Positions 1 through 64,000 of a stretch of 64,000 nt of DNA are shown here, piece after piece. The notes beneath the pieces were generated by a model. The model made no database searches. It saw only the letters and a list, made by a program, of their open reading frames with translations, and was not told the DNA's origin. How positions within the stretch are numbered: the first letter of the stretch is position 1; each line of letters starts with the position of its first letter. The position numbers were made by a program, and so were the translations under genes. Source of the DNA: a virus (lineage: Duplodnaviria > Caudoviricetes); IMG/VR virus record IMGVR_UViG_3300035390_000014, positions 138,720-202,719 of that record. The stretch is one strand, 5' to 3'.

Positions 1-631
1 ATATTTAAGTCAGAACGAAAAGAGATTACAGTAAAAATTAATGCTTCCAAACAGCAATACAATACAACAATTTCTTTTGAATTACTGACTTTACATTTTT
101 AAACTATATGAGGTTTGTCGTTTTGAAATATGAAACGAATACTTTAATCAGGATTTGTATTTTGCTATTTTATTGCCCTGGATAATACCGGCCCCCAATG
201 GGACTGCCTGGTTACTGGGCCTGCATAACCCACGCGCGTGGTTGGCACTTTAGATCCTGAAAAAGTAAAAAATAGCTGAAAACGTGGAGACTATCCACTA
301 CTAGATTTGACAACCTAGAAACTAGTACACAGTAAGCTGAGATTGTCAGTCTTAGAATCTGTGCCTCATATTACAATTTTTAGAGAGTTAGAACGAAAAA
401 ATATTCCAGATATACAATATAGGTTCAATCCCTATTTTGGGCTCCAAGCATGCCCATGCTGACAATTGGCTGTCAACTTGTCTTAAACAACAGGTGTAAT
501 AAATAAAATATTTTTTAAATTACTAACTCTTTTATTTAAAATATTCGTCATAACCTTAACCAGTTATGACGAATATTTTTTTGCCGACAATAGGAACGAA
601 TCATTTTAAACGTGAAAAGGAGAAAATCCGA

Positions 632-2239
632 ATGGTTAATTTACCTGTTCGAATTGAAGAAAAATTTGTTAACGCAAATTTAAGAAAAATTGGGCAAGAC
701 ATTGAAACAACTATGTCTTTATTTGGCACTGATATGAACAGAGCTACACATTATAACACCAAAGAAGAGTTAGCAGCTATGAGCGAAAAAGAACATAGAA
801 ATATGTTTTCTATTGATCGTTCAATCTATGGCTGTATTGCTTGTCTACCTGGTACAACTGATATTTCTAAAATGAAAGTTGTTACCAATCTTTTAGGTAT
901 CTCATGGGAGCATGGATCTGATTTTCAAGTCACTACTCCTATTCTTACAATAGAACAGGAAAGATTAATCATTGATCATCTGGTATCAACACTTCCTCCA
1001 AATAGAATGATAAATTTGTTTGCTTCTTTTGAGGATAGTCGAGTTAACAATACCCGTATGAGAAAAACAGTTCTTCCTTTTATTCTTAACTCAGGTAGTC
1101 TTGGGTGGTGGGCAGTTAAGTATAGAAGTAAATTGAAAACTGTATTATCTCATTGTTGGGGTAAAAAGATGACAAGTGTTATTGTTTCTATCATTGGGAA
1201 AAGAGCAAAGACCCAAAAAGAAAATGATATCCTTGATTCCTTTATTGGTAAGTATATTGTTATCGTTGAGAAGACTAAACGTAAGGCTATATTTGAATGT
1301 CTACGTTTTATCTTTTCTGTTGGTGATAATTTTACCAACCATCTTTTTGTAAATTTCCATGCTTCAAAAACTGATTTCTCAAAAGCAAAAGGTTTGCCAA
1401 AAGAAGTAATTGAAGGTATAAGAGCGGCTTATCACCCAACTCTGGATAAAGCTGAAACCTTAAAAGTTGCTGAGTCGTCAATGACTAACAAGGAAAAACG
1501 TTTGGTCCAAAACCAGGCTGTTAAAACTGGAGTTAAAATTGAATGGGACCCTAAGACACAACCATTGGTCGAACTCTTTATATACGGGTTTAAAATGGGG
1601 TTCACCAATGCAATACATGATGCTATTCTACAAAAATCTGATAGAGCTGGTCAAGCATTGCCATTTACCTATGATAAAGTTGGGATCATTTGTGACGATA
1701 GTTTTTCAATGAGTGGTTCTGAAGATCAGAAACTGAAAGCATTGGCTATAAGTTATGCTACAGTTGAAACATTGAAAGGTGTTGGTTCTACGACTCTGGT
1801 GGCATCTACTTCTGGTAGACGTCCATCATATACCAATAGTCCAATGGGTGAATCAAATCTGGCAAAACCTTTACTTAAATTGTTAAAGAGAGATGTAGAT
1901 GTTATCTTTGTTGTATCTGATGGTTATGAAAATGCACCAGAAGGTAGATTTGGAGAAGTGTTGAAAATTGCCAGGGATAAAGCTGGAGTAACAACCCCAG
2001 TATATCATTTTAATCCAGTTGGAGCTGCTGAAAGTAAAGTTGCTGTAAAAAGATTATCTAATGATGTTCCGGTGACTCCGGTGACTAATCCAGAGAAAAT
2101 GGGTCTTTCATTATTTAAGACAATGATAGCAGCTGATCCAAAACAAGGGATTGTTAGATTGTTTAACATGGTTCTTCCAGAATTGGAAAAGACTAAACTA
2201 TTATACTCTCGGGTTAACCTAGAAGCTATAAGCGAATAA
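632..2239 (+). CDS. vWA (MIDAS) domain protein, TROVE/Ro60-like architecture
   Basis: C-terminal vWA motif GIICDDSFSMSGS and VIFVVSDGYENAP after a long helical N-terminal region. Start moved from 566 to ATG 632 because an AAGGAG RBS lies upstream. TROVE relationship is inferred. Confidence 0.6.
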   Translation: MVNLPVRIEEKFVNANLRKIGQDIETTMSLFGTDMNRATHYNTKEELAAMSEKEHRNMFSIDRSIYGCIACLPGTTDISKMKVVTNLLGISWEHGSDFQVTTPILTIEQERLIIDHLVSTLPPNRMINLFASFEDSRVNNTRMRKTVLPFILNSGSLGWWAVKYRSKLKTVLSHCWGKKMTSVIVSIIGKRAKTQKENDILDSFIGKYIVIVEKTKRKAIFECLRFIFSVGDNFTNHLFVNFHASKTDFSKAKGLPKEVIEGIRAAYHPTLDKAETLKVAESSMTNKEKRLVQNQAVKTGVKIEWDPKTQPLVELFIYGFKMGFTNAIHDAILQKSDRAGQALPFTYDKVGIICDDSFSMSGSEDQKLKALAISYATVETLKGVGSTTLVASTSGRRPSYTNSPMGESNLAKPLLKLLKRDVDVIFVVSDGYENAPEGRFGEVLKIARDKAGVTTPVYHFNPVGAAESKVAVKRLSNDVPVTPVTNPEKMGLSLFKTMIAADPKQGIVRLFNMVLPELEKTKLLYSRVNLEAISE

Positions 2240-2249
2240 GGAGAATAAA

Positions 2250-3275
2250 ATGGAAATTACAATTGCAGAAGTGTTGAAAGGATGTACTCCTGGTCGTATG
2301 CAAAGCGCTGGGTATATGCAGATGGTTCCATTACTATCTGAACCTGATATGATTGATAAAAGATTTGGAGCATTTACTGGAATACTATCAAGTACCCATG
2401 ATTATGGAACAGTTCATTTAGAAAATAAAGAAGACTTTCCAACAATCATGCCCATGGGAACTGCTATTTTAACTACACAAAGTGCTCAGAATCATGCTCT
2501 TGGTAAAGTTAAATTAATGACCAGAATGTCCGAATCAAATATTGATACAGCAGCTTGTATCCAGGATACTCAGGGTGGGATCATTAGAAGCGGTGTTCAT
2601 AGTTTATCAATCCTCCCATATTCAATTCGTGAGAAAGCGTTGGAAATAAAGGATAAGAGAGGTTATAGTAAACTATGGCCTGCTATCAAAGTATTTAATG
2701 AGGAAGTTGGGATTGAAGAAGGTAACTACCGTTCCATGGGTCATCTTGAACATTACCTGGAAACATTTGGTGATAAGCTTGACGAGTTCATTGGTCAGTT
2801 TGAAATTGTTCCAAATCAAGTCGGAGCAATTATTTTGTTAAATGGTCAAATTGCTGGTGTTGAAAGAGCACCCAATTATGATTTCTGGAAAGAATTGTGG
2901 AAACCATTGATTCGTGAATGTTATGGTTCTGCATCTTTGGTATTTGCTAAGAAAGGTGAGAAACCTTCACCACCACTTGGAAGAATGCCGATTAATGATC
3001 ACTTGGTTAAAAACATTGATGATCTTGAAACTGAATATAATAAGGCTGAAAAACATGAAGAAGATACTGTAAAGAATCTTATTCGGAATTTTATTCAGCA
3101 ACCATTTACTGCCACTCGGGAAGAAAATGAACCCAATGGTACTATTTGTGTGGATCATCTTAGTGGTGGTCAATTCACTGGACAGATTGTTAGAGACAGC
3201 GCATTTGTTGTTTATGCCAGTCTGGTTCCAGATAAGAATGCTCGATTTAATACAGCAGCAGCATTTACAATTTAA
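2250..3275 (+). CDS. ARPP-1/DUF6569-like protein
   Basis: AAGGAG RBS, directly after the vWA gene. Motifs GRMQSAGYMQMVPL, ACIQDTQGG and QVGAIILLNGQIAGVE recalled as this family; not verified by search. Confidence 0.45.
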   Translation: MEITIAEVLKGCTPGRMQSAGYMQMVPLLSEPDMIDKRFGAFTGILSSTHDYGTVHLENKEDFPTIMPMGTAILTTQSAQNHALGKVKLMTRMSESNIDTAACIQDTQGGIIRSGVHSLSILPYSIREKALEIKDKRGYSKLWPAIKVFNEEVGIEEGNYRSMGHLEHYLETFGDKLDEFIGQFEIVPNQVGAIILLNGQIAGVERAPNYDFWKELWKPLIRECYGSASLVFAKKGEKPSPPLGRMPINDHLVKNIDDLETEYNKAEKHEEDTVKNLIRNFIQQPFTATREENEPNGTICVDHLSGGQFTGQIVRDSAFVVYASLVPDKNARFNTAAAFTI

Positions 3276-3277
3276 TA

Positions 3278-3426
3278 ATATGCCTACCTAACACAGTAAT
3301 TGGTGAGGGTGAAAGCGTCCCGTGGAGGGAACAATGCTAATTGTCGGCAGGGTTCGACCCCCGATAAAAGCGACCGGAGCGAGCATAAAGCGGAGGTCAT
3401 AAACGCAGATCATGCAAAAGGCATAT
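3278..3426 (+). ncRNA. candidate structured ncRNA, family unknown
   Basis: GC-rich non-coding island whose ends pair (ATATGCCT/AGGCATAT), with internal hairpins; a terminator follows. Confidence 0.45.
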
Positions 3427-3479
3427 AGTTGGGGTGGTGATATTAATTTATCATCATCCCAACTAACTATTTTTTTTTT
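3426..3479 (+). terminator. intrinsic terminator
   Basis: TAGTTGGGGTGGTGATA...TATCATCATCCCAACTA stem followed by a long T run. Confidence 0.7.
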
Positions 3480-3507
3480 GTATTCTTTTTTATAAAAAAG
3501 GTGATGT

Positions 3508-3687
3508 ATGAAATATTTTGAAGATGATGGTAAACCAGTTAAATGTCATAAATGTGGAAGTGAAAAAATTAAATTAACAACTAAAGATATGATTGATAAT
3601 ATGGTATGTGAAGTTGAATATTCATGTGGTGATTGTGGAACATATCTTGCATATTGGTCATATGGATATTTTGAAACGGATTGTTAA
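3508..3687 (+). CDS. small Zn-ribbon protein (59 aa, below the ORF-track cutoff)
   Basis: Manual translation MKYFEDDGKPVKCHKCGS...CGDCGTYLAYWSYGYFETDC; AAGGTGA RBS. Confidence 0.65.
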   Translation: MKYFEDDGKPVKCHKCGSEKIKLTTKDMIDNMVCEVEYSCGDCGTYLAYWSYGYFETDC

Positions 3688-3701
3688 TTTTAAATACAAA
3701 T

Positions 3702-3717
3702 AGAACATATTATAAAT
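3702..3717 (+). promoter_or_regulatory. phage promoter motif AGAACATATTATAAAT (T4-late-like TATAAAT core)
   Basis: Exact motif immediately before tRNA-Val; many further copies in the window. Confidence 0.7.
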
Positions 3718-3793
3718 GGTCCCATAGCTCAGTGTGTAGAGCATCTGGCTTACATCCAGAATGTCCCTAGTTCAAATCTAGGTGGGATCACCA
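3718..3793 (+). tRNA. tRNA-Val(TAC)
   Basis: Acceptor GGTCCCA/TGGGATC, anticodon arm TCTGG-CTTACAT-CCAGA, T-loop TTCAAAT, encoded CCA. Confidence 0.9.
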
Positions 3794-3814
3794 AAACCAA
3801 TAAGGAAAAATGAA

Positions 3815-4255
3815 ATGATTGAATCTAAACTAGTGAAAATTAAGAAATTACATAAAGATGCTATTATACCAAAATATCAAACAATAGGTTCTGCTGGATT
3901 TGATTTAAGTTCTATTATTGATTGTAAACTTTTTCCAAATCAACAAGAGTTAATCCCAACAGGACTTTCCGTTGAAATCCCATTAGGGACTGAATTACAA
4001 ATTAGACCTAGAAGTGGACTTGCTAAAAATTCTATGATATCAATAACTAATTCACCAGGTACATTAGATTCAGACTATAGAGGTCCTATAGGAATCATTC
4101 TTATAAATCATAGTCCTTTTGTTTTTGAAATAAAGAAAGGTGATAGAGTAGCTCAAGCAGTATTATGTCCAGTGTATCAAGCTAACTTTGAAGTTGTTGA
4201 TGAACTCTCAAACACAGACCGTGGAGAAAACGGTTATGGAAGCACTGGTAAATAA
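3815..4255 (+). CDS. dut: dUTPase (trimeric)
   Basis: GSAGFDL, QIRPRSGLA, PGTLDSDYRG, GDRVAQ, RGENGYGSTG motifs. Start moved to 3815 because the ORF-track start lies inside the tRNA. Confidence 0.95.
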   Translation: MIESKLVKIKKLHKDAIIPKYQTIGSAGFDLSSIIDCKLFPNQQELIPTGLSVEIPLGTELQIRPRSGLAKNSMISITNSPGTLDSDYRGPIGIILINHSPFVFEIKKGDRVAQAVLCPVYQANFEVVDELSNTDRGENGYGSTGK

Positions 4256-4329
4256 CACTCTTTTTTAGAACAAATTATAAATGGTTATAGGCCCGAATTA
4301 AATTTATAATTTGTTTAAGGGAGCGTTAA

Positions 4330-4638
4330 ATGGCTAAAATTGGTAAAAAACGTCTAACTGGAACTAAGTTAAGAGATTACAATTTTATTCACTCACAAAA
4401 AAGAGCAAGACAAAGATATAATTTAGTTATATCTAGATCTAATTATGAACAGCTCTGTACGGAGATAAAACAAAAAAAATTTGTATCTCTAACGCGCACC
4501 TATAAAAAGAGTTATCAAGAAGTATACAAAGTTAAGTTTAAAAATACAACCTTGTATGTATTATATAAAGAAGATGGTAATAGAATAACAACAATGTTAC
4601 CTTTTCAAAGATTTGAAAGATTAAAAAAAGAAGCATAA
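4330..4638 (+). CDS. hypothetical basic protein
   Basis: AAGGGAG RBS; promoter motif at 4267-4282. Confidence 0.6.
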   Translation: MAKIGKKRLTGTKLRDYNFIHSQKRARQRYNLVISRSNYEQLCTEIKQKKFVSLTRTYKKSYQEVYKVKFKNTTLYVLYKEDGNRITTMLPFQRFERLKKEA

Positions 4639-4644
4639 TTAAAT

Positions 4645-4727
4645 GCAGAAGTCGGTCAACGGTAGATCACCTGCCTTCCAAGCAGGCGCTTTAAGCATTG
4701 CGGGTTCGATTCCCGTCTTCTGCTCCA
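4645..4727 (+). tRNA. tRNA-Gly(TCC) with extended variable region
   Basis: Acceptor GCAGAAG/CTTCTGC, anticodon arm CCTGC-CTTCCAA-GCAGG, 13-nt variable region, T-loop TTCGATT, CCA. Confidence 0.85.
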
Positions 4728-4746
4728 AAATAAAGATGAGGTCGAT

Positions 4747-4959
4747 ATGAAATTTGAATTAATTGGTGATGAACTAAGATCATTTCAACAATGGAATAGT
4801 GAACATAAGAAAGTATGTAAATTAATAAACGGTGAAAATCAGCCTGCTATTGGCGGTCGTCTAACATTTTCATTTACTCCAACTGGTTTAGGTCCAGCGA
4901 TCAGTGTAAAATGCGCTTGTGGTGAGATGCATAATTGCACTAATTATGATTCCTGGTAG
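4747..4959 (+). CDS. hypothetical protein
   Basis: GAGGT RBS; FSFTPTGLG...CACG motif. Confidence 0.65.
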   Translation: MKFELIGDELRSFQQWNSEHKKVCKLINGENQPAIGGRLTFSFTPTGLGPAISVKCACGEMHNCTNYDSW

Positions 4960-5023
4960 TAAACTATATATATTAATATACATAATATAATAAGTATTTG
5001 TATATTAATTAAAGGAGATTAAT

Positions 5024-5935
5024 ATGAAAAGACAAGCGTTAGTAGATCAATTCAAAAAGGTTGGATTGGTGCTAAAAATTACCAATGGTCCGATTGGTAG
5101 AACAACAAATGATGATATCTTTCAAATGGACGTTGGTCGTAAGGTCACTGGAACAAGACGTATTGAATGGTTTGAAATCTGGCCTGGTCATGATGATAAC
5201 AAAATTCAAATTCTTGATATTGACAATAAACTTAATCAGGTTCTTCTTTTGGTTCATGAACCTGAAAGAATTTTTGAAACAGAAGAGAAAAAGCAAACTG
5301 GAAAATGGAGAGATACTCCAGAAGAAAGAAAACAATGGTTTGAAAACAATAGAGTTAAATATCGTGAAACTGAAACTCATTTCTATATCATTGAAAAATC
5401 TCCATCTTTTGTTAGGCATTTTCTCATGGGTGTTGATGAACGTCAACTTTTTGTTGCTCAACTCATTAATGGAACAACATCTATTAATGAGGCAAGAAAA
5501 CAATTAGGAAGTAGTGTTAAGTTTCATGAAGGTGTTAGAAAAATGTCACCTAAACGTCAAGGTGAATGGTTCTTTCTTAGAGCAACCAGAAAACAAGAAG
5601 ACTTGATTGATTTGTTAATTCAAAAAAATAAAGCATGGATTGTTAAAAAAGCCAATATTGGTGCTTATTCAGGTAAGCCAAGAGGTAATCCACATGTTGC
5701 TGATGAATTAGTTGTAATTAATGTTCATCCTGAATCTCTTGAAAGACTTGGTTGGTCTAAAAATAAACGTAAGAGAAATCCTAGAAGAGGAATTCCTATT
5801 AGAACAACCCAGGTTTATGTTCGTGGTGCCATTAGGCATATTGATCATAAAACTATTAAGTATTCTCATTGGTATCAGGTTGTTCTTAACAACGAAGGTA
5901 ATACTGAAAGTGCTACTCAAAGCTGGATAGATTAA
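5024..5935 (+). CDS. hypothetical phage protein
   Basis: 303 aa ORF with AAGGAG RBS; no function recognised. Confidence 0.75.
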   Translation: MKRQALVDQFKKVGLVLKITNGPIGRTTNDDIFQMDVGRKVTGTRRIEWFEIWPGHDDNKIQILDIDNKLNQVLLLVHEPERIFETEEKKQTGKWRDTPEERKQWFENNRVKYRETETHFYIIEKSPSFVRHFLMGVDERQLFVAQLINGTTSINEARKQLGSSVKFHEGVRKMSPKRQGEWFFLRATRKQEDLIDLLIQKNKAWIVKKANIGAYSGKPRGNPHVADELVVINVHPESLERLGWSKNKRKRNPRRGIPIRTTQVYVRGAIRHIDHKTIKYSHWYQVVLNNEGNTESATQSWID

Positions 5936-5943
5936 ATTAAATA

Positions 5944-6018
5944 GGTGGTATGGTCCGAGAGGCTAGGCACTGGATTGCAAATCCAGATACGTGGGTTCGA
6001 CTCCCTCTACCACCTCCA
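5944..6018 (+). tRNA. tRNA-Cys(GCA)
   Basis: Acceptor GGTGGTA/TACCACC, U73 discriminator, anticodon arm CTGGA-TTGCAAA-TCCAG, CCA. Confidence 0.9.
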
Positions 6019-6030
6019 ATTAAAAGGTGA

Positions 6031-6630
6031 ATGATGAAATCTCAAGTAATGGAATCGTTGGATTTAAAGATTACTGGACATTTGAATTTATTTAAACTAA
6101 CGTATGAGAATAAGAATGGGGATATAAAACCTTGGTTATTGGCATCCAGAAAAAGTGTGCCTAAAGTAATGTCAAGAGATTTTTCTCCGGATGCAGTTGT
6201 TATAATGGCTATGGTGAAAGAAACGCTTGAGTATGTTATTCTTAGAGAGTATCGACCAAGTGTTGATGGGGTAATGATTGAATTTCCAGCCGGGAAAATT
6301 GATCCTGGTGAATCAATTGAGGATGCTGTTAGAAGAGAATTAAAAGAAGAAACAGGGTTTGACTTAGTAGGAATAACACATCAAAGTCCGCCCTTATATT
6401 CATCCTCAGGAATGACAGATGAATCAATAGTGTTTGTTAAATGTATGTGTGAAGGCGAACTCTCAATAGACGGTCTTGAGGAATCAGAAGAGATTCAACC
6501 TTTTACATGTAGTCCTCTTTATCTTCAAGAACTCCTACATGAAGAAAATGTTTTCTATGATGTTAGGTTGTGGATGGCACTTAATACTATTGATATACCA
6601 AGGAACATTACAGGGGTTAGAAATAGATAA
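6031..6630 (+). CDS. Nudix hydrolase (ADP-ribose pyrophosphatase-like)
   Basis: Nudix box EFPAGKIDPGESIEDAVRRELKEETG; upstream REYRP and downstream SSSGMTDE are typical of the ADPR-PPase subfamily. Confidence 0.85.
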   Translation: MMKSQVMESLDLKITGHLNLFKLTYENKNGDIKPWLLASRKSVPKVMSRDFSPDAVVIMAMVKETLEYVILREYRPSVDGVMIEFPAGKIDPGESIEDAVRRELKEETGFDLVGITHQSPPLYSSSGMTDESIVFVKCMCEGELSIDGLEESEEIQPFTCSPLYLQELLHEENVFYDVRLWMALNTIDIPRNITGVRNR

Positions 6631-6807
6631 AAAAGAATAAAAAAGGGTTGCTCATTTAGGACTCTTTTTTTTTTGTATAAATTTTGTGAGATAGAAACAT
6701 AAACATATAGAACATATTATAAATGATAGAGTCGACTATAAAATAAATAAATTACCATATCTGAGTTGGTCGCAGATTCAAGGTATTAAATTAAGGAAAT
6801 AAGTAAC

Positions 6808-7008
6808 ATGGCACAAGGAACAGTAAAATGGTTTAACGACGAAAAGGGTTTTGGATTCATTGAAAGAGATGGAGCTCCAGATGTATTTGTACATTATTCA
6901 GAAATTCAGAGTAATGGTTTTAAAAAATTAGAAGAAGGCGATAAGGTCTCTTTTGATGTAGAAGAAGGTACAAAAGGTCCACAGGCTAAGAATGTAATCA
7001 AATCTTAA
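6808..7008 (+). CDS. cspA: cold-shock protein
   Basis: [24 protein letters not shown] and KGPQAKNV motifs. Confidence 0.97.
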
Positions 7009-7017
7009 AGGTGAATC

Positions 7018-7263
7018 ATGGGTGATTGGAGTGTTCCAATATCAATAATAGCGTTATATATTGCTATGTTTATATTTGCAATATTGTGGTTTGAAGAAAT
7101 TTTAAAAATTAAATTTTATTGTCAACTTTATTTAACAATAACTTGTACTGCAATACTTTGGTGTTTTTATTTAGGAAGCAAAAGTTATACAATAATTTAT
7201 TCTTCAAATAAAGATGAAGCAGGTGTTAAACGATTTATAGAATTTCCAATCATCTGGATGTAA
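7018..7263 (+). CDS. small membrane protein
   Basis: Two hydrophobic segments. Confidence 0.55.
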   Translation: MGDWSVPISIIALYIAMFIFAILWFEEILKIKFYCQLYLTITCTAILWCFYLGSKSYTIIYSSNKDEAGVKRFIEFPIIWM

Positions 7264-7265
7264 TA

Positions 7266-7371
7266 TGTAATATACAACCACGTTGAGGGATGAAAGATTC
7301 CCAAAGTTGAAATCCTTAGGGAGACGAGATATCAATGAACCCTTTGAAGTAAGTAAACTACGTGGTTTACA
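7266..7371 (+). ncRNA. candidate structured ncRNA
   Basis: Terminal stem AACCACGT/ACGTGGTT (7276-7283 with 7360-7367); internal GAGGGATGAAAGATTCCC hairpin. Confidence 0.35.
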
Positions 7372-7433
7372 CATTAGAAATTTTCTTTGACATATAGAAC
7401 ATATTATAAATGATGAATTTATATAGGTGATAT

Positions 7434-7931
7434 ATGTATGAATGTTATAAATGTGGAAGAGAATTTAGTAAAGCTGAGGGGTTATCCAAACATGTAAAAT
7501 CATGTGTTGGTAAAAGGTATTGTAAACAGTGTGGCATAGAAACAAAAAATCCAAAATTTTGCTCATCTAGTTGCGCTGAAACTTATAACAATACTCAGTA
7601 TTTATTAGAAACAAAAAAAGAAGAGGCAGTATCTTATGAACTATCTGCTAAACCTTATTTTGAATTATCAATACATGACAGAAAAGAAATTTTATGGCTT
7701 GAACAAAAGCACAAATGTTTGACTTGTGAATTTGATTTGTATGATCCTATAAATGTACCATATGAAATATATCATGTAGATGGTAATGATACTAATAAAC
7801 AAAGATCTAATGAACAATTGTTATGTTGCAATTGTTATAATATGAAACCAAATTATAGATTCAAAGGTATAAAGCATACTAAAGAATCTAAAAAAATAAA
7901 GAAAAAGATGTTAACAATTATGCCCCTATAG
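7434..7931 (+). CDS. Zn-finger plus degenerate HNH endonuclease (free-standing homing endonuclease-like)
   Basis: CYKC..HVKSC finger; CLTC...YHVDGNDTNKQRSNEQLLCCNC; promoter motif at 7396-7411; stop codon lies inside the next tRNA. Confidence 0.7.
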   Translation: MYECYKCGREFSKAEGLSKHVKSCVGKRYCKQCGIETKNPKFCSSSCAETYNNTQYLLETKKEEAVSYELSAKPYFELSIHDRKEILWLEQKHKCLTCEFDLYDPINVPYEIYHVDGNDTNKQRSNEQLLCCNCYNMKPNYRFKGIKHTKESKKIKKKMLTIMPL

Positions 7932-7996
7932 CTCAGCGAAAAGAGCATGAGGTTTCTACCCTCTGTGCGCAGGTTTGATTCCTGCTAGGGGTTCCA
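7922..7996 (+). tRNA. tRNA-Arg(TCT), somewhat non-canonical
   Basis: Acceptor GCCCCTA/TAGGGGT, anticodon loop TTTCTAC, T-loop TTTGATT instead of TTCGATT, CCA. Confidence 0.65.
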
Positions 7997-8013
7997 TTTT
8001 TAAAAGGTAGATT

Positions 8014-8217
8014 ATGAATAAGATAACAGTTTTATATTGGATAGGATATAATTATTCAGATATAAATATAGACCATGAACAATCATATGACTATTCAGAA
8101 AAAACAAAAAATGAACTTATCAATCTATTTTTAGGTCACGGTCATCATGTAATGTTACAACAACGAGATGAAACATTATTAATATCAATAGATGATCGTC
8201 AATTTAAACAAAGATAA
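8014..8217 (+). CDS. hypothetical protein
   Basis: ORF track; AAGGTAG RBS. Confidence 0.55.
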   Translation: MNKITVLYWIGYNYSDINIDHEQSYDYSEKTKNELINLFLGHGHHVMLQQRDETLLISIDDRQFKQR

Positions 8218-8229
8218 AAGGAGGTCAAC

Positions 8230-8283
8230 ATGAAAAAAATGTATTGGAAAGGTAACTGGGCATAGGTAAATAGACCACCCTAA
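8230..8283 (+). promoter_or_regulatory. leader peptide MKKMYWKGNWA(TAG)VNRPP-stop
   Basis: Strong AAAGGAGGT RBS; in-frame TAG at 8263-8265, then GTA AAT AGA CCA CCC TAA. Confidence 0.55.
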
Positions 8284-8356
8284 TACAAAGTATAATTTAT
8301 ATTAACGACTAAAATCTAGTTAAAACAAATTATATTTATTATTAGGAGAACTACAA

Positions 8357-8686
8357 ATGACTTTCAAAGAATTAAAAAACAGTATCAAAAAACAATTAAA
8401 AGAAACAGCTAACACTATTCGTATTTTAAAAGCAGCAAGAAAACCTCATGTCTATAATAGCAACCCTGCATTATATGATAAGTTAGGTGATCTAGATTCA
8501 CTCAGGTATAGTATAAGACATAAACACATTGCTTATTGCATGTTTTTCAATGGAACTGAATATGGTGATATTGAAAGAAAATGTAATGAGAGTCCATACA
8601 TTGGTAGAATTGATCAGTATAAAAAAGAATGGTCTTATATTGTGGAGGCGAATCAAGATGCAAAAACTGTACGTGATAGTGCGTAA
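8357..8686 (+). CDS. hypothetical protein overlapping the Pth2-like gene
   Basis: AGGAG RBS; RHKHIAYC motif. Confidence 0.7.
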   Translation: MTFKELKNSIKKQLKETANTIRILKAARKPHVYNSNPALYDKLGDLDSLRYSIRHKHIAYCMFFNGTEYGDIERKCNESPYIGRIDQYKKEWSYIVEANQDAKTVRDSA

Positions 8687-8948
8687 GGATCTAAGTCCTT
8701 CACAAATAGCTGTTCAAGCAGGTCACGCAGTAGCAGAATATTTAGTTAATGATTCAAAGACTTGGAAAAATGAGATCCTAATTTATTTGGGAGTTCCTGG
8801 TCTTAGACAGTTACATAGATGGATGATGAAACTTGATAATCAAGATGTTAAATATACTGCATGGCGAGAACCTGATATTAATAATGAAGTGACAGCAATA
8901 GCAAGCACTGGTTCAAGTGAATTTTTTAAAACATTGAACCTATTATAA
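8658..8948 (+). CDS. peptidyl-tRNA hydrolase type 2 (Pth2)-like protein
   Basis: KLYVIVRKDL, AVQAGHAVAEY and WREPDINNEVTAIA motifs. Start moved to ATG 8658 (GGAGG RBS). Confidence 0.75.
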   Translation: MQKLYVIVRKDLSPSQIAVQAGHAVAEYLVNDSKTWKNEILIYLGVPGLRQLHRWMMKLDNQDVKYTAWREPDINNEVTAIASTGSSEFFKTLNLL

Positions 8949-9024
8949 GCCGGTGTAGCTTATTGGGAGAGCCGAGAACTCTAAATTCTTGATTGAGTAA
9001 GTTCGATCCTTACCATCGGCACCA
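8949..9024 (+). tRNA. amber suppressor-type tRNA (anticodon CTA)
   Basis: Acceptor GCCGGTG/CATCGGC, D arm GCTT..GAGC with GG, anticodon arm GAGAA-CTCTAAA-TTCTT, T arm GTAAG-TTCGATC-CTTAC, A73, CCA. Confidence 0.85.
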
Positions 9025-9052
9025 AAATAATAATCATCCTGGGGATTAAAAT

Positions 9053-9688
9053 ATGTATTATACACTTTATAAAACTACCAATATATTAAATGGGAAATTT
9101 TATATTGGGTGTCATAAAACAAATGATCTCCATGATGATTATATTGGTTCAGGCAAATATTTAACTAATTCTATTAATAAATATGGTATAGAAAATTTTA
9201 TCAAAGAAATAATGCAATTATTTTTTTCATCTGAACAAATGTATGAGATGGAAAGTTTATTAGTTGATGAAAAATTTGTTGAAAGAAAAGATACTTATAA
9301 TTTAAAAGTTGGTGGTGAAGGCGGTTTTGATTATATTAATGAAAATGGATTAAAATGTAAAACTCCTTTTATGTCTGATGCATTTATTAATGCTAGAGAA
9401 AAAGTAATATTAAAAAGAAAAACCGATCTTGAATATGCTAAACAACATTATAAAAAAACAAGAGAAGGTTTAAAAAAATATTATAAAACTAATTATAATG
9501 CATTTAAAAATCAACAACATACTGAAGAAACAAAAAAGAAAATAGGTTTAAACACCTCTTTTCATCAAAAGGGTAAAAAAAATTCTCAGTATGGGACAAT
9601 GTGGATAACCGATGGTATTAATAATAAAAAAATAAAAAAAGTTTCTATGATTCCAGAAGGTTGGAATAAAGGTAGAAAATTGAAATAA
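9053..9688 (+). CDS. GIY-YIG homing endonuclease with NUMOD3-like segment
   Basis: LYKTTNILNGKFYIGCH, YIGSG, YNLKVGGEGG and HTEETKKKIG motifs; lies between two tRNA-type genes. Confidence 0.88.
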   Translation: MYYTLYKTTNILNGKFYIGCHKTNDLHDDYIGSGKYLTNSINKYGIENFIKEIMQLFFSSEQMYEMESLLVDEKFVERKDTYNLKVGGEGGFDYINENGLKCKTPFMSDAFINAREKVILKRKTDLEYAKQHYKKTREGLKKYYKTNYNAFKNQQHTEETKKKIGLNTSFHQKGKKNSQYGTMWITDGINNKKIKKVSMIPEGWNKGRKLK

Positions 9689-9767
9689 GTCCCTGTATAC
9701 CCTCTGATTACGAACCAGATGAAAGGTTAACGGACACATGGAGGTTCGAATCCTCTCAGGGATACCA
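9689..9767 (+). ncRNA. tRNA-like RNA lacking a D arm (ACG anticodon-like loop, long extra region)
   Basis: Acceptor GTCCCTG/CAGGGAT plus A-CCA, T arm with TTCGAAT loop, TCTG..TTACGAA..CAGA arm only ~7 nt after the acceptor strand. Confidence 0.6.
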
Positions 9768-9936
9768 AAAGTAAGCACCGGAGTTATCGGTGAAAAGATT
9801 GCTGGTGGAAGTCAACATGTTCATGCGATGGGGTTTAATTGGAGGGTATCTACGAATGCCCTCCAATTATTCCGTTGGAAAATTTATACAAAAAAAAGAG
9901 ACTTACCACATATGTAATGTGTGCTCTTTTTTTGTA

Positions 9937-10131
9937 TTAATTTAATTTATATTTTAATTCTTTAACTTTTCTATTAAATTCATCAACTTTACTTTCATAT
10001 TTTTTTCTGGCTTCTTTCATTCTATGATCTGATGATGTTGTGAGACCTAAAAATATAGCTGTATTTAAATTAAGTTTAATTAAATCCAATTCAATTTGCA
10101 TCTCATTAATTTTTTCAATAATATTTGACAT
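9937..10131 (-). CDS. hypothetical coiled-coil protein
   Basis: ORF track; part of a small minus-strand island. Confidence 0.55.
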   Translation of the reverse strand: MSNIIEKINEMQIELDLIKLNLNTAIFLGLTTSSDHRMKEARKKYESKVDEFNRKVKELKYKLN

Positions 10132-10534
10132 AATGACTTATTTTTCCTTCTTTTCAGATTTCTTTTCTTCATCTTCATCAATTTTCTTCAAAAACCAATA
10201 ACAATTAACAAATAAATTTTTAGATATTTGTTCATCTGTTATGTCTTCCGCCATTATTATTCTCCTTTAAATTCAAAGGTTGTAACAAAGATAATGTCTT
10301 AGCGGATATATAAACATTGATATAACCCATTACCTTTGTCACACCCTTATTAAGATTGCTAAGATGAACCTTAGTAAGAGTGTGACCGACATTAGTTTTC
10401 CTTCCCCAATGCCTTCGGAAGTTTAAAAATTTTATTTTTTCTTTGCGAGATATATCAATCCCCAAAGAACCAGCCCGACCATAACTATGTATGGCCAATA
10501 ATTACAGAAAAATAACATATTTTTTCTCCATAAA

Positions 10535-10780
10535 TTAATAATTAATAGTATAAGTATAACCAAATTCATTATACTTAGATACATCCACATCCTTTATTGC
10601 TCCAGCCTTTTTTAGAACTATTATAGCTCTAAAAATATGCATAACAGGAACATTAGGAAGTAACTCAGTCACATCTTGATCCCGAAAGAAAAATGGGAAC
10701 CCATTCCAATTATAATCTGTTTTAGAATGACGATCTTGAAGAGTTCTAACTGCTGCCAGGACTTGAATAAATAAATTCAT
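10535..10780 (-). CDS. hypothetical protein (possible wHTH)
   Basis: AGGAG RBS; preceded by the CTATATATATTA motif on the minus strand. Confidence 0.55.
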   Translation of the reverse strand: MNLFIQVLAAVRTLQDRHSKTDYNWNGFPFFFRDQDVTELLPNVPVMHIFRAIIVLKKAGAIKDVDVSKYNEFGYTYTINY

Positions 10781-10942
10781 GTTATTCTCCTATAAAAAAT
10801 TATATATACCGGAATATCTGAGTGATAATCCTTATATGCTATTACTCAATAATATATATAGTAAATCCATCTAAATGGGATCCCTAAATAAGAAACTATT
10901 TTCAACAAAAGGAACATATTATAAATTAAAGGAGAATGATTT

Positions 10943-11413
10943 ATGAGCGAAACAATTATTGTAGCACCACATTCAGACGACGAAATTATTGGATGTTTTC
11001 AAATTTTGGACAACCCAGATATAAAACCTATTATTATTTACACAGAAGATATGGACAAAGAAAGACAAAATGAATGTAGAGGAATAAGAGAACATTTCTC
11101 AATTAAAGGTCAAATGTTTCTCCATAGTATCCCACCTCAATTTTTAAATACATTAAATACATTTTATTTTCCAGGTCCTGATGAAATTCACCCAGCTCAT
11201 AGAACTCAAGCAGCTATAGGTGAAGCGTTGGCAAGACAAGGGTTGAATGTTATTTTTTATTCTACAAATATGAATGTTCCTTTTATTGAGGAAGAAACAT
11301 TTCCAGATAGAAAAAAAGAAATGTTAGATAAAATTTATCCTAGTCAATCTGATTTATGGAAGTATGACCATAAGTACTTTTTGTTTCGTGGATTTATGAA
11401 ATGGATCTTCTAA
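10943..11413 (+). CDS. PIG-L/LmbE-family de-N-acetylase-like protein
   Basis: IIVAPHSDDEIIGC (PHxDDE) and later HPAH motif; promoter at 10911-10926. Confidence 0.8.
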   Translation: MSETIIVAPHSDDEIIGCFQILDNPDIKPIIIYTEDMDKERQNECRGIREHFSIKGQMFLHSIPPQFLNTLNTFYFPGPDEIHPAHRTQAAIGEALARQGLNVIFYSTNMNVPFIEEETFPDRKKEMLDKIYPSQSDLWKYDHKYFLFRGFMKWIF

Positions 11414-11643
11414 GTAATATAGTTGGTTGTATATCATTAATAACAACTGTCATTGGAATGTATTATGTTTCTAAAAAAATAAAAACTGGTTTTATATATT
11501 ATAGTATAAGTTTAATTGCTCAATTGATTTTATTTATACTAATATCTAATTGGTTTTTAGTTTTACAAATGGTAGTATTATTATCATCTAATGTATATAT
11601 TTATTGGAAATGGAGAAAAGACGATGTCATTAGTAATAATTGA
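11401..11643 (+). CDS. small membrane protein, PnuC/PQ-loop-like
   Basis: Three hydrophobic helices, ending YIYWKW. Confidence 0.45.
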   Translation: MDLLSNIVGCISLITTVIGMYYVSKKIKTGFIYYSISLIAQLILFILISNWFLVLQMVVLLSSNVYIYWKWRKDDVISNN

Positions 11644-11917
11644 AGATGATATATTAGAGAAATGTATTGATAAATGGGGTGCTAATTTTCAGGTTGAATT
11701 AGCAGTAGAAGAGATTGGTGAATTAATTGAACAATTAGGTTCAACTCTTAAATCAATTAATCAATATAAAAGAGATAGAATTGGGTTAGAAAGATTAATG
11801 GAAGAATTTGCTGATGTATTTTTAATGATGCAGCAAATGAGAGCAATTGATCAAAAATTATTTGATGATATTTCTGAATATAAAGTGGAGAGATTAAAGG
11901 AGAGATTAGAAAAATGA
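11624..11917 (+). CDS. MazG-like nucleotide pyrophosphohydrolase
   Basis: KWG...AVEEIGEL...EEFADV motif pattern. Confidence 0.75.
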   Translation: MSLVIIEDDILEKCIDKWGANFQVELAVEEIGELIEQLGSTLKSINQYKRDRIGLERLMEEFADVFLMMQQMRAIDQKLFDDISEYKVERLKERLEK

Positions 11918-12141
11918 AAGATCTTAGTTTTGTATTGAGTATTGGTAGTAGTGAAGATGGGGAAATAGCAAGTAGACAATTAACTGTTGAATGGAATAAA
12001 GAATTAGAAACTAATATGAAAGTATATCATAATTTAGATCTTAAAAATTCTATTAGTGGGATACTTTTAGATCAAATAAAAGAATCAATTACTTTAGAAT
12101 TAATAGAAGAATTAATAGATGATGCCTTAGAGGTGAATTAA
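11914..12141 (+). CDS. hypothetical protein
   Basis: ORF track; coupled to its neighbours. Confidence 0.55.
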   Translation: MKDLSFVLSIGSSEDGEIASRQLTVEWNKELETNMKVYHNLDLKNSISGILLDQIKESITLELIEELIDDALEVN

Positions 12142-13116
12142 ATGAGTAGATTAATTTATGTTCCTCAATATCCAGCTAACATGCGCTATCAGGAATGGTG
12201 GCTTTCTGAGTTCACTAAAGAGTTTGAAAAAGAATATGATGAAGTAGAAATTCTTGGACTAAATTGGTTGGTACAAAATATGGATTATGTTAGTAGTGAA
12301 TATGATACAGCCATGTTTTCTCCAATTAATAAAGCTGCTAGATTTGAAACATCACAAATGGATGACTATATGGCTCTTGATATACGTGATGATGATACCC
12401 TATTTCTCTCTGACATAAGCTTTCCTGGGTTGTTTTGTAATGTCCTATACCATAAGACGTGTCCAAAAATGTACGCGTTCTGCCACGCCACATCGCTTAA
12501 TAAGTATGATTATTTTGCACCTATGCGTAAACATAAAAAGAAAATTGAATTAAATCACGCTCAGTTATTTGATGGTATTTTCTTTGGAAGTTATTATAGT
12601 ATAAATAAAACTAAATGGTCTGAAAAAGGTATTAAGTGTCATAGAGTAACACTACCAGCGCCTCCAGAAGATTTAATTAAACCAGTCCATGTCAGTGATT
12701 ATAGAGATATTGATATTGTTTCTGTTTGTAGACCTTCTATTCAAAAGGTAAATAAAAAACTTGAGAAAAAAGTTGAACAAGCTTTAGGTATTAAAATACA
12801 TAGAGAAGAAGTTAATACTTGGGAACAGTATAATATTTTACTAGCCAGATCAAAAGTATTACTAATTTCGACAAAAGAAGACACTTTTAACTACACGATC
12901 ATGGATGCTATTAGATGTGGTTGTATTCCGTTGGTTCCTAATACATTATGTTTCCCTGAAATTGTTCCATTGTATTGGCGATATAGTCATGCAGGAAATT
13001 TAATTTTAAAATTGCAACATATATTTAATGATAAAACATTTATTTTACCAGAAATGATTTGTCAAGATGAAGTTGATAATTTTTTTAAAAATATAATTAA
13101 AATAATGAAGAGGTAA
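12142..13116 (+). CDS. GT-B (GT4-like) glycosyltransferase
   Basis: C-terminal SKVLLISTKEDTFNYTIMDAIRCGCIPLVP..FPEI resembles the GT4 E-x7-E region. Confidence 0.7.
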   Translation: MSRLIYVPQYPANMRYQEWWLSEFTKEFEKEYDEVEILGLNWLVQNMDYVSSEYDTAMFSPINKAARFETSQMDDYMALDIRDDDTLFLSDISFPGLFCNVLYHKTCPKMYAFCHATSLNKYDYFAPMRKHKKKIELNHAQLFDGIFFGSYYSINKTKWSEKGIKCHRVTLPAPPEDLIKPVHVSDYRDIDIVSVCRPSIQKVNKKLEKKVEQALGIKIHREEVNTWEQYNILLARSKVLLISTKEDTFNYTIMDAIRCGCIPLVPNTLCFPEIVPLYWRYSHAGNLILKLQHIFNDKTFILPEMICQDEVDNFFKNIIKIMKR

Positions 13117-13120
13117 ACAT

Positions 13121-13975
13121 ATGTTATGTGATTATGGTTGTGGTAAAGAGGCTACTCACCAATTTAAAAACGGTAAGTGGTGTTGTTCTAAACTATCAGT
13201 ACATTGAGCTAAAATAGTTTCTATTAGGTCAATAGAAATAAAGAAAACTGCTAATACTCAAAAACATAAAGATAAAATGAGTAAAGTAATTAAAAAAATA
13301 TGGAAAGACCCAAATCATATTTATAATGATAAAGAACATCAGAAAAAGAGAAATAAAATCTTAAGTAAAGCTCATTCTAAACCAGAAACAAAAAAACTTA
13401 GATCAAAAATAATGAAAGAAAAATGGAAAGATAAAAATTCTGGATTGAATAACTCTAAAAGAAGTGAAGGAGCTTCAGAATCAATGATAAAAGTTTGGAG
13501 TTCTCTTAGTGAAGAAGAAAGAAATCAGTGGTGTATTAACTGTTCTGTAGGATGGACTGAAGAAAAAAGGATAGAAAAATCTAAAGTTGCTAAACAAAAA
13601 TGGTCAGAAGATGATTATAGAATTAAAATGAAAGATGGTAGACATAACTCTCCAAATAAGGAAGAAGAACAACTAGAAGAATTATTAAATAATTTATTTC
13701 CCAATGAATATAAATTTGTAGGAAATTTTGATTTATTTATAAATGGTAAAAATCCAGATTTTGTAAATATTTTAAGTAAAAAAGTTATAGAATATTTTGG
13801 TTCTTATTGGCATAGTGAATTAATGACAGGTGAAAAAGAATATATTCATGAAAATAAAAGAATAAATCATTTTATAAATAGTGGATATAATTGTTTAATT
13901 ATTTGGGATTTTGAATTTAAAAATAAGAAAGAACTTATTAAAAAATTAAAAAAATTTAATCAGGAGATATTATAA
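13121..13975 (+). CDS. homing-endonuclease-like protein (N-terminal Cys motif, basic repeats, PD-(D/E)XK/Vsr-like C-terminus) with an in-frame TGA at 13205-13207
   Basis: AGAGGT RBS before ATG 13121, same frame as the 13277 ORF, which has no RBS; NPDF..KVIEYFGSYWH..CLIIWDFE nuclease motifs. Confidence 0.65.
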
Positions 13976-14481
13976 TGCCTTTTCGGACTTTTTTTGACTG
14001 GTGTTTTGATGGAAACATTAAAAATGAAATACCTAGTGGTGAAGGGGTTCCTGAGATTTTAAAATATAATTCACCAATTCATTCAGATTTTTTGATGAAA
14101 TCTTTTGTTACAAATGGTAAGTTGAATCATTACTTAAATAAATATCTTAATAATATTGGAGTTAGATATATTAGTAAAGAAGATTTATTTTATTTTTATA
14201 AACAATGTGTAATTGATTTTAAAATTAAAAGAGGTGATATTCATTATGTTGGGTGGTCAAAAAATGATATCTTATTTACTAAATTATCAAAGAAAAGACC
14301 TTTATTAAAGAAAGATGAAATACAAATATTATGTGAAATAATTGATAAATCAGATGATAAGGATTCTATATATAGGTCACTTGGTATTGATAAAAAAGAA
14401 GTAGAGAAAAAGAAAATAAAAAAGAAAGTCACCAAGATAAGTAGTAAGAATTTTATTGCTCAAAATTTTGGAATAATGTAG
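13975..14481 (+). CDS. possible clamp-loader small subunit (T4 gp62-like)
   Basis: Size, position before the polymerase and a weak LFYFY..KRG..W.K resemblance. Confidence 0.35.
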   Translation: MPFRTFFDWCFDGNIKNEIPSGEGVPEILKYNSPIHSDFLMKSFVTNGKLNHYLNKYLNNIGVRYISKEDLFYFYKQCVIDFKIKRGDIHYVGWSKNDILFTKLSKKRPLLKKDEIQILCEIIDKSDDKDSIYRSLGIDKKEVEKKKIKKKVTKISSKNFIAQNFGIM

Positions 14482-14490
14482 GAGATTTTT

Positions 14491-14679
14491 ATGAATTGTC
14501 ATAATTGTAAAGCAAGTATGAAAAAAATGGGACAAACCAATACCTGGATACAAAAACATTTTTACTGGTGCCCAGAATGTGGAACATTTGCAATAGAAGA
14601 ACACGACATTAAACTCCAACCAGATACTATATGGTATAAACCAGGTTATTTATTAGAATTTAATAAGGGGAAGAAATGA
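14491..14679 (+). CDS. small Zn-ribbon protein
   Basis: CHNC...WCPECGT. Confidence 0.6.
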   Translation: MNCHNCKASMKKMGQTNTWIQKHFYWCPECGTFAIEEHDIKLQPDTIWYKPGYLLEFNKGKK

Positions 14680-17600
14680 AAATAATGCAATCATTTGCAG
14701 ATTGTTTAGGTTGTAAATTAATTGATGCAGATTCATGCATTATGGATACTAATTCAAGAGCTGATTTAACCCAGGTTGATGTTGTTTTTGTTGCCGAAAA
14801 TCCAGGTAAGGATGAAATTAAACAAGAGAAACCAATGGTTGGTAGATCAGGAAAAACATTCAGAAAATTTTTTGACCAATATATTAAAAAAGATTATAAA
14901 TGGCTATTAACCAATGCTGTTATGTGTTTAACATTAGATGAAAAAGGTAATACAGGAACTCCTGATGACGAAACAATTGAAAGATGTAAAGTAAATTGTT
15001 TTAATATAATTAAAACTTGTAAACCAAAATTGATAGTACTTCTTGGGACTAGTCCAATGAAAGCATTTGGTATTGCTGAAAATGGAGTAACCAAAAGACG
15101 TGGTCAATTTTTTAAATGGGAAGGGTTTGATGTTCTATTAACAATTCATCCAAGTTATGTTAATAGGGATAGAAAAGAAAGAGAACCTATATTTGAAGAA
15201 GATATAAAAACTGCGGCTGAGTTTCTTAGTTCTGATGAAGTGGGAAGTTTTGATCTTACTCCAAAAACAGCATTTACTAATGATAGTTTAGCAGTTGGTA
15301 ATAAAGGAATCTATAGATATCAAATACCAAAAAAGTTTTACACAGAAGACTATAGATTGGTTGATATACAATTCCTGAGTCGAGCTGAGAAGGTCTTATA
15401 CATTTTTAGGGATAAGGATAACAATAAAGTATATCACACTGAAAATGATGACTATTACTGTTATCAATCACCTGCTGATGTTGAGGCAAGAAAGATTGTG
15501 TCTTATGATAAATTAGATATTGTTAAATTGCCTTATAAAGATAAAATAAAATTAAATAGTGATATAACATATGAAGGTGATTTAAGAATAACTGTTAAAC
15601 ATGCCTTTGATTACTATGCCCAAAACAAAGGTGAAGCAAAAAGAATATCATCTAATATTATGTTTTGTGATATTGAAATTGATGTTGGAATTAACAATCA
15701 AACATTTCCTCAACCAAGTGAAGCATTGTATCCAGTTGATTTAATCACAAGCATATTTCAAACACCTAAAAAGAAAATTTGTTATATATTGGATAATGGG
15801 TCAGAAGAAATTAAACCAATTGAAGATGTTGAATTTAAAATCTTTAAAAATGAAAAGAATTTAATTTTAGCATGGATTAGAGATTTTAAATTTTATGATC
15901 CTGATTTTATGTCTGGTTGGAATTTTATTGGTTTTGATATGGAATATATGTTCAACAGAATGAAGAGACTTAAAATTCCAATTTCAACTATGTCAAAATT
16001 TAAAGAGTTTTATTGTGATGGTGAAAGATTTTTATGTAAGTTACCTGGTTGTATTGTATTGGATCAGATGCATCTTTATAAAATGTTTACCTTTACTAAA
16101 ATGGAAAATTATAAATTAGACTTTATTGCTTACCATGAATTAAAAAGAAATAAATTGGAGTTGCCTGCAAAGTTTAATAAAATGTATTGGGAGCATTTGA
16201 ATACTCTAATTGAATACAATGTTTTAGATACTGTATTGCTTGAAGAGTTGGAGAATAAAGTAAACCATATTAATCTTTTAAATGAGTTGAGGACTATTTG
16301 TACTGCAAGTTTTGAAGCAGCTGCTTCACCTCAAAATCAGGTCGATTCAATTGTTGTTAATTTTTTAAGAGAAAAAGGTCTTTCATCTAAGAATGCTGAA
16401 ACCCATGCTAAAAAGAAATACCCTGGAGCATTTGTATTAACTCCAGACCCAGGCATTTATGATACAGCAGTTGACTTTGATTTTAAATCTCTATATCCAT
16501 CTCTTATTAGAACTTATAACATTGGACTAAACAACTTTATAATGAGAACAAAAGAACCCATATTAGGTTATGATCTTGCATATAATAGAGATTTACTTCC
16601 GGATAAAATTTCAATGATAATGGATCCAATGTTTTCAAATAAAGAAGTTGTAATGAATAAAGAAGATATCTTTAAACAAATTGAAGATGAAGAATTGATT
16701 CATACAGTTAATGGTTGTTTCTATACTAACCATGAAAAAGAACTTTCTTGGTATAGTTTAATTCTGGAGAATCTTCTTAATTCCAGAACCAATTATAAAA
16801 ACTTAATGTTTAAAGCTAAAGATGAAGGCAACAAAGAATTAAAGGAATTGTATTTTACTAAGCAGTTAGTATATAAGGTTGTCGCAAATACACTTTATGG
16901 TGTCATTGCTAATAAATCATTTAGATTCTTTAATTTAGCTTGTGCAGCAGCTATCACATTAAGTGGGCAAGAGGCATTGAAAGCTTCTGTTATTGAAGGT
17001 AATAATTATATGTCTCATTTAAAAACTGGTGATGCATTAGTTAGAGAACCAATAGCAAGTAAAGTTGAAATGTATCATGATCCTGAATCACCAACTGGAG
17101 CATTTCCAACAAGAGAATTTGATTATATAATAACAGGAGATACCGATTCAATTTTTTGTTGTTTTGAAGCATTTAAAGGTGATAAATCAGATGAAGTAAT
17201 ACATGGACATTGTGGAAAAATTCAAGATTATTTGAATGGTGAAATAATGAAAGAAATAGTTGAAGCTCATAATGTTAGATTTGAAGAATGTAAATTAGTT
17301 TTAAAAAATGAGTTGATTATTTCAAGAGGATTATTTCTTGCTAAAAAGAGATATGCTATTCATGTAACTAATAATGAAGGCGTTAAATGTGATGAAGTTA
17401 ATTACATGGGAATTGAAGTTAAAAGGTCCGACTTTCCAAGTCATTCAAAAGTGTTTCTAAAAGAGTTACTTGATATTGTTTTAAAACAAGAGAATATAAC
17501 AGTACCAAAACTTTTTAAATTTGTTCATAGTAAAGAAAAAGAGTTTAGAAAATTAATTTTACAAGGAAGTAAAACAGTAGGCCGTCCAGTTTCTTTTGGT

Positions 17601-17951
17601 AAAGAGCTAAAGAAATATAAAACTATACCTCAAGGGGTAAGAGCTATGTTAGCTTTTAATGATATCTCATATACAGCACATTACCCTGGTTCGAGGGGAT
17701 ATATGTTTAGGGTTAGAGGGATTGATTATACTAAGGCGCCACAGGAAGTAATTGATAATTACGAAAAGAATTTTATTGTTAAAGGTAGAAAGTTAGAGGT
17801 TATAGCTATACCTGATGAAGAAGATTTTTTGCCAGATTATTATATTCCTGATGTTACAGGTAATCTTGATTTTGCTTATACAGCAAGATATAAATTAATG
17901 TTGGATCCATTAATTAAAGTCCAACAGGCACAAAGGATATTAACTATATGA
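14676..17951 (+). CDS. family B DNA polymerase with an N-terminal family-4 uracil-DNA glycosylase domain
   Basis: UDG4: CLGCKL, FVAENPG, TNAVMC, KLIVLLG, TIHPS. Exonuclease: DIEID, GWNFIGFD, YNVLD. PolB: DFKSLYPS, KVVANTLYG, TGDTDS, KKRY. Confidence 0.93.
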   Translation: MKIMQSFADCLGCKLIDADSCIMDTNSRADLTQVDVVFVAENPGKDEIKQEKPMVGRSGKTFRKFFDQYIKKDYKWLLTNAVMCLTLDEKGNTGTPDDETIERCKVNCFNIIKTCKPKLIVLLGTSPMKAFGIAENGVTKRRGQFFKWEGFDVLLTIHPSYVNRDRKEREPIFEEDIKTAAEFLSSDEVGSFDLTPKTAFTNDSLAVGNKGIYRYQIPKKFYTEDYRLVDIQFLSRAEKVLYIFRDKDNNKVYHTENDDYYCYQSPADVEARKIVSYDKLDIVKLPYKDKIKLNSDITYEGDLRITVKHAFDYYAQNKGEAKRISSNIMFCDIEIDVGINNQTFPQPSEALYPVDLITSIFQTPKKKICYILDNGSEEIKPIEDVEFKIFKNEKNLILAWIRDFKFYDPDFMSGWNFIGFDMEYMFNRMKRLKIPISTMSKFKEFYCDGERFLCKLPGCIVLDQMHLYKMFTFTKMENYKLDFIAYHELKRNKLELPAKFNKMYWEHLNTLIEYNVLDTVLLEELENKVNHINLLNELRTICTASFEAAASPQNQVDSIVVNFLREKGLSSKNAETHAKKKYPGAFVLTPDPGIYDTAVDFDFKSLYPSLIRTYNIGLNNFIMRTKEPILGYDLAYNRDLLPDKISMIMDPMFSNKEVVMNKEDIFKQIEDEELIHTVNGCFYTNHEKELSWYSLILENLLNSRTNYKNLMFKAKDEGNKELKELYFTKQLVYKVVANTLYGVIANKSFRFFNLACAAAITLSGQEALKASVIEGNNYMSHLKTGDALVREPIASKVEMYHDPESPTGAFPTREFDYIITGDTDSIFCCFEAFKGDKSDEVIHGHCGKIQDYLNGEIMKEIVEAHNVRFEECKLVLKNELIISRGLFLAKKRYAIHVTNNEGVKCDEVNYMGIEVKRSDFPSHSKVFLKELLDIVLKQENITVPKLFKFVHSKEKEFRKLILQGSKTVGRPVSFGKELKKYKTIPQGVRAMLAFNDISYTAHYPGSRGYMFRVRGIDYTKAPQEVIDNYEKNFIVKGRKLEVIAIPDEEDFLPDYYIPDVTGNLDFAYTARYKLMLDPLIKVQQAQRILTI

Positions 17952-18562
17952 AAGAAATAAGAGATTATGATTGGTATAGTAACGAATGGCCATTTTTATT
18001 TCAAGTTGAAGATTTAAAAAGAGATTTAAAAACTAATGGAGTTTTGGGTCATTGTAAAAATAAAAATTGTAAACATTCTGTGGAAAATGATGGATGGTAT
18101 TTGTTAAATAATGCTGATCTTTATTATAGAAATTGGGGATTAATAAGAAATTGGGATACTTATAATTTTTATTGTAGTCAAGAATGTAAAGAAGAATGTC
18201 CTATATATGGTAAAACAGCTTCCGCATTAATTAAACAATATGGATTAATTATAACTGATAATGATGAAGATGCTGATGAATGGGGAAGTGAACCTTATAC
18301 TTCATCAGAAAAACAAGAGTGGAGAATAAATGTTTTTGAAAGAGAAAATGGGAAGTGTCAATTTTGTGGAGGAAAAGCAATACATGTTCACCATGAAAAA
18401 CCTGTTAAAACTCACCCAATATTTGCATTAGATCCTGATAATGGTATATGTGCTTGTATTAAATGTCATTATAAATATGGACATAAAACAGGAACCCCAT
18501 GCTCTACTGGAAATTTAGCTCAAACAATTTGTAAAAAAATTGTGAAGGAGGTATCATTATGA
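17948..18562 (+). CDS. HNH endonuclease
   Basis: CQFCGG...HVHHEKP...DPDNGICACIKCH. Confidence 0.8.
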   Translation: MKEIRDYDWYSNEWPFLFQVEDLKRDLKTNGVLGHCKNKNCKHSVENDGWYLLNNADLYYRNWGLIRNWDTYNFYCSQECKEECPIYGKTASALIKQYGLIITDNDEDADEWGSEPYTSSEKQEWRINVFERENGKCQFCGGKAIHVHHEKPVKTHPIFALDPDNGICACIKCHYKYGHKTGTPCSTGNLAQTICKKIVKEVSL

Positions 18563-18770
18563 AAAGAGATTATTCAAATTTTATTGATGAAACTTATATA
18601 CATAATGAAGACTTAGTACCATGTATAAAAGAGGAAATTAAAAAAACTATTAAGGAAGATCCTATAGATGATGCAGTTGAAAATATTATGGAATTAATAT
18701 TTGAAACTAGATATGAATGGTAGGAAATAATTTAACATAATAAGAACATATTATAAATTAAAGGAGAGCT

Positions 18771-19427
18771 ATGGAAACCGTTAAGCTAATCGAATGTATT
18801 AACACATGGCAGGGAGAAGGTGTAGATACCGGACAAAGAATGTTGTTGTGTAGATTTAAGTATTGTAATAGAAAATGTTCTTGGTGTGATACTCTTGTTA
18901 AAATGAGAGCAGTCCAGGAAGCTGAATTTAAATTGGCCAAACTTCAAGAAATTATAGATGAAGAACGCACTGGTTTAATGATAACAGGTGGTGAACCAAC
19001 ATTTTCAAGTCAGTTGCAACAAACAATTTCCATGTTAAATACTTTAGATTATCCTGTTGCTAATGTAGAAACAAATGGTTTAGGGTTGTTGGAATTGATT
19101 AAGGAAGTTAGTCATGATAAAAATGTTCATTATAGTTTTTCACCAAAATTATTCAATGATCAAGATATTGAAGATGCACTTGACTTAGCAGAAATACTTA
19201 GTTCTAACCCTAATGTATTTCTAAAAATTGTATTTGGATATGAAAAATTAACTATAGAATTTATTGAAGATGTTATTAAATTCTTTCCTGCAAATAGGAT
19301 TTATTTAATGCCTCTTGGTAAAGATAGAGATCAAATGTTTGGTAATGCTCCAGACGTATTTGATGCAGCAGAAAAGTATAAAACTAACATTAGTAGTCGT
19401 ATGCATCTTGTATATGATTTTGTGTAG
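18771..19427 (+). CDS. queE: 7-carboxy-7-deazaguanine synthase (radical SAM)
   Basis: TWQGEG, RFKYCNRKCSWCDT, ITGGEP, VETNG, SPKL, YLMP, RMHL; promoter at 18743-18758. Confidence 0.85.
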   Translation: METVKLIECINTWQGEGVDTGQRMLLCRFKYCNRKCSWCDTLVKMRAVQEAEFKLAKLQEIIDEERTGLMITGGEPTFSSQLQQTISMLNTLDYPVANVETNGLGLLELIKEVSHDKNVHYSFSPKLFNDQDIEDALDLAEILSSNPNVFLKIVFGYEKLTIEFIEDVIKFFPANRIYLMPLGKDRDQMFGNAPDVFDAAEKYKTNISSRMHLVYDFV

Positions 19428-19433
19428 TTTGTT

Positions 19434-19679
19434 ATGAAAAATAAAAAATTAATCGACTGGTTAAGTGAATACCCAGATGATTATGATATTAATTTTTCTC
19501 AATATACCTCAATAATTGACGAAGATACTGATGAAGAATATTTCATAGTTTTAGATGATCCAATTGTTGGTATATTGAAAAATGATGATACTAAAGAAAT
19601 TCGTTTATTCACAAGATCAAGTAAAGAGAGAGTTGTAAAACAAATAGAATCTGGTGAAAACTGGAAAAAATTAATTTAA
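19434..19679 (+). CDS. hypothetical protein, in frame with queE across its TAG
   Basis: ORF track; no obvious RBS. Confidence 0.55.
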   Translation: MKNKKLIDWLSEYPDDYDINFSQYTSIIDEDTDEEYFIVLDDPIVGILKNDDTKEIRLFTRSSKERVVKQIESGENWKKLI

Positions 19680-19691
19680 GGGGAACTAAAA

Positions 19692-20018
19692 ATGGGTATG
19701 ATTCCAATCGCAGTAGGTGACAATGTAATTTGTAAGGCAATCGCTGAAAGTATGAAAACAGATGGTGGTCTTTATATTCCATCAACTGCACAGAAACAGC
19801 TACCACAGAAAAATGCAGTAGTTGTATCAGTTGGTGAAAAATGTGAATCTATTTTTAAAACAGGAGACACAGTAGTTGTACATCAGCAAGCTGGACAAGC
19901 AATGGTATATGGTAAAGATGTTTATATGGTTTTTAAAGAACCAGAAATTTATGGTATTGTAGATAGAGCTGAGATGACCGAAGCAGAGGCTATTGACGAA
20001 ACTATGAAACGTAGATAA
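19692..20018 (+). CDS. groES: GroES-like co-chaperonin
   Basis: GDNVI...GGLYIPSTA...VVVSVG...GDTV pattern. Confidence 0.8.
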   Translation: MGMIPIAVGDNVICKAIAESMKTDGGLYIPSTAQKQLPQKNAVVVSVGEKCESIFKTGDTVVVHQQAGQAMVYGKDVYMVFKEPEIYGIVDRAEMTEAEAIDETMKRR

Positions 20019-20076
20019 ATAAAAATGGGGAAGTGTTATAGATATTTAATAACACTTCCCTTTTAAGGAGAATAAA

Positions 20077-20424
20077 ATGGGTGAAAAACCATATATAGAA
20101 ACTAAGCGAATTATGATTGATAGAAAATATAATCCTAAGTATGGTGACGATAAAATTTGTAAATGTGGTCATCCATATTATAGACATTTTGATAGTTATG
20201 AAAATATGAACCCTTGTGGTTGTAAATATTGTGATTGTTTTACATTTGAATTAAAAATAAATGTTGTTAATTATTTAGTTCATATTACTGATACTGGTAG
20301 ACGAACGATTGAATGTGAAACGAAAGAACAAGTTTACGATGCCCTTGGTGAAACATCATTAGGAGCATTATATGAAGTAACTAGTCCTACTGGTAAAGAT
20401 ATAGAAGAATTTATTCCATTTTAA
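20077..20424 (+). CDS. hypothetical protein with Cys motifs
   Basis: CKCGHPYYRH...CGCKYCDC. Confidence 0.6.
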   Translation: MGEKPYIETKRIMIDRKYNPKYGDDKICKCGHPYYRHFDSYENMNPCGCKYCDCFTFELKINVVNYLVHITDTGRRTIECETKEQVYDALGETSLGALYEVTSPTGKDIEEFIPF

Positions 20425-20434
20425 GGAGAAAAAA

Positions 20435-21100
20435 ATGATTTTAGTGAAACCAAGTTTTGAGATTAGAACTGATCTCGATGGTATGAAAATGCTTAGAAAC
20501 ATTGAAGAAGCTGGTAGAGTATGTTATAAATCAGAAGATAAAATTACTGATGAATCTGCTGAAAAATTTGTGAGAGGAATTATAAAAAGTGGTCATCATT
20601 CAGTGATTGAACATGAATCATTGAGCGTTAAATTTATTTGCGACCGTGGTGTTACTCATGAAATGGTAAGACATAGACTTGCTGCTTATTCTCAAGAAAG
20701 TACTAGATATTGTAACTATGGTAAAGATAAATTTAAAAATCAAGTTACTTATATTATTCCGGTTTGGTCAAATATTCCAGAAGGAGTGTACAACGATACA
20801 TATATTTGTAAAACAGGCGGTGAACAAATATGGTTTAATGCTATGCTTAATTTAGAACAAGATTATTTAAATCTTTTAAATGTAGGTTGGGTTCCTCAAC
20901 AGGCTAGATCTATTCTTCCAAACTCATTAAAAACTGAAATTGTAATGACATGTAACGTTAGAGAGTGGAGACATGTATTCAATTTAAGAACTTCAATGGC
21001 CGCTCACCCTCAAATTGTTGAAGTTATGAAACCACTACAACAAAAACTTCAAGAGATGGTCCCAGTAATTTTTGATCAGGAAAAGAAAGTTAATAAATAG
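20435..21100 (+). CDS. thyX: flavin-dependent thymidylate synthase
   Basis: HHSVIEH, RGVTHEMVRHR, SQESTRY, ARSILP, NVREWRH. Confidence 0.95.
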   Translation: MILVKPSFEIRTDLDGMKMLRNIEEAGRVCYKSEDKITDESAEKFVRGIIKSGHHSVIEHESLSVKFICDRGVTHEMVRHRLAAYSQESTRYCNYGKDKFKNQVTYIIPVWSNIPEGVYNDTYICKTGGEQIWFNAMLNLEQDYLNLLNVGWVPQQARSILPNSLKTEIVMTCNVREWRHVFNLRTSMAAHPQIVEVMKPLQQKLQEMVPVIFDQEKKVNK

Positions 21101-21109
21101 AGGTAACTA

Positions 21110-21853
21110 ATGGAAATTATATCCAAAGACATTAAAATAAATAAAGATCTTTTTGATCAAACTTATCCTTTACTAGATAAGTTTAAAACTTTAGCTCCAG
21201 GCACATTTAAACATTCCCAAAATGTAGTTAATATGTGTGAAACTGTAGCTGTTGAATTAGGACTTAATGTCGATGTTTTAAAAGCAGCAGCTTTATATCA
21301 CGATATAGGTAAGATGAATAATCCTACATATTTCGCTGAAAATCAAGGTGATGATAATATTCATGATACATTAGACCCACATGTTTCATATCAAATTATT
21401 TCGAGACATGTAGGTGATAGTGTTTTATATCTTATTCAAATAACTGATTTACCTTTTGAAGTTATAGATATTGTTTCCCAACATCATGGAAATACTGTTT
21501 TGCAAGCTTTCCATAATAAATCTAAAACTGAACCGGAAGATAAATTTAGATATAAATGTTCTAAACCAGAATCAGCAGAGGCATTAATTCTAATGTTATG
21601 TGATTCAGTTGAAGCAACAACAAGAGCTATGTATAATGCTGGAAATGGTAATGAAGATTTTATCAATAAAGCAATAGACGGTACTATATCTAGATTGATG
21701 GATGATCAACAATTAGACAATATGAAAATTGGCACGTTAAATACTACTAAAAAAATTCTTGTTAAAGAACTTGAAAGTATTTATCATAAACGAGTATCAT
21801 ATGAAGATGAAACACCAACAATAGCTGAAGCACGGATAGAAGAAAATAAATAG
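21110..21853 (+). CDS. HD (HDIG) phosphohydrolase resembling the soluble domain of PgpH-type 7TM-HD proteins
   Basis: HSQNV, YHDIGK..F.ENQ, QHHG, FRY, ILMLCDSVEA; no TM segments. Confidence 0.75.
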   Translation: MEIISKDIKINKDLFDQTYPLLDKFKTLAPGTFKHSQNVVNMCETVAVELGLNVDVLKAAALYHDIGKMNNPTYFAENQGDDNIHDTLDPHVSYQIISRHVGDSVLYLIQITDLPFEVIDIVSQHHGNTVLQAFHNKSKTEPEDKFRYKCSKPESAEALILMLCDSVEATTRAMYNAGNGNEDFINKAIDGTISRLMDDQQLDNMKIGTLNTTKKILVKELESIYHKRVSYEDETPTIAEARIEENK

Positions 21854-21921
21854 ATGTAGAAATTATTATGAAATTCAGTAACATATTATAAATATAATAT
21901 AAGCGAAAGAGTGAGGAAATT

Positions 21922-23316
21922 ATGTCAGATAGTAACTATGTATTAGCGGGATTTGAAACTTTAGCTACATACTTTAAAAATTTTTCAGTTAGAAATTTAC
22001 AAGGTAATTGGGATGATAATTTCACACCAGAAATTATGTCAAACTTTTTATCCCAGACATGTCATGGTTTCCTGCATTCTTTTGGTCAAAATTTTACAGG
22101 GAAAAAGAAATATGATAAATATGTAGCTACAGAGGCAGCATTATTTAGAGACTGTAGGGCATTTGGTATTTTTAATGATTGTAATTTTATAGCTGATAGT
22201 GGCGGTTTTCAAGCTTCTATTGGTCGTATTGATGAACATGAAACTGATAGACTTGTCGACTTATATCATGAGTTTTTGACCAATGAACATGATTGTATTG
22301 ACAAAGCTTTTATTCTCGATTTACCTCCGGGTCCTGGTTGTAAACTATTTAAGAATTTCGATGATGTTTATTATGGAAATGAGAGAACTTATAATCTTGC
22401 AAAAAATCTTCCAGATGAAGCAAGAGAAAAAGTTATTTATATTCACCACTTTAGAACTCCAAAACTATGGGATATATTCACTGATCTATTAAATTCGGAT
22501 GGGATGTTTGATGCATTTCAACATTTCGGTACTGGTGGTATTGTAGCTAATATGTCTTCTGATACTGCTATACCATGTATTATATATGTATTGCCATTAA
22601 TTCCTGTATTGAAAAAAGCTAAAGAAGCTGGTCGAAAAGAACTTGACTTTCATATTTTGGGCGGTGCTAATTTTAGAGATATCTTCTTCTATGAAATTTT
22701 TCAAAAGATTGTTAAAGAAACACATGATATTGAATTAAGAATTAGTTATGATAGCTCTGGTGTATTTAAAGGATTGATGCGTGGTCGAACAATGCATATT
22801 TTGGATGATCAAAATATTGTAAGAAAAATAGATGTTCGGTCTAATTGTCTTGATAAAGGATATATCACCAATGATAAAATGAATGTTGAAGATATTATTA
22901 AATATAAAATGGATGATATGTCTGATAGATTCAACTTAAAAAAATTAGATCCATTTCAAATATACTGTCCTGATTCAGGTACCTTCCCAGATAACTTTAG
23001 AATGTATGCTGCTATGTTAGTATTAAGGACATATGCAGATGTTCAATTAATGTTAAGACAAAAAGCACATGATCTATATCCAGTTTATCAATCAGGTGAT
23101 TTACAAGAATTTACCCAACAATGTTTGACCGTAACTCAAAATGTTAACCAGGGTAAAATAACTAGAAAACAAAAAGCTAAAACTAACTCATTAATTAATT
23201 CAATAAAAATGCTTGTTAACTTGGATGAAGATTATTGTAAATATATTGTTAATAAACATTTGGCAAAGGATGAGTTCACTGATTTAAATCATACAACAAG
23301 ATTACTAACGGTGTAA
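21922..23316 (+). CDS. TGT-fold transglycosylase, DpdA-like
   Basis: DSGGFQ, ILDLPP, HILGG and SYDSS motifs; promoter variant at 21877-21893. Confidence 0.7.
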   Translation: MSDSNYVLAGFETLATYFKNFSVRNLQGNWDDNFTPEIMSNFLSQTCHGFLHSFGQNFTGKKKYDKYVATEAALFRDCRAFGIFNDCNFIADSGGFQASIGRIDEHETDRLVDLYHEFLTNEHDCIDKAFILDLPPGPGCKLFKNFDDVYYGNERTYNLAKNLPDEAREKVIYIHHFRTPKLWDIFTDLLNSDGMFDAFQHFGTGGIVANMSSDTAIPCIIYVLPLIPVLKKAKEAGRKELDFHILGGANFRDIFFYEIFQKIVKETHDIELRISYDSSGVFKGLMRGRTMHILDDQNIVRKIDVRSNCLDKGYITNDKMNVEDIIKYKMDDMSDRFNLKKLDPFQIYCPDSGTFPDNFRMYAAMLVLRTYADVQLMLRQKAHDLYPVYQSGDLQEFTQQCLTVTQNVNQGKITRKQKAKTNSLINSIKMLVNLDEDYCKYIVNKHLAKDEFTDLNHTTRLLTV

Positions 23317-23318
23317 TT

Positions 23319-23678
23319 ATGGATAGAACACAGCCATTAGAACCAGGCGATGTTGTATGTGATCAATGTAATGGTACAGGAGAACCTGGTAATAATAAAA
23401 TTGATCCTGATGATAAACTTAGTATGGTTCCATGGTATTGTGATAAATGTGGCGGAACTGGGAAACTTGATTGGATAGAAAACATAACTGGAAGAAGATC
23501 AAGAATGTTTTCAATTAATTGGGAGAAAGAGTTTTCAACAGATTATACTTATAGAAGCGTTGAAGAGCAAAAAATGTTTGAAAAAGCAGCACAAAAAATT
23601 GCTGATGATATTGACCGAGATATTATAAAAAGGATTACAGATGGAGTTGAAACTGGAAGCTGGGGAAATAATTTGTGA
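23319..23678 (+). CDS. DnaJ-type Zn-finger protein
   Basis: CDQCNGTG...CDKCGGTGKLDWIENITG. Confidence 0.65.
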   Translation: MDRTQPLEPGDVVCDQCNGTGEPGNNKIDPDDKLSMVPWYCDKCGGTGKLDWIENITGRRSRMFSINWEKEFSTDYTYRSVEEQKMFEKAAQKIADDIDRDIIKRITDGVETGSWGNNL

Positions 23679-23985
23679 TAAATGCGATGGCAAAACATTT
23701 ATTCAATATACTGAAAAACGAGGTAATGGTTTCTATCCAATGAAAATGGTTTGTCCTAAATGTAAAGGTCATGGTAAATTAGATTGGGTAGAAAATATAA
23801 CTGGAACTAAAAAAGAAGAAAAAGATCCATACCCAAGTCTTGCAAATCATTTCATGACCTGGGGTTGGAGTGAACCAGAACCAACTAAAAAAACATACCA
23901 AGATATTAAATGGGATATAAATCCAAGGTTTAAAAAGCAATTAGAAAGACGTATGATAAAAGATTTAAACAAATCACGGAGGTGA
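23641..23985 (+). CDS. DnaJ-type Zn-finger protein, paralogue of the previous gene
   Basis: CDKCDG...CPKCKGHGKLDWVENITG. Confidence 0.65.
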   Translation: MELKLEAGEIICDKCDGKTFIQYTEKRGNGFYPMKMVCPKCKGHGKLDWVENITGTKKEEKDPYPSLANHFMTWGWSEPEPTKKTYQDIKWDINPRFKKQLERRMIKDLNKSRR

Positions 23986-23988
23986 TGT

Positions 23989-25560
23989 TTGATAACAGAA
24001 ACATTTCTAAATTCATGTTATAGTGTTGTTATAAACAAGACTATAAAAATTAAAAAAAATAAAGCATTATATAGAGATATCCTTTTAGTTTTAAATTTCC
24101 ATGAATCTAAAGAACAGCTTGAAATTCCTATGGGAGTAAAAACTAAATTTGATTGTTTAAAGAAAATATGTCAAATGAAGTTGGATGACAAGTCAACTCA
24201 AAATTCTATTGATAGTTTGATGTATAGTAAAAAATATCAAGGACTGGGAGATTTTTTAGAATTTAAAAGAACTGAAGTAATAAATGATACTAGTGCTGTT
24301 GACATAGTTAAACAAATTAGACTTAAAAAGACTTATAATTCTCTATTTGATAATTATGATAATTTAAGTACATTTGTTAATCAATTTAGAGATGGTTCAT
24401 TTGATAGTTTAGATGATTTAGCTTTGGATTATGAAAATATCATTCAACAAATGTATCTAAATATGATGAATGAAAAAAGAGGAGTTTCAATTGAGTCCTC
24501 AGCTTCATTAGATTTAGCAGCAGATGATTATACACATGTATTGGATTTAATTGTTAAAAAATATGAAAGAAAAAATACAACTCCAACTGGTTATGCAATT
24601 CTTGATAATGAAGTTTTAAATGGAGGTGGTGAACCGTCTCGTATCTACATAATTGCTGGAGCACCTGGATCAGGTAAATCAACTTTCTTAAATAATATAA
24701 TTGTTAATGCGGCAACTCAAAGTGTTGATTTATTTGAAGAGAAGAGAGATCCAGTCGAAGCAAAGGTAGAAGGTATTGAAAATGTTTATATTTATATAAC
24801 CCTTGAAAATACTATTGAGGAATCTCTATTAAGAACATATCAACCATTATTTAAAAAAGATAAAAATGATGTATTAAGAGATATATCAAATGGAGTTGAT
24901 ATAAAGAAAAAAATAAATGATAAGTTGAAAGCTTGTAAATCAACTATCATAATGAAGTATTTCCCTGCTATGAGCGTATCATCGTTAGATTTAATGGCTG
25001 TTGTTGATGATGCCATTGCTGAATATGGTAAAGGCACCATAAAGGGTTTATACGTTGATTATTTGGATTTAATGAAATGTGATACTAAATATGATATGTA
25101 TAGACTTGAGCTTGGTCATATCACATTATCAATGAAAACATTAGCAGTTGAATATAATATACCTGTGTGGCTTCCTACTCAATTGGGTAGAGGTGCATAT
25201 AGAGTTCAAAATGCAGGAGAGTTGAGTTTGGATCAAATTACAGAATCAGTTAAAAAGGTTGAGCATGCTGATTTTGTTTTATTGATGACAAGAGATCCAG
25301 TTAATGACAATAGAGTATATGGAAAAGTCGGTAAGAATAGAAGTGGTGTAAGTAATGTTAGTTTAGAGTTTGATGTTAATTTTGCACATTTTAGATTTAA
25401 TAGTGTTAGAAAAATTAACAATCCAGCAGCTCCAGATGCAATATCAAATCAACAACAAGCAAATAATTTTGTACCTATCCCAATATCAAATAAACCATTG
25501 ATTACTAAACCATCAAGTACTATTCCTAAAAGTTTTGGTGGGATGGGTGAAATTTTTTAA
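23989..25560 (+). CDS. replicative helicase, DnaB/T4 gp41-like
   Basis: Walker A GAPGSGKS, YITLEN, VDYLDLM, TQLGR, KNRSG; TTG start after GGAGG. Confidence 0.88.
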   Translation: MITETFLNSCYSVVINKTIKIKKNKALYRDILLVLNFHESKEQLEIPMGVKTKFDCLKKICQMKLDDKSTQNSIDSLMYSKKYQGLGDFLEFKRTEVINDTSAVDIVKQIRLKKTYNSLFDNYDNLSTFVNQFRDGSFDSLDDLALDYENIIQQMYLNMMNEKRGVSIESSASLDLAADDYTHVLDLIVKKYERKNTTPTGYAILDNEVLNGGGEPSRIYIIAGAPGSGKSTFLNNIIVNAATQSVDLFEEKRDPVEAKVEGIENVYIYITLENTIEESLLRTYQPLFKKDKNDVLRDISNGVDIKKKINDKLKACKSTIIMKYFPAMSVSSLDLMAVVDDAIAEYGKGTIKGLYVDYLDLMKCDTKYDMYRLELGHITLSMKTLAVEYNIPVWLPTQLGRGAYRVQNAGELSLDQITESVKKVEHADFVLLMTRDPVNDNRVYGKVGKNRSGVSNVSLEFDVNFAHFRFNSVRKINNPAAPDAISNQQQANNFVPIPISNKPLITKPSSTIPKSFGGMGEIF

Positions 25561-25661
25561 GAAACAAACTCACTTCAAGAAGACTTCCCATATAGAACAT
25601 ATAATAAAGTTAATCAGTTAAAAACATTTATTTGTATTATACACTATAAGGAGGAGTTATT

Positions 25662-26594
25662 ATGAATAAGAGAGTTAATTATATGGAGCTTTTAAAAGAA
25701 TCTGTTGCTGATCGTGCTCATGACACCACAAAATCAGTAGATGTAAAAGGCCCATTTTTGGATCCAATTCTTGGTTATGACGGTGGCGGAGAGCTTACTA
25801 CCTTTAAAGATGCTTCATCTATTTTAGAAAGATATTATTTCAATCAAGATGCTGACAAAGGTGTTTCTGTTACTAATGAAGATGCCACTATCCCACAAGT
25901 TGGTGATAACAAAGGTGCTTTAAAAGATGTTCCAGAAGACGTTGATAAATCTAAAGCAGATGCTAAAAAAGCAACTGAATTAAAAGAAGATGAATTGATG
26001 GAAGACGACCTTCTTGAAGATGATGTTGAAAATGCAGTTATTGAAAGATTAATTGCTGAGATGGAAGAAGATGAAGGTCTTCTTTTTGAAGATGAAGAAA
26101 TGTTAGAAGGAGAGAGTGCACCTCAAGACCCAGCTGCTAAATTTCATAAAACATCTGGTTTAGATGGTGATGATGAATCTATTGTTGATGGCGACGATCA
26201 TGATGGTGGAGAAGGTGCTGTTAAAAAAGCTACTTTCCCTGCTGGTTCTGACGGTGTTGGTAAAGGCATCAAAGCCGCTATGAAAGAAGATTTAGATATA
26301 TTTGACGATCTTCTTCAAATGGAAGCAGAAGATGCCGAGGCAGGTATTGTTCCTGGTGGAAAAGAAAAACCAGAAGACGATGAAGACGATGTGGTTGATG
26401 TTGATAAAGAAATGAAAGACGTCAAAGAATCTGGTTCGCCAATTGGTAACCCAGGTACTGCTGACGAATTTGAAAATCTTGAAGAAGCATTTGATATCTT
26501 TACAGAGGCAATGGAAGATGATGATGACGATGATGACGATGATGATGACGATGAAAAACCAGCTAAACTTGGTGATAAAGATATAGTAGTTTAA
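25662..26594 (+). CDS. highly acidic prohead core/scaffold-like protein
   Basis: Very D/E-rich with many (L/M/V/F)xE sites typical of gp21 substrates; promoter variant upstream. Confidence 0.55.
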   Translation: MNKRVNYMELLKESVADRAHDTTKSVDVKGPFLDPILGYDGGGELTTFKDASSILERYYFNQDADKGVSVTNEDATIPQVGDNKGALKDVPEDVDKSKADAKKATELKEDELMEDDLLEDDVENAVIERLIAEMEEDEGLLFEDEEMLEGESAPQDPAAKFHKTSGLDGDDESIVDGDDHDGGEGAVKKATFPAGSDGVGKGIKAAMKEDLDIFDDLLQMEAEDAEAGIVPGGKEKPEDDEDDVVDVDKEMKDVKESGSPIGNPGTADEFENLEEAFDIFTEAMEDDDDDDDDDDDDEKPAKLGDKDIVV

Positions 26595-26663
26595 ATAATT
26601 TAATACATGTGAGTGTGTATATCATGCTCACATGTATTAAAATCCGTAAGAAAAGGAATTATT

Positions 26664-26954
26664 ATGAAAGAGAAAATAATAAAAGTAAAAACTGTTAATA
26701 AAATGCTTCTTATAAAAGGAAAATTATCAAGAACTCCTTTAGAAGCAATTATTAAAAGCGAAACTGAGTTAAAACTCTTAAAAGCTTCAATGATACATCA
26801 ATGTATTGATTTTGTGGTAGAAGATTATATTAAACCAGAACCAATTAAAAAATCAATAGAAAAACCAATTGCTACAAAGAAAAAAATAGAAAAGAAAAAA
26901 ATAGAAAACCCTACAACTATACTTGAGAAATTATCAATTGAAACTGACGAATAA
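26664..26954 (+). CDS. hypothetical protein
   Basis: Start moved to ATG 26664 (AAGGA RBS). Confidence 0.55.
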   Translation: MKEKIIKVKTVNKMLLIKGKLSRTPLEAIIKSETELKLLKASMIHQCIDFVVEDYIKPEPIKKSIEKPIATKKKIEKKKIENPTTILEKLSIETDE

Positions 26955-26976
26955 TTTTTAATCACAGGAAAAATAA

Positions 26977-27279
26977 ATGAAAAAGATTATTAAAATTTTA
27001 CAAACGAATGTCGAACCACTATTGATTGTGGATGAAGATGATTCAGAATTAAATGAATATATTCAAAATCTTTCTAATCTATTATCAGTAGGACATGTAA
27101 CTATATTAGAAACAAGTTCTTCAAGTCATATTGTTAGACCACAAAAAATTATTTCTATAAGTGTTACTGAAGAAGGAACAAGAAAAAGAAAATATACTAA
27201 AAAGAAAGATATAAAAGAAGAACCAAAAGAAATTTCTATTGAAACTAAAATACATGAGGATATAATAACAGATGGATAA
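26977..27279 (+). CDS. hypothetical protein
   Basis: ORF track. Confidence 0.55.
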   Translation: MKKIIKILQTNVEPLLIVDEDDSELNEYIQNLSNLLSVGHVTILETSSSSHIVRPQKIISISVTEEGTRKRKYTKKKDIKEEPKEISIETKIHEDIITDG

Positions 27280-27721
27280 TATAAATCCTACAGCTATCAT
27301 TGGTATATTATCGGCAACCTTTATATTATTTATTTTTATAAAAAATATATTTAGACAAAGCCCTGATCAATATAAAAAAAGACAATCTTATGTTGACAAA
27401 CATGAACAATATATGAAAGTTCTTGATTACTATATGGAAAAAGCATTTGATATAATTTATAAAGATAGAATTTTAGTATATTCAATTTCTGGAACTAAAC
27501 CCGATGAAGAAGACATAAAAAAACATTCAATTGATTTTGCAAAATTGACATTGAAATTATTAGGTACTACTCTTGCAGAAGAGTATATTTATTTATACGG
27601 CGATGAAGATACATTTGTGTTTACTATTATAGAATATTTTAACACTAAAGCAGAGCATGACGAAATTAAACAAGCATCCATAAATAATATAATGGAAGGT
27701 TCAGATGACCAAATTATATGA
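27272..27721 (+). CDS. protein with one N-terminal TM helix
   Basis: AIIGILSATFILFIFI. Confidence 0.6.
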   Translation: MDNINPTAIIGILSATFILFIFIKNIFRQSPDQYKKRQSYVDKHEQYMKVLDYYMEKAFDIIYKDRILVYSISGTKPDEEDIKKHSIDFAKLTLKLLGTTLAEEYIYLYGDEDTFVFTIIEYFNTKAEHDEIKQASINNIMEGSDDQII

Positions 27722-27938
27722 GCAATTTTTTAATGAAGTAAAAAAACCTTCTATAACCTATGTCGATAAAAATGATAAAATCGACAGAGAAGTTGGTAGG
27801 TTATCTGTTCAAGTTTCTAGAGATAAAGAGGATGCTTTACATAAGAGAATGAAATTTCATAGAGACAAATATAAATATTATAAAAAACAAATCATGGACA
27901 AATATAGCTCGAAAGTTAAATCTCAAGCAAGGAAATAA
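27705..27938 (+). CDS. small basic protein, candidate internal head protein
   Basis: N-terminus MTKLYEQFFNE resembles the T4 capsid-targeting sequence. Confidence 0.5.
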   Translation: MTKLYEQFFNEVKKPSITYVDKNDKIDREVGRLSVQVSRDKEDALHKRMKFHRDKYKYYKKQIMDKYSSKVKSQARK

Positions 27939-27940
27939 AT

Positions 27941-29839
27941 ATGGCTGGATTAAAAGATAATTTTGAATTATTAAAGAGAACCATTATTGGTACTAAGACT
28001 ACTAATATTGATGCCAAACTAGATCAAGCGGTTACAGATATAACTAACTTTAAATCTCAAAGTGGTAGAAATGGTTATATTGATTTAGTCAGAAATTTAA
28101 TATCTAAATCTACCGGTTCATTTAATATTGATTCCTCTTCTAAAGGTATGTTTGGTCAAGGATCAACCTCACCCGCTATGTTTGGTCAACAAAAAAGAAT
28201 GCAACGATATAAAACTTATGCAGGAACAATTTCAACTATTGATTATTGTTATAGAGCATTGGATGTATTAACAGATAATATATGTTCGCCAGATGATATA
28301 ACAAAAACAACATTAGAAATTAAACCTAAAAAGTTTTTAGAAGATGAAACCCCAACTGAATCTAAAACGGTTCAAGTAAAAGGGTTAGTTCATAAATTAA
28401 AGATAGAAGAACATTTACCTTTAATAGTAAGAAATACTCTTTTGTTTGGAGATTTCTTTTGTGAAATAGCATCACCAAAAACGGCTTTAACTAGTTCATC
28501 GTATTTAGCAGAACAACAACATTTATTTGAGTCTGGTGTCATAGAAGAATTTGCTGTTCCAATTAAAGGAAAAGATGATTGGAAAATAAGAATGAATTAT
28601 GAAGGCTTTGTAGAACTAGGAACTGAAGTTTTAATTGAAGCTGGTGAAACAGATAAAACTGATGGAAAAAAAGATGCATCAGATGTTGTTTTATTATTTC
28701 ATGATCCATCAAGAATTGTAAAACTACAAAGTGAACTATATCCAATTTGTTTTGGGTATTTAGTATTTCCAAAAGCTAATGTAGTTCCTCATTTATCAAT
28801 GCAAGATCAAGCGGTCAATGACATATGTAATTCAATATTAAAAAATCTTTCTAAAAAAGTTCCTCAAATTGCTGAATTTAATGGTAAAGAATTAAAAGAT
28901 ATTGTTGCTTCAATGGTGGCAAGTGGCCAGGATCAATCTAAAGCAACTAGTATTAGATATGTTTCGCCGGATAGAATCCAACATTTCATGAGACCATCAA
29001 CTAAATATGAGCCTTATGGCGAATCTATATTTGATGCTTGTCAGTTCACAGCTAAATGTTTAGTTGCAATGGAAACAGCATTAGCAGTTCAACGTCTTGC
29101 TAAATCAACAGAAAAAAGAAAGATTGCTGTTGAAATTGGTTTACCAAGAGATGCAAGAAAAATGATTGAAAAATTAAAAGAGGAACTTAGAAAGAGGAAA
29201 GTAACTCTGGATAATTTTGGAACTGTTGATACTATACCTTCTATGATAACAACATTTGAGGATGTTTATATTCCTCAAAAAGATGGTAAGCCATTTGTTG
29301 ATATTAGTACATTCAATGAAGGTAATGTTGATATCAGAAGTAAGGTTGACGAGTTGAAATTTCTAAGAGATAGTGTTGTTGCCTCATTGGGGGTTCCACC
29401 TAGTTTTATTAACATTGAGGAAAATCTATCTAATAAAGCAGCTCTAACAGAAGAAAATATTCTTTTTGCTAGAACAATTGTTAGTCATCAAAAATATATA
29501 ACACATCAAATGAATAAACTTATACAAAAAGTTTATGATATAATTAGTCCAGAAGAAGCCTTATCAATACTTGATAATGTTTTGATAGCTCTACCAAGTC
29601 CTAAATCTCTTCAATATGAAAGAGAAGCAAGATATTTAAGTGAGTTGGCAAATCTTATTGAAACTCTTGAAAGAGTTGGTATACCAAGAGAATACACTAA
29701 AAAGAAATATCTATCTAACATAGATTGGGAAGACTTGAAAAATTATGAGGTTGGTGAAAAAATTGAGAAAGAATTAGGAACCGAGAAAGAGGATGATCCA
29801 ATGGCTGGAGGTATGGCTGGAATGGGTGGTGGTTACTAA
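27941..29839 (+). CDS. portal protein, T4 gp20-like
   Basis: METALAVQRLAKSTEKRKIAVEIG-LP, EDVYIPQK and DELKFLRDSVVASLGVPPSF align with gp20 motifs. Confidence 0.85.
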   Translation: MAGLKDNFELLKRTIIGTKTTNIDAKLDQAVTDITNFKSQSGRNGYIDLVRNLISKSTGSFNIDSSSKGMFGQGSTSPAMFGQQKRMQRYKTYAGTISTIDYCYRALDVLTDNICSPDDITKTTLEIKPKKFLEDETPTESKTVQVKGLVHKLKIEEHLPLIVRNTLLFGDFFCEIASPKTALTSSSYLAEQQHLFESGVIEEFAVPIKGKDDWKIRMNYEGFVELGTEVLIEAGETDKTDGKKDASDVVLLFHDPSRIVKLQSELYPICFGYLVFPKANVVPHLSMQDQAVNDICNSILKNLSKKVPQIAEFNGKELKDIVASMVASGQDQSKATSIRYVSPDRIQHFMRPSTKYEPYGESIFDACQFTAKCLVAMETALAVQRLAKSTEKRKIAVEIGLPRDARKMIEKLKEELRKRKVTLDNFGTVDTIPSMITTFEDVYIPQKDGKPFVDISTFNEGNVDIRSKVDELKFLRDSVVASLGVPPSFINIEENLSNKAALTEENILFARTIVSHQKYITHQMNKLIQKVYDIISPEEALSILDNVLIALPSPKSLQYEREARYLSELANLIETLERVGIPREYTKKKYLSNIDWEDLKNYEVGEKIEKELGTEKEDDPMAGGMAGMGGGY

Positions 29840-29890
29840 GAATTTTTTAAGAACAAATAAATAAATAATACCTTATAGGAGGAAACTATC

Positions 29891-30076
29891 ATGCAACAAA
29901 AAGTATGTCCAATATGCGAGGCTCAGGAGATGTTTGCTAAAACAGATATTGCTCCAGCACAAGCTAAAATTGTAGAATGGACTTGTGGTTTTTGTGGTCA
30001 TAAAGAAACCGATACAATTCAAATGACTGAATTAGGTGGATATGTAACTGAGACAGAAAGATTAGATCATATATAA
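29891..30076 (+). CDS. small Zn-ribbon protein, paralogue 1
   Basis: CPIC...EWTCGFCGHKETDTI. Confidence 0.7.
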   Translation: MQQKVCPICEAQEMFAKTDIAPAQAKIVEWTCGFCGHKETDTIQMTELGGYVTETERLDHI

Positions 30077-30123
30077 ACCATAAAAAAATAAAATTATTTA
30101 AATTATTTACGGAGGAATATAAC

Positions 30124-30342
30124 ATGGCACTTACACCAAAAATTTGTCCAGTATGCCAAGGCGCTGCAGGAATGCCTTATATGAAAGGTGTTGTAACACA
30201 GAAATTTGATATGACTACTAAGGTTCCAGAGATTACTGAATGGACTTGTCCATATTGTGGTCATAAAGAAACCGACACAATTGAGTTCGCCCAATCAGGC
30301 GGAAATTATAACAGCGGTATTGTTCAGGGTCCAGTTGCCTAA
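30124..30342 (+). CDS. small Zn-ribbon protein, paralogue 2
   Basis: CPVC...EWTCPYCGHKETDTI...YNSGIVQGPVA. Confidence 0.7.
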   Translation: MALTPKICPVCQGAAGMPYMKGVVTQKFDMTTKVPEITEWTCPYCGHKETDTIEFAQSGGNYNSGIVQGPVA

Positions 30343-30424
30343 TTCTAAGGTTGGGGGTTAAACTTTCCATGATGGAAAATCATTTTTAGCTCCCTTCCTA
30401 ATCATTCAGTTTGGAGGAAAGATT

Positions 30425-30709
30425 ATGTCTTTTAAACTTTGTACTTCTTGTAGTAATGAGAATTGCGGCACAGCTACGAATTATATGACTGGTACGATAA
30501 CACAACCATTTGACCCTACTAATGATGATCCTCAGATTACTGATTTTGTTTGTCCGTATTGTGGATATACAGAAACTGAAATTCTACCTTCTCCACCTGT
30601 TATGTCTAATTTTAATAGTGGGATTGGAAGATTAATAGAACCAGTAACACTTGATGTTAGTTATTGGGGAGTTTATAATAGCGGAATAGTTCAGGGTCCA
30701 TTAGCTTAG
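30425..30709 (+). CDS. small Zn-ribbon protein, paralogue 3
   Basis: CTSC...FVCPYCGYTETE...YNSGIVQGPLA. Confidence 0.7.
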   Translation: MSFKLCTSCSNENCGTATNYMTGTITQPFDPTNDDPQITDFVCPYCGYTETEILPSPPVMSNFNSGIGRLIEPVTLDVSYWGVYNSGIVQGPLA

Positions 30710-30717
30710 GTGGTAAT

Positions 30718-31467
30718 ATGAAAAAATATGATATTAATAAAATGTTAGAAGAATGGGGTAGTACTGGTTTATCCGGTGTTGGTCCATTTCCAGGACAAGA
30801 TAATGACCCGGAGGATGTTGACAGTCTTTCCGCTGATTCTGGTTCGTCAAATTCTTCTGATTTAACCACTCATTTTCAAGGTCCATCCGACCCAGAAAAT
30901 AGACCAGGCCCTGACCAAAAGAAATTGCCTATTAAAGAAGCACCAGGTGATGTAATGTCTACATCAAGTCCAGCTCCACCAGTAAAAGAAAAACCACCTA
31001 CTCAACCAAAACCGCCGCCTATGAAAACACCAGATATGCAAGCTCCTCCAGGTGGTATGGGTGCTCCTCCAGGTGGTATGGGTGGAGAACCTGGTATGGA
31101 AGATCCTTCTATGATGGGTATGGGTATGGGAATGCCTGGTCCAGCAGATTCTGGGGAAGTTGGTAGAATATATGAACTTAAAAAAATATATTCTAGATTA
31201 GTATCAATGCAATCATATTTAGCTGGAACAACTGATGTTAATTTAATTAAACTTAGAAACTATGTTTCACAAACAATGGATTTATTCAGAACATTGATTT
31301 CTAATATTGCTTTATATAAAGATAGATTAGATGAAATAATTATTGTTTTTTATAAAGTTGTTGATAATGTGTATGTTATTTTATCTAAATATTATAAAGA
31401 TAAAGACAGTGGTAAAATGGTTCAGGCAGTTGAAGGTAAACTTATTAATAATCCATTTGAAATATAA
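30718..31467 (+). CDS. Pro/Gly/Met-rich head-associated protein
   Basis: Low-complexity N-terminal half (APPGGMG x2) and helical C-terminal domain; lies in the head cluster. Confidence 0.6.
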   Translation: MKKYDINKMLEEWGSTGLSGVGPFPGQDNDPEDVDSLSADSGSSNSSDLTTHFQGPSDPENRPGPDQKKLPIKEAPGDVMSTSSPAPPVKEKPPTQPKPPPMKTPDMQAPPGGMGAPPGGMGGEPGMEDPSMMGMGMGMPGPADSGEVGRIYELKKIYSRLVSMQSYLAGTTDVNLIKLRNYVSQTMDLFRTLISNIALYKDRLDEIIIVFYKVVDNVYVILSKYYKDKDSGKMVQAVEGKLINNPFEI

Positions 31468-31477
31468 AGGAAATTAT

Positions 31478-32980
31478 ATGAATACTGTCAAAATGATAAG
31501 TATTATAAATGAGAAATATAAACTAAATTCATTTTTAGGGGTAGATATTATAAAGCAGTATTTAAAAGATAAAGCAGATATTGATATGGTATGTGTAACA
31601 TATCAATTATATGTGCATAATAATATGTATCATGAATTAAGAAAAAATGAATTTGACAATGGTGAAGTAGTTTGTGAGATTGGTTACCTAGTTAATATTC
31701 TTCAAATAATAAAAAATTACGAAGATGGTGTAGAAGATTTATCTACTGGATTAATAATGTTAGATGATGACCAATGGAAAACTGTTCATAGTGTTATTGA
31801 AAATGCAAATTCTATTGATATAAATAATATTGAAATATTTGGATTTTCATCTCTTTATATTACATTTTTATATTTATTTTTATATGCAGCTATTATAAAA
31901 AGAAGAAATCCAAATATTAAAATTGTATTTGGTGGGTATCATGTGACCCTTAGTGAAAGAATAAGAAAGTTATTATTAAAAACTAATATAGTTGATATAA
32001 CAATATCTGGTGATGGTTGTAAACCAATGTTAGATATAGCTCAAGGAAAAATAACAGAAGGTGATTATTTTGGAAAGTTTGAACAAACTCCATCATTACC
32101 GCATTATACTAAAATACGAAGAAGAATAGGACCACCAAATTTTTCTACTTTATCATCTGTGGGTTGTAAATTTAATTGTTATTTTTGTGCTAGTTCTAGA
32201 GAATTTATAGAATGTGATTTAGATTATCTAAAAAAATATATAGAAAGAGAAAATAAAATATACCGCATTAATCATATTAGCTTTGCCGATGATTGCATCA
32301 ATCCCACAATCTCGAGAGCAATAGCACTTTGTAATGTTATGAAAAATTTCCCAAGTATAACTTGGAATGCACATTTTGTGTGTTCTCAATACAATGATAA
32401 ATTATTAGAAGCATTAGTAGATAGTGGTTGCACTGAATTATTTTTAGGAACTGAAGCATTTTCTGATGATATTTTAGATGTTATAAATAAAAATTGTAAT
32501 AAGAAAAAATATTTAGAAACTATTCATAAATTATGTGATGCCGGTATAAAAGTTGTTCTTGGAATTATATGTGGATTACCATCAGAAACAGATGAAAAAT
32601 TTCAAGAAACATTAGATGTTGTAATTAACTTAGTTAAAAACTATGAAGACTTAATTACAATAGCTCCAGTTTGTATTAAAATGTTTCCAGGTTCTGAAAT
32701 GTATAAAAAACCAGACAAGTTTGGTATATCATTTACCTATTGGAGTAAAGATATTATAAATAAATATTGGAAATATAAGATAGAAGAAGAATTTCCTGAA
32801 TTATTACCATTAATTGAAACTATACCTTTTTTGTTTTCTATAGAAGGAGTTTCTGGGAATGATCGTTTTGAAAGACAGGCAAGATTTTTGCCATTTAAAA
32901 AGAATTTATTAATTTATGGTAATGGTGAAAGTCTATCTCTATATAACAATGTAAATGAATTAAAACCAATAACATTGTAA
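31478..32980 (+). CDS. B12-binding radical SAM protein (class B methyltransferase-like)
   Basis: GFSS, IVFGGYHVT, GDG cobalamin-domain motifs; SVGCKFNCYFC, FADD, GTEAFS, IICGLPSET. Start moved to ATG 31478. Confidence 0.85.
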   Translation: MNTVKMISIINEKYKLNSFLGVDIIKQYLKDKADIDMVCVTYQLYVHNNMYHELRKNEFDNGEVVCEIGYLVNILQIIKNYEDGVEDLSTGLIMLDDDQWKTVHSVIENANSIDINNIEIFGFSSLYITFLYLFLYAAIIKRRNPNIKIVFGGYHVTLSERIRKLLLKTNIVDITISGDGCKPMLDIAQGKITEGDYFGKFEQTPSLPHYTKIRRRIGPPNFSTLSSVGCKFNCYFCASSREFIECDLDYLKKYIERENKIYRINHISFADDCINPTISRAIALCNVMKNFPSITWNAHFVCSQYNDKLLEALVDSGCTELFLGTEAFSDDILDVINKNCNKKKYLETIHKLCDAGIKVVLGIICGLPSETDEKFQETLDVVINLVKNYEDLITIAPVCIKMFPGSEMYKKPDKFGISFTYWSKDIINKYWKYKIEEEFPELLPLIETIPFLFSIEGVSGNDRFERQARFLPFKKNLLIYGNGESLSLYNNVNELKPITL

Positions 32981-33016
32981 ATGAATTAAAACCAATTTAA
33001 ATAATAGGAGTATATA

Positions 33017-33673
33017 ATGAGCTCTTTTATATTAGAAAGCGCTATATTACAGGAAGCTAAGATAGTTAAAGAAACTCCTGGTAAAGCAATATTTCGTTGT
33101 ACCATTCAAACTGCGGATGATATTAATGCAAATAAAAGAATGTATCCAAGAATGGTTCTTGAAAATGGTATGCAAAACTGTGCCCCAAGAATGAGATCAA
33201 GAGCATTCTTATCTGAATTAGATCATCCGATTCCTCAAGGTGGAGCGTTTGACCAAATAAGACAAACTACAGTTCAATTAAAAGAAGTATCTCATATTAT
33301 TAGAGATTATGAATGGAAAGGTAATCACCTAGTAGCTGAGATGGAAACAACCTCAACTCCAAATGGTGGAATACTTTGTGGTCTATTAAGAGACAATTCT
33401 GGAATTGGATTTTCTATGCGTGGATTAGCAGAGTTAGAAAGACTTCAAGAATATAATATGGTTAAAGGTCCTTTAACTATTATTGCATTTGATGCAGTTT
33501 CCCAACCTTCACATAAAGCGGCCGTAGTTAACTTTAGTGAAATGCAATTTGAATCTTCAATGTTAATGGAAAGTGTTGGACAAATATGTGTAAATGGTAG
33601 ATGTTTCTTACCAGACTATTTTGATAAATTAGTAGAATCTAGGATAGTTACATTTTTTGATAAATGGGTGTAG
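33017..33673 (+). CDS. prohead protease, T4 gp21-like
   Basis: NANKRMYP, ELDHP, GFSMRG, FDAVSQPS. Confidence 0.88.
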   Translation: MSSFILESAILQEAKIVKETPGKAIFRCTIQTADDINANKRMYPRMVLENGMQNCAPRMRSRAFLSELDHPIPQGGAFDQIRQTTVQLKEVSHIIRDYEWKGNHLVAEMETTSTPNGGILCGLLRDNSGIGFSMRGLAELERLQEYNMVKGPLTIIAFDAVSQPSHKAAVVNFSEMQFESSMLMESVGQICVNGRCFLPDYFDKLVESRIVTFFDKWV

Positions 33674-33676
33674 ACA

Positions 33677-34090
33677 ATGAGTAAATTAATTGATATCTAT
33701 CTTGAATCTTTAAACGAAGGTGTACTTAGCACTGCAGCAAAATATTGGGCACCTAAAGTTGGAAGAGTAGCCAAAACTACTGGTAAATTTTATGGAAAAG
33801 CAGCAATAAAACATGCTCCTGCTGCTGCTTATGCTGTTGGAAAAACTGCACAAACAGTTGCCAAACCAATAGTAAATGCTGGAAAAAGTGCTGGTAAAGC
33901 TATTGGACATGGAGCTGTTAATGCTGTTAGATCAGCTGGAAATAGCATGGCTAATTCAATAAAAAAACGCTGGGCTAAACATATGAAAGATAGAAAAAGT
34001 AATAAGAATATGAGAAACCTTCATAAAAATATTGCCAGAAATAAAGCTTTGGCCAAATCTAATGCTAATAATGTAAAAAAGATAAAGTAA
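33677..34090 (+). CDS. basic Ala/Lys-rich candidate internal head protein
   Basis: MSKLIDIYLESLNE (LxE sites) followed by a basic low-complexity body. Confidence 0.55.
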   Translation: MSKLIDIYLESLNEGVLSTAAKYWAPKVGRVAKTTGKFYGKAAIKHAPAAAYAVGKTAQTVAKPIVNAGKSAGKAIGHGAVNAVRSAGNSMANSIKKRWAKHMKDRKSNKNMRNLHKNIARNKALAKSNANNVKKIK

Positions 34091-34098
34091 GGAGATAT

Positions 34099-34395
34099 AT
34101 GAATATAATCGAATGTAAAGAAATGCAGAGAATTAAAAAACATGAATTGATACCAACTGTTATAGATCACATTTTTACTATATGTAAAGAAGATAAAAAT
34201 TTTACTATTCAAGAAAGAATTGGAAAAATAGATAGTAGATTAACTCAAGCAAACACTCAAATTTCAAAACATAAAAAACTATTGAATCAATCTAATAAGA
34301 TTAAAAAAGAATTATTAGAGAAGATAAAAGCGATAGACGATGAAAGTTTTAAAATTAAATATAAAGTATTAGAAACTTTAGGAAGTGATATATGA
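34099..34395 (+). CDS. hypothetical coiled-coil protein
   Basis: AGGAG RBS. Confidence 0.6.
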   Translation: MNIIECKEMQRIKKHELIPTVIDHIFTICKEDKNFTIQERIGKIDSRLTQANTQISKHKKLLNQSNKIKKELLEKIKAIDDESFKIKYKVLETLGSDI

Positions 34396-34805
34396 ATATT
34401 ATTGAAACTAAAATCCCTGATATAAATATAGAAAATATAGATCAATCTAAAGTTAACTTAGCAGAAAAAATAATTAATAACATTAATCCTTTATTCGATG
34501 ATTTGAGACAAGAAAAAATAAATGATTTTAAGTTTAAAGTAAATGAATTTAAACAAATTAAATCAACTGTATTATCTAATAAAAGTGAGATTGAAACCTT
34601 ATTTGTACATTACAAAAGAAAACAAAAAGTTAAAAAATTATTGGAAAGAATTGATAAGTTAGTTTCTTTAGGTATTGTTAACGAAGGTCAAACAAAGCAA
34701 GAAACTATAATTTTATTAAAAATTATTGACAAGTTACCAACTGATAAGTTAAACTTTCATCTAAAAGAAACCATGAACACAATATCAAAACGATTTCCAA
34801 CTTAA
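34392..34805 (+). CDS. hypothetical coiled-coil protein
   Basis: ORF track; overlaps the previous stop. Confidence 0.6.
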   Translation: MNIIETKIPDINIENIDQSKVNLAEKIINNINPLFDDLRQEKINDFKFKVNEFKQIKSTVLSNKSEIETLFVHYKRKQKVKKLLERIDKLVSLGIVNEGQTKQETIILLKIIDKLPTDKLNFHLKETMNTISKRFPT

Positions 34806-34830
34806 TAAGTAAAAGTATCAAAATAGTATC

Positions 34831-34889
34831 AACTCTGAGTTTGTTTCTTAAATGTCTTGAGAAACAAACTCAGAGTTTTTTTCCGTTGG
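34831..34889 (+). terminator. hairpin terminator followed by TTCCGT
   Basis: 18-bp stem AACTCTGAGTTTGTTTCT/AGAAACAAACTCAGAGTT plus T run. Confidence 0.75.
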
Positions 34890-34984
34890 GAAATGTTCTA
34901 ACTAGTAAAGTAAATAGAACATAATATAAATTCTTACTTGGATTATTATGTTAATTTATTATATCTACCATAGGAGGTATTATT

Positions 34985-36436
34985 ATGAAAGAACTTCTAC
35001 AAGAAGTGTACCAAACAACTAAGAAAATTTCTGGTGTGGATCCTTCCAAACCTGGAAATATGAAACAAGTCCTTGTCGATGACGTTGCCTTCAATACTTA
35101 TGTTACAGGTTTAGCTGAGTCTATTGAAAACAAAAAAGACAGAGAACAATTTACACTATTAGCAGAAAACACAAGAGTGAACTTACTTGAAAATTCAATG
35201 TTTCAGATCAACCCTTACGAAACTTTGACTCTTCCTATTCTTAGAGTTTTCTATCCAAAACTTATTGCCAAAGAACTTATTACGGTTTCTCCTATGGACA
35301 AACCTGAAACTATTAAAGCATTTTTGAAAGCTACTTTCAGTCCTTCTAATAGTTCTACTAAATATCCTTCTCCTGTAACTGGACAAGATATTTCTAGTGG
35401 TCCTGTTGTTGGTACTCCAGTATCTGCTTCAATGCCTGTTCCTTCTGACGCTTTCGATATTTTAGCAGTTGCTGGTGTTTCTAGTGACGAAGCTCATCTT
35501 GAAAGAGATTATGAAATTACAGCTGTTTCTGATGATGGTACTGCTTGGACAGAAGTATCTATTGTACCTGCAGTTGAAGGACATTTTTCTTCAAGTGTAA
35601 CTGTTAATTCTACTTCAGATGTTATTTCTGGTAAAGTTAATTATCTTGACGGACTTGTTGATGTATCTAGTACTACTGGTACAGTTAAGTTCATCAAATA
35701 CAAAGTTACTTTTTCACTAGAAGAAAATAAAATCAATCCTTCTGTTCAATTAAGTGTAGACAAAGTTCGTCTATATGCGAAAGACAGACAGATCAGTGCA
35801 AACTGGACTATTAACATGGAACAAGACATGAGAGCTCTATTTGATCTTTCTATGCAAGCTGAAATTGTTAATGTCCTTGGACAACAAATCGCTCTTGATA
35901 TTGATAGAGAGATTATCAATGCATTGATTACTGCTAATGCAAGATTGAATACTTCCGACCATGTTGGAACATTCGCTAGAACAGCTCCATCTGGATACAC
36001 TTGGGGTGACAAATATTGGCATGAAAATATCATCCCAGTATTGAATAAACTATCTGCACAGGTTTACACTGATACTAACATGGAAGCTGCAAATGTTATT
36101 GCTGCTAACCCTCTTGACGTAGCTATTCTTGAAGATCTCCAGGGATTCAACTATACTGGTACTTCTTCTGTAGATGGTAACATGGGTTATAGAAGCGCAA
36201 CAGTTGCTGGTGGAAAATGGAAAGTATTGACTTCAGCAGTAATTCCTCAAGGAACTATGTTGATGGTTTATAAACCAGTTGAAGAACTAAAGAGTGTATA
36301 TATCTATGCTCCGTATGTTCCTGCTGTCCTTCACCCATATCCACTGGGAGCTACACCTTCTCTAACAATCCTTAGCAGATATGCTACTGCATTGATTAGA
36401 AGTAATGGTATCTGTGCTTGTACAATTACTGCATAA
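34985..36436 (+). CDS. major capsid protein, T4 gp23-like
   Basis: LPILRVFYPKLIAKELITVSPM, RQISANWTINMEQDMRA, ALDIDREII, YIYAPYVP, SRYA; promoter variant at 34916-34931. Confidence 0.9.
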   Translation: MKELLQEVYQTTKKISGVDPSKPGNMKQVLVDDVAFNTYVTGLAESIENKKDREQFTLLAENTRVNLLENSMFQINPYETLTLPILRVFYPKLIAKELITVSPMDKPETIKAFLKATFSPSNSSTKYPSPVTGQDISSGPVVGTPVSASMPVPSDAFDILAVAGVSSDEAHLERDYEITAVSDDGTAWTEVSIVPAVEGHFSSSVTVNSTSDVISGKVNYLDGLVDVSSTTGTVKFIKYKVTFSLEENKINPSVQLSVDKVRLYAKDRQISANWTINMEQDMRALFDLSMQAEIVNVLGQQIALDIDREIINALITANARLNTSDHVGTFARTAPSGYTWGDKYWHENIIPVLNKLSAQVYTDTNMEAANVIAANPLDVAILEDLQGFNYTGTSSVDGNMGYRSATVAGGKWKVLTSAVIPQGTMLMVYKPVEELKSVYIYAPYVPAVLHPYPLGATPSLTILSRYATALIRSNGICACTITA

Positions 36437-36463
36437 TAAAGTAATAAAATATTATTATAATAT

Positions 36464-36507
36464 AACTCCCTTAGCTATTGATTTAGTTAAGGGAGTTTTT
36501 TCCGTAT
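36464..36507 (+). terminator. terminator after the capsid gene
   Basis: AACTCCCTTAGCTA/TAGTTAAGGGAGTT stem plus TTTTCCGT. Confidence 0.8.
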
Positions 36508-36560
36508 GCATAAGAACCTATTTTATTATAAAAGAACATATATTAAAAAGGAGATTATAA

Positions 36561-37634
36561 ATGGGAAAACATATTATTAAGGATATTGAATTTGTAGAAT
36601 GCCCATATTGTGAAAAAGGGAAAGATAATCAATTTCAAATGATTCATTGGACACATTTAAAAAAAATACATGGGAAAAAAATTGATGATGTTTTAATTGA
36701 ATTTCCTGGAATTCCAACAATGACAAAAAAAGAATCTGATAGAAGAAGAATTGCCGCTAAAAAAGGGACTAAAGAAAGTAGCAAAACACATTCTAAATTA
36801 AAAACTATTAAATGTATACACTGTAAGAATGAAATTCAAGTAAAAAATAATACATCAAATACACAAGCATGTAAAGAATGTTTAGAAAAAGGATTAGAAA
36901 ATCCTGATGGAAAAACTAAACAAGTAGCAAATATTAATAGACAAAAAACATTAAGAAAAAAATATGGAGTTAATAATGCTGCAAATATTCCAGGTGTTAC
37001 AGAAAAGAAAATAGAAACATGTGAAAATAAATATGGTGGTGTTGGATTTGCTAGTGATCAATTAAAAGAAAAAACAATAAATACTATTAAAGAAAAATAT
37101 GGTGTTGATAATATAATGAAATCTAATCCTGGTAAAAAAGGTTATATCAAAACATGTAATAAAAAATACAATGTTGATAATACAGTACACCTACCAGAAA
37201 TAGCAGAAAAAATATCTAAAACTAAAAAAGAATATTTTAAAACTCACGATCACCATCATAAAGGTAAAACATACGAAGAAATTATGGGTCAACCCAGAGC
37301 TGCTGAAAGAATAGAAGAACTTCGTGTATCCGGAGCAATTGGTCAATCATTAACCCCATTCATATCAGCGCCACAATTAAAACTATTTGAATTAGTAAAA
37401 CAAATATATCCAGAAGCTATAATGGAATATCCAATAGATATTTTTTGTATTGACATAGCTATAGAAGATTTAAGAATTGCTATAGAGTATGATGGTAGTT
37501 ATTGGCATGATAAAGAAAGAGATGATTATAGAGATTATGTCTTAAAAGAAAAAGGTTGGTCTACAATAAGATTTGAAGATTATGTTCCATCTAAAGAAGA
37601 ACTAATATTAGAAATCAATAAGAACATATTATAA
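36561..37634 (+). CDS. homing-endonuclease-like protein with KYGVxN repeats and a DUF559/Vsr-like C-terminus
   Basis: CPYC..HWTHLKKIH; repeated KYGVNN/KYGVDN; IDIA..IAIEYDGSYWH. Confidence 0.75.
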   Translation: MGKHIIKDIEFVECPYCEKGKDNQFQMIHWTHLKKIHGKKIDDVLIEFPGIPTMTKKESDRRRIAAKKGTKESSKTHSKLKTIKCIHCKNEIQVKNNTSNTQACKECLEKGLENPDGKTKQVANINRQKTLRKKYGVNNAANIPGVTEKKIETCENKYGGVGFASDQLKEKTINTIKEKYGVDNIMKSNPGKKGYIKTCNKKYNVDNTVHLPEIAEKISKTKKEYFKTHDHHHKGKTYEEIMGQPRAAERIEELRVSGAIGQSLTPFISAPQLKLFELVKQIYPEAIMEYPIDIFCIDIAIEDLRIAIEYDGSYWHDKERDDYRDYVLKEKGWSTIRFEDYVPSKEELILEINKNIL

Positions 37635-37636
37635 AT
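37621..37636 (+). promoter_or_regulatory. phage promoter motif AGAACATATTATAAAT
   Basis: Exact motif, followed by a short non-coding unit and a terminator. Confidence 0.65.
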
Positions 37637-37693
37637 TAAAGATATGCCGGGCTCTGACTATGTAAATTCTTCTCTCTCATAAGTCGAGCAAGT

Positions 37694-37740
37694 AAAAAGG
37701 ACCACATGTTATCGGGGACGTGTGGTCCTTTTTTCCGTAG
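37694..37740 (+). terminator. terminator ending the plus-strand block
   Basis: AAAAAGGACCACATG/CGTGTGGTCCTTTTT plus TTCCGT. A second bidirectional-looking hairpin follows at about 37754-37796. Confidence 0.75.
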
Positions 37741-37873
37741 GCACATAATGATTACAAAAAAAATACCCAATCTATAAAAGACTGGGTATTTTTTTGCGGA
37801 GTTTAAACCACCTTTACATAATACACCCCCGACATTACTTCCTCGTTAGTGTTACATAAATCTTTTTTTTGAT

Positions 37874-38014
37874 TTATTTATTAAAAGGACATCCCTTACA
37901 GCATTCATTGCCTTTGTTACAATCAAAGCATTCAGATGGATATTTGCATATTTCGCACCAATAAGCTTTTGTAAAGATTCCTTGTACCAGATGTTCGTGA
38001 ATAAATTTCCACAT
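37874..38014 (-). CDS. 46-aa Cys-rich mini-protein
   Basis: Manual translation MWKFIHEHLVQGIFTKAYWCEICKYPSECFDCNKGNECCKGCPFNK; AGGAG upstream. Confidence 0.45.
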   Translation of the reverse strand: MWKFIHEHLVQGIFTKAYWCEICKYPSECFDCNKGNECCKGCPFNK

Positions 38015-38343
38015 AATCAAGTCTCCTTATAAAGTTAAGTTGCAATAATCTCTTACCTATGACTTAATAATATATATAGAATATTTAATTATATTGGATT
38101 CTATTCAGACATAAATAAATTCTGATAAGCAGATTTATGAATCTCTCCACTATTACCACCGATCATTTTTTGTTTTGCCTTTTCATCTTTTTCTAAATAC
38201 TTATAAGCATCTTTATGAAACTCACCAGTATTGTTTCCTATTATTATTTCCTTTACTTTAGAAAACATTATAATATCTCCTTTAAAATATAAACAACATA
38301 AATAATTGATTCAATTGATAAAATTAAAAACCACCAATCACGT

Positions 38344-38553
38344 CTATTTAACAGCTTCTTTTTTGGCGTCTGTTGCTTCGAACTGCTTGACGTAATTTTT
38401 TGCCTCTTGGTTTCCACACCCAGATACGATTGGTCTCGCACTGGTGTATTCACTGATCGGACTTCGCAAACCTTTAATATCTTTAGCATAAAACACCGCC
38501 CATGAATAACAGTCATCTCCACCAAATTTTACTGCTCTATATTTTTTCGCCAT
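38344..38553 (-). CDS. hypothetical protein
   Basis: Start moved to MAKKY; coupled to the RNase H stop. Confidence 0.55.
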   Translation of the reverse strand: MAKKYRAVKFGGDDCYSWAVFYAKDIKGLRSPISEYTSARPIVSGCGNQEAKNYVKQFEATDAKKEAVK

Positions 38554-38960
38554 TACAATATTCCTTTTTGAGCAAGAGAATCGGCTATAGTATTTTGTTC
38601 TCTTGGTACCCATTGAATAGTTACATATTTTTTTGAGGTTAACCATTCATATAATTGAACAGCGTTAACCCATAAAGGTTTAAGATTATTGGATTTACAT
38701 TTCCATTGACCTGTAACCTGCATGATTACCAATTTTGAATCACCATAGATATCAATGTGAGTTATCTTCTTATCCTTCACAAGATATTTCAACAACTCAA
38801 TCAATCCCATATATTCAGCATAGTTATTAGTTCTATCCTCACTTGCTGTTCTTGATTCATGGTCCACTATATTTTCTTCGGTATCCAGGATTGCCCAACC
38901 ACATTGAGCTAATCCTGGATTCCCTTTAGAAGACCCATCAAAGTATCCTTTACAATGCAT
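38553..38960 (-). CDS. rnhA: ribonuclease HI-like protein
   Basis: YFDGSSKGNPG, TNNYAEY, YGDSKLV, WVPREQNTIADSLA. Confidence 0.9.
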   Translation of the reverse strand: MHCKGYFDGSSKGNPGLAQCGWAILDTEENIVDHESRTASEDRTNNYAEYMGLIELLKYLVKDKKITHIDIYGDSKLVIMQVTGQWKCKSNNLKPLWVNAVQLYEWLTSKKYVTIQWVPREQNTIADSLAQKGIL

Positions 38961-39183
38961 ATTTCTCCTTAAACGTGCGATGTAGGGATCACTAGATCCA
39001 GTCCCACATTATTCGTTTTTTACAAACTTGTTATTAAATTCTATTCCATAAGGAATAATTATAATACAACATACTCCACCAACTATAAATCCTGCACCAA
39101 CTGATACTATGTTTCCAATCCCAATACCAAAACATACTCCAGCTCCTATAGCACAGAACCAGAACAAACATAGTAATCCTTCT

Positions 39184-39402
39184 TTACCCATTTGGTTTTT
39201 CCTCTATTTTTATTTTTGGATTAAATCTAAGAAATGCTATACCATTGATACATACCCATACCCTTCCATCAGATCCAATTTGAATACCTAAATCTCCATT
39301 GAATATCTTATCGTCTGGAAGATTCTCAATTGATATAACCCCTTGACTATGTGTTTCATTCATCTCTTTAAAGACAATTGGAGCTCCAGATAAATCACTC
39401 AT
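39184..39402 (-). CDS. hypothetical protein
   Basis: LGIQIGSDGRVWVCING. Confidence 0.55.
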   Translation of the reverse strand: MSDLSGAPIVFKEMNETHSQGVISIENLPDDKIFNGDLGIQIGSDGRVWVCINGIAFLRFNPKIKIEEKPNG

Positions 39403-39724
39403 AGGTTTTCCTCATATAATCTGATGCCTTAACAACATCAAGAGATGGCCATAACCGTTTGCAATATCCAAGTTCAGGGATATCCCAATGACCCATACTT
39501 CCACCAGGTCCTTCTCTTTTGGCTTCTACACCATAATCAATTGCCATTTTGCGAATCATCTCAGACCCACCACTATGGTCTTCCCGACTCTCACCTTTTG
39601 TCACAACTGTCCATGACATACACTCAGCATCACATTGTTTTGGATATCCAGTTTTTCCCATAATAAATGGGCACTTTTTTGTTGAGCAAAGATCAGTTGG
39701 TATTAATGGAACTTTTTTATTCAT
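39395..39724 (-). CDS. hypothetical Cys-containing protein
   Basis: KKCPF...CDAECMSW...GYCKRL. Confidence 0.55.
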   Translation of the reverse strand: MNKKVPLIPTDLCSTKKCPFIMGKTGYPKQCDAECMSWTVVTKGESREDHSGGSEMIRKMAIDYGVEAKREGPGGSMGHWDIPELGYCKRLWPSLDVVKASDYMRKTYE

Positions 39725-39727
39725 TTT

Positions 39728-40180
39728 TTATCCTCTTGTTTTTTCAATTCCATATGGATATTGAACCTCAGGTCTGTTTGGTTTTTCATCGAACTTTTCC
39801 CAAGGAAATGTCACCCAGTCATTACATGTTTCCACCCAATAATCAGGTGTGATAACTGAGCGATCCTTAACAAACAATACTGCAGTTATTGGTTTAAACC
39901 CTAACCATATACCAATATCTTTTAATGTTTTGCCAGTATCGGCAATGTCATCAACAAATAAAACTCTTTCAAGTTCATCTTTATTTAATTCATGAAGCAA
40001 TCCCTTATCAAGATATTTAAGATCAAGATGATGACTCATATGAACTGCAATTGGTAATCCACCTCTTTTAGGTCCATAAACAAAATCCAATTCTCCATGA
40101 ATTGCATGACCCTCAATATAATTAACCATTTTATCAAGCATATGATCATAATCGTTATATGTTACAATTCTATTTTCCAC
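39728..40180 (-). CDS. type I phosphoribosyltransferase (xanthine/guanine PRT-like)
   Basis: GPKRGGLPIA, VLFVDDIADTGKTL, WVTFPWE. Confidence 0.85.
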   Translation of the reverse strand: MENRIVTYNDYDHMLDKMVNYIEGHAIHGELDFVYGPKRGGLPIAVHMSHHLDLKYLDKGLLHELNKDELERVLFVDDIADTGKTLKDIGIWLGFKPITAVLFVKDRSVITPDYWVETCNDWVTFPWEKFDEKPNRPEVQYPYGIEKTRG

Positions 40181-40349
40181 TAAACCTCTCCTTCTTTAGC
40201 AGCTTTTAACATTTTCTCTGCAAGTTCCGGACTACTGTCAATTCTATGTCTCATTTCCCAACAGTTATCGCATTCTTTAGTTCCCAAGTATGATGTATCT
40301 TTTCCACACCATTTACATTTATATGTTTGCTCTGGCATTATTATTTCTC

Positions 40350-40730
40350 CTATCTTATTTTTTTAGTTGCAGCCATTCTAATCGTTTTATATATAGTTGG
40401 AATATCTAAATCTTTGTTAAAATTAGATCTATATCCAAATCCTGCAGAAGGACCTTTTATTTTCTTTACAAGATCAACAGATGATGATGTTAATTTTATC
40501 ATCACCTTACCAATTGTTTTTTTATCTTTTCCCAAATAATTAGATAATTCATTAACAGTTAAACATAATTTTTGTTGATTTAAAATCCAAAGAATTTCTT
40601 CACCAATAGTTTGAAACATTCTTTTTGGGGCTTTTATAACAAGCCCTGATTGAGTTTGTAACATACCTCTACCATATAATCTTTTTTCAAGTTTAAGCAC
40701 TTCTGATGATTTTCTCATTTTACCATCCAT
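40350..40730 (-). CDS. winged-helix DNA-binding protein
   Basis: LTVNELSNYLGKDKKTIGKVMIKL. Confidence 0.55.
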   Translation of the reverse strand: MDGKMRKSSEVLKLEKRLYGRGMLQTQSGLVIKAPKRMFQTIGEEILWILNQQKLCLTVNELSNYLGKDKKTIGKVMIKLTSSSVDLVKKIKGPSAGFGYRSNFNKDLDIPTIYKTIRMAATKKIR

Positions 40731-41121
40731 TATCCCAATGAATAAAAGTTGTTATATCCGGCATATTACTTTTATACCGAATCTCATTATCAACTATCAA
40801 ATCAATTTTAAAATTATTACATAAGATTCCTTTTGACTCCCACCAATAGAAATCATCACACCACCAATAACCCTTTTCATCCTGGTTCATTGGAACTCGA
40901 GAATTAAATCTCAAATAATCAACGACTGATAAAACATTGCAACCTTGATAATGTATTCTTTCAAAATAACCAAGTTTTATCAGTTCAGCTCTGATTTGTT
41001 CTTCTGGTGGACCAGATATAATAAAAACCTCAACTCCACTATTAACAAGAGCTTTCATTTGTGGTTTAAATACTTCTGGACTAGTATTTATTGTTCCATG
41101 GATATCAAAAGCTATTTTCAT
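40720..41121 (-). CDS. HAD-like protein
   Basis: MKIAFDIHGTI...IDLIVDN. Confidence 0.6.
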   Translation of the reverse strand: MKIAFDIHGTINTSPEVFKPQMKALVNSGVEVFIISGPPEEQIRAELIKLGYFERIHYQGCNVLSVVDYLRFNSRVPMNQDEKGYWWCDDFYWWESKGILCNNFKIDLIVDNEIRYKSNMPDITTFIHWDNGW

Positions 41122-41124
41122 AGT

Positions 41125-41385
41125 TTAACCCCCGTTAACTTCAGTCATTCCAAACATATGTTGAGTATCACAATAGGGGCATGTCAATATTTTATCTCCC
41201 ATAGCAACAGTTGGTTGTTTACTTCCGCAGGTAACAATACCAGCTTTATCAACATAAACAAATTTCCTCATGGGAGTTACAAATTTAAAATTCTCTGTAG
41301 GTTCAGTTAATTTTATTTTGGAGGCATCAAAAGTTTTGTAACAGAAATCGCAATTAAAAGTACCAACGGCATCTTCAAATTTCAT
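41125..41385 (-). CDS. Zn-ribbon protein
   Basis: CDFC...CPYC. Confidence 0.55.
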   Translation of the reverse strand: MKFEDAVGTFNCDFCYKTFDASKIKLTEPTENFKFVTPMRKFVYVDKAGIVTCGSKQPTVAMGDKILTCPYCDTQHMFGMTEVNGG

Positions 41386-41388
41386 TTT

Positions 41389-41604
41389 TTACCCCTTTAC
41401 AGATAAATGAACATCACTATTAGTTCCACCAGTTACAACAAGTGTTTTGTTATCTCTCAAAACACAAATCAACCCAGCTATTTGACCTCTTACTCCAGCA
41501 CCCATTGTATCACCAGATGCAATAAGCGGTTTAGCGGAGCTACTTGGTTTAGCCATAAAATAATCAACAATCATTTGTTTTAATTCTTCTCTTGTCATTG
41601 TCAT
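41389..41604 (-). CDS. hypothetical protein
   Basis: ORF track. Confidence 0.5.
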   Translation of the reverse strand: MTMTREELKQMIVDYFMAKPSSSAKPLIASGDTMGAGVRGQIAGLICVLRDNKTLVVTGGTNSDVHLSVKG

Positions 41605-42533
41605 CTTCTGTCTGCTCCTCCATCTATAAAATCAATTTTATTTGGAAATCTTGGATTTATACCATGTACTGACTCAAGTAAATTTTTTCTTGAAATACTA
41701 TAAGGATTTTCTCTTTTGTAATGAGTATTTTCATACATAGTCAATACCTGAGAAATTTGACCACCACGTTTAACAATATCTGGAAATTTTCCATTTGAAT
41801 ACTCTTCCAGAATTTTATCTACTTCTTCATAACTTTCAACATCACCGAATTGATCCAAGTCTGAATCAGTGATACCTAAACCATCAGTTGGGACTGCTTC
41901 AATAACAGATCTGATAGTTCTTCTTTTATCAGAATTAACTGGACTGAAATTATAATATTGTTTTAAAATACCATATACTTCAGTTTTCCAGAGATTTTGA
42001 ATCATTCCATAGTCACCAACATCACCATGGATTGTCCAAAAACCTAACTTATATTCAGTTAGATTATCAGTAGATAAAACAAGTCCCTGGTTAACATGGG
42101 CAAGATGATAAAGTTGAATCATTCTTAACCTAGCTTTAATGTTACCAAGTCTTATTTTATCTGCATAAGTATGAGTTAAAGCTTCTTCCATTGGCAATTC
42201 TATATTATTGATTAAACCATAATATGTACTGGTTAAATCCATAGTTCTAAAATCATTGCAAAATAATTTACCAAGTTTCTCAGCTCGATCAATTTCCTCC
42301 TGGGTATTAACTTCAATTATCAGAGATCGACCTATGAGTTTTATATCTCTATCTAACTGAGTTTTACATCGTTCACATACTTCTTGTGCCAATAGACCTA
42401 CTGCAGCGCTATCAGCACCCCCAGAAACACCCAATACCAAACTTTTGATATTAGGATATTCAACCAGGTAACCAACCGTATAATCGACTACATTCTCTCT
42501 TATACGGTTTAATTCATGACTTGAAGTTATCAT
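41601..42533 (-). CDS. nadE: NH3-dependent NAD+ synthetase
   Basis: LVLGVSGGADS, NIKARLRM, STDNLTE, TIHGD, LWKTEV, PTDGL; no glutaminase domain. Confidence 0.92.
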   Translation of the reverse strand: MITSSHELNRIRENVVDYTVGYLVEYPNIKSLVLGVSGGADSAAVGLLAQEVCERCKTQLDRDIKLIGRSLIIEVNTQEEIDRAEKLGKLFCNDFRTMDLTSTYYGLINNIELPMEEALTHTYADKIRLGNIKARLRMIQLYHLAHVNQGLVLSTDNLTEYKLGFWTIHGDVGDYGMIQNLWKTEVYGILKQYYNFSPVNSDKRRTIRSVIEAVPTDGLGITDSDLDQFGDVESYEEVDKILEEYSNGKFPDIVKRGGQISQVLTMYENTHYKRENPYSISRKNLLESVHGINPRFPNKIDFIDGGADRR

Positions 42534-42535
42534 TT

Positions 42536-42760
42536 TTAATCCTCAAATATTTTATCAACATTTTTAGCAAACCAAAATCCAACTGGAATAGAAGCAATGG
42601 CATATGAACCAAAAACTAACCACCCAACTCCAGATGAAAATATATGACCAAAACCAAAACCCAACCCTATTCCTCCAAATACAAGAGAAATATAAAATAT
42701 CCATATCGCAGATTCTTCATTCATTTTTGTTCTCCTATATTGGTCTGTATACAACTTCAT
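42536..42760 (-). CDS. small membrane protein
   Basis: Two Gly-rich TM segments. Confidence 0.5.
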   Translation of the reverse strand: MKLYTDQYRRTKMNEESAIWIFYISLVFGGIGLGFGFGHIFSSGVGWLVFGSYAIASIPVGFWFAKNVDKIFED

Positions 42761-43040
42761 TCAATCTTACATCTTCAAAATCCCATGAGTCTGGCACATA
42801 TTTATATTCAGTTCCATCGAACCAAATGTCACCTTTTCTCCAGACTCCCATCCACCCAAGATCATCCCGATAATATACAAGACATGGAACTCCCATAACA
42901 ACTTCCCGATTAGGACGAAATTCTTGATATTGGATTGGTTTGGGTGCATATGGATCTTCTTTTTCTGGAAACATTAAATGATCATCTTCAGCTATTTCCA
43001 ATGACTCTCTAGCAATATCACCAGTTAATAGGGAACTCAT
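42735..43040 (-). CDS. hypothetical protein
   Basis: ORF track; start trimmed to MSSLL. Confidence 0.5.
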   Translation of the reverse strand: MSSLLTGDIARESLEIAEDDHLMFPEKEDPYAPKPIQYQEFRPNREVVMGVPCLVYYRDDLGWMGVWRKGDIWFDGTEYKYVPDSWDFEDVRLNEVVYRPI

Positions 43041-43062
43041 AATTCCCTTCTGCTTATAAAAA

Positions 43063-44235
43063 TTAGACATCAAATATTCCTTTTACATATTCTTCAAATT
43101 TAGGATCCAAACACATTGCTTTACCAGATGAATCTGAAACCTTTGCCACAGGGCGACCATTACATTCAGTCATTTTCATAACTATTTGTTGAGGAGTTAC
43201 ACCCAAATCATTTGTAAAATTTGTGCCAATACCATAAGATGTTTTGATTTCAGATGAAAACTTTTTAAACAAATCAACAGCTATTGGGAATGTTAATCCA
43301 TCACTAAACACAGCAACTTTGGATTTTGGATCTATCCCAAGATGATTATAATGTTTAATTAATGTTTCACACCAGTGATAAGGACAACCAGAATCATGTC
43401 TTGCTCCATCAAACAACTTTGCAAAATACAAATCAAAGTCTCTAATAAAAGCATTAAAACCAACTGTATCAGATAATGCTATTCCTAAATCTCCACGATA
43501 AACATCTGACCAAGATTGAAAAGCAGCCTTTTGAGAATCCTCAACACGACCTAATTGCTGATGTGCACAAATATACTCATGGGCCATTGTTCCGGATGGA
43601 GTTAATCCATATTCCATGGCAAAATGAATATTAGAAGTTGCCTTTATATATCTGGTTTTAGAAGCCATTTTAAGCAATTCTTTATGCCATTCATATGAGA
43701 ATCTTCTCCGAGTTCCAAAGTCAGATATTCTGAAATCTGAATCCTTATGAATATGATTATCCAAATAAGCTATTTTTTCATTAAACTTATCTTTGCCTAC
43801 AAGATAAGTGTTTATTCCTCCATCCCCATTGTGATGATGAAACAATTCACTGACTGTTGCAAGAATTGGAACCTCAAATGGAATTGTCATTAACCAAGGA
43901 CCCTCAACAATAATATTAAAACCATTTGAAGTATCAAATCTAACATAGTCATAATTTAATTGAAAATTTCTAAGAAACTCAATAAAACCTGGTTTGAAAA
44001 ATCTGATTGATCTGAGATAATCAATTTCATCGTTTGTAAATTTGAGTTTGCAAAGTTCTTGTATCCAAACTCCAATGTCATTAAAGAGCTTACCCCCATC
44101 AGTTGTTCTTTCGTTAAATAAAGTTCCATTACGATCTTTAAAATCATATCTAACCCAGGCATTTGGATAATTTTCAAATACTGCCTGCATCATTGTTAGT
44201 TTATACAAATCTGTATCACATAATGATTTAATCAT
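43063..44235 (-). CDS. pncB: nicotinate phosphoribosyltransferase
   Basis: DTDLYKLTMMQ, SDFGTRRRFS, GTMAHEY, RHDSG, FSDGL, GIGT, VAKVSDSSGK (PncB-type rather than NadV/Nampt-type DSYK). Confidence 0.93.
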   Translation of the reverse strand: MIKSLCDTDLYKLTMMQAVFENYPNAWVRYDFKDRNGTLFNERTTDGGKLFNDIGVWIQELCKLKFTNDEIDYLRSIRFFKPGFIEFLRNFQLNYDYVRFDTSNGFNIIVEGPWLMTIPFEVPILATVSELFHHHNGDGGINTYLVGKDKFNEKIAYLDNHIHKDSDFRISDFGTRRRFSYEWHKELLKMASKTRYIKATSNIHFAMEYGLTPSGTMAHEYICAHQQLGRVEDSQKAAFQSWSDVYRGDLGIALSDTVGFNAFIRDFDLYFAKLFDGARHDSGCPYHWCETLIKHYNHLGIDPKSKVAVFSDGLTFPIAVDLFKKFSSEIKTSYGIGTNFTNDLGVTPQQIVMKMTECNGRPVAKVSDSSGKAMCLDPKFEEYVKGIFDV

Positions 44236-44907
44236 TTATCTCTCCCATGATTCTTTTTTATGTTCATCTTCTACATTATTTCCATCCCTGTCCAAGTCTT
44301 TCCAACTATTCATTGCATCAATCCTAGAACCTAGAATCATTGCATGTAGTCTTCTCCATAATCCACCCAACATTTCTTTAAGATATTGATACATCCATTT
44401 AAGAGGATTATTAAGTAAAGTCCAAAATGCAGACCATGGCCAATACCCCATCCAGAAAGCTATATGTTTAGTACTTGTTGCAACAGTTGGGATATTTTCG
44501 TATCTCATATGTTCAAAACAAGCACGTTTTTGATTTTCTGGAATAGTCTCAATAGTCACTTTGGGATCGATTTGTCTTTTCTCTTTAAATTCATTAAACG
44601 ATCTATCCCAGTTCCTTCGACTTTCAGTTAAATAAAAGATATATTTAACAATACTATATACAACCCCAATTAGAATATAAGCAAGACCGTATTTAATAAA
44701 TGATGCTGTATTTAAAGAAATCCAATCTGGTAAACTAAAATCACTACATAGTTGAAGTAGAACAAGAAATGCCACTGTTGAAGTCAGAGCAAACCCTGGA
44801 CTTTCATCTTCCAGAAACCAAATCAACAATACATTCCAGACAACAAACGGTACCATAAATGTCCAGCTAAACCAGCCAATAACAATCCATTGCATCCAAT
44901 CCATCAC
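44236..44907 (-). CDS. multi-pass membrane protein
   Basis: Several Trp-rich TM segments. Confidence 0.65.
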   Translation of the reverse strand: MMDWMQWIVIGWFSWTFMVPFVVWNVLLIWFLEDESPGFALTSTVAFLVLLQLCSDFSLPDWISLNTASFIKYGLAYILIGVVYSIVKYIFYLTESRRNWDRSFNEFKEKRQIDPKVTIETIPENQKRACFEHMRYENIPTVATSTKHIAFWMGYWPWSAFWTLLNNPLKWMYQYLKEMLGGLWRRLHAMILGSRIDAMNSWKDLDRDGNNVEDEHKKESWER

Positions 44908-45242
44908 ATTTTCTCCTTATTTTTTAATTCATATTTAATTACTGCTTCATTTGCCATATTCCAATAAAATGCATCTTTACCTTTGTTTTGAAGATACAAC
45001 TTTGATATCCAATAATCAACTTCTTCTGAAAAGTTGTTATGGTCTTCTTGTGGAATAAATGTAAAAAGAAAATCATCTTTTCCATTTGGATGAATATCAG
45101 CTTCAACTCCATGTGTATAACATAAAGATCCACCAACATAACAACCATTAGATGCTGTACCATTATAAATCCCTTTAAGAATTTTCAATACTTCTTCTTC
45201 TGAGATTTCACAATCATCTTCTCGAAAATCATTAATTATCAT
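44904..45242 (-). CDS. hypothetical protein
   Basis: ORF track. Confidence 0.5.
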   Translation of the reverse strand: MIINDFREDDCEISEEEVLKILKGIYNGTASNGCYVGGSLCYTHGVEADIHPNGKDDFLFTFIPQEDHNNFSEEVDYWISKLYLQNKGKDAFYWNMANEAVIKYELKNKEKM

Positions 45243-46945
45243 TACTTCATTCCTATGCTATAAAGTTTATTATCAGTAAAGAACCTTGTTGAAACTCCAC
45301 GTTTGCAAAGCTTCATTGATGAACTTAATTCTTTATCTTTAATCACTTTAACCTTTGATGAACTTGGGTTATCACTGAAGATTTCCATTTGATCATCATA
45401 AATTAAAATAACTATACCATTATCAAGCGTTACAAAATTGACTTCATTCATATCAATAGTGTTTATAAATCGAGTAGTATACATCGCACAGGTAACAGTC
45501 CCAGTCATAATCATAAGTTTATATTCTTTATCCTTTTGATTAAAAACTGAAAATACTGCAACACCACTATCATATTTGGCATCTAATACTTTATAGTCAT
45601 CAAGTTCATCAACTCTAATTCTTATAAGGCGACTATGAACTTTATCAGGCAATGGGACTGTTACATGCTTTGCCCCAAGCAAATCCTCAACAATTACATT
45701 TTTAAATAATTGACTTGAATTTTCTGATATTGACCATACCTTTTTACTAACCAAAAGTATATTGGTTATATGAGATGATTCTGCAAATCTTGTTTCTATA
45801 AGGTCTCCTTTATTTTTAATGTAAATAGTATTATCAACAATCATCATTTTTTCAGCAGCCATTTCAGATCCAGGATAAACTTTGATGCTGGGCGCTAAAG
45901 ATTTCAATTCAATTTCACCATCATTGATTTTAACAAGCGTTGGGATTTGTCTTAAAGGTGTATGAACCACTTCAACATTTTCACCAACTCTATGTATCAT
46001 TGAATTGCCAATGTAAATAGATTTCTTAGTTCTGGTGACAGAAATTCCATTTAAATTATTATGATCTAAAATAGTATCATCGTAATTACTATGCTCTTCA
46101 ATTTTAAAGTTATCAGTTGATGTTACGACAATATATTGAACTGTAACATTAACTTCTCCAGCTCTTGACGGAGGTAATTCTCTTTTACCTTTTTCAAATA
46201 GATTAATAAACCAATCCATATAATTAGTTGGTATCCTGCTAAAGTCCCTAACTGATTTTGCAAAAGTTGTATTTTTATTGAACACGGAAATATTCGCTCT
46301 CATTCTCTTTTCCATGTCATGTCGTTTGAAGTCTTGATGCTTTCCTTTAAAAGGATGAATACCAATAAACAATTGACAAGCTATAATGGCGAATGAATAC
46401 CAATCGGTTAATTCATTAAATGTTTTTGCAGTCCAATCTCTAATGGATGGCATTATCACTGTGGCGGGAAATGATTTGGTTTGATATGAATTAACATCAA
46501 TGAAATAAGCATCCATAAAATTCTTTTCATCAACCAAATAATTCAATTCATTACCATCTACCTGAATACATTTAGCGGCATGTATTTCTTTTATTGTATC
46601 TTGCATCCTGGAGATTAAAGCAATGATTGTGTCGTTTGAAATGTTATTTTGGTTTATAAACGTGTTTGTAAACAGTTTACATAAAGGGGTAACGTTATCA
46701 ATGAAATCCATTGTAAAACCAACCCTAACCCCCTTAGAGTCGCTAATTATATCTTTAGGGATTAATACCTTGGGATGTTTTATCTCTTGAAGTTCATAAA
46801 TCTTTCCGTCGGGAATCATCTCAGAAGGGTTATGATATATTTTATATATTGTTTTGTTCCTTCTATATATCTTAGCTTCTCCGCCCGATGTTACAAAGTC
46901 GTTACCAACGATTTTGACTTTTTGTCCTTTGATAGTATAATCCAT
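45242..46945 (-). CDS. protein kinase-fold protein with a C-terminal beta-rich domain
   Basis: SGGEAKIY, YKIY, DGNELNYLV, FIDVNSY, TDWYSFA, GIHPFKG. Confidence 0.8.
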   Translation of the reverse strand: MDYTIKGQKVKIVGNDFVTSGGEAKIYRRNKTIYKIYHNPSEMIPDGKIYELQEIKHPKVLIPKDIISDSKGVRVGFTMDFIDNVTPLCKLFTNTFINQNNISNDTIIALISRMQDTIKEIHAAKCIQVDGNELNYLVDEKNFMDAYFIDVNSYQTKSFPATVIMPSIRDWTAKTFNELTDWYSFAIIACQLFIGIHPFKGKHQDFKRHDMEKRMRANISVFNKNTTFAKSVRDFSRIPTNYMDWFINLFEKGKRELPPSRAGEVNVTVQYIVVTSTDNFKIEEHSNYDDTILDHNNLNGISVTRTKKSIYIGNSMIHRVGENVEVVHTPLRQIPTLVKINDGEIELKSLAPSIKVYPGSEMAAEKMMIVDNTIYIKNKGDLIETRFAESSHITNILLVSKKVWSISENSSQLFKNVIVEDLLGAKHVTVPLPDKVHSRLIRIRVDELDDYKVLDAKYDSGVAVFSVFNQKDKEYKLMIMTGTVTCAMYTTRFINTIDMNEVNFVTLDNGIVILIYDDQMEIFSDNPSSSKVKVIKDKELSSSMKLCKRGVSTRFFTDNKLYSIGMK

Positions 46946-47836
46946 TTACCAATCCTCATGAAAACAACCTATAGAAAGGTCATCATCATTTATAAAACCT
47001 TTCTTAAGATATTCTTTCATTACCTTTTTAACACGTCTACTTAAAAAGGCACCCTTAGTCAATTTGAAATTCATCATTGATGAAACGACATCTTTATAAT
47101 TGAGTTCATTTTCTTCTGGTGTTAATGTTTGCTCAATAATCTTTGGCATCTCAGTTATAGAACCTTTCGGACTATCATTCATAACTACATATCTTAATTC
47201 ATTGTATAATTTCTTATACTGAATTTCTCGATTAAATACGAATGACTCAACTCCATCACTTGCTATAAAGAGATCCTGTACTTCGTCTTCATGTATATGA
47301 ATATCAAAACAATCCATACTTTGCCCTCTTAAATATTCACCTTTTTCAGTTTCAAAGAAAGCAGCCACATTAGAATTTTTATAATTTTCAAACCCATCAA
47401 TTTGATATCTCAAATAAGCCGGAGCATTTGGTTTATATATCATTCTTCTGATATTTACGTTACCATTGGGTTGTTTCCAACACAAAACACCATCACCATA
47501 CATATATACATGATAATATTTACCAAATTTATATGCAATAATTAATGTTGCATCAAGACTATCAACCTTAGTATAAAACCTAGATTGAGTTTTCAAAGCA
47601 TCAATAATTATACGTTCTCCCATTGCGTCAGGATATAAATCTGGAAGACGACTTTGATGCTCTTTTAAATATTTCAATGCTGTATGACATAAAATCCTTG
47701 CCCCAATATCACTATCCTTTGCTTGAGAACAACCATCAGCAAGAATAATATATGGACAAGGATTACTTCCAGATAAGATATAATCTTGACATATGTCATG
47801 ACTATGTCCTATCTTTAAAAAAGTATCAAGATTCAT
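46946..47836 (-). CDS. PP2C-like phosphatase
   Basis: GHSHDICQD, ILADGCS, GDG, IASDG, DDLS. Confidence 0.8.
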   Translation of the reverse strand: MNLDTFLKIGHSHDICQDYILSGSNPCPYIILADGCSQAKDSDIGARILCHTALKYLKEHQSRLPDLYPDAMGERIIIDALKTQSRFYTKVDSLDATLIIAYKFGKYYHVYMYGDGVLCWKQPNGNVNIRRMIYKPNAPAYLRYQIDGFENYKNSNVAAFFETEKGEYLRGQSMDCFDIHIHEDEVQDLFIASDGVESFVFNREIQYKKLYNELRYVVMNDSPKGSITEMPKIIEQTLTPEENELNYKDVVSSMMNFKLTKGAFLSRRVKKVMKEYLKKGFINDDDLSIGCFHEDW

Positions 47837-47946
47837 TGGTGACTCCTTAATAAATTAACCTACTTAAACCCGTCCAAAATGCTACCCATCCAATAACACC
47901 AAAAATTACTTTACCCATGAACGCCCACAAGGTTCTCCATTGTACA

Positions 47947-48402
47947 TCAGTCATTAAGTGCCTTCATTACATCTTTGATATTGTATTCATCAATTTGCTG
48001 AAAACATTTATCACCGATAACTATTTCAACATCAAATTCAACTCCATTTTCATCAAAATAAGTTATCTTTGCTTCTTGTGGAGATGCATGAAATTGTTCA
48101 TTGGTAATATCCCATCCAACCAAATCAGAATATATATCCTCTGCATATTCTCTTTTAAGGTCTACTCCCCTTAACCGAACTGCTTTCATAATTGCATCAT
48201 CTGAATATCTATCACCTGACATAACCCACGGAGTTATATAGACTAGAATGTCTTCCCAGATATCACCACATGCTTTATAGTCTTTTGTTTCTTCTTCGTA
48301 ATGGTCGCCATCACCAGACATATTCTTTGTGGTTAACATCCAAATATTCTTTGTTTTTGGAACTTTTATTCTTGAGCTTTTTTTAAATGTAATAGATTTC
48401 AT
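47947..48402 (-). CDS. hypothetical protein
   Basis: MSGDGDHYE motif. Confidence 0.55.
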   Translation of the reverse strand: MKSITFKKSSRIKVPKTKNIWMLTTKNMSGDGDHYEEETKDYKACGDIWEDILVYITPWVMSGDRYSDDAIMKAVRLRGVDLKREYAEDIYSDLVGWDITNEQFHASPQEAKITYFDENGVEFDVEIVIGDKCFQQIDEYNIKDVMKALND

Positions 48403-48404
48403 GG

Positions 48405-48674
48405 TTACTCCTTTTTTTCTTTGTTTGAAAGATTTATATTGAATGTTTCAGATGATGCTCCATCAGTTGGATCTTCATTAATCTCACCAAGATGCCATAA
48501 CAGTGCTTTACCAGCTATGGTAATTTCTTTGTCCTGTGTTGCCAATCCTTGTTGAACAAGATCCCATCCACAATTTGGATATGAGAACATTGGTGGAAAT
48601 TTGCCATATTTAGTAAAAGCAAGACACCCTTTAAGCATTGCAATTTGATCTTTTTGTTTTATAACATCTGTCAT
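48405..48674 (-). CDS. hypothetical protein
   Basis: ORF track. Confidence 0.5.
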   Translation of the reverse strand: MTDVIKQKDQIAMLKGCLAFTKYGKFPPMFSYPNCGWDLVQQGLATQDKEITIAGKALLWHLGEINEDPTDGASSETFNINLSNKEKKE

Positions 48675-48685
48675 TTTTATTTTCC

Positions 48686-48967
48686 TTATTTACATGGTAA
48701 TGGTTTAAGATCACCCCATGTATCTGGTTGATTGGCAATCCAATACATTCTTCCATTTATTTCAATTACCTGGTTTCCGGCTATACATTTAATCCCATGC
48801 AAAACATTTTCTTTATATTCAATAATTTTTGGAGTGGGAATCTCTACAACTTCCTCAGTATAATTTTCATCTACAGAGTTATCTCTATGTTTAATAACTT
48901 GTGGAATAGCAATTGCAGCAAGAATTCCAATAATTACTATTCCAATTAGATATTCTATAATATTCAT
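48686..48967 (-). CDS. type IV pilin-like N-terminal helix protein
   Basis: MNIIEYLIGIVIIGILAAIAIPQ matches the pilin FTLIEL..IIGILAAIAIPQ helix. Confidence 0.7.
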   Translation of the reverse strand: MNIIEYLIGIVIIGILAAIAIPQVIKHRDNSVDENYTEEVVEIPTPKIIEYKENVLHGIKCIAGNQVIEINGRMYWIANQPDTWGDLKPLPCK

Positions 48968-49024
48968 TTTTACCTCCGGTAAAATTTGGGGATCCCGATA
49001 ATATCTGGGACCCCCAAGATTAAA

Positions 49025-49762
49025 TTAGAATGTTAGGTTCTGGGAAGGACCTCCAGTACCAAGGTTCTGACTCTGAGAAGAAATGGACTGACTAACAAAT
49101 CCAAATACTTTAGCCGCCTGTGCAGAGGTCATACCACCAACATCAACAAATTGATCAAGACCAATATCCTTGACAAAAGCATCAAGGTAATCTCTAATCT
49201 CAGATGCATAAGATGATTTGGTATCATAGAATCCAATAACAATGATCTTAACAGATTCAAGAATTTCTTTCATCTTAATTTCTTCAATCTTATCAACTAT
49301 GGATTGAGCTCCAAGAGTTGAAGCATTGTCCATACCATCAGTATAAACAAATACTATTCCATTGGTACCGATATCAGATTTATCCAGGACTTCTGCATAT
49401 TTCTGAATTGCAGCAAGACCATTGAACACAGCATCATAAAGACATGTAGACCCACCAATTGACTGGGAGGGTTTGTAATCATCTTCATCAATTTCCATAA
49501 CCGGTTTAAATCCATGATCTTCTTCAATCCTGGACCCGAACTTTGTATAGTGAATCATCAGTTTATCAGCACGAGGACTTTTCTTACATGCCTGATTTAC
49601 CAATTTCTTTCCATCACACATAATACCACGTACACCATTTGTTGAAGGACTTACATCCTCGGCAATTGATACCAGTGTGTATTCATCTTCAGGGTTTGCC
49701 ATATCTTCAGGGTCAACTCCAGAAAAACCAAAAGCATTATTCTCAGGTATTTCAAATTTCAT
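49025..49762 (-). CDS. vWA domain protein (TerY-like)
   Basis: AEDVSPST, GGSTCLYDA, VYTDGMDNAS. Confidence 0.75.
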   Translation of the reverse strand: MKFEIPENNAFGFSGVDPEDMANPEDEYTLVSIAEDVSPSTNGVRGIMCDGKKLVNQACKKSPRADKLMIHYTKFGSRIEEDHGFKPVMEIDEDDYKPSQSIGGSTCLYDAVFNGLAAIQKYAEVLDKSDIGTNGIVFVYTDGMDNASTLGAQSIVDKIEEIKMKEILESVKIIVIGFYDTKSSYASEIRDYLDAFVKDIGLDQFVDVGGMTSAQAAKVFGFVSQSISSQSQNLGTGGPSQNLTF

Positions 49763-49774
49763 ATTTATATCTCC

Positions 49775-50578
49775 TTATGCAAGAAATTTATCGCTCGTTG
49801 TAATGTTGCCACCAGCTGCTTTAAAATCAGCAATGAAAGAATCACCAAGATTTTCAAATCCGGTTACATTTGACATTGTATCTTCAAGAAGATAAAGTTT
49901 CTTGATATACACTGGATCAGAGAAGTTTTCCATGATATCCCTGACTGTATTGGCAACACAATGACTTTTGGCTTGACCAGCAATTCCAACAATATCAGCT
50001 TCCTCAAGAGGTTCGATAAGACCTTTATTATTCAATCCAGTTGTTGAATCTTCTGGATCTACGACCTCAGCTTTAACAGCAGAGTAATGTTCAGTCTTAA
50101 AGTTAGACCCTTTTGTAATTGGTCTAAAACTTCTATAGGTTTCTCTTTCCCATTTATGAATTGCAGCCATAATGGTAGGAGTCATCGCCCATCCAGGAGT
50201 TCCAATAAGACAATGGTAAGGCCAAATTACAAGAGGGTATCTTCCACCATCTTCAAGTGCTTGGGTATAATGAAGTGCCCATAATCTCAAATTTGGATCC
50301 ATTGGAATGATATCACCATTGTCAACATCTGCATATGTAATCAAATCAAATGGATTAACCGGGGCACCATCTTTTCTAATCCAAAACATGGGGTGGAAAA
50401 TCTGATACTGACTATGACTATCAAAAGTCACATAAATCTTTTTGAGCCTTTCCATCAATCTTTCAATCATCGTGGCTGTTCTAATGGAGTCTTCAACTGC
50501 ACCTGGAACAAAGAGTGTTCCCCAATCTGCATTACAAAAGTCTTCCTGCGGGTCAATAATCAATAATCTTGCGTCCAT
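49775..50578 (-). CDS. nicotinamidase/isochorismatase-family cysteine hydrolase (PncA-like)
   Basis: LLIIDPQEDFC, TFDSH, WPYHC, KG..EHYSA, GQAKSHCV. Confidence 0.8.
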   Translation of the reverse strand: MDARLLIIDPQEDFCNADWGTLFVPGAVEDSIRTATMIERLMERLKKIYVTFDSHSQYQIFHPMFWIRKDGAPVNPFDLITYADVDNGDIIPMDPNLRLWALHYTQALEDGGRYPLVIWPYHCLIGTPGWAMTPTIMAAIHKWERETYRSFRPITKGSNFKTEHYSAVKAEVVDPEDSTTGLNNKGLIEPLEEADIVGIAGQAKSHCVANTVRDIMENFSDPVYIKKLYLLEDTMSNVTGFENLGDSFIADFKAAGGNITTSDKFLA

Positions 50579-50591
50579 TTTTAAATCTCCT

Positions 50592-50984
50592 TTAAACTTG
50601 TTTTTTCAAGTTTAATTTAATTAATAATTCTAACTTTTCATTAGTTCTATGATAGTTTGTATTCAGATTTATATAAGCATCATCATACCCACCACCGCCA
50701 CAATCAAATTCACAAATAAGAAATAAATTTAATAAAGCATACATACCACCCATCTTCCTACTATCACCAGAATATTGAGCAATATAATATACTCCATCTT
50801 CCTTTAATTCTTTAATTGCATCATAAAGTTCAACTCCAGCTTCTTCAACAATATCATCAATATCTTCTTCAAGACTACATGCATACTCTTTTAAATATTG
50901 TTGATAAGATTTTTTGTCTTCTTTACAATAGGTAAATGTAAAATAATCAGGTATATAAAAAACTCGAGCAGTTGCTCCACTCAT
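50592..50984 (-). CDS. hypothetical protein
   Basis: AAGGAG RBS. Confidence 0.5.
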   Translation of the reverse strand: MSGATARVFYIPDYFTFTYCKEDKKSYQQYLKEYACSLEEDIDDIVEEAGVELYDAIKELKEDGVYYIAQYSGDSRKMGGMYALLNLFLICEFDCGGGGYDDAYINLNTNYHRTNEKLELLIKLNLKKQV

Positions 50985-50999
50985 TTTTTCTCCTTTAAA

Positions 51000-51440
51000 T
51001 TAAGCTATCTTTTCTAATTTTACATCACATGGTGAATAATAAATAAACCCATTTTCAAACACCCTTGAATAATAATATTCAGAACTTCCCATTAACACAT
51101 AATTGAGATCCATAACAATATCAAGGATCTCTTCTGGTTCAGTTTCTCCTTTATTTATTAAAGGTTTATCAGAGGCATATTTTATTACAATATCCTGTGC
51201 TTTATCTTCATTACCTTCATTGAAATTACCAATTCCACCATCACCATTATTACATGAAACAAAGATATCTTTACACATTTGAAGTACAGCTAATGCATAA
51301 TCTTTATTGTCAACTGTTATGGTTCTGGTTCTATAGTTATCACCATCATTTTCCCATGAAGTGATACTAATAGTATAACCCTTTTTTACTGCAAGTATTT
51401 CATCCAATATCAATACCTCCAAATAATTCATCAATACCAA
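51000..51440 (-). CDS. hypothetical protein
   Basis: ITSWENDGDNYRT motif; the true start is probably a TTG downstream of the listed one. Confidence 0.55.
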   Translation of the reverse strand: MVLMNYLEVLILDEILAVKKGYTISITSWENDGDNYRTRTITVDNKDYALAVLQMCKDIFVSCNNGDGGIGNFNEGNEDKAQDIVIKYASDKPLINKGETEPEEILDIVMDLNYVLMGSSEYYYSRVFENGFIYYSPCDVKLEKIA

Positions 51441-53223
51441 CTATTTTAATTCCTTTCTTTTTAGCTGATTTTGTTTTGTTAGATTCCTTTGTGGGGTCAG
51501 CAACTACCAATATCTGAGTATCTTTACTAACCTTGTCCATGATCTCATACCCACCTTTCGCTCGCAATAACTCATAGTAGACAGATTTCTTCTCAGGAAA
51601 TTTGCCAGTGAAACATACCTTAATAAAGTCATCATAATTTTGGACAACTTCTTTCTTTTTCTCAGGAAGTAATTTACCAAGTTCCTCTAAATATTTATAA
51701 TTTTTATAAATTCCATCAATGATAGCCATTCCTCTTTCTTTTCCAATGTTTGGAAGAGCTTCTAATTCTGTTATGTGCATTCCTGATAGTTGAAGCAGAC
51801 TTCTTTCAGCCAAAAGATCTTTACTAAGAGAACGACCAATACCAGGAATATTTAAAGCTGCAAGCAATTGCCACTCAAACACTCCAAGACCTTTCACTTT
51901 ACTAATTTCATAATAAAGATTGTTAGCAGAAGTTTTTCCAAAACGAGGCATTGACTCAATTTGAGCTAATGATAAGTTGAAAATATCAATGAGATTCTCA
52001 ACACCCAAGCTATCCATCATCTTTTGAATAGTTGGTTTACCAAGTCTATCAATACCAATTCTAATTACAGCATCAGACAATTTATTTAAAAGCTTTCCTG
52101 GACACTCACTATTGGAACAAGTCAACTGAGGGTCCACATATGTCAATTCAGACCCGCATACAGGACATGGGGGTATCACAATCGGTGTTCTATTGTCACC
52201 AGGTTTAGAATCAGAGATATAAGGAATAACATCTCCAGCCCGTTCAACTTTAACATGATCGCCAATATGAAGATCTCTATCAAGAATATTTTTCCAGTTA
52301 TGCAAAGAAGGACTTGCAATTGAGGCGCCACTTATTTCAACAGGATCAATTTTTCCAACAGGGGTAATATCATGTTTACCAGGACTGAACTCAATATCTC
52401 TTAACACCGACCATTCAAAAGGATTTTCAAATTTGAATGCAATTGCTGATTTAAGATGATGACTTGTTGCTCCAAGAGATTTAGCATAATCATTATCTGC
52501 AACTCTAACAACAATACCATCAACCGGAAAGTTCATTCCTTTAACATCTTCAACAAGGTTTACCCATAAACTTTCGCCCATGGCTTGAAGTTCAGTAAAT
52601 GTGTAATCAGTATAAACATATTCAAAGTCAACAAATGCAAGAATCTTTACTGGCGTCATATCATCACGACTTAAGATACCACCAACAGCATTTCTTTCAT
52701 TCTTATAATTTTCACCACTTTTTCTGGTGATGGTTCCTTTGATTTCCTGAAACTTTGATTTTGTAAAAAGTATTTCTCCTCTCACATTATCATTATCATG
52801 ATTTTTCAAAATATTCATAAAAGCAAGTTTGTCAGTTATATCTTCTCCAATCTCACCATCACCCCTTGTTGCTAGAACTCCATCCATTAACTGACCAGAC
52901 ACACCGTCAAGTTTTGGCATGACTCTGAATACTTCTTCTAATGTCCTTGCATTTTTTGAACACCACTTAATAATTTCATTATATGAATAAGCTTTATCCA
53001 AACTGAGCATCTTAACTGAATGGGTAATCTTGCTGGACGAATCAACTTTTGGTGTACGAACCTCTTTTAAATATTCGTTGTCAGGTTCAATTTTCAAAAG
53101 TCTATTTACAATTTGATCATATTCAGGATCATTTATAAGGGGTTTATTTAAAACCCAATATGAATGGTCATGAGCTTTAATTTCATTTTCAATTTGAATT
53201 GCTTCTGCAGTCCTTTTTGTCAT
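51400..53223 (-). CDS. ligA: NAD+-dependent DNA ligase
   Basis: N-terminal HDHSYW..DPEYD, KLDG, VRGE, DGIV, AIAFKF, VERAGDVIP, Zn finger, HhH, BRCT. Confidence 0.93.
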   Translation of the reverse strand: MTKRTAEAIQIENEIKAHDHSYWVLNKPLINDPEYDQIVNRLLKIEPDNEYLKEVRTPKVDSSSKITHSVKMLSLDKAYSYNEIIKWCSKNARTLEEVFRVMPKLDGVSGQLMDGVLATRGDGEIGEDITDKLAFMNILKNHDNDNVRGEILFTKSKFQEIKGTITRKSGENYKNERNAVGGILSRDDMTPVKILAFVDFEYVYTDYTFTELQAMGESLWVNLVEDVKGMNFPVDGIVVRVADNDYAKSLGATSHHLKSAIAFKFENPFEWSVLRDIEFSPGKHDITPVGKIDPVEISGASIASPSLHNWKNILDRDLHIGDHVKVERAGDVIPYISDSKPGDNRTPIVIPPCPVCGSELTYVDPQLTCSNSECPGKLLNKLSDAVIRIGIDRLGKPTIQKMMDSLGVENLIDIFNLSLAQIESMPRFGKTSANNLYYEISKVKGLGVFEWQLLAALNIPGIGRSLSKDLLAERSLLQLSGMHITELEALPNIGKERGMAIIDGIYKNYKYLEELGKLLPEKKKEVVQNYDDFIKVCFTGKFPEKKSVYYELLRAKGGYEIMDKVSKDTQILVVADPTKESNKTKSAKKKGIKIVGIDELFGGIDIG

Positions 53224-53233
53224 TCTGTTCTCC

Positions 53234-53656
53234 TTATATATCTTCTATTGGTATAAACCATGTTTGCCAGGTAGACCCATAAACATGCTTTTTTAATTTA
53301 TGTACTGATAAATTTTCAGGTATATTTTTAATCTTTTTATATTCTCCCATACCAACTCTATCTAATACTTTAGCTAATGTTAAATATCTTCTATATTGAT
53401 CAACTGTAGTTTGGCATGCAGTAATACCACCTTCTACAACTTCAATAGTATATACACATGATAATAAATCATGCCTATTAAATAAAGCATTACGATCTAA
53501 GTTATTAATATAACTTCTTAATAAATGCCAGATCGGTTCATTGCGATGGGTTCTAATTCTAATTGCTTGTTCATGATACATACCCGGTTTCAATGTTAAC
53601 AATTGTTTCTTTTCACAATTAACTCCTCTAGCTCGAGAAAACATATTATGCTCCAA
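53234..53656 (-). CDS. hypothetical protein
   Basis: ORF track. Confidence 0.55.
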   Translation of the reverse strand: MEHNMFSRARGVNCEKKQLLTLKPGMYHEQAIRIRTHRNEPIWHLLRSYINNLDRNALFNRHDLLSCVYTIEVVEGGITACQTTVDQYRRYLTLAKVLDRVGMGEYKKIKNIPENLSVHKLKKHVYGSTWQTWFIPIEDI

Positions 53657-53996
53657 TCAATTCCTTTTCAATTTTGGTTAATACATTATGCCAAGCATCA
53701 TGTGAGGATGCTACAATTTTTGATAGTGTTTCTAAAACTTTTCTTCTTTCTTTGGTTGAATCTATTTCATAAACTTTGTCACCAAGAAAATCTGAAAGAA
53801 AACCTTCATCATTCCATAGAACATCTGCGAAAGCTCCAGTTTTATCTCGGATATTTTTATCTTCCATAATACCGACTAATTTTTTATCGGTATCATTCAT
53901 TGGATAGAAATCACCTTCAATGTAATCATCAACTTGAGCATCAGCACTTTCACCAGCAGCAGTTTCAACATATTTCTTAATTTCAGCAGCGTTCAT
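53646..53996 (-). CDS. hypothetical protein
   Basis: AAGGAG RBS. Confidence 0.55.
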   Translation of the reverse strand: MNAAEIKKYVETAAGESADAQVDDYIEGDFYPMNDTDKKLVGIMEDKNIRDKTGAFADVLWNDEGFLSDFLGDKVYEIDSTKERRKVLETLSKIVASSHDAWHNVLTKIEKELIGA

Positions 53997-54013
53997 TCTT
54001 CTTACATCTCCTT

Positions 54014-54193
54014 TTAATTATATGGTATAATTTTTAATAAATTATTTAATACCAACAGACTTCCCAATCCCAGAAAGAATGGAATAACTTTAAATATAAT
54101 ACTTGATTTTATATTATCAGTATGCATAATTAATGAACCACCAATCAAATAAATTCCAATTATAATCAAAGTTACAATATTAAATATTTCCAT
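54014..54193 (-). CDS. small membrane protein
   Basis: Two TM helices; start trimmed to MEIFN. Confidence 0.5.
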   Translation of the reverse strand: MEIFNIVTLIIIGIYLIGGSLIMHTDNIKSSIIFKVIPFFLGLGSLLVLNNLLKIIPYN

Positions 54194-54860
54194 CTTCAAT
54201 CTCCTTTTCTGGCAACCAACACCACCATCTATCAATTGCCCATCTCGACATACTTAAAGCAGTCCATTTAGTTTTATCATACAATACTCCAGTTTTATAA
54301 TAATGCCAATGACCAAAGTACCACAATTTAGGTTTATAAATATCCCATAGTTGAGACAAAGCTAAATTGGATGGTTCATAGTCCTTACCACTATAATGCT
54401 TAATCATTTCAGGGACCAATTCATAAGGACATGTATGAGTTATAAAAATATCAATTTCCATATCAGGTAAATTCATCATATCACCCTGATTAATTGTTTC
54501 TTCTGGAAACCAATCAATACCAACCGTCCTTAAATGTTTATCTATACTATGAGCACCTCCCATAAATAAAATATTTCTACCATCTGGTAATGTATATGTA
54601 GAACCCCTTGGCATATAAATAATACCTGGTTCTATTTCATCATTTTTTCTTTGTTGTAATGACCAATGATCCTCATGATTTCCATCACACCATAATAACT
54701 TAGCGCCAGCGAGTTTTATATTAGAAAATTGAACACCTTTTTGATTTGGCCAATATCCAAAATCTCCGCAAGCAATAATTAAATCTGGTTTTCTGCGATT
54801 AATGAGAATATTCAATTTTCCGAACTCACCATGAACATCTCCTACTATCATTATTTTCAT
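54180..54860 (-). CDS. calcineurin-like metallophosphoesterase
   Basis: GDVHG, GDFG, DGNHED, THTCP, FGHWH. Confidence 0.88.
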   Translation of the reverse strand: MKIMIVGDVHGEFGKLNILINRRKPDLIIACGDFGYWPNQKGVQFSNIKLAGAKLLWCDGNHEDHWSLQQRKNDEIEPGIIYMPRGSTYTLPDGRNILFMGGAHSIDKHLRTVGIDWFPEETINQGDMMNLPDMEIDIFITHTCPYELVPEMIKHYSGKDYEPSNLALSQLWDIYKPKLWYFGHWHYYKTGVLYDKTKWTALSMSRWAIDRWWCWLPEKEIEDGNI

Positions 54861-55531
54861 ATAATCCCCTTTAATTTTAAATAAGAAGATACTGTATCAG
54901 GTACTAATTTAGATATATCTTTTCCTTCTGTAATCATTGATCTAATCATAGTTGAAGATATATTAGTTTTAGGAGTTTCTATAATATAAATATCTGGATC
55001 TCCAGACTCAGCATTTTCAAACATTTCCACACAATCTGGATGATCAATTGATGCATATCCAGGACCAAATTTATCCAATAAATATGAAGAATATTTATCT
55101 GAATCATATTGATCTTCTCTTATCATGACAATAAGACCATCTATATAACTAGAAAAGTTTTTATATTGCTGCCATTCATGAATAGTGAAAAATGAATCTG
55201 AACCTAATATAAAAAACAATTCATCATCTAAATTATATTCATGATCCAAATGTTTTAATAAATCATATGTTTCATTAGGAACATCACTATCTACTTCAAA
55301 TGTTGATAATGAAAATGAATTATTTTTTAATACATCCATATCACCCAAAGTATATGCAACCATAACATATCTATCAAGTTTATTTAACAAAATACAATTT
55401 TTATGAAATGGTTGTCCTGATGGAACAACTATAATTTCATCAACTATGTTTAAGTTTCTGATATATGTTATAACATCTATATGACCATTATGTAGAGGGT
55501 TGAATGTTCCTCCAAAAATACCTCGTTTCAT
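54857..55531 (-). CDS. nadD: nicotinate-nucleotide adenylyltransferase
   Basis: GIFGGTFNPLHNGH, VPSGQPFHK, FILGSDS, ISSTMIR, LVPDTV. Confidence 0.92.
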   Translation of the reverse strand: MKRGIFGGTFNPLHNGHIDVITYIRNLNIVDEIIVVPSGQPFHKNCILLNKLDRYVMVAYTLGDMDVLKNNSFSLSTFEVDSDVPNETYDLLKHLDHEYNLDDELFFILGSDSFFTIHEWQQYKNFSSYIDGLIVMIREDQYDSDKYSSYLLDKFGPGYASIDHPDCVEMFENAESGDPDIYIIETPKTNISSTMIRSMITEGKDISKLVPDTVSSYLKLKGII

Positions 55532-55542
55532 TATTTTTCTCC

Positions 55543-55785
55543 TTACCACATATCTTTATGAGCATCCCACCCTGGACCTTCATAATCAATTTCATCACGT
55601 TCCCTTCTTTGACTCATATTTATAAAAGCTTTATACTGTCCTGTTTGTTTTTCTTGCCATCTAGCTTTACATGACTTAGAATAAAACAAACCCCAACCTC
55701 TATTTATATCCGCAACGCGAACCATTTTCTTTTTACCGCAACCACATTTGCAAGTTATCTCTTTTGTCTTACCTCTAACGGTCAT
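55543..55785 (-). CDS. small Cys-motif protein
   Basis: CKCGCG...RGWGLFYSKSCK. Confidence 0.55.
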   Translation of the reverse strand: MTVRGKTKEITCKCGCGKKKMVRVADINRGWGLFYSKSCKARWQEKQTGQYKAFINMSQRRERDEIDYEGPGWDAHKDMW

Positions 55786-56216
55786 TTTTTGAATACCTCC
55801 GCCATTAATTCACCTCTAATCTGCATTAGAATATTACCTAATACATTATGTTTATCTTTTTTGAAGCATTTGTCACATGAACATGATCCCCAAAAATTAT
55901 CATGCCATCTATTCCCTTCGATCAATTTTGTTGGGAAAGTATCAATCAATTTTGTTTTTAAAGTTAAATCTTTAAACTTTTCTCTAACCAAATCTGACAT
56001 AACCTGAATTTTAATTTTTTCCCAATCTTTTCTTAATGGAGCTTTTTGTCCAAGACGTTTAGCTTTACCTGGAGTTAGAGTATTAAGAATAGCGGTTCTC
56101 CATCCAAGATCAAGAGTTTTAGAAGCTTGGTACATATGCTCAACTGTTGATCCATCTTCTCCTACAAAGAAATTACTTAAAAATTCATAATTACCACTAA
56201 ATGAATCAATCGTCAT
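55782..56216 (-). CDS. NADAR (YbiA-like) protein
   Basis: FLSNF, EHMYQASK, LRKDWE, LIEGNRWHDNFWG, NVLGNILMQIR. Confidence 0.88.
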   Translation of the reverse strand: MTIDSFSGNYEFLSNFFVGEDGSTVEHMYQASKTLDLGWRTAILNTLTPGKAKRLGQKAPLRKDWEKIKIQVMSDLVREKFKDLTLKTKLIDTFPTKLIEGNRWHDNFWGSCSCDKCFKKDKHNVLGNILMQIRGELMAEVFKK

Positions 56217-56601
56217 GATCTTTTCTCCCTGCACATTTAGTACATATAGTTTTAACCCAACCTACTGTTTGTCCAACATCTTTAGTAGAACCACATACTT
56301 CACAAATATTCATTGACATACTTTCAGCAAAGTCTATTTGACCTCTTTGATAATCATCAGAAGCATTTACATAAAATCTTAATCCTCCAAATTTTTCTTT
56401 AACTTGGATAGCTTCAACTTGAGGATATTCATTTTTATCAGTATTAAATTGAAGACATTCACATAATTTATCTATCAACATATACCAACCATCGTCGCAT
56501 TCTAATCCCCAACACAATGATGTTTTGGTAGAAGGTAAATCTTTTTGAATAAATATCTTTGGGTATTTCTTAAATAATTTTTCTGTTAATTCATGATTCA
56601 T
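56206..56601 (-). CDS. conserved phage hypothetical protein
   Basis: ECDDGW, QVKEKFGGLRFY, ICEVCG motifs. Confidence 0.7.
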   Translation of the reverse strand: MNHELTEKLFKKYPKIFIQKDLPSTKTSLCWGLECDDGWYMLIDKLCECLQFNTDKNEYPQVEAIQVKEKFGGLRFYVNASDDYQRGQIDFAESMSMNICEVCGSTKDVGQTVGWVKTICTKCAGRKDHDD

Positions 56602-56665
56602 TTTTTAAACTCCTTTTATTAGTATTTTAAATATGTTCCTATATATGTCGATATGTTCCTTTATT

Positions 56666-56681
56666 AGAACATATTATAAAT
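56666..56681 (+). promoter_or_regulatory. phage promoter motif AGAACATATTATAAAT
   Basis: Exact motif at the strand-switch point. Confidence 0.7.
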
Positions 56682-56719
56682 TAAATGTTATCAATTTATG
56701 AATCAAGGAGGACACAGAT

Positions 56720-57340
56720 ATGGAAATTGATCTAAAGTATCCTAAAGGTAAAAACGGTAAAGCCGTGTGTCAAGAGTGTGGTGGTGAATTTATGTTAATC
56801 AGTCCAGCTCATTTAAAGAAACATGGGATCACCATGGCCGAGTATAAGTTGAAATACCCTGGTTGTCCAGTCTCTGGAGCAGAATATAAAGCAACTAAAA
56901 ATGTATATCATGATAGTATTCTATTTAAAAATGATGAAGGACTTCCATCTGAACCATTAGATGATGATATAGCTTTGGCTGAATTATCAGAAGGTATATA
57001 TAAACATAGTATTTTAAATCTAGAAGGTGTTTCAAAAAACAAAGCTGATATATTAACTTTCCTTCATGATGCCTATCCATACTTAGAAGATAACTATAGT
57101 ATTGAAAAAAGACATTTCCATGATGAAAGTTTGTTATGGAAATATATAACAGATATGGCTGATCCAATTAAAAAAGTTATTTTTGATTTTCCAGATGCTT
57201 TTTGGCATAATGAAGATGCATATCCTGATCCTCAAAAGTATGATAAACTAAGGGAAGACGGTTGGATAGTTATTGTTGTTGATAAACATTATCCTACTGC
57301 ACAAGATGTATACCAAGACACTGATATTATAAGCGACTAA
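56720..57340 (+). CDS. Zn-finger (MucR-like) plus degenerate nuclease domain
   Basis: CQECG...AHLKKHGITMAEYKLKYP; FDFPDAFWH..LREDGW. Confidence 0.6.
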   Translation: MEIDLKYPKGKNGKAVCQECGGEFMLISPAHLKKHGITMAEYKLKYPGCPVSGAEYKATKNVYHDSILFKNDEGLPSEPLDDDIALAELSEGIYKHSILNLEGVSKNKADILTFLHDAYPYLEDNYSIEKRHFHDESLLWKYITDMADPIKKVIFDFPDAFWHNEDAYPDPQKYDKLREDGWIVIVVDKHYPTAQDVYQDTDIISD

Positions 57341-57546
57341 GATACTATTATGACTAGAACATATTATAAATTGCCAATCAATTATGATCTTCAATTATTA
57401 AATACCTATGATGTTACTTGGGGTGGCTTATTTCATACATAAGTCACCCCAAATTTTCCGTTGTAATAATCCATTATGTTATATTATGTATTAATATATA
57501 TAGAATAACTTTCTTAAAAATATGGTGCCAGCATGTATAATGTAAT

Positions 57547-57562
57547 AGAACATATTATAAAT
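57547..57562 (+). promoter_or_regulatory. phage promoter motif heading the tail/radical SAM operon
   Basis: Exact AGAACATATTATAAAT; no terminator-like hairpin seen from here to the window end. Confidence 0.65.
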
Positions 57563-57645
57563 AATTGTAGAATTTAGTGGTTTTTACCACTTTAAAAACT
57601 TAAAAGTTTAAAAATTCACTAGAAAGAATTTAATTGGAGGAAAAT

Positions 57646-58455
57646 ATGGGAAATCCAATTCCTATTCAGGAAAGAAGTGTTGATCCTTATTCTAGTTATA
57701 ACTCAGATGTGGTAAACAAACTCACTAGAATTGTATCAGATGGTAAGAATACTTTATTAATGCCATCTCCAATATATGTTGAAATTGTTGATAATACTCA
57801 TGTTATGGCTAAAGCAGGTAAGGCAATAATGGATGATGTATTAATTGAAATAGAAGATTTAAGTGTAGATATGACCGATGGTTCTTTCTATCTCAATGTT
57901 GGAACTGGAACATGGGACGAATCTGGATATTATTATGTAGTTTTAGATTATCAGTATAATAAAATTTCGCCACCACCAGAGGCAAGTATAAAACTTATTA
58001 AACCATCCCAAAGAGGATCTTTATATGATCCATTATTACATTTATTTATATCCGCTATTTATGTAACAAACCCAGGTGGTGGATATGAAGTAAATGCTAT
58101 ATTTGAATATGATCCTGATAATCCATCTATTGCAAGAGAAGCAGTGGGTGGTGGTAGTCCTGGTACAACAGTTGTATATACTGAACTTGCATCTGGCAAC
58201 CATGAAGCTACTACTAATGATGATACTATAGTTATTGATACGTCACTTGGAAATGCTACTATTATATTACCATTAGCATCTACTTCAGAGCGTATGATTA
58301 GAATAGTAAAATTAACACCTGATGCTAATACGATAACAATTGAAGCTTACCCGGGTGACAGCATTGAAGGAAACGCATATAAAGTGTTATCTAATCAATA
58401 TGATGCTATATCAATAATACCATACCCAACAAATAATGTTTGGATTGAGGTATAA
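57646..58455 (+). CDS. probable virion (tail/baseplate-associated) protein
   Basis: Beta-rich; C-terminal DTIVIDTSLGNATIILP..MIRIVKL..NTITI module as seen in tail-fibre proteins. Confidence 0.55.
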   Translation: MGNPIPIQERSVDPYSSYNSDVVNKLTRIVSDGKNTLLMPSPIYVEIVDNTHVMAKAGKAIMDDVLIEIEDLSVDMTDGSFYLNVGTGTWDESGYYYVVLDYQYNKISPPPEASIKLIKPSQRGSLYDPLLHLFISAIYVTNPGGGYEVNAIFEYDPDNPSIAREAVGGGSPGTTVVYTELASGNHEATTNDDTIVIDTSLGNATIILPLASTSERMIRIVKLTPDANTITIEAYPGDSIEGNAYKVLSNQYDAISIIPYPTNNVWIEV

Positions 58456-58466
58456 GGAGGGTAACG

Positions 58467-58991
58467 ATGGATTATAAACATAGAAATGCAGTTAGTAAAG
58501 TTGCACACACAACAAGTGTAGGAAATGCAACATTTGATATTGGTAGTGGATTAACTGATAGATTTAGAAAAATTTATTCTCAAAACTTTGAAGGTGATAC
58601 ATCTGGTGCCTATTACGCTGATCTTGCAGAAAAATATACAGTAGACCCAGAAATTGAATTATCTATTGGAACTTTAATTGAAGTTTCTGATAGTGATTTT
58701 GATGCTGAGTTATGTGACACACCATTATCTCAACATGTTATTGGAGTTATATCTGAGAGTCCTGGTTTTCTAATGAATAAAGGATTAGAAGATAGTGCAG
58801 TTGTTGGTTTAGTAGGAACACTTCCAATTAAAGTTATTGGACCTGTTATGAAAAAAGATATATTAGTTTCTGCAGGTAAAGGTTGTTTAAGAGTGGCAGA
58901 AACAGAAGACGAATATAAATATAAAGTAGCAATTTCATTTGAAACAAATGATAACTATAATGAAAAATTAGTTAAATGTTTTATTAAATAA
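58467..58991 (+). CDS. protein with a tail-fibre autoproteolytic chaperone (peptidase G2-like) domain
   Basis: YADLAEKY, GVISESPG, VGLVGTLPIKV and GDIL-like KDILVS motifs. Confidence 0.65.
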   Translation: MDYKHRNAVSKVAHTTSVGNATFDIGSGLTDRFRKIYSQNFEGDTSGAYYADLAEKYTVDPEIELSIGTLIEVSDSDFDAELCDTPLSQHVIGVISESPGFLMNKGLEDSAVVGLVGTLPIKVIGPVMKKDILVSAGKGCLRVAETEDEYKYKVAISFETNDNYNEKLVKCFIK

Positions 58992-58995
58992 AGGA

Positions 58996-60111
58996 ATGGC
59001 GATGAACTTTGAATTTCAGTTAGTTTTGACAGAGAAATGTAATTTAAGATGCACTTATTGTTATATGAAAAAAAATCCTAAAGATATGACCAGGGCTATA
59101 TTTCATAAACATTATGACATGCTTCCTCATATGATGAAGAAGTATAATAAAACAACATATACAGCAGCTCTATTTGGTGGGGAACCATTATTAAATTGGG
59201 ATCTTATAGAATATATAACCCCAATTTTAAACAATGATCCTAAATGTAAACATATAATTATTATGTCAAATTGTATTGAATTGCAAGATGCTCATAAAAG
59301 AAAATTTTTAGAAGATAATAGAATAGCAATTTCAATGTCGTTTGATGGTTTATGGAATGAAACAAACAGACCATTACCTGGAGGTAAATCAAGTTTACCT
59401 ATTTATATGACTGAACCATTAAAATCTTATTTTACTGGCAAAGGCAGTTGCAAAGTTATGGTAGCTCCATCAAGTGTTCCAACAATGGTAAAGAATTTTA
59501 TTTGGTTTGTTGAAGAATATGGGATGCCATCTCCTGATTTTACATTAGTTAGAGATGATGTATGGACCAAAGAAGATGTTCAATTATTTGCTATAGAAAC
59601 TGAAAAATTAGCTAATGTTATAATTGAATATTTTAATAAAGGTAAGAATGTTATGGCCGGTTTTTTCTTACTTTATATTCTTGATTTAATGTTTGGTGAA
59701 TCATATGGAAAAAGACCTCATGGGTGTTTCGCTGGTTGTCATGGAGCGGGATTTATGCCTGATGGAAAAATTTATCCATGCGCTAGATTTGGTAGCAATG
59801 AAAAATTCCCGATTGCTGATTCAATTGAGAAAACTATTTATAGTACTTGTGATAAAATGAAAATCTCACAATTCTATAATCCTGCAACTTTTACTAAATG
59901 TCAAGAATGTGTTCTAAATAAATATTGTAATGCTGGGTGTAGCTTTCAACAACTTAAACCCGGAGGAAAAGAATTTGAATCAGCCCCAGTAGATAGCATA
60001 TGTGAATTATTAAAAATATGCTATAGTCAGTCAATGAGAATTACTAGAGAATTAAAAGACAACAAATTGTTTGTTGAAATGATCAAAAACTCAATTAAAA
60101 ATGTAGGCTAA
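58996..60111 (+). CDS. radical SAM/SPASM peptide maturase 1
   Basis: LTEKCNLRCTYCY, LFGGEPLLN, SFDG; SPASM GCFAG..IYPCARF..CQECVLNKYCNAGC..C. Confidence 0.9.
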   Translation: MAMNFEFQLVLTEKCNLRCTYCYMKKNPKDMTRAIFHKHYDMLPHMMKKYNKTTYTAALFGGEPLLNWDLIEYITPILNNDPKCKHIIIMSNCIELQDAHKRKFLEDNRIAISMSFDGLWNETNRPLPGGKSSLPIYMTEPLKSYFTGKGSCKVMVAPSSVPTMVKNFIWFVEEYGMPSPDFTLVRDDVWTKEDVQLFAIETEKLANVIIEYFNKGKNVMAGFFLLYILDLMFGESYGKRPHGCFAGCHGAGFMPDGKIYPCARFGSNEKFPIADSIEKTIYSTCDKMKISQFYNPATFTKCQECVLNKYCNAGCSFQQLKPGGKEFESAPVDSICELLKICYSQSMRITRELKDNKLFVEMIKNSIKNVG

Positions 60112-60129
60112 CAAGGAGAGAGAGAAAAA

Positions 60130-60612
60130 ATGGAAATTTTAAACGAAAAAGAAACTGTTATTTTTAAATCTGCAGAAACACTTCTGAATGTATCAACTTC
60201 ACTTAGAGAAATCAATCCTGACGTTGCACAAGCGGTTTTATTTTTGAGTGATAGACTTTTAAAAGCAGTTGAATTAGAACCTGTTACAGTAGAATCTGCT
60301 GCAGTAGAACTTGTTAATGTATGTAATGATGAATTATGTCCTGATTGCGGTGGTATTAAACAAGTTCAACATATTGTATGTAATGATGAATTGTGCCCTG
60401 ACTGTGGTGGCATTAAACAAGATGATATTGTAATTCTTGATCAAAAAGAATCTGTCGATGAATCTACTAACTGTCATGGTCATCAAGCTGATGGAACAGG
60501 GACTGGGCAAACTCAATCTCAAATGAATAAACAAGGTCCTAATAATCATGTTAGTTCTAATATTAAAAATGAGATTCAAGAAATGATTAATGAAATTAGA
60601 GGTACACTTTAA
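60130..60612 (+). CDS. accessory protein with a duplicated CNDELCPDCGGIKQ motif
   Basis: AAGGAG RBS; internal 14-aa repeat; polar C-terminus. Confidence 0.7.
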   Translation: MEILNEKETVIFKSAETLLNVSTSLREINPDVAQAVLFLSDRLLKAVELEPVTVESAAVELVNVCNDELCPDCGGIKQVQHIVCNDELCPDCGGIKQDDIVILDQKESVDESTNCHGHQADGTGTGQTQSQMNKQGPNNHVSSNIKNEIQEMINEIRGTL

Positions 60613-60614
60613 TT

Positions 60615-61646
60615 ATGGAAATAACTCAAGAAGAGATTGATGGTTTTTTTGGAGATATTAAAGAAATGTTTACTAAAAAAGAAATTAAAAAAGAATGTGA
60701 TTTAAAATGCAATGGTTGTACTTTGAATGCATGTAAAACTAACTCTTCTGTTATTACCCCTATAGAACCTACCAACACATTAAATACTAAAGTCAAAGAT
60801 AAATCAGGAACTCAAAGAACAAATGTTATTTATCTAAACACAGATTGTAATTTAAGATGTGAGTATTGCTATGAAGGTAATAGTAGAAATGGTTTACCTG
60901 ACCAAGCAAACTGTAAACCTAAAGATGTAGATGCATTTTTAAATGAAATAGTAAGTAGAGAAAAAGGTTGCATTTCAACAATTGTTATAATGGGAGGAGA
61001 ACCATTTCTTGCATTTGATATGATATTATACACAATGTATAAAGCTGCATCACTTACTAAAATAAAAGGAAATGGGTGGGGAATTAGTGTTGTAAGCAAC
61101 GGAACTTTATTTACTAAAGAAAAATTAACTAGGTATAAAGAAGCCATTGATAAAGTTAGTAAATACCATGTTAATATTTCTCAAGAAGTTAGTTATGATG
61201 GTAGTGGTCATTGGAAAAGAAAATGGCCGGATGGTTCTAATTCAAGACCACAAGTAGAAAAAGGGATTCAAAAATTAATTGATTTTGAAATTCCTTTTAA
61301 AATTAGTTATGTTGCTCATTCAGGTAATTATGATAGTATTGTTAAAGATTGTATTTATATTCTTGAAAAGTGGCCCAGACCTTATCCATATCGTATTACT
61401 GTCGGGTGGGCATATGAGGAACTGGATAAAGAACTTGGCCCAAATATGGCATTTAAATTAAAAGATGAGTTTAGACCCTATGCCATAAGATTACTTGATT
61501 TGTATGGTACTCCTATTTGTGGAAATACATGCGGATATTGTACTAAATGTAACCAAGAGAATTTTGTAGGAAATTCATATTTATCACCAACTACTGGCAT
61601 TTCGTATGATAATAAAACAACAGAACATAGCTTTAGACAATTTTAG
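60615..61646 (+). CDS. radical SAM protein 2 with extra terminal Cys clusters
   Basis: YLNTDCNLRCEYCYE, MGGEPFL, SNGT, SYDG; N-terminal CDLKCNGC and C-terminal CGNTCGYCTKC. Confidence 0.88.
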   Translation: MEITQEEIDGFFGDIKEMFTKKEIKKECDLKCNGCTLNACKTNSSVITPIEPTNTLNTKVKDKSGTQRTNVIYLNTDCNLRCEYCYEGNSRNGLPDQANCKPKDVDAFLNEIVSREKGCISTIVIMGGEPFLAFDMILYTMYKAASLTKIKGNGWGISVVSNGTLFTKEKLTRYKEAIDKVSKYHVNISQEVSYDGSGHWKRKWPDGSNSRPQVEKGIQKLIDFEIPFKISYVAHSGNYDSIVKDCIYILEKWPRPYPYRITVGWAYEELDKELGPNMAFKLKDEFRPYAIRLLDLYGTPICGNTCGYCTKCNQENFVGNSYLSPTTGISYDNKTTEHSFRQF

Positions 61647-61657
61647 GAGAGACCCCG

Positions 61658-62818
61658 ATGGCAAGTCAAAATCAGCAAGGTTTTAATAACGTAAAGATTT
61701 ATAGTATAGATTTAACAACTACAGATGATTGTAATTTTAATTGTAGTTATTGTTTTGAACATGGATATTTTAATAAAAATTATTTTGATAAGGTTGATTT
61801 ATTTATTCAACGAATGAATGAATTAATGGATTCTTTCTTTTTTAAATCCAATTATCAACTTCTTGGTATAGGATTTTGGGGTGGGGAACCAACTCTAAAT
61901 GAATCAGCTATAAAAAGATTAATTAAATATTATGGAAATGATGATCGAGTTAAATTCTTTATATATAGTAATGGTTCTAATATTGATCCATATATGGAAG
62001 TGTTAGAAAAATATAAAACAAAAACTTTATTTGGACATCCAAAACTTTGCATTCAAATGTCATATGACGGAATGCCTGTCCAAGATATTTGTAGAAAAGA
62101 TAAAGCTGGAAAATTAACATCATCAATGGTTAGATCTAATATTGAAAGATTATATAAAAGTAGAATACCTACTGTTATTAAATCTACTATTACTCCTGAT
62201 GCTGTTAAATATCTTCCAGCAGCTAGAAGAGATATTTTAGATTTAGTTAATAGTGGTGAAAATAATTTTTTTAGAAGCACAAATTTTTTCCCAACTATTG
62301 ATTATTATCATGTTGAAGAAATCAGTGATGTTTTGATGGAACAATATTTAATTGAATTAAAGAAAAGTTTAATTGAAATAGCTAAAGAAGAAATTGATTA
62401 TGCTAAGAATAATAATGGTCGTTTCTTTTTTGCATGGTTTAACCCTGGTAGGGCATTATGTTGTGCTGGGCGTGATATGGTTTGTATTAATTGGGATGGA
62501 AATATATTTAAATGTCATGGTTCAGTATATGAAGATGGAAAAGGTGAACATTTTTTAACTAGTTTAGATGATGATAATTTCATTGAAGCATTAATTGAAT
62601 CAAATAAAACACATAATACTAATTTTGGCGTTGAACCAGAAGAATGTAGAAACTGTGAGGCAACTTATTGTTTAAGATGTAATTCAGTTAAATATAATTA
62701 TAGTAAAAAAGATACTTACATTGAAAAATGGAGAGATTATTCTGACCAACCAAATCTATGTAAGTTTTATAAATTAAATGGCAAAATAGTTCATGCTATT
62801 AATGAGCTATTGAAATAA
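61658..62818 (+). CDS. radical SAM/SPASM peptide maturase 3
   Basis: TTDDCNFNCSYCFE, FWGGEPTLN, SNGS, SYDG; SPASM CCAG..GNIFKCHG..CRNCEATYCLRC..C. Confidence 0.9.
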   Translation: MASQNQQGFNNVKIYSIDLTTTDDCNFNCSYCFEHGYFNKNYFDKVDLFIQRMNELMDSFFFKSNYQLLGIGFWGGEPTLNESAIKRLIKYYGNDDRVKFFIYSNGSNIDPYMEVLEKYKTKTLFGHPKLCIQMSYDGMPVQDICRKDKAGKLTSSMVRSNIERLYKSRIPTVIKSTITPDAVKYLPAARRDILDLVNSGENNFFRSTNFFPTIDYYHVEEISDVLMEQYLIELKKSLIEIAKEEIDYAKNNNGRFFFAWFNPGRALCCAGRDMVCINWDGNIFKCHGSVYEDGKGEHFLTSLDDDNFIEALIESNKTHNTNFGVEPEECRNCEATYCLRCNSVKYNYSKKDTYIEKWRDYSDQPNLCKFYKLNGKIVHAINELLK

Positions 62819-62832
62819 TTTGGGGGTTAAAT

Positions 62833-63570
62833 ATGGGATGTACTGCACATACTAATACCACAGCTTGTACTGCACATACAGCGACTACAACTTGTGCCAC
62901 TCATGTAACAGGTCCTTGTGTACATGCAGAAACAACTACATGTGTAGCTCATGTAGAACTTGGATCTTCAGCTCCGCCTGGCACAGCTACTGTATGGACT
63001 GATGATCCTCTGACAACTTCTATTAAAATAAAACAAGAGCATCATAATGAATTAAGAGCTGCTATTAATACTGAATTACTTAGTCAAGGAAAAACCTGGC
63101 CAATTGATCCTGGTTATGTTTCACGTGGTATTAACAAAGTATTATATACCCATGTAAGACAATTAAGAGATGGGATCGATGAAGCTCAGGCATGGAGTTA
63201 TCCTTCTTACTTATCTGATTCATATACTGAAGTTGGAGATAAGGTTCTTAAGGATCAATATACTGCATTAAGAAGTCAAGTTAATTCAATAGAAACTGGT
63301 TGTCCTTGTGATTGTAATTATGGTTGTACTTGTCAATGTAATTATGCTTGCACATGTCAATGTAATTATGCTTGCACATGTCAATGTAATTATGCTTGCA
63401 CTTGTGATTGTAACTTCACAGTTTGTAGTTGTGATTGTAATTATTGCACTTGTAATTGTAACTATTGTACATGTGATTGCAACTATTGTACATGTGATTG
63501 CAACTATATTTGCACATGTAATTGTGCCTACTCTGATAAAAGACTAAAAACTGAAATAATTTATATGTAA
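62833..63570 (+). CDS. Cys-rich repeat protein A (putative radical SAM substrate, 35 Cys)
   Basis: N-terminal Cxx(x)H repeats, a central WTDDPL..HHNELRAAI duplicated helical module, ten CxCxC units and an SDKRLK tail. Confidence 0.85.
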   Translation: MGCTAHTNTTACTAHTATTTCATHVTGPCVHAETTTCVAHVELGSSAPPGTATVWTDDPLTTSIKIKQEHHNELRAAINTELLSQGKTWPIDPGYVSRGINKVLYTHVRQLRDGIDEAQAWSYPSYLSDSYTEVGDKVLKDQYTALRSQVNSIETGCPCDCNYGCTCQCNYACTCQCNYACTCQCNYACTCDCNFTVCSCDCNYCTCNCNYCTCDCNYCTCDCNYICTCNCAYSDKRLKTEIIYM

Positions 63571-64000
63571 ATTATTTAAAAATATACGGAGGACTATTTA
63601 TGGCATGCACTGATCATACAAATACTACAACATGTGGTGCTCATGCTGCAACTGTAGCCTGTACAACTCATTCTAATACTGTCACATGTACTAGTCATAC
63701 TAACGCAACTTGCACATGTAATTGTAATTATGCTTGCACTTGCCAATGTAATTATTCTTGCACTTGTGATTGTAATTATGCCTGTACTTGTCAATGCAAT
63801 TATGCTTGTACTTGTCAGTGTAACTATTCTTGTACTTGTGATTGTAATTATTGCACTTGTGATTGTAACTATTGTACTTGTGATTGTAACTATTGTACTT
63901 GTAATTGTAACTATATTTGTACATGCAATTGCGCATATTCAGATAAAAGACTAAAAACTGAAATAATTTATATGTAAATTATTTAAAAAATATACGGAGG
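63535..64000 (+). repeat. near-perfect direct repeat (63535-63592 and 63942-64000) covering the gene tail, spacer and next RBS
   Basis: GATAAAAGACTAAAAACTGAAATAATTTATATGTAAATTATTTAAAAA(A)TATACGGAGG occurs twice, differing by one A. Confidence 0.9.
63600..63977 (+). CDS. Cys-rich repeat protein B (putative radical SAM substrate, 34 of 125 aa Cys)
   Basis: GGAGG RBS; four CxxH repeats, ten CTCxC(N/A)Y units, tail identical to protein A. Confidence 0.88.
   Translation: MACTDHTNTTTCGAHAATVACTTHSNTVTCTSHTNATCTCNCNYACTCQCNYSCTCDCNYACTCQCNYACTCQCNYSCTCDCNYCTCDCNYCTCDCNYCTCNCNYICTCNCAYSDKRLKTEIIYM

Follow-up and report, generated by a model that had tools for sequence, protein, structure and literature searches.

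Why would a phage that uses the standard genetic code place a mini-ORF, interrupted by an amber codon and ending in Arg-Pro-Pro-stop, at the head of a small gene cluster that closes with an amber suppressor tRNA gene? We addressed this question in a sediment phage of ~203 kb, recorded as a single 202,719-bp contig (IMGVR_UViG_3300035390_000014). The window, that is, the whole stretch of DNA that was analyzed, is the final 64 kb of this contig. The phage is a distant relative of T4 whose DNA polymerase is ~28% identical to cyanomyovirus counterparts; its genome, with a G+C content of ~30%, encodes 26 tRNAs and a tmRNA. Among the public runs, no RNA run containing this DNA was listed. An amber suppressor tRNA was also reported by the authors who described phage XacN1, who identified no target for it (PMC5852040).

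Organization of the locus

A first-pass annotation, made from the letters of this stretch, had read a mini-ORF with a strong ribosome-binding site as MKKMYWKGNWA-TAG-VNRPP-TAA and had placed a hypothetical gene, a peptidyl-tRNA hydrolase (Pth2)-like gene and a CUA-anticodon tRNA behind it. We found the leader reading to be exact, the ribosome-binding site and the mini-ORF together occupying 8217-8283, and the gene order was confirmed by the open reading frames, Pfam PTH2, ARAGORN and Rfam. The features of the locus are as follows.

8014..8217, + strand: upstream 67-aa ORF, ending in TAA
8217..8225, + strand: Shine-Dalgarno (SD) sequence of the leader, AAAGGAGGT, with 5 nt between its GGAGG core and the ATG
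8230..8283, + strand: leader mini-ORF of 18 codons, MKKMYWKGNWA-UAG-VNRPP-UAA
8263..8265, + strand: in-frame UAG gate, next base G, 16 nt 5' of the first anti-SD nucleotide
8272..8283, + strand: Arg-Pro-Pro-stop (AGA CCA CCC TAA), putative arrest site with the second Pro in the P site and UAA in the A site
8279..8346, + strand: predicted SD-sequestering hairpin, outer arm CCUAAUA (8279-8285) pairing with UAUUAGG (8340-8346)
8288-8298/8327-8337 and 8302-8306/8319-8323, + strand: inner stems of the hairpin
8344..8348, + strand: SD sequence AGGAG of the 109-aa gene, inside the hairpin
8357..8686, + strand: 109-aa gene; product basic, all-helical in the model, with a conserved R-H-x-H-I-A-Y-C motif
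8658..8948, + strand: 96-aa Pth2-fold gene, overlapping the 109-aa gene by 29 nt; its own SD sequence GGAGG at 8644-8648
8949..9024, + strand: tRNA(CUA) of the amber suppressor type, its first base adjoining the stop codon of the Pth2-like gene; CCA end encoded
9053-9688, + strand: GIY-YIG homing endonuclease gene, directly after tRNA(CUA)

The codons of the leader are ATG AAA AAA ATG TAT TGG AAA GGT AAC TGG GCA TAG GTA AAT AGA CCA CCC TAA. The tRNA(CUA) gene, which lies ~700 bases 3' of the leader, was called by ARAGORN and scored 51.7 bits against the Rfam tRNA model. Among its paralogues in the genome, tRNA-Trp(CCA) is the closest, at 75% identity and one anticodon change away, a relationship that does not settle which residue is inserted.

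Several neighbouring elements were noted beside this cluster. The homing endonuclease gene looks recently inserted, since the closest relatives (L017 and L018) have no ORF of that size at that place and strand. Directly 3' of it, 9689-9764 (+) is tRNA-like, with a good acceptor stem, a good T arm and a CCA end around an odd middle; it scored 26.7 bits against the Rfam tRNA model (threshold 29 bits) and was not called by ARAGORN. A tRNA-Gly(UCC) at 4645-4727 (+) has ~9 nt extra in its variable region, making 83 nt in total. The tmRNA gene of the phage lies outside the window, at 109075-109464 of the contig, and encodes the tag ADNFADDYALAIAA; in one relative (L001), a tmRNA gene (5548-5933) is found ~600 nt 3' of the tRNA(CUA) of the module.

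The phage uses the standard code

We analyzed the genome for signs that TAG is read as a sense codon throughout. Read with the standard code, the genome has 231 ORFs of 100 aa or more, which cover 87% of it and end in TAA (153), TGA (49) and TAG (29). Genome-wide recoding of TAG (code 15) was rejected, as the coverage was already 87% and reading TAG as sense added little to it. Neighbouring ORFs in the same frame that were split by one TAG were few, about as many as expected by chance, and the single UAG of the leader was the only conserved in-frame UAG found in the window. The phage is thus a standard-code genome with an 'orphan' suppressor tRNA.

Two TAG-terminated genes in the window are in frame with the ORF that follows. 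The TAG that terminates the head maturation protease gene (33017-33673, +) lies one codon before the ORF at 33677-34090, and amber read-through would fuse the two; chance and a real product are both possible. The gene for a QueE-like radical SAM protein (18771-19427, +) also ends in TAG and is in frame with an 81-aa ORF (19434-19679).

Conservation of the leader

We found the motif 'TAG, 1-6 sense codons, R/K, Pro, Pro, stop' a single time when both strands of the 202,719-bp genome were scanned, and each of 20 shuffled genomes gave 0-1 occurrences. Homologous loci were collected first (95 loci; 76 distinct loci with a 109-aa gene entered the comparison) and then through the Pth2-like protein (71 more loci, with 43 new ones that have a 109-aa gene); dereplication was by sequence and took no account of phylogenetic independence. 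We defined the core motif as TAG, 0-8 sense codons and CCN CCN in frame, at most 176 nt before the 109-aa gene. This core was present in 74 of the 76 distinct loci. As controls, 200 shuffles yielded 1.0 on average and at most 5, the reverse complement carried the core in 9 of 76 loci, and 7.6% of windows drawn at random from the same loci contained it. It was also present, with exact RAPP ends among the matches, in 37 of the 43 further loci. Of the six exceptions, three have an R-S-P-stop end and a fourth has its R-G-P-P nine codons past the TAG, while the other two (L123 and the TGA-gated L158) are without a TAG…Pro-Pro core. The core was therefore conserved in 111 of 119 loci in all, with the neighbouring protein down to ~35% identity. 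A chance ORF between genes might be suspected from the shortness of the leader and the AT-richness of the genome; conservation over such a range already refutes this explanation, to which we attach next to no probability.

The leaders of the nearest relatives read MKKIYWKGNWE-TAG-VVRPP-TAA, MKKIYWKGNWD-TAG-VARPP-TAA and MKRVFW-TAG-VPDT-TAG-VIRPP-TAA, the last with synonymous Pro codons (CCT CCA, where the window has CCA CCC). Very distant loci have shrunken leaders such as ML-TAG-VFRPP-stop, MY-TAG-IRPP-stop and MT-TAG-VQIYKPP-stop. In another clade, the leader extends a small Cys-rich upstream ORF by read-through of the TAG that closes this ORF, as in ...EWTDD-TAG-VSPP-TAG-GRSRDPP... and ...TAG-ASRGPP... 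An in-frame start preceded by an SD sequence was found for 67 of 74 leaders, 46 of which are short, most often M-x-TAG. Two TAGs are present in 55 of 74 leaders; the window has a single UAG in its leader and none inside the Pth2-like gene, and so represents the weakest gate of the family. One leader (L094) has TAA in place of TAG, M-T-TAA-VIFLKPP-TAA, and its contigs are too short to reach the position of the tRNA.

A predicted hairpin over the Shine-Dalgarno sequence of the 109-aa gene

We folded the RNA that joins the end of the leader to the first gene. The segment 8262-8362 gave one long hairpin with a free energy of -18.9 kcal/mol, as compared to a mean of -8.4 for dinucleotide shuffles (z = -4.4). 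The 5' arm, CCUAAUA, begins at the second base of the final Pro codon and runs through the UAA stop to the second base after it, and the 3' arm, UAUUAGG, holds the first half of the AGGAG SD sequence of the 109-aa gene. Of 74 minimum-free-energy folds, 53 had at least three SD bases paired with the Pro-Pro region; in the remaining loci for which an SD sequence was found, it paired with bases 10-36 nt past the first Pro codon (mostly 11-25).

An alignment of 12 close relatives (MAFFT and RNAalifold) recovered the inner AT stem only, with the arms misaligned, and the alignment-based structure was replaced by a comparison of cognate and non-cognate arms. Here the arms were found to co-vary: the mean duplex energy was -16.5 kcal/mol for cognate pairs versus -9.1 for non-cognate pairs, and in 54 of 74 loci the cognate pair ranked among the best 5%. 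The difference persisted when the Pro-Pro and SD cores were left out, with -8.8 for cognate versus -4.3 for non-cognate arms. Together, the folds and the co-variation of the arms indicate that the predicted hairpin sequesters the SD sequence of the 109-aa gene.

The position of the stem relative to the gate was also analyzed. The anti-SD bases lay a median of 20 nt, and in no locus fewer than 14 nt, from the first base of the last TAG, and a ribosome terminating at the TAG should therefore leave the stem closed. On the other side, in 87.5% of the loci every anti-SD base lay within +15 nt of the putative arrested P-site codon, that is, inside the ribosome footprint.

Evidence that the leader frame is read and UAG decoded

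The hairpin could belong to an element of RNA only that responds to some other trigger, with no reading past the UAG and with the Pro-Pro codons kept solely as a CCUCC anti-SD sequence. Such a reading draws on the first Pro codon, which is CCT in 50 of 74 loci, and on the ability of CCUCC to pair with GGAGG. We counted stop codons by frame in the 45 nt before Pro-Pro and obtained the following numbers.

TAG: 131 in frame 0, 30 in frame 1, 18 in frame 2
TAA: 2 in frame 0, 45 in frame 1, 27 in frame 2
TGA: 2 in frame 0, 28 in frame 1, 26 in frame 2

Since TAG is enriched in frame 0 while TAA and TGA are nearly absent there, these counts indicate that the leader frame is translated, that TAG is selected in it and that other stops are avoided, all of which speaks against an RNA-only element. 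The residue before Pro-Pro points the same way. Position -1 holds a basic residue in many loci (K in 19, R in 17), and 33 loci have R at -2 with G or D at -1. The basic residue is encoded by AGA, AAA, AAG, CGA or CGT, and its retention through five different codons suggests selection at the level of the peptide. The start codons and SD sequences upstream of most leaders, the R-S-P-stop variants, which are without CCNCC, and the CCACCC of the window itself, which is not CCUCC, are likewise at odds with an RNA-only element, and we regard it as very unlikely. Part of the Pro-Pro conservation could nevertheless lie at the RNA level, with CCUCC as anti-SD sequence; the CCA CCC of the window is a partial anti-SD sequence only.

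We also analyzed the contexts of the TAG codons. With E. coli suppressors, a purine after the TAG and Pro or Thr before it favour suppression over termination. A purine stood 3' of the TAG in 129 of 137 cases, and Pro or Thr preceded it in 62 of 137, indicating from context that the TAGs are placed where suppression is favoured. In 69 of 74 loci, the last TAG was spaced 3-5 codons from Pro-Pro.

The Pth2-like ORF itself was interrupted by one in-frame stop in 12 loci. This stop was TAG in 12 of 12 cases and fell in a variable surface loop (at the position of Lys34 in the window), a position that gives no clue to the inserted residue. Ten of these loci belong to the sister clade of the window's phage and two are distant. 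As the TAG lies within the ORF, a full-length Pth2-like protein in these 12 phages needs amber suppression. These sequences, taken together, argue that TAG is decoded in this phage group.

Linkage to the suppressor tRNA

The gene order of the window recurs in homologous loci. In 56 of 59 loci the 109-aa gene is followed by the Pth2-like gene, the two usually overlapping by ~26 nt, and a tRNA(CUA) on the same strand follows the Pth2-like gene in 44 of the 52 loci with enough sequence; 56 distinct CUA tRNAs were found in the homologous loci. In the sample collected through the Pth2-like gene, a suppressor-type tRNA was present in 61 of 71 loci; 65 of these tRNAs had the anticodon CUA, one had UCA and one UUA. 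L158, where the tRNA(UCA) was found, has a leader gated by TGA at 2064-2096, M-K-TGA-VSTRGSP-TGA (ATG AAA TGA GTA TCA ACA AGA GGT TCT CCA TGA), and the anticodon of its neighbouring tRNA (2972-3044) matches the gating stop; this covariation of stop and anticodon comes from one locus. The locus with tRNA(UUA), L170, showed no leader of this type in the one stretch inspected.

Read-through at UAG is a competition between the tRNA and release factor 1 (RF1). The leader might accordingly gauge the activity of the host RF1 and not the phage tRNA, with read-through rising when RF1 is scarce or inhibited. Read-through of UAG always reflects this competition, and the TAG contexts described above look tuned for weak termination, both of which agree with such a role. 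The linkage of the leader to tRNA(CUA) and to suppressor-type tRNAs in general, the pairing of the lone TGA leader with a tRNA(UCA), and the two or three serial TAGs of many leaders, which need an efficient decoder, speak for the tRNA as the input instead. We consider a leader that reports on RF1 quite unlikely as an explanation of its own; it is a nuance of our main model more than a true alternative.

The first-pass annotation had interpreted the leader as a sensor that links amber read-through to ribosome rescue. It had left to be checked whether homologous leaders keep the TAG and the Arg-Pro-Pro end, and had named a sense codon in homologues, together with the lack of a CUA tRNA, as speaking against its own interpretation. 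What we found is the opposite: homologous leaders retain TAG, mostly two of them, and a Pro-Pro end at the frequency given above, and tRNA(CUA) accompanies most of them. Leaders and tRNA linkage thus both support the sensor interpretation, to which the present analysis adds the predicted hairpin as output mechanism; ribosome rescue is one function that the two genes may have.

The two proteins

The 109-aa protein had more than 240 homologues in metagenomes, while a tblastn search of 50,697 phage records gave no match. No match was obtained in Pfam, PHROGs, the PDB sequences, Foldseek against the PDB, or the Atlas (by features and by shape), and a wide VIA-align search gave a best Z of 5.8, to generic helical hairpins. 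The predicted structure is all-helical (pLDDT 92), and the invariant residues include R54, H57, Y60 and C61.

The 96-aa Pth2-like ORF matched Pfam PTH2 (PF01981) marginally, with 23.1 bits at a cut-off of 23. The profile of its family matched the solved Pth2 chains 24bt (E = 1.5e-4) and 2zv3 (E = 1.1e-3), and the predicted structure (pLDDT 95) aligned in Foldseek with archaeal Pth2 and human Bit1 at TM scores of 0.74-0.81 and E-values down to 6e-7. The model thus indicates that the product of the second gene has the Pth2 alpha/beta fold. Its invariant residues are R9, Q20, H23, E71, D73 and T79. In archaeal Pth2, catalysis involves a Lys of the GKGK loop and an Asp of the D-x-G-x-T segment. 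In the phage protein, Asp73 and Thr79 align with the C-terminal segment of Pth2, whereas the GKGK loop is two residues shorter and contains no Lys that is conserved. As the Lys-rich loop of canonical Pth2 is shortened, the substrate of the phage protein may differ.

The Pth2-like protein also matched proteins of Lak phages, Xanthomonas and Stenotrophomonas phages and other huge phages. In Xoo-sp13 (Xanthomonas; L096, 1961-2803) and RAS14 (Stenotrophomonas; L097, 2021-2806), a protein of ~270 aa has the Pth2-like domain at its C-terminal end. When the N-terminal domain of Xoo-sp13, the one of the two that was compared, was set against the 109-aa protein, no likeness was detected. These two genes were rejected as instances of the same module, since no tRNA is nearby.

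The pair of proteins may serve to clear peptidyl-tRNA under read-through, or may feed back on the suppressor. Our guess is that the two handle tRNA esters that are produced or used under suppression, in one of these two capacities.

Proposed mechanism

We propose that read-through of the UAG leads to arrest at an R/K-x-P end, that the arrest melts the hairpin, and that translation of the 109-aa and Pth2-like proteins is thereby turned on; we put the probability of this reading at roughly 0.7. When UAG is not decoded, the ribosome would terminate at 8263-8265, 16 nt before the hairpin, so that 8279-8346 would stay closed and the SD sequence hidden. When UAG is decoded, for which the tRNA(CUA) that closes the same cluster would be the obvious decoder, five more codons would be read, and the ribosome would be expected to pause at Arg-Pro-Pro-UAA. 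The paused ribosome would cover and melt the 5' arm of the hairpin, the SD sequence would become free and the 109-aa gene would be translated, and the Pth2-like gene would follow by translational coupling through its overlap with the 109-aa gene. Several TAGs in series, as in most relatives, would steepen the response. The arrest, the activating direction and the neighbouring tRNA as decoder are parts of this scheme that we infer.

A pause at Arg-Pro-Pro-UAA is to be expected because R/K-x-P in the P site, facing a stop or Pro, matches the RxPP/RAPP arrest module. Termination is known to be slow after a C-terminal Pro. Arrest at RxPP is known to vary with the peptide context upstream, and many of the phage leaders are only 8-10 residues long. 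RxPP is a minimal arrest module in which the Arg stacks on the 23S rRNA and no peptide bond is formed with the A-site Pro-tRNA (PMC10951233). The window ends in N-R-P-P-stop, with the Arg directly before Pro-Pro, and not in R-x-P-P; R/K-x-P on the P-site tRNA would fit as the common denominator of all the leader sequences, the R-S-P-stop variants included. EF-P may relieve pauses at Pro-Pro, and plain transit of the ribosome could open the hairpin without any arrest.

The same leader could instead act on transcription in the manner of tnaC. Termination at the UAG would then uncouple translation from transcription and let Rho stop RNA polymerase, whereas a ribosome parked at Pro-Pro-stop would block Rho. 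Transcription would thus continue into the two genes and tRNA(CUA), which amounts to positive feedback on this tRNA. A Pro-stop arrest serves TnaC against Rho in this manner. The tRNA(CUA) gene of the phage abuts the operon on the same strand, as such feedback would require, and engineered switches with a UAG in the leader do act via Rho (PMC6412442). The distance from the first Pro codon to the ATG of the 109-aa gene is short, however (49-130 nt, mostly 60-90), and this spacer is nearly filled by the hairpin that pairs with the SD sequence. A scan for promoters and terminators gave chance-level counts, with no terminator-like site on this strand. We consider transcriptional control unlikely as the explanation of the leader, and it may be a layer added to the SD switch.

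Discussion

Our analysis suggests that the amber-interrupted mini-ORF is a leader in which decoding of UAG would open the SD sequence of its own operon. Several known systems come close to this design. The RAPP/RxPP leaders ApdA and ApdP and the RAG-P motif of SecM (PMC10951233) likewise have an Arg two positions before the P-site Pro, Pro-Pro, a short upstream ORF and control over translation of the next gene, and exact RAPP, RGPP, RDPP and RSPP ends occur among the relatives of the window, with R-[G/D]-P-P in 33 of 74. The input of those leaders is the state of secretion, whereas here it would be read-through of one to three in-frame UAGs; in addition, the window has a stop in the A site (R-P-P-UAA), so that arrest would occur at termination. 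The predicted hairpin, in which the leader's end is base-paired to the SD sequence of the regulated gene, is of the type of SecM-secA, MifM-yidC2 and ErmCL-ermC.

Arrest at a stop codon after a short leader, as inferred here, is a property of TnaC and PepNL, and in PepNL stop-codon read-through also alters the outcome (PMC11890864). In PepNL, however, read-through by Trp-tRNA cancels the arrest (PMC11890864), while in the phage leader read-through of an earlier UAG would be needed to reach the arrest site. The phage unit also differs from both TnaC and PepNL in that it includes a dedicated suppressor tRNA gene. The prfB gene for RF2 is autoregulated through an in-frame UGA, by a +1 frameshift inside the regulated gene. 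There, too, an in-frame stop gauges the capacity of the cell to decode that stop, whereas in the phage suppression would occur in a separate leader and would open an SD hairpin.

Two further systems use TAG itself. Synthetic TAG codons in the trp and tna leaders make downstream expression depend on suppressor translation past the UAG of the leader (PMC6412442); these are engineered and act on transcription via Rho, while the phage leader is natural and conserved and apparently acts on the SD sequence. The 'code change modules' of recoded phages (Borges et al., 10.1101/2021.08.26.457843) share with our locus a phage tRNA(CUA) and TAG-conditional expression. Those phages are recoded, whereas here the code is standard and TAG gating is confined to the small operon of the tRNA itself. 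The term 'peptidyl-tRNA' does not occur in the preprint, and the portion of it covered here describes no such leader. The papers retrieved contained no description of a natural leader gated by stop-codon suppression. Judged from its sequence in more than 100 diverged phage loci, the leader looks like a natural, conserved and apparently unpublished sensor of read-through.

If the proposed mechanism is true, this would be the first natural regulatory leader, among the literature found, that has stop-codon suppression as its input and a counterpart of the engineered TAG switches, and it would join leader peptides that respond to tRNA supply with RxPP arrest peptides that open an SD sequence, under a new input. 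The leader module is small and portable. Phages with the standard code often carry amber suppressor tRNAs without a known target; here a conserved, probable target is at hand in the leader of the tRNA's own operon, and the module ties a Pth2-fold enzyme and a helical 109-aa protein to the biology of the suppressor tRNA. More speculatively, and with considerable doubt on our part, the operon might form a self-referential homeostat or timer, in which the suppressor tRNA, acting through the leader and in sister phages also through the UAG within the Pth2-like gene, turns on a Pth2-fold esterase and its helical partner, which in turn deacylate or hydrolyse the suppressor or its products and so close the loop. 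Such a loop would set how much UAG read-through occurs in the infected cell, or when. If true, such a homeostat would be a new circuit for control of the genetic code and would give a function to the 'orphan' suppressor tRNAs of standard-code phages.

Follow-up and report, generated by a model that had tools for sequence, protein, structure and literature searches.

Is the single in-frame UGA at codon 29 of a phage homing-endonuclease gene read through with the help of the hairpin that follows it, so that the gene encodes a selenoprotein, or does the codon mark a selfish gene that has begun to die? The locus lies in the window, by which we mean the whole stretch of 64,000 nucleotides analysed here; it spans bases 138720-202719 of an IMG/VR virus record of 202.7 kb that was obtained from sediment. 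The record is 65% complete according to CheckV and has a GC content of 28-30%. We consider hairpin-dependent recoding of this UGA to be probable, and on the comparative sequence evidence the codon is more likely to be a new selenocysteine (Sec) site than the scar of a dead gene.

The endonuclease gene and its in-frame UGA

Starting from the ATG at 13121, the frame reads MLCDYGCGKEATHQFKNGKWCCSKLSVH, meets the TGA at 13205-13207, resumes with AKIV and stays open to the TAA at 13973-13975. The ATG at 13277 lies in the same frame, 156 nt or 52 codons downstream of the first. No start codon (ATG, GTG or TTG) occurs between the TGA and 13277, and no clear Shine-Dalgarno sequence was found ahead of ATG 13277. 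The start at 13121 has one, which overlaps the 3' end of the upstream 324-aa gene (TAA stop 13114-13116). The initial annotation had described just this arrangement, with a start at 13121 that bears a ribosome-binding site, an in-frame UGA, and a frame that runs on into an ORF at 13277 without such a site, and the sequence bears it out. The read-through frame 13121-13975 contains that single TGA, no frameshift and no second lesion; it is most likely one intact homing-endonuclease gene. The features of the locus are as follows.

13107-13113, plus strand: Shine-Dalgarno sequence GAAGAGG for ATG 13121, read from the sequence
13121-13975, plus strand: read-through coding sequence of a free-standing homing endonuclease, 284 codons and TAA, from its translation, syntenic full-length homologues and AlphaFold2
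13121-13204, plus strand: zinc knuckle, codons 1-28 (C3, C7 and C21/C22, with codon 29 as the fourth ligand), from near-invariant residues, pLDDT and dN/dS
13205-13207, plus strand: in-frame TGA, candidate Sec codon U29 in the column of the fourth knuckle Cys, from alignment to Cys-type orthologues
13217-13239, plus strand: SECIS-like hairpin, 8 perfect base pairs and one G-U pair, loop AGGUC, from folding and genome-wide counts
13277-13975, plus strand: 232-aa ORF reported by standard gene calling, without the knuckle and the first helix, from the ORF list and database entry P0002
13652-13972, plus strand: C-terminal nuclease domain, residues about 178-284, from alignment invariants, a profile against PDB and Foldseek

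The 284-residue product is a Vsr-like free-standing homing endonuclease of the I-Bth0305I type. Full-length homologues of the read-through protein (P0001) in the protein database span 282-301 aa, and the architecture of P0001 consists of a Cys4 knuckle (C..GCG....KNGKWCC......C), long helical repeats, annotated as NUMOD3 in relatives, and the C-terminal nuclease domain. All the nuclease motifs are intact in the window copy (PNK.E, GKNPDF, IE.FG.YWH, HE..RINHF and GY.CLIIW), as are the invariants of the family alignment, E182, K210, P212, D213 and F214 together with FG.YWH. When the family profile was compared with PDB, it matched 3r3p (I-Bth0305I) with E = 1.6e-7 and Vsr with E = 4e-3. The AlphaFold2 model has a mean pLDDT of 87.5, with 92-95 in the knuckle, and its best two Foldseek matches are again I-Bth0305I, at the top (3r3p, TM 0.73), and Vsr. 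Relatives carry the annotations PF04480, PF18741 and PF07460; Pfam and PHROGs scans of the window's read-through protein itself scored no family.

The gene is syntenic in four relatives. P0003, P0004 and P0005 occupy the same locus in related phages, between the orthologues of the 324-aa gene and a 168-aa gene, and the locus lies upstream of a family-B DNA polymerase fused to UDG. The gene's closest relative shares no more than 59% identity with it, and the best full-length match in a metagenome scan has 33% identity; tblastn and blastn searches of 50,697 phage records found no relatives.

The UGA stands in a column that is otherwise occupied by Cys. The orthologues L006, L007, L010 and L011 read TGT-CCA there, within CAT TGT CCA (His-Cys-Pro), whereas the window reads TGA-GCT, within CAT TGA GCT. 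Three of the six bases in these two codons therefore differ, and Ala takes the place of the Pro found after the Cys in most knuckles. Among the other distinct knuckles from viral and metagenome contigs, Cys occupies the column in 76/76, and three paralogues from other parts of this genome read C-P there, in agreement with the Cys that the initial annotation had given for similar phage domains. A relative without the fourth Cys also appears in the alignment (P0008). Judged from these alignments, the UGA replaces an invariant zinc ligand. The near-invariant residues of the knuckle are C3, C7, K16, N17, K19 and C22, and in a pairwise comparison with L006, in which synonymous sites are near saturation, dN/dS is 0.06 for the knuckle and 0.42 for the whole gene. 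By this measure the knuckle is under strong purifying selection.

A homologue of the endonuclease with UGA at the column was found neither in 2.9 million viral contigs nor in the best 80 metagenome loci. Since no relative has UGA at this place, the endonuclease site comes without conservation or covariation of its own. A search of the viral contigs for the pattern NGKWCC-x6-TGA returned 11 matches, all of which were off-frame chance occurrences and were rejected.

Hairpins after UGA codons in the same phage

A spacer of 10 nt separates the UGA from a perfect 8-bp stem, in which TTTCTATT (13218-13225) and AATAGAAA (13231-13238) close the loop AGGTC (13226-13230), exactly as the initial annotation had described it. 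A G-U pair between 13217 and 13239 can lengthen the stem to 9 bp. Seven of the stem pairs are A-U and one is C-G, and the loop presents G23, G24 and U25, numbered from the U of the UGA. The isolated hairpin has a folding energy of -5.1 kcal/mol (z = -4.6; 0/200 shuffles as good); in a context of 60-66 nt, the fold is not significant.

The hairpin exists, and it is rare by chance. The 203-kb genome contains 91 perfect hairpins per strand with at least 8 bp and loops of 3-8 nt, or 0.45 per kb per strand, and a perfect hairpin of at least 8 bp with its loop 16-37 nt downstream accompanies 0.8% of all TGAs in the genome. With a descriptor defined after sight of the phage's three hairpins, namely a stem of at least 6 bp closing a GGT-containing loop at offset 20-28, 12/8834 TGAs (0.14%) were retained. 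Only two of these 12 have an open reading context, the one in the endonuclease gene and one in a zinc-ribbon gene. A relaxed form of the GGU-loop test, applied to the 410 TGAs with at least 20 open codons on each side, passed seven, and the only ones with a protein-coding look lie in a PAAR gene and in the endonuclease gene. A codon-usage score for listing real in-frame UGAs was discarded, as it favoured antisense frames. When positions 12800-13600 were searched with Rfam for SECIS families at a permissive threshold, only noise was returned.

The exact 21-mer of the hairpin has no other occurrence in the viral contigs. At the equivalent place, the Cys-type genes L006, L007 and L010 are unstructured and have no hairpin. 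The initial annotation had counted TGT-bearing relatives with the same hairpin as evidence against its claim; such relatives do carry TGT, the hairpin is absent from them, and the claim survives this comparison.

Two other genes of the phage have a UGA at a Cys position, each followed by a hairpin. In the PAAR spike-tip gene, the UGA lies at genome position 89029 within the motif AAHC-U-GIPCHGG, and the hairpin GCCAUGGA-GGU-UCCCUGGC follows after a 10-nt spacer, as in the endonuclease gene. Most of about 50 PAAR relatives have Cys-Cys at this place, and the UGA is kept in L046/L283, L078/L079 and L288, in each case with a hairpin. In L046/L283 and L078/L079, the Ser codon is UCC and is paired in the stem, and AGU or the lack of a Ser is the rule among the Cys forms examined. 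Conserved coding sequence makes up most of the PAAR hairpins, and the endonuclease gene could not share it with them. In one PAAR relative (L083, match 1501-1782), the usual column has Cys-Cys and an in-frame TGA occurs in a different column (...AATS-U-SPDV).

The second site is in the zinc-ribbon gene (L041, minus strand), where the UGA (genome position 69345) falls within DCIG-U-NHSF and is followed by the hairpin AAUGUAU-GGUU-AUACAUU. A relative at 69% identity, which comes from the same sample as the phage of the Cys-type endonuclease L007, keeps the UGA and the identical hairpin; another, at 47% identity, has Cys. These relatives were obtained from the protein database, and none was found in the viral contigs. 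The zinc-ribbon gene contains a second UGA 17 codons later (genome 69291), which has no hairpin and is apparently a true stop. The same two-UGA arrangement occurs in L275, where a pipeline translated both as Trp.

Counted from the U of the UGA, the GGU in the loop starts at nt 22 in the PAAR gene, nt 23 in the endonuclease gene and nt 25 in the zinc-ribbon gene. The three sites are thus alike in replacing a metal-ligand Cys and in having a GGU-loop hairpin at nt 22-27. They differ in that the UGA and hairpin are kept in relatives of the PAAR and zinc-ribbon genes, whereas for the endonuclease, whose gene is dispensable, the site stands alone; it is less secure than the other two. Because conserved in-frame UGAs cannot be nonsense mutations, comparison among these relatives makes it very probable that specific UGA codons are recoded in this phage clade.

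Decoding machinery, candidate host and rival readings

The record encodes 26 tRNAs and a tmRNA. Neither selA, selB or selD nor a tRNA-Sec or any tRNA with a UCA anticodon was found in the 203-kb record, which is 65% complete, and no tRNA-Sec turned up in the records of five large phages related to this one, of which CheckV rates two as complete. A phage-borne tRNA-Sec was rejected, since every Rfam match to this family in the phage scores under the cut-off and lies on an ordinary tRNA. With sel genes and tRNA-Sec missing from the phage record, any recoding must use host factors. The best of these sub-threshold matches are four tRNAs of normally short-armed classes that have long variable arms (83-92 nt), none with a UCA anticodon: a Gly tRNA at window 4645-4727, and Lys, Met and His tRNAs at genome 124858-124949, 126695-126783 and 130894-130980, respectively.

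A clue to the host comes from a Cache-domain histidine kinase of the phage, whose best 80 matches among 185,579 species genomes are almost only from Desulfobacterota, which we treat as the candidate host clade. All five such Desulfobacterota genomes tested carry selD with one in-frame TGA (selD loci L265-L273). Clean SECIS hairpins were found in 7/10 selD loci, with a spacer of 13-14 nt, a stem of 6-8 bp and a G-rich loop of 3-5 nt; in these seven, the first G of the loop is at about nt 24-26. The selD elements of the candidate host clade have energies of -8 to -11 kcal/mol. In one of the genomes (G002), selD is present in four full-length copies, all of which contain an in-frame TGA. A separate observation concerns UAG: a tRNA with a CUA anticodon, which would read this codon, lies at window 8949-9024 (genome 147668-147743) and is labelled 'tRNA-Pyl' by ARAGORN. 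Marine Desulfobacterota are reported users of both Sec and Pyl (10.1101/2021.03.15.435355).

In the recoding that we favour, the hairpin 10 nt downstream of the UGA would act as a bacterial-type SECIS. It would recruit host SelB with Sec-tRNA(Sec) to the ribosome paused at the UGA, and Sec would become the fourth ligand of the N-terminal zinc knuckle in a full 284-residue enzyme. Where recoding failed, RF2 would terminate translation after 28 residues, and no nuclease would be made from the start at 13121. The output of a potentially toxic enzyme might in this way be kept low and dependent on the selenium supply of the host, which would be the regulatory benefit. The inserted residue is most likely Sec, with Cys delivered by a tRNA(ReC)-type route as a minor variant. 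As to how the site arose, we hold it evenly balanced whether the protein is a newly evolved selenoprotein, in which a third Cys codon would have turned into UGA while a SECIS arose in the adjacent variable linker. If so, the change took place in a phage lineage that was already borrowing the host Sec machinery for two metal-site cysteines, and it would have placed selenium in a zinc knuckle and made a selfish nuclease that is produced only with host selenium and SelB.

The presence of two conserved sites of the same kind in the same phage means that the prior for recoding is no longer negligible. In addition, both the Cys position and a hairpin at SECIS distance are expected under recoding, whereas under a nonsense mutation they would be two unrelated coincidences. 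On the other side, the stem is weaker than the selD elements of the candidate host (-5.1 versus -8 to -11 kcal/mol), and Sec would be without evident benefit here, since Cys itself serves in the three paralogous knuckles of this phage. The phage selenoprotein proposed by the initial annotation is therefore upheld in part: the Cys column, the hairpin, the two conserved UGA sites elsewhere and the use of Sec in the probable host clade speak for it, while the lack of a UGA homologue and the dispensability of the gene speak against it.

The principal alternative, which we regard as unlikely although it retains real weight, is a recent nonsense mutation in a dispensable selfish gene, by a T-to-A change (TGT to TGA), with a chance hairpin in an AT-rich variable linker; the gene would then be a young pseudogene or at best a knuckle-less 232-aa remnant. 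It fits with the UGA being unique to the window genome among its relatives and the 76 surveyed knuckles, with the loss of the Pro after the Cys, with the weak AU-rich stem, and with perfect 8-bp hairpins being not rare in this genome at 91 per strand. It also fits the nature of the gene, which is probably a selfish, dispensable mobile element that is decaying in the phage clade. The orthologue L007 (6001-6908) is frameshifted in the nuclease core, which leaves ORFs of 253 aa and 49 aa, the latter carrying the end of the nuclease domain. A more distant relative from marine sediment (X4) may be without the gene: its contigs seem to join position 12837 or 13082 to 13987, at mostly <90% similarity, a signal of low reliability. 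Against this alternative, two independent coincidences are needed, one that the mutation struck an invariant Cys and one that it fell before a GGU-loop hairpin found at 0.14-0.8% of TGAs. On a rough count, some 130-150 single-step changes in the gene would create a stop codon; a random nonsense mutation on a knuckle Cys is therefore unlikely, at roughly a few percent of them. The two other UGA-at-Cys sites of the genome carry the same signal, and there it is kept in relatives. Finally, the gene has no second lesion and a knuckle dN/dS of 0.06, so that only a very recent nonsense mutation would fit.

The other alternatives have much less in their favour. Hairpin-dependent insertion of Cys through a SelB-delivered tRNA(ReC)-type tRNA, which would yield an ordinary Cys4 knuckle enzyme, is improbable. 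In such a system, UGA is read as Cys with a downstream SECIS, and it is known from some Desulfobacterota, the candidate host clade (Vargas-Rodriguez et al. 2018, as cited in PMC13582414). Cys would also serve equally well at all three phage sites, which are metal-ligand cysteines; however, the phage record has no tRNA(ReC)-type tRNA, its tRNA-Cys(GCA) is ordinary at 75 nt, and Sec is available, as the Sec-type selD in 5/5 Desulfobacterota genomes checked indicates. Lower still stands termination at the UGA with re-initiation or independent initiation at ATG 13277, which would give a working knuckle-less nuclease and a 28-residue by-product. The 232-aa ORF does retain all the nuclease motifs and most of the helical repeats, and P0008 is a relative that lacks the fourth Cys; yet there is no Shine-Dalgarno sequence, 69 nt lie between stop and restart, the hairpin goes unexplained, and the knuckle would be useless although no other part of the gene is as constrained. 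We give scant credence to read-through without a SECIS, whether by a near-cognate tRNA (Trp or Cys) or in a reassigned code. The phage does interfere with decoding through its own tRNA-Trp(CCA), tRNA-Cys(GCA) and CUA-anticodon tRNA, but a code with TGA as sense was rejected, since TGA is an ordinary stop that ends 67/268 long ORFs (TAG ends 34/268) and reading it as sense brought no coherent gain. No tRNA with a UCA anticodon is present, and the hairpin would again be left unexplained. The Hirsh UGA-suppressor form of tRNA-Trp has U11-A24, whereas the D-stem of the phage tRNA-Trp has a C11-G24 pair. An error of sequencing or assembly at the TGA, a possibility also raised in the initial annotation, is hardly credible. 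It would concern a single base at a coverage of about 9x in the probable source sample; against it, a 168-nt contig from a second, independent sediment sample is identical over 13103-13270, which makes an error in one assembly unlikely, so that the TGA is the same in the assemblies of two samples. The codon pair TGA-GCT differs from the orthologues at three of its six bases, not at a single one.

Novelty and comparison with known systems

Our literature search found no description of a bacteriophage-encoded selenoprotein, and phages and viruses go unmentioned in a 2026 review of prokaryotic selenoproteomes. Mechanistically this would be the bacterial route already known, and the novelty lies in where it would operate: at a zinc-knuckle ligand of a homing endonuclease encoded by a phage. 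If the reading is true, host Sec decoding would be used at three phage sites, all of them metal-ligand cysteines and none a redox centre, an uncommon role for Sec. Among the three sites, close Cys-type orthologues without the hairpin are available for the endonuclease alone, and they would make it a natural before-and-after pair for the joint origin of a SECIS and a Sec codon. Because gene callers split such genes, as database entry P0002 illustrates, phage selenoproteins would be missed systematically.

With respect to the enzyme, the C-terminal catalytic domain is common to the window protein, I-Bth0305I (3r3p) and Vsr (1vsr, 1cw0) by profile and fold. The DNA-binding part differs from both, being composed of a Cys4 knuckle and long helical NUMOD3-like repeats, and unlike I-Bth0305I, which is intron-encoded, the window gene is free-standing between two phage genes.

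With respect to decoding, the selD SECIS elements of Desulfobacterota and the phage elements have in common a spacer of 10-14 nt, a stem of 6-9 bp, a loop of 3-5 nt and GG or G at about nt 22-26. They differ in composition: the selD elements are GC-rich with the loops GGA, GGC, GGGAU and GACU, whereas the phage elements have GGU loops, with AU-rich stems in two of three. The letters of the endonuclease loop and its distance from the UGA lie within 1 nt of those of E. coli fdhF (loop GGUC). An in-frame UGA at a Cys column, a stem-loop within the ORF and a small G-containing loop characterize the fdhF-type Sec-UGA and are found in the window as well, but the window stem is perfect and AU-rich and is without the bulged U of the fdhF element. 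The reference for a bacterial SECIS is the consensus of Zhang and Gladyshev in the form described in PMC1088965. The tRNA(ReC)/SelB system, in the account cited above, shares the same signal of UGA plus SECIS and inserts Cys rather than Sec. Compared with the bacterial Sec-UGA prototype, the candidate site in the endonuclease lies in a phage gene, has no UGA homologue and no linked sel genes, and would place Sec at a structural zinc ligand instead of a redox centre.

Follow-up and report, generated by a model that had tools for sequence, protein, structure and literature searches.

A phage operon of radical SAM enzymes and cysteine-repeat proteins that end in a fibre-chaperone motif

The CrpC/CrpA system of Methanococcus voltae (PMC13692751, 2026) resembles the locus described here in combining a SPASM enzyme that has seven auxiliary cysteines with a full-size Cys-rich repeat protein, and in having a paralogous second protein in the cluster. 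CrpC modifies CxxQ/D motifs of the CrpA repeats to give ranthionine-type thioethers (PMC13692751). CrpC/CrpA is archaeal and cellular, comprises one enzyme with an RRE and a 17-residue repeat, and has no function assigned, whereas the present locus is viral and comprises two or three RRE-less radical SAM (rSAM) enzymes, a three-Cys unit of 7-8 residues, a fibre-chaperone motif where the repeats end, and a tail-fibre gene context. The ranthipeptide maturases of PapB/freyrasin and CteB/SCIFF also share with this locus an rSAM core with SPASM, aligned cluster cysteines and repeated Cys-acceptor motifs in the substrates, but the candidate substrates here are fibre-like proteins of 125-245 aa with no leader/RRE logic, protease or export, and of the canonical features of RiPP pathways (RRE-bound leader, leader protease, export/immunity), no RRE was found in the enzymes or acc of the operon, and no protease, export or immunity gene in the operon or in syntenic loci. 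The CXXX-repeat system (TIGR04115) likewise joins an rSAM/SPASM maturase to a target with short-period Cys repeats, but differs in period and motif and is cellular.

Two chaperone systems of phage fibres are also relevant. The S74 chaperone (Peptidase_S74, PF13884) of endosialidase tailspikes and T5-type fibres starts with SDxRLK, with an invariant Ser and Lys after the fibre part, as in the Cys-rich proteins studied here; in the latter, however, 12 residues are left and the remainder is a separate gene in four related loci. We found no description of such a split arrangement (fibre stub plus separate downstream gene) in the literature. The autocleaving C-terminal chaperone of phi29 gp12 (3SUC, 3GQH) has a D-x-A-E motif and, probably, a beta-tulip fold in common with our gene o2, but o2 is a stand-alone protein of 174 aa, apart from the fibre part o1, and its Pfam score is under the cut-off.

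Among phages, the Campylobacter group II phages CP220, CPt10, CP21 and IBB_35 also carry a Cys-repeat protein with seven CTCDCNY-type units (CP220 gp140 / IBB_35 gene 3-9), and have an orthologue of enzyme r3 (34% identity) about 2.2 kb downstream of its gene and an orthologue of enzyme r1 (38%) elsewhere in the genome. Unlike here, these genes are not in one operon, and the Cys-repeat protein lacks an S74 tail and has flanking domains that are unrelated. Papers on these phages note both the 21-bp repeat and the abundance of rSAM genes, but leave the two unconnected and suggest that the rSAM enzymes boost host metabolism (PMC2853527, PMC3322345). Our literature search for a phage fibre cassette of rSAM and Cys-repeat genes found no paper linking the parts, in agreement with a first-pass annotation of this DNA, which knew of no described phage system with such an architecture.

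The locus lies at the end of a window of 64,000 nt (the whole stretch of DNA analysed) from a large T4-like phage, of which 202 kb of sequence was examined; this genome holds seven rSAM genes. Eight ORFs, all on the + strand with intergenic gaps of 2-29 nt (57634-63977), follow a single promoter motif in the order o1, o2, r1, acc, r2, r3, c1, c2 (Table 1), as expected from the compact same-strand operon under one promoter motif that had been annotated. The motif occurs in 9 exact copies on the + strand of the window, one of them at 57547, and a search allowing up to 3 mismatches gave 28 matches against 6.9 expected, a number reached in 0 of 100 shuffles. The contig ends at 64000, 23 bases past c2, and since these bases resemble the c1-c2 intergenic sequence, a third paralogue has likely been cut off. 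Three tandem Cys-repeat paralogues are present in the closest relative, the syntenic locus L020, so the "two or more" Cys-rich paralogues of the annotation agree with an array that the contig probably breaks off midway. Its remark that no protease or exporter is visible extends to the relatives: no protease, exporter/transporter or immunity gene was found in the operon, in L020 or in other syntenic loci.

Table 1. Features of the operon and its surroundings, with positions in the 64,000-nt window.
Feature	Position	Strand	Description
Terminator hairpin, 14 bp	57418-57452		Precedes the promoter motif
Promoter motif AGAACATATTATAAAT	57547..57562	+	Heads the operon; includes the T4-late-like TATAAATA
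o1, 273 aa, no Cys	57634-58455	+	N-terminal part of a fibre-like protein, chaperone domain split off in this lineage
o2, 174 aa	58467-58991	+	Stand-alone domain, probably an intramolecular chaperone of phi29 gp12 type (Peptidase_G2); invariant YADLAEKY motif
r1, radical SAM/SPASM, 371 aa	58996-60111	+	Pfam Radical_SAM; without N-terminal RRE domain
acc, small helical protein, 160 aa	60130-60612	+	Always after r1; candidate adaptor
r2, radical SAM, 343 aa	60615-61646	+	Pfam Radical_SAM; one C-terminal four-Cys motif, without SPASM domain
r3, radical SAM/SPASM, 386 aa	61658-62818	+	Pfam Radical_SAM; always directly 5' of a Cys-repeat gene
c1, fibre-like, 245 aa	62833-63570	+	N-terminal CxxH repeats, helical domain, ten units, 12-residue S74 stub SDKRLKTEIIYM
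c2, c1 paralogue, 125 aa	63600-63977	+	Without helical domain; ten units, same 12-residue tail as c1
Intergenic start after c2	63978..64000	+	Identical to the c1-c2 intergenic sequence save one extra A in the A-run

Searches of Pfam and PHROG found no family for o1. Its residues 11-122 align with the N-terminal end of a 537-aa protein of locus L012 that has an o2-like C-terminus, and Atlas searches gave weak hits to tail-fibre families that serve as leads only; these two observations speak for the label "virion-like" given to o1 earlier, for which we found no other support. The tail-chaperone domain assigned to o2 is backed by profile and fold. The match of o2 to Pfam Peptidase_G2 (PF11962) is weak (17.1 bits against a cut-off of 25), a PHROG of tail-fibre C-termini is matched at 5e-7, and the family profile retrieves the phi29 preneck appendage protein (6QZ9, 3GQH; E 3e-4) with DLAE placed over the DFAE autocleavage site. 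The AF2 model resembles 3SUC (Foldseek 5.9e-4) and 3GQH, and capsid beta-tulip decoration proteins score equally. At other loci, the o2-type domain forms the C-terminus of fibre/spike proteins of 361-2007 aa encoded directly 5' of r1.

A small ORF at the position of acc is kept in 10 loci, with conserved N- and C-terminal helices. We rejected acc as a Cys substrate, its Cys count varying from 0 to 7 among loci. The description of acc as repeat-bearing holds for the duplicated CPDCGG motif (two knuckles) seen here, which is lineage-specific and occurs only here and in L020.

All three enzymes score above the Pfam Radical_SAM (PF04055) cut-off of 29.5 bits (r1 39.9, r2 50.9, r3 39.4) and have a CX3CX2C cluster motif whose three cysteines are kept in 7/7 members of each orthologue set (C15/19/22 in r1, C78/82/85 in r2, C25/29/32 in r3). 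As SPASM we counted a C-terminal domain whose seven or eight Cys can serve two auxiliary 4Fe-4S clusters. The full set, conserved in 7/7 orthologues, is present in r1 (C244, 262, 302, 305, 311, 315, 336), whose Pfam SPASM score of 16.3 is under the cut-off of 21.5, and in r3 (C268, 286, 330, 333, 338, 341, 368). For r2 there is no SPASM match in Pfam, and its four conserved C-terminal cysteines (C302/306/309/312, 7/7) make up a single auxiliary-cluster motif at most; an N-terminal Cys motif of r2 is not conserved. The annotated series of a first SPASM enzyme, a second rSAM enzyme and a third with SPASM is thereby confirmed. The radical SAM motif begins early in the two SPASM enzymes (residue 15 of r1, residue 25 of r3), and searches of Pfam and NCBIfam gave no match to an RRE/PqqD-type domain in r1, r2, r3 or acc.

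The best NCBIfam match of r1 is PapB (NF047865; 9.6e-36, 123.6 bits against a cut-off of 340), and r1 also matches the SCIFF maturase (TIGR03974; 88.3 bits against 425) and the CXXX-repeat maturase family (TIGR04115; 3.8e-23, 82.6 bits against 350). PapB is likewise the best match of r3 (6e-23, 81.6 bits against 340). Weaker matches include the cyclophane-forming maturases YhhB and AmcB and, separately, sulfatase maturases. Membership of r1 and r3 in the PapB or SCIFF families was rejected, their scores being far under the curated equivalog cut-offs; they are related only. All three enzymes fall far under the cut-offs of the named maturase families, so homology does not tell which reaction they catalyse. 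The nearest solved structure is CteB for r1 (5WGG, 5e-16, with the SPASM region aligned) and, for r3, 8VPO (1.3e-9), a cyclopropylglycine synthase and not a thioether enzyme. The NCBIfam matches and the CteB alignment support placing r1 and r3 nearest to the thioether-forming SPASM peptide maturases.

The candidate substrates c1 and c2 contain 35 Cys in 245 aa and 34 Cys in 125 aa, with exactly ten CxCxC(N/A)(Y/F) units each, and the DNA of c2 is 88% identical to the 3' part of c1. Where two units encode the same peptide (34 pairs), their DNA differs on average at 2.35 of 21 nt, and only 2 pairs are identical in DNA, which indicates that the repeats are neither chance nor recent slippage and points to selection on the peptide, not the DNA. 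Across 886 units (7-8 residues long in the three-Cys type), N/D/Q occupies position 4 in 94%, N position 6 in 89% and Y position 7 in 96%. Every unit has two Cxx(N/D/Q) motifs that overlap each other; motifs of this kind also occur in known thioether substrates. We matched c1 to PHROG 26958 (7.6e-16) and to 400 homologous proteins, 0 of them annotated. In its AF2 model the central domain has a pLDDT >90 and the repeats about 55, and neither c1 nor c2 has a signal peptide-like N-terminus. With 2 matches in 185,579 species genomes, the family is virus-borne and almost absent from cellular genomes.

In other genomes, the co-occurrence of rSAM and Cys-repeat genes on which the annotated reading hinged holds in both directions. 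Starting from the repeats, rSAM enzymes were found within 10 kb in 12 of 14 distinct Cys-repeat loci, with none within the flanks examined in L005 and L010/11. Starting from the enzyme, an r3 profile search gave 131 viral loci; 65 of 80 r3-profile loci have a Cys-repeat gene (an ORF on the same strand with at least 4 CxC in 40 aa), corresponding to 35 of 47 lineages when loci are grouped at 80% identity. As a control, a six-frame scan of the 202-kb genome gave one non-family ORF with this Cys density. r2 is found only with three-Cys units, being present in 11 of 16 lineages that have such units and in 0 of 15 that have two-Cys units, an association that could reflect a single evolutionary event. 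Just downstream, relatives carry extra rSAM genes together with KdsA-like, CMP-sugar synthetase-like, DegT and carbamoyltransferase genes.

The same genes can be read in another way, which we consider unlikely: the Cys and CxxH repeats would be metal-binding or disulfide-rich elements of trimeric fibres, likened to the metal sites in other phage fibres, and the rSAM enzymes would perform sugar or cofactor chemistry or act on another substrate. Cys and His ligands are abundant in the repeats, further rSAM and sugar-pathway genes lie downstream in relatives, seven rSAM genes occur in this genome, and metal binding was also raised for CrpA by its authors (PMC13692751). However, r3 and the Cys-repeat gene are neighbours on one strand, a link that holds in both directions across 35 of 47 lineages while the sugar genes vary; r1 and r3 resemble peptide maturases and not sugar or cofactor rSAMs, and the more Cys a unit has, the more enzymes are encoded. 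The repeats could also both bind metal and be modified by the enzymes.

Thioether stapling is our best guess for the chemistry, which we hold at about even chances. We regard as quite improbable that the repeats are modified without thioethers, by Tyr carbon-carbon bonds (cyclophane-type), Cys oxidation as in anaerobic sulfatase maturases, epimerisation or N-terminal Cys-His links. The 96% conservation of Tyr at position 7 would fit such chemistry, as would the carbon-carbon bonds formed by the nearest solved relative of r3 and the presence of YhhB, AmcB and sulfatase maturases among the weaker matches, where all scores are far under the cut-offs. On the other hand, the thioether formers PapB and SCIFF are the best-scoring families for r1 and r3, the two Cxx(N/D/Q) motifs per unit are like those of proven thioether substrates, and an unreactive Cys would hardly explain why all three are invariant in each unit.

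The repeat block stops exactly at the Ser of the autocleaving S74 fibre-chaperone motif, of which 12 residues are kept in c1 and c2. This tail ends 85 of the top 120 homologues, with Ser1, Asp2 and Lys6 invariant in 85/85, so that the Ser nucleophile and the Lys five residues on that define an S74 junction are both present in the tail type of c1 and c2. No Pfam match to a complete S74 domain (~58 profile positions after the Ser-Asp cleavage site) was obtained in c1 or c2; P0116 and P0096 have a full domain at this junction, as do 22 ORFs of r3-linked loci. In four related loci (L006, L007, L021, L023) the rest of S74 is encoded as a separate gene directly 3', beginning at profile position 16-20, and the chaperone is therefore split. 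We found no remainder gene in the 202 kb of this genome, nor beside the L020 paralogues.

Gene 3-9 of phage IBB_35 was identified by mass spectrometry in purified particles, with a coverage of 2.6% (PMC3322345 Table S2). It encodes a protein of 534 aa (60,317 Da) with seven CTCDCNY-type units, whose similarity to c1 is confined to the repeat block and the helix before it. This homologue in purified virions, the S74 junction, the upstream fibre/spike chaperone context, the late-type promoter and the lack of a protease or exporter all favour the structural appendage proposed earlier over a secreted peptide; they support assigning c1 and c2 to a virion part, and both are presumably located on the particle of this phage. 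That the locus instead makes a released RiPP-type product (bacteriocin-like or signalling), near tail genes by chance and with the 12-residue tail as follower peptide, is highly improbable: tandem precursor-like paralogues do lie behind maturases and the conserved C-terminal tail could be a recognition tag, but protease, transporter and immunity genes are absent here and in syntenic relatives, the N-terminus is not signal peptide-like, the tail forms the opening strand of an S74 fibre chaperone, which other members have in full, and one homologue (IBB_35) is a virion protein in a family almost absent from cellular genomes.

We therefore lean, with moderate confidence, towards a late-expressed module for making small tail-fibre-type proteins and maturing them chemically; the annotated reading, a machinery that crosslinks or metallates virion appendages, was favoured by every computational test at our disposal. 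c1, c2 and probably a third copy would be fibre subunits with CxCxCNY units stacked in their C-terminal part, on which r1, r2 and r3 would act before or during assembly. The most likely reaction would link Cys sulfur to side-chain carbons of the conserved Asn/Asp/Gln (ranthionine-type thioethers), because each unit has two overlapping Cxx(N/D/Q) motifs. The SPASM enzymes r1 and r3 would form the core pair and r2 an extra that goes with the third Cys/Tyr of the 7-8-residue unit, and acc may present the substrate to the enzymes, since none of them has a peptide-recognition domain of its own. As the rest of S74 is fused or a separate downstream gene in relatives, the 12-residue tail most likely docks an in-trans chaperone, which would drive trimerisation and may afterwards remove the tail by cleavage. 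The virion would in this way carry a fibre whose tip or shaft is covalently stapled. The pairing of rSAM and Cys-repeat genes recurs in many wild phages and in Campylobacter phages, and phages thus probably modify a part of their particle chemically with enzymes of the peptide-antibiotic type.

The window covers the final 64 kb of an IMG/VR viral contig (202,719 bp, estimated to be 65% complete); 23 bases separate the stop codon of c2 from the contig end at window position 64000. We found eight ORFs on the + strand (57634-63977) separated by intergenic gaps of 2-29 nt, confirming the operon of three radical SAM (rSAM) enzymes and tandem Cys-repeat genes that the first-pass annotation had placed there. 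Upstream of the operon lie a 14-bp terminator hairpin and a copy of the 16-mer AGAACATATTATAAAT, which has 9 exact + strand copies in the window, each preceding genes, and which at up to 3 mismatches gives 28 matches in the window against 6.9 expected. This 16-mer contains TATAAATA, the T4 late-promoter consensus, and is probably the late promoter of the phage. Inside the eight-ORF run we found no further copy of AGAACATATTATAAAT and no + strand terminator, making a single late transcript plausible. A 206-aa gene before the operon has its own copy of the motif, a strong terminator and a weak ROS/MucR-type zinc-finger match, and is kept at the same position in the closest syntenic relative (L020) and in L022.

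Coordinates of the operon and associated features (window positions, or positions in the named locus or accession)
Feature	Record	Coordinates	Strand	Length or remark
o1, fibre-like	window	57634-58455	+	273 aa
o2, chaperone domain	window	58467-58991	+	174 aa
r1, rSAM/SPASM	window	58996-60111	+	371 aa
acc, small helical protein	window	60130-60612	+	160 aa
r2, rSAM	window	60615-61646	+	343 aa
r3, rSAM/SPASM	window	61658-62818	+	386 aa
c1, Cys-repeat protein	window	62833-63570	+	245 aa
c2, Cys-repeat protein	window	63600-63977	+	125 aa
Terminator hairpin	window	57418-57452		14 bp, upstream of operon
AGAACATATTATAAAT, operon copy	window	57547	+	upstream of operon
AGAACATATTATAAAT, positions given	window	3702, 6709, 7396, 18743, 37621, 56666, 57356, 57547		plus near-exact copies
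Zinc-finger-like gene	window	56720-57340		206 aa
Thr-rich N-terminal repeats	window	62833-62960, 63600-63710
Further rSAM gene	window	31343-32980		545 aa
Further rSAM gene	window	18771-19427		218 aa
S74 remainder gene	L006	10615-10896		just downstream, different frame
S74 remainder gene	L007	10584-10859		just downstream, different frame
S74 remainder gene	L021	9704-9994		just downstream, different frame
S74 remainder gene	L023	7484-7792		just downstream, different frame
190-210-aa gene	L004	10628-11251
190-210-aa gene	L006	10893-11492
190-210-aa gene	L007	11198-11764
190-210-aa gene	L008	10451-11056
190-210-aa gene	L012	11224-11862
190-210-aa gene	L021	9987-10571
190-210-aa gene	L023	7776-8402
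Sugar/rSAM region	L020	12191-15970
Sugar/rSAM region	L021	13482-18696
Sugar/rSAM region	L022	11187-18576
Sugar/rSAM region	L023	9276-15703
Cys-repeat protein, CP21_105	HE815464.1	74991-76592
Cys-repeat protein	OP654737.1	20183-21742

The DNA polymerase of the phage is T4-type, only 28% identical to the polymerases of T4-like cyanophages (cyanomyoviruses), and the phage is without a close cultured relative. Against deposited phages, megablast of the region returned zero matches, as did tblastn of c1, the latter probably because of low-complexity filtering; unlike these searches, a pattern-based locus search recovered relatives. Starting from c1, we found orthologues of r1, r2 and r3 within 10 kb at 12 of 14 distinct loci, in most cases immediately upstream and with the gene order preserved. 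Starting from the enzymes, a search with an r3-orthologue profile yielded at least 131 viral loci, of which the best 80 were kept (L024-L105). A same-strand ORF with at least 4 CxC in 40 residues was present in 65 of these 80 best loci, corresponding to 35 of 47 lineages when clustered at 80% identity, and in most of them it begins directly behind r3; two of the loci scored as negative have Cys-rich tails that are even more divergent. As background, a single non-family ORF was picked by the same rule in six frames of the 202-kb genome. The first-pass annotation had held that its reading would fall if rSAM and Cys-repeat genes did not co-occur in other genomes; they do so whichever gene the search starts from. 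With one genome per species for 185,579 prokaryote species, the family was found on only two short MAG contigs, which offered no host assignment; a cellular origin was rejected, and the Cys-repeat family is virus-borne.

The Cys-repeat proteins c1 and c2 hold 35 and 34 Cys respectively, with ten CxCxC(N/A)(Y/F) units in each. Units encoding the same peptide differ by a mean of 2.35 nt, and DNA identity is seen in just 2 of 34 such pairs; this synonymous divergence shows that selection acts on the peptide and that the array did not arise by recent slippage. Searching 5.8 billion proteins, we found at least 400 homologues of c1, none of them annotated, and 119 of the 120 best have at least 3 such units. 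Over 886 units, position 2 is Thr in 80%, position 4 is Asn, Asp or Gln in 94%, position 6 is Asn in 89% and position 7 is Tyr in 96%, so that each unit contains two overlapping Cxx(N/D/Q) motifs. The AF2 model of c1 has a confident central helical domain, and its repeat region has a pLDDT of about 55, at which the repeat geometry is unreadable; despite the confident domain, a fold search with this model in PDB and BFVD gave nothing significant. Most family members also carry N-terminal Thr-rich repeats of about 9 residues (CTAHTNTTA type) with one Cys and one His each (at least 2 CxxH in 77 of 120); these repeats could bind metal in a trimer or be additional enzyme targets.

S74 domains (Pfam PF13884) form the C-termini of trimeric tailspikes and fibres, for which they act as self-cleaving chaperones. 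An exact 12-residue tail, SDxRLKxxIxY(L/I/M/F), with Ser1, Asp2 and Lys6 invariant, ends 85 of the 120 best homologues, and the same junction runs on into a complete S74 domain in two c1 homologues (P0116 and P0096) and in 22 ORFs of the r3-linked loci. At four loci (L006, L007, L021 and L023) the remainder of the domain is encoded by the gene that follows (91-102 aa), which matches the Pfam profile above cut-off but only from position 16-20; a tail on the repeat protein and a remainder in the next gene, in another frame, amount to a chaperone split over two genes. In other family members the domain is fused, or the 12-residue stub stands alone. Using Pfam S74 and a custom HMM, we did not find the remainder in the 202 kb of this genome, whose record is estimated to be 65% complete, or beside the three paralogues of L020. 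The split chaperone is in itself a separate, simple addition to the knowledge of fibre assembly. The Cys-repeat gene or the S74 remainder is regularly followed by a gene of some 190-210 aa that matches no family and may be a further part of the module.

The o2 family profile matched the phi29 preneck appendage protein, with the invariant YADLAEKY aligned to its WSDFAEYF autocleavage site, and the o2 model matched 3SUC and 3GQH; o2 is thus predicted to be a second type of fibre chaperone. Elsewhere this domain forms the C-terminus of fibre/spike proteins of 361-2007 aa whose genes immediately precede r1; the L012 protein combines it with an o1-like N-terminus. That o1 and o2 are one gene with stop readthrough was ruled out by their different frames, and the split is kept in L020 and L022.

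Campylobacter group II phages carry a Cys-repeat protein (CP220 gp140; 534 aa, seven CTCDCNY-type units); 2.2 kb downstream of its gene lies an r3 orthologue, and an r1 orthologue is encoded at another place in the genome. Gene 3-9 of phage IBB_35 is a copy of gp140 (calculated mass 60,317 Da, against 60,318 in PMC3322345), and its product is among the proteins identified by mass spectrometry in purified virions, with a coverage of 2.6% (PMC3322345). The virion location rests on this distant homologue, by comparison with which c1 and c2 would be placed in the particle. Neither the operon nor its syntenic relatives contained a protease, transporter or immunity gene, as the first-pass annotation had stated for the operon; together with the S74 tail, the o2-type chaperone and the IBB_35 homologue, this supports its proposal of a virion appendage instead of a secreted peptide. 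The CP220 paper noted a 21-bp repeat and 11-12 rSAM genes, did not connect them and proposed a metabolic role (PMC2853527). Two database entries name the Campylobacter Cys-repeat protein a "putative N-acetylneuraminate pyruvate lyase", a name for which we saw no support in this analysis. Downstream of the cassette, relatives have more rSAM genes, interspersed with genes of sugar pathways (KdsA-like, CMP-sugar synthetase-like, transaldolase-like, DegT aminotransferase, carbamoyltransferase and methyltransferase); the counterpart in the window phage lies past the contig end.

All three enzymes passed the Pfam Radical_SAM threshold, and their best NCBIfam matches, all far under the curated cut-offs, were peptide maturases: PapB (r1, 9.6e-36; r3, 6.1e-23), SCIFF, nif11-type and the CXXX-repeat family. 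Among solved structures, r1 was closest to the thioether synthase CteB (5WGG, 5e-16), in an alignment that includes the SPASM region, and r3 to 8VPO (1.3e-9), deposited from a study on rSAM cyclopropyl synthases (PMC10878394). Both r1 and r3 have the CX3CX2C triad and seven other Cys, the full SPASM set, kept across seven orthologues each, and r2 has the triad and a single C-terminal four-Cys motif, likewise kept across seven orthologues. An N-terminal peptide-recognition domain is absent from all three. A complex prediction of r3 with c2, three 4Fe-4S clusters and SAM scored 0.00 in a run without controls and does not bear on binding either way. A small ORF follows r1 at the same position in ten loci, with conserved terminal helices; since the number of Cys ranges from 0 to 7 among these positional homologues, acc was rejected as a second Cys substrate. 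It gave no RRE-type match, and its conservation pattern makes an adaptor the more likely role. Two more rSAM genes lie in the window, and the contig has seven overall.

Loci with three-Cys units (CxCxCNY, 7-8 residues) have all three enzymes in 31 of 39 cases, whereas those with two-Cys units (CxCNxx, 6 residues, in most cases preceding a complete S74 domain) contain either both r1 and r3 or only r3, and r2 in 0 of 20. Counted by lineage, r2 is present in 11 of 16 three-Cys against 0 of 15 two-Cys lineages (Fisher p 7e-5 with 80% clustering, 0.007 with 45%), an association of r2 with three-Cys units that is only suggestive because each unit type may represent a separate clade. The association agrees with a model that assigns the SPASM pair r1 and r3 to the two Cxx(N/D/Q) motifs and r2 to the additional Cys/Tyr. 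In the furthest-reaching reading, covalent bridges would staple the fibre tip. The fibre would keep the first S74 strand as a 12-residue handle; the remaining part of the domain, supplied in trans, would trimerise the fibre and afterwards cleave off the handle. The product would be an enzymatically cross-linked receptor-binding organelle on the virus particle, produced in low-oxygen hosts alone.

These proposals differ in strength. The rSAM enzymes quite probably modify the repeats; for thioethers as the bonds formed, we see even chances. We lean, with some reserve, towards the explanation as a whole, fibre-type proteins matured by rSAM enzymes and fibre chaperones, and the interpretation of the first-pass annotation is upheld as far as sequence analysis goes. 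The joint picture, in which the enzyme set staples every Cys-repeat unit, the split S74 trimerises and cuts, and the organelle is produced in low-oxygen hosts alone, is tentative and rather doubtful in its full form.

rSAM/SPASM maturases are familiar as makers of small secreted peptides. SPASM maturation of a whole protein has been shown lately in one archaeal case, in which the SPASM enzyme CrpC forms ranthionine bridges at Cxx(Q/D)-type motifs of the 28.8-kDa CrpA (PMC13692751), and the phage repeat units carry the same type of motif, Cxx(N/D/Q). What would be new here is the use of RiPP-type rSAM/SPASM maturation on phage fibre-type proteins, in conjunction with fibre chaperones. The first-pass annotation knew of no described phage system of this kind, and our literature search likewise found no description of rSAM enzymes tied to phage fibre proteins; one cyanophage paper applies the label "antibiotic synthesis gene" to a phage rSAM maturase but gives no evidence for it.

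If phages do use rSAM/SPASM enzymes on tail-fibre-type proteins, virion maturation would gain a new class, and the long-standing puzzle of the abundant rSAM genes in Campylobacter group II phages would be accounted for. A large unannotated family (at least 400 members and at least 131 viral loci) would be defined, and enzymology would have a new repeat substrate to work with. Culturable carriers exist (CP220, CP21 and IBB_35), which opens the idea to direct experiment, and covalently stapled fibre tips could influence how hosts are recognised and how stable the particles are in anoxic habitats such as the gut.

Follow-up and report, generated by a model that had tools for sequence, protein, structure and literature searches.

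Two adjacent genes at the right end of a contig from an uncultured giant phage, here called A and B, encode proteins in which Cys residues recur in two kinds of short repeats, with a frequency (14% in A and 27% in B, where the median for the genome is 1.6%) and a pattern far beyond chance. They are found downstream of three radical SAM genes, rSAM1, rSAM2 and rSAM3, all on the + strand. The locus raises the question of what kind of proteins A and B are, whether the neighbouring enzymes act on them, and whether the number of Cys units, equal in the two proteins, has a meaning of its own.

Organization of the locus

The window, that is the whole stretch of DNA analyzed here, corresponds to the terminal 64 kb of a viral contig of 202,719 bp and 30% GC, estimated by CheckV as 65% complete; the sequence of the source contig is present in sediment metagenome runs. 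The relevant features are reported in Table 1, where column "Basis" indicates the evidence on which each assignment relies. Both A and B end with a TAA stop codon.

Table 1. Features of the window related to the Cys-repeat genes A and B
Feature	Position	Strand	Basis
tRNA-Cys (GCA)	5944..6018	+	
273-aa fibre-body-like protein	57634..58455	+	homologue in L011 fused to the homologue of the next gene
174-aa protein similar to tail fibre C-termini with a Peptidase_G2-type chaperone	58467..58991	+	weak Pfam match; PHROG tail fibre match
rSAM1, radical SAM with full SPASM Cys motif	58996..60111	+	best models PapB-type and SCIFF-type, below cut-offs; CteB (5WGG) closest solved structure
160-aa protein with duplicated CNDELCPDCGG motif, between rSAM1 and rSAM2	60130..60612	+	
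rSAM2, radical SAM with N-terminal Cys cluster and short C-terminal Cys motif	60615..61646	+	
rSAM3, radical SAM/SPASM-like; ends 14 nt upstream of gene A	61658..62818	+	34% identity to a radical SAM gene of CP220, close to its Cys-heptad gene
Gene A (245 aa), comprising CxxH head, three-helix domain, array of ten Cys units and S74 stub	62833..63570	+	sequence and family alignment
A residues 1-41: Thr-rich head with a repeat period of about 9 residues; its five Cys belong to four CxxH motifs and one CxH	62833..62955	+	27-nt period
A residues 45-155: three-helix domain (WTD...HxNELRxAI and two more x-LR-xx-I helices)	62965..63297	+	AF2 pLDDT >90; kept in relatives
A residues 156-233: ten CxCxC(N/A)(Y/F) units of 8, 8, 8, 8, 8, 9, 7, 7, 7 and 8 aa	63298..63531	+	
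A residues 234-245: SDKRLKTEIIYM, stub corresponding to the initial ~12 positions of a Peptidase_S74 chaperone domain	63532..63567	+	alignment with fused and split S74 relatives; Pfam on relatives
A/B spacer with ribosome-binding site, recurring after B	63571..63599	+	
Gene B, 125 aa: CxxH head joined directly to ten Cys units, same S74 stub as A	63600..63977	+	
B residues 1-36: four CxxH repeats, exact period 9	63600..63707	+	
B residues 37-113: array of ten Cys units with lengths of 8 aa (the first six), 7 aa (the next three) and 8 aa (the last)	63708..63938	+	84% DNA identity, colinear with the A array
B residues 114-125: S74 stub, 38/39 nt identical to the A stub	63939..63974	+	
Third spacer copy, contig end	63978..64000	+	

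The tRNA-Cys, already pointed out in an initial annotation of this DNA, made from the sequence alone, is present far upstream of the Cys genes. A separate idea, prompted by a tRNA with a CTA anticodon, was that TAG may be recoded in this phage: it was rejected, as TAG terminates 21 of 151 long ORFs and read-through adds little.

Repeat structure of the two proteins

The heads of A and B are Thr-rich and built, as first described, of CxxH repeats of about nine residues, with five N-terminal Cys in A and four in B. In the former, these are found at residues 3, 12, 21, 29 and 37, within the motifs CTAH, CTAH, CATH, CVH and CVAH (spacing 9, 9, 8, 8); in the latter, they are at residues 3, 12, 21 and 30, always as CxxH and always nine residues apart. 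A 27-nt period is detected by TRF in both genes.

Both proteins close with exactly ten CxCxC(N/A)(Y/F) units, the last of which, ICTCNCAY, is followed by SDKRLKTEIIYM. Longer units do precede the 7-aa ones, but they are six in each protein, rather than the five originally counted: five of 8 aa and one of 9 aa in A, six of 8 aa in B. Three 7-aa units and a terminal one of 8 aa complete both arrays. Codons differ between units (TGT/TGC, ACT/ACA, AAT/AAC), and it is the protein sequence of the repeat that is maintained; in two cases, however, neighbouring units of A are identical also in nucleotide sequence, which indicates that recent slippage or duplication also occurs. No indel changing the unit number was found in the contigs of three sediment runs, but these are fragmentary across the repeats and do not prove that the number is stable.

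Each unit in the array of A has its counterpart, in the same order, in that of B, with 84% DNA identity; from the gene tails into the spacer, 48 nt are identical between the two copies. Given such colinearity and identity, the presence of ten units in both is explained by a common ancestor which already had ten, followed by conversion of the 3' ends.

The region of about 110 aa which separates head and array is indeed found in A only, but neither its description as a duplicated helical module nor that as an insert stands. It contains three x-LR-xx-I helices and is modelled by AF2, with pLDDT above 90, as one three-helix domain, spanning residues 45-155. Because almost every relative has this domain as its conserved core, B is a deletion form: the domain was lost in B, not gained in A. 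On the whole, the counts reported in the initial annotation are confirmed, with four corrections, concerning unit lengths, the insert, codons and shared descent.

As to its fold, a Foldseek search of the PDB gave no match at E<=0.001, and no match came from a PDB profile search; the best VIA-align hits (Z 7.5) are generic helical bundles, a value within noise for helical models. Among the structures compared, the three-helix domain has no clear solved counterpart.

A large viral family with a variable number of units

A search among 1.8 billion representative proteins identified 225 cluster representatives related to A and B, matched at E<=1e-3. In the best 150 of them, on which all unit and CxxH statistics are based, the unit consensus is C-T-C-(N/D/Q)-C-N-Y, with an optional one-residue spacer (A, S or G); besides the three Cys, N6 and Y7 are conserved at 89% each. 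The number of units ranges from 2 to 18, the most frequent being four (64 of 150), while ten are found in 6 of 150 only. CxxH copies vary from 0 to 9 per protein, and are absent in 96 of 150. In IMG/VR loci, proteins with 3, 6, 9, 17, 18 and, in one locus, 28 units are found. The closest relative (L056), where rSAM1 is 58% identical and the operon is fully syntenic, features two paralogues, with 7 and 6 units.

A fixed count of ten, suggested by the comparison of A and B alone, is therefore not a property of the family: the number varies freely in homologues, the first of two findings which, according to the initial annotation, would together refute its proposal. Ten is an accident of the lineage, a feature of the present phage only, and both repeat classes are variable-number modules, the unit number being prone to slippage. 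Could the equality of A and B, even so, be functional, the two paralogues co-assembling (for example as a heterotrimer) with equal stalk lengths kept under selection? Such a ruler would agree with the fact that A and B, though their slippage-prone arrays have diverged by 16% in DNA, retain the same number and succession of long and short units, and with the equal counts found among the paralogues of two other loci (4, 4, 4, 4 in L027; 4, 4, 4 in L029). Four, however, is the family mode, hence these counts are uninformative; the paralogues of the closest relative are unequal, and in A and B common descent already accounts for the equality. We consider a ruler very unlikely.

The general plan of the family comprises an optional CxxH head, the three-helix domain, the heptad array and a Peptidase_S74 chaperone, either fused or split; homologues may reach 534-682 aa, with extra globular domains. 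Within this plan, A and B are tandem paralogues, belonging to a large, almost purely viral family of fibre type. Their membership in an S74-terminated family, as indicated by the alignments, had escaped the initial annotation. In the ESM Atlas, viral sequences make up 98-100% of the nearest clusters. In 185,579 cellular genomes, a DNA pattern for CTCNCNYSD finds no match, and one for the heptad finds 7 MAG contigs only: a Cys-repeat ORF is called in five of the seven, and four of these five contain orthologues of rSAM1, rSAM2 and rSAM3 alongside.

Pfam has no match for A or B, and no target family of NCBIfam is found for these two or for six relatives, even when E values up to 10 are admitted. 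In a tblastn search of GenBank phages with A no match was obtained, probably because of the low-complexity filter; phage CP220, discussed below, was found through rSAM3. Literature searches on heptad strings, radical SAM and tail fibre, SPASM and bacteriophage, CXXX repeat, and phage-encoded RiPP did not return a description of the module. A heptad protein of fibre type, its S74 chaperone (fused or split) and the three radical SAM enzymes make up a widespread phage module, undescribed in the literature searched.

A Peptidase_S74 junction, fused or split

In four of the longer members (P0098, P0087, P0104, P0060), the Pfam Peptidase_S74 domain starts exactly at the SD dipeptide following the last Cys unit. 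The SDKRLK motif, found at residues 234-239 in A and 114-119 in B, is aligned with this start. Of the features expected for PF13884, A and B contain the Ser...Lys dyad motif (SDxxxK), directly after the predicted stalk, but not a complete chaperone body in the same protein, as they stop 12 residues into the domain.

Similar stubs, about 12 residues long (SDxRLKxxIxY) and including both the Ser and the Lys of the cleavage dyad, terminate many other members, in which the domain is split. In these relatives the body is encoded by the next gene, of 87-98 aa. The ORFs which follow the stub proteins cover Pfam S74 positions 16/20-57, the score being 22.2 bits for the L005 ORF and 30.9 bits for that of L006 (cut-off 22); one from L017, aligned in the same way, scores 14.3 bits (E 0.05), under the cut-off. 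When aligned, stub and body together are colinear with the fused S74 domains. A single body gene may follow several paralogues: four stub proteins in L027; a stub, a fused and another stub protein in L029. A split S74 domain, with one body gene for up to four stub paralogues, is a variation on the textbook self-cleaving chaperone.

No S74 body gene is found in the present contig (65% complete) nor in the record of the closest relative (L056/G404, 66% complete). In this lineage the stub may thus be vestigial, or else be paired with an unseen body.

S74 domains, as reportedly established by Schulz and colleagues in 2010, drive the folding of trimeric beta-helical stalks and then cleave at the Ser. 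In the K1F/NF endosialidases and in the L-shaped fibre protein pb1 of T5, the chaperone folds a trimeric beta-helical stalk, then cleaves itself off; as in A and B, their SDxxxK junction comes straight after the stalk. By its position, the Cys array would correspond to the S74-folded stalk. AF2 models the repeat array with a pLDDT of about 50, so modelling lends no support to a stalk fold. Unlike in classical S74 fibres, the predicted stalk is a Cys heptad array, and several relatives encode the domain as two separate parts, stub and body; moreover, we know of no radical SAM partner of the classical fibres.

Radical SAM genes and their linkage to the Cys proteins

The three enzymes all contain the CX3CX2C motif and match Pfam Radical_SAM above cut-off. 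A SPASM motif (CX2CX5CX3C) is present in rSAM1, where the Pfam SPASM score is 16.3, below the cut-off of 21.5, and a variant of it in rSAM3. By these motifs, the three enzymes fall in the general class of radical SAM/SPASM enzymes that modify peptides or proteins. Among curated models, those best matched by rSAM1 are PapB (NF047865; 123.6 bits against a cut-off of 340) and SCIFF/CteB (TIGR03974; 88.3 against 425), while the CXXX-repeat maturase model TIGR04115 scores 82.6 bits (cut-off 350); for rSAM3, PapB scores 81.6 bits (cut-off 340) and TIGR04463 39.8 bits (cut-off 525). All scores being far below the curated cut-offs, the chemistry is not readable from homology.

The linkage between enzymes and Cys proteins was evaluated reciprocally: loci were found by using the rSAM1 alignment, matches at E<1e-60 were taken as orthologues, and Cys-heptad proteins were sought within 8 kb. 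Such a protein is present at 23 of the 28 loci of rSAM1 orthologues, versus 2 of the 50 containing more distant viral radical SAM genes. Orthologues of rSAM1, rSAM2 and rSAM3 adjoin the Cys protein in most IMG/VR loci. Radical SAM genes also flank every distant family member with enough sequence context, and orthologues of the three enzymes are found around distant members with just four units, with or without a fused S74 domain; one contig features nine Radical_SAM genes in 13 kb. Around a 17-unit protein (L004), no radical SAM gene is found within 10 kb on either side. The reciprocal linkage supports the original suggestion that A and B are likely substrates of the upstream enzymes.

It had also been suggested that each motif class might be handled by its own maturase. 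The distribution of the genes does not support this: the trio is complete in many loci where CxxH repeats are absent (L025-L029, L036-L038, L061-L085), while rSAM2 is missing from the surroundings of two loci, L032 and L034, whose proteins do contain CxxH. None of the enzymes tracks the CxxH class. Three enzymes for the three Cys of each heptad would be a simpler idea, offered here as a guess.

Virion and fibre context

The Cys heptads are also found in the Firehammervirus phages CP220, CPt10 and IBB_35 (Campylobacter group II), as CTCDCNY repeats of CPT_0180/gp140. In CP220, gp140 (534 aa, phrog_26958) contains six full CxCxCNY heptads and a seventh one, truncated to CTC. The phrog_26958 HMM matches A with an E value of 7.6e-16 and B with 4.9e-11; both matches are limited to the heptad region, at profile positions 276-338. 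Unlike A and B, gp140 has a large N-terminal domain, a degenerate CxC tail and no S74 stub. Gene 3-9 of IBB_35, 94% identical to CP220 gp140, was detected by mass spectrometry in purified particles (PMC3322345, Table S2), an observation based on 2.6% coverage and referring to a distant homologue of 534 aa.

The radical SAM gene nearest to gp140 in CP220, an orthologue of rSAM3 with 34% identity, is 2 kb away, while the rSAM1 orthologue is elsewhere in the genome. Campylobacter group II phages contain 11-12 radical SAM genes, treated as metabolic and not linked to gp140 (PMC2853527, PMC3322345); in 2010, Timms et al. recorded the heptads as no more than an intragenic repeat of 21 bp, along with 11 radical SAM genes left unexplained (PMC2853527).

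A relation to fibres is also suggested by gene order. A fibre gene with a G2-chaperone-like end is located upstream of the radical SAM genes, both here and in relatives: it is split in two in the window (Table 1), fused in L011, and encodes a 2007-aa collagen-repeat protein in L009.

Comparison with known systems

A close analogy is offered by Methanococcus voltae, where CrpC, a SPASM enzyme (TIGR04463), installs ranthionine links on CrpA, a Cys-repeat protein of 28.8 kDa; the report makes no mention of phages (PMC13692751). As in the phage locus, the gene of the enzyme adjoins that of the substrate, which is of protein size and carries its tandem Cys motif at the C-terminus. In CrpA a 17-residue motif is repeated ten times, a paralogue with a common N-terminus is present, and the ranthionine links are shown by experiment. 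Its size provides a precedent for protein-sized substrates of radical SAM enzymes. CrpC/CrpA differs from the phage module in being archaeal and cellular, in its CxxQ/D motif of 17 residues versus the CxCxCNY heptad, in the number of enzymes (one versus three), and in having neither an S74 junction nor a fibre context.

Alternatively, the Cys and His repeats of A and B might remain unmodified and coordinate metal or iron-sulfur clusters in a trimeric needle, much as iron is bound at the HxH sites in the tip of T4 gp37, or metal by metallothionein; the radical SAM enzymes would then serve some other substrate or only deliver clusters. Both CxCxC and CxxH are classic ligand spacings, a trimer of CxxH heads would offer six ligands per 9-residue repeat, and CrpA, too, is suspected to bind metal (PMC13692751). 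Against this, Cys proteins are reciprocally linked to orthologues of SPASM enzymes of peptide-modifying type, and neither A nor B matches a metallothionein or Fe-S family in Pfam or NCBIfam. The strong conservation of Asn and Tyr in each unit (89% each), untypical of metallothioneins, points in the same direction. Metal binding in place of modification is hence regarded as unlikely; ligand and cross-linking roles are compatible, not exclusive.

Among characterized maturases, PapB (freyrasin, from PapA) and CteB (acting on CteA), the best curated models for rSAM1 and rSAM3, form thioethers between Cys and the side chains of Asp or Thr on repeated Cys motifs. PapA and CteA, unlike A and B, are short exported peptides, and rSAM1 and rSAM3, unlike ranthipeptide/SCIFF maturases, have no N-terminal extension, their radical SAM motif starting from residues 15 and 25. 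A SPASM maturase and a tandem Cys-repeat target are also the components of the CXXX-repeat system (TIGR04115/TIGR04119; PF27846). The 8-residue units of A and B may formally be read as two CXXX repeats, and PF27846 is found in 58% of the members of one nearby viral ESM Atlas cluster. The layout of a genuine CXXX system (G132) is unlike the present one: it consists of a 57-aa peptide with four CXXX repeats, a fused maturase of 728 aa and an ABC transporter.

The general logic of such systems could extend to A and B as precursors of free RiPP products, in which CxxH head and helical domain would be the leader and the Cys array the core, matured by the radical SAM enzymes and then released. The leader/core-like layout, the adjacent SPASM maturases and the small size of B (just 125 aa) fit with this idea, and the genuine CXXX-repeat RiPP system follows the same general logic. 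Yet no protease or exporter is found in the present cluster or in the cassettes examined in relatives, whereas the CXXX system includes its transporter; the C-terminus is a fibre-chaperone junction of S74 type, homologues extend to 534-682 aa with extra globular domains, one homologue was detected in virions, and the cluster is downstream of fibre genes. A released product is, in our opinion, quite unlikely.

A proposed maturation of the stalk

Free RiPP products, metal binding and a length ruler are weaker alternatives to cross-linking of the stalk. On balance, we think it likely that A and B are fibre-type proteins, with an S74-chaperoned Cys stalk cross-linked by the radical SAM trio. The Cys array would form a trimeric stalk, of the kind normally folded by S74 chaperones, and the three radical SAM/SPASM enzymes would act on the three Cys of each heptad, before or during assembly. 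The products would most likely be thioether cross-links, of ranthionine type, to neighbouring Asn, Asp or Thr residues, and the outcome a covalently stapled fibre end; where the chaperone is split, the separate downstream gene of about 90 aa would supply the rest of it.

A more elaborate picture is put forward as tentative only. It would combine a thioether-stapled trimeric virion stalk, an S74 chaperone made of a stub in cis and a body in trans, shared by paralogues, and a CxxH head forming Cys3His3 metal sites on the trimer axis.

Thioether stapling by radical SAM enzymes is known for small secreted peptides. The one protein-sized case so far, archaeal CrpA, is very recent (2026; PMC13692751). 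A stapled stalk, if confirmed, would be an application of RiPP chemistry to a structural protein of a phage, and a dedicated trio of radical SAM enzymes acting on a fibre protein would represent a new kind of virion maturation. It would also provide a new design of fibre stalk, based on a 7-residue unit with three Cys, and a function for the many unexplained radical SAM genes found in Campylobacter group II phages and in many uncultured ones.

Continuation of the gene array

The contig stops 23 nt past B, within a third copy of the spacer which separates A and B. In three runs, a contig is found which contains 30 nt of the head of A and then continues with a different sequence, of CxH type: it may correspond either to a third paralogue or to a strain variant. 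The third spacer copy at the contig end and the variant continuation found in the three runs both suggest that the array of A/B genes is probably longer, continuing beyond the assembly break.

Fibre and chaperone genes of the operon

The operon holds a second fibre/chaperone split, in which the gene for a fibre-body-like protein is followed by one whose product is Peptidase_G2-type and chaperone-like (see table). In the window the two are separate ORFs, 12 nt apart; homologues of both products are found in a single 537-aa protein at the related locus L011. A G2-chaperone-like C-terminal end is common to this pair and to the very long collagen-repeat proteins encoded at two other related loci, L009 (3895-9918, 2007 aa) and L040 (3-2876); at both of them the Cys-heptad protein lies directly downstream of the collagen-repeat gene, with a stop-to-start distance of 2 nt.

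Features located in the window
Feature	Position	Remarks
tRNA, anticodon CTA	8949-9024	ARAGORN; labelled tRNA-Pyl (amber suppressor type)
Fibre-body-like protein gene	57634-58455	
Peptidase_G2-type chaperone-like protein gene	58467-58991	
160-aa protein	60130-60612	CNDELCPDCGG, twice; between rSAM1 and rSAM2

Gene neighbourhood in related loci

The position of the 160-aa protein, between two radical-SAM genes, is occupied by a small ORF in several relatives (L007, L020, L056 and the contig of family member P0104). Downstream of the Cys-repeat genes, relatives carry more radical SAM genes, along with sugar-enzyme-like genes coding for polysaccharide deacetylase, methyltransferase and NodZ-like products (L056, the closest relative, 12874-15016; L020, 12181-16271; P0104 contig); on one relative's contig, nine Radical_SAM genes are contained in 13 kb. 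The same Cys-repeat proteins might possibly be decorated further.

In P0038, a family member of 520 aa, a putative Hint/intein-like start (CFLAGTPVL...) was noticed by eye where the Peptidase_S74 chaperone would follow the Cys array; a Pfam search of this protein gave no match.

In the Campylobacter phage lineage the module is dispersed: phage CPt10 (L074, bases 9788-26858) features a clear rSAM1 orthologue (E 6e-81), and in Campylobacter phages about 140 kb separates this gene from the heptad protein.

Genetic code and sequence variants

Despite the CTA anticodon of the tRNA, the genome does not appear to be TAG-recoded, since TAG is the stop codon of 21 of 151 long ORFs, and little is gained by reading through it.

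A stretch of 30 nt from the head of Cys-heptad protein A (window 62867-62896) is common to a contig present in three sediment runs, which then departs into a different C-x-H Thr-rich sequence; this diverging contig either comes from a variant strain or represents a third paralogue.
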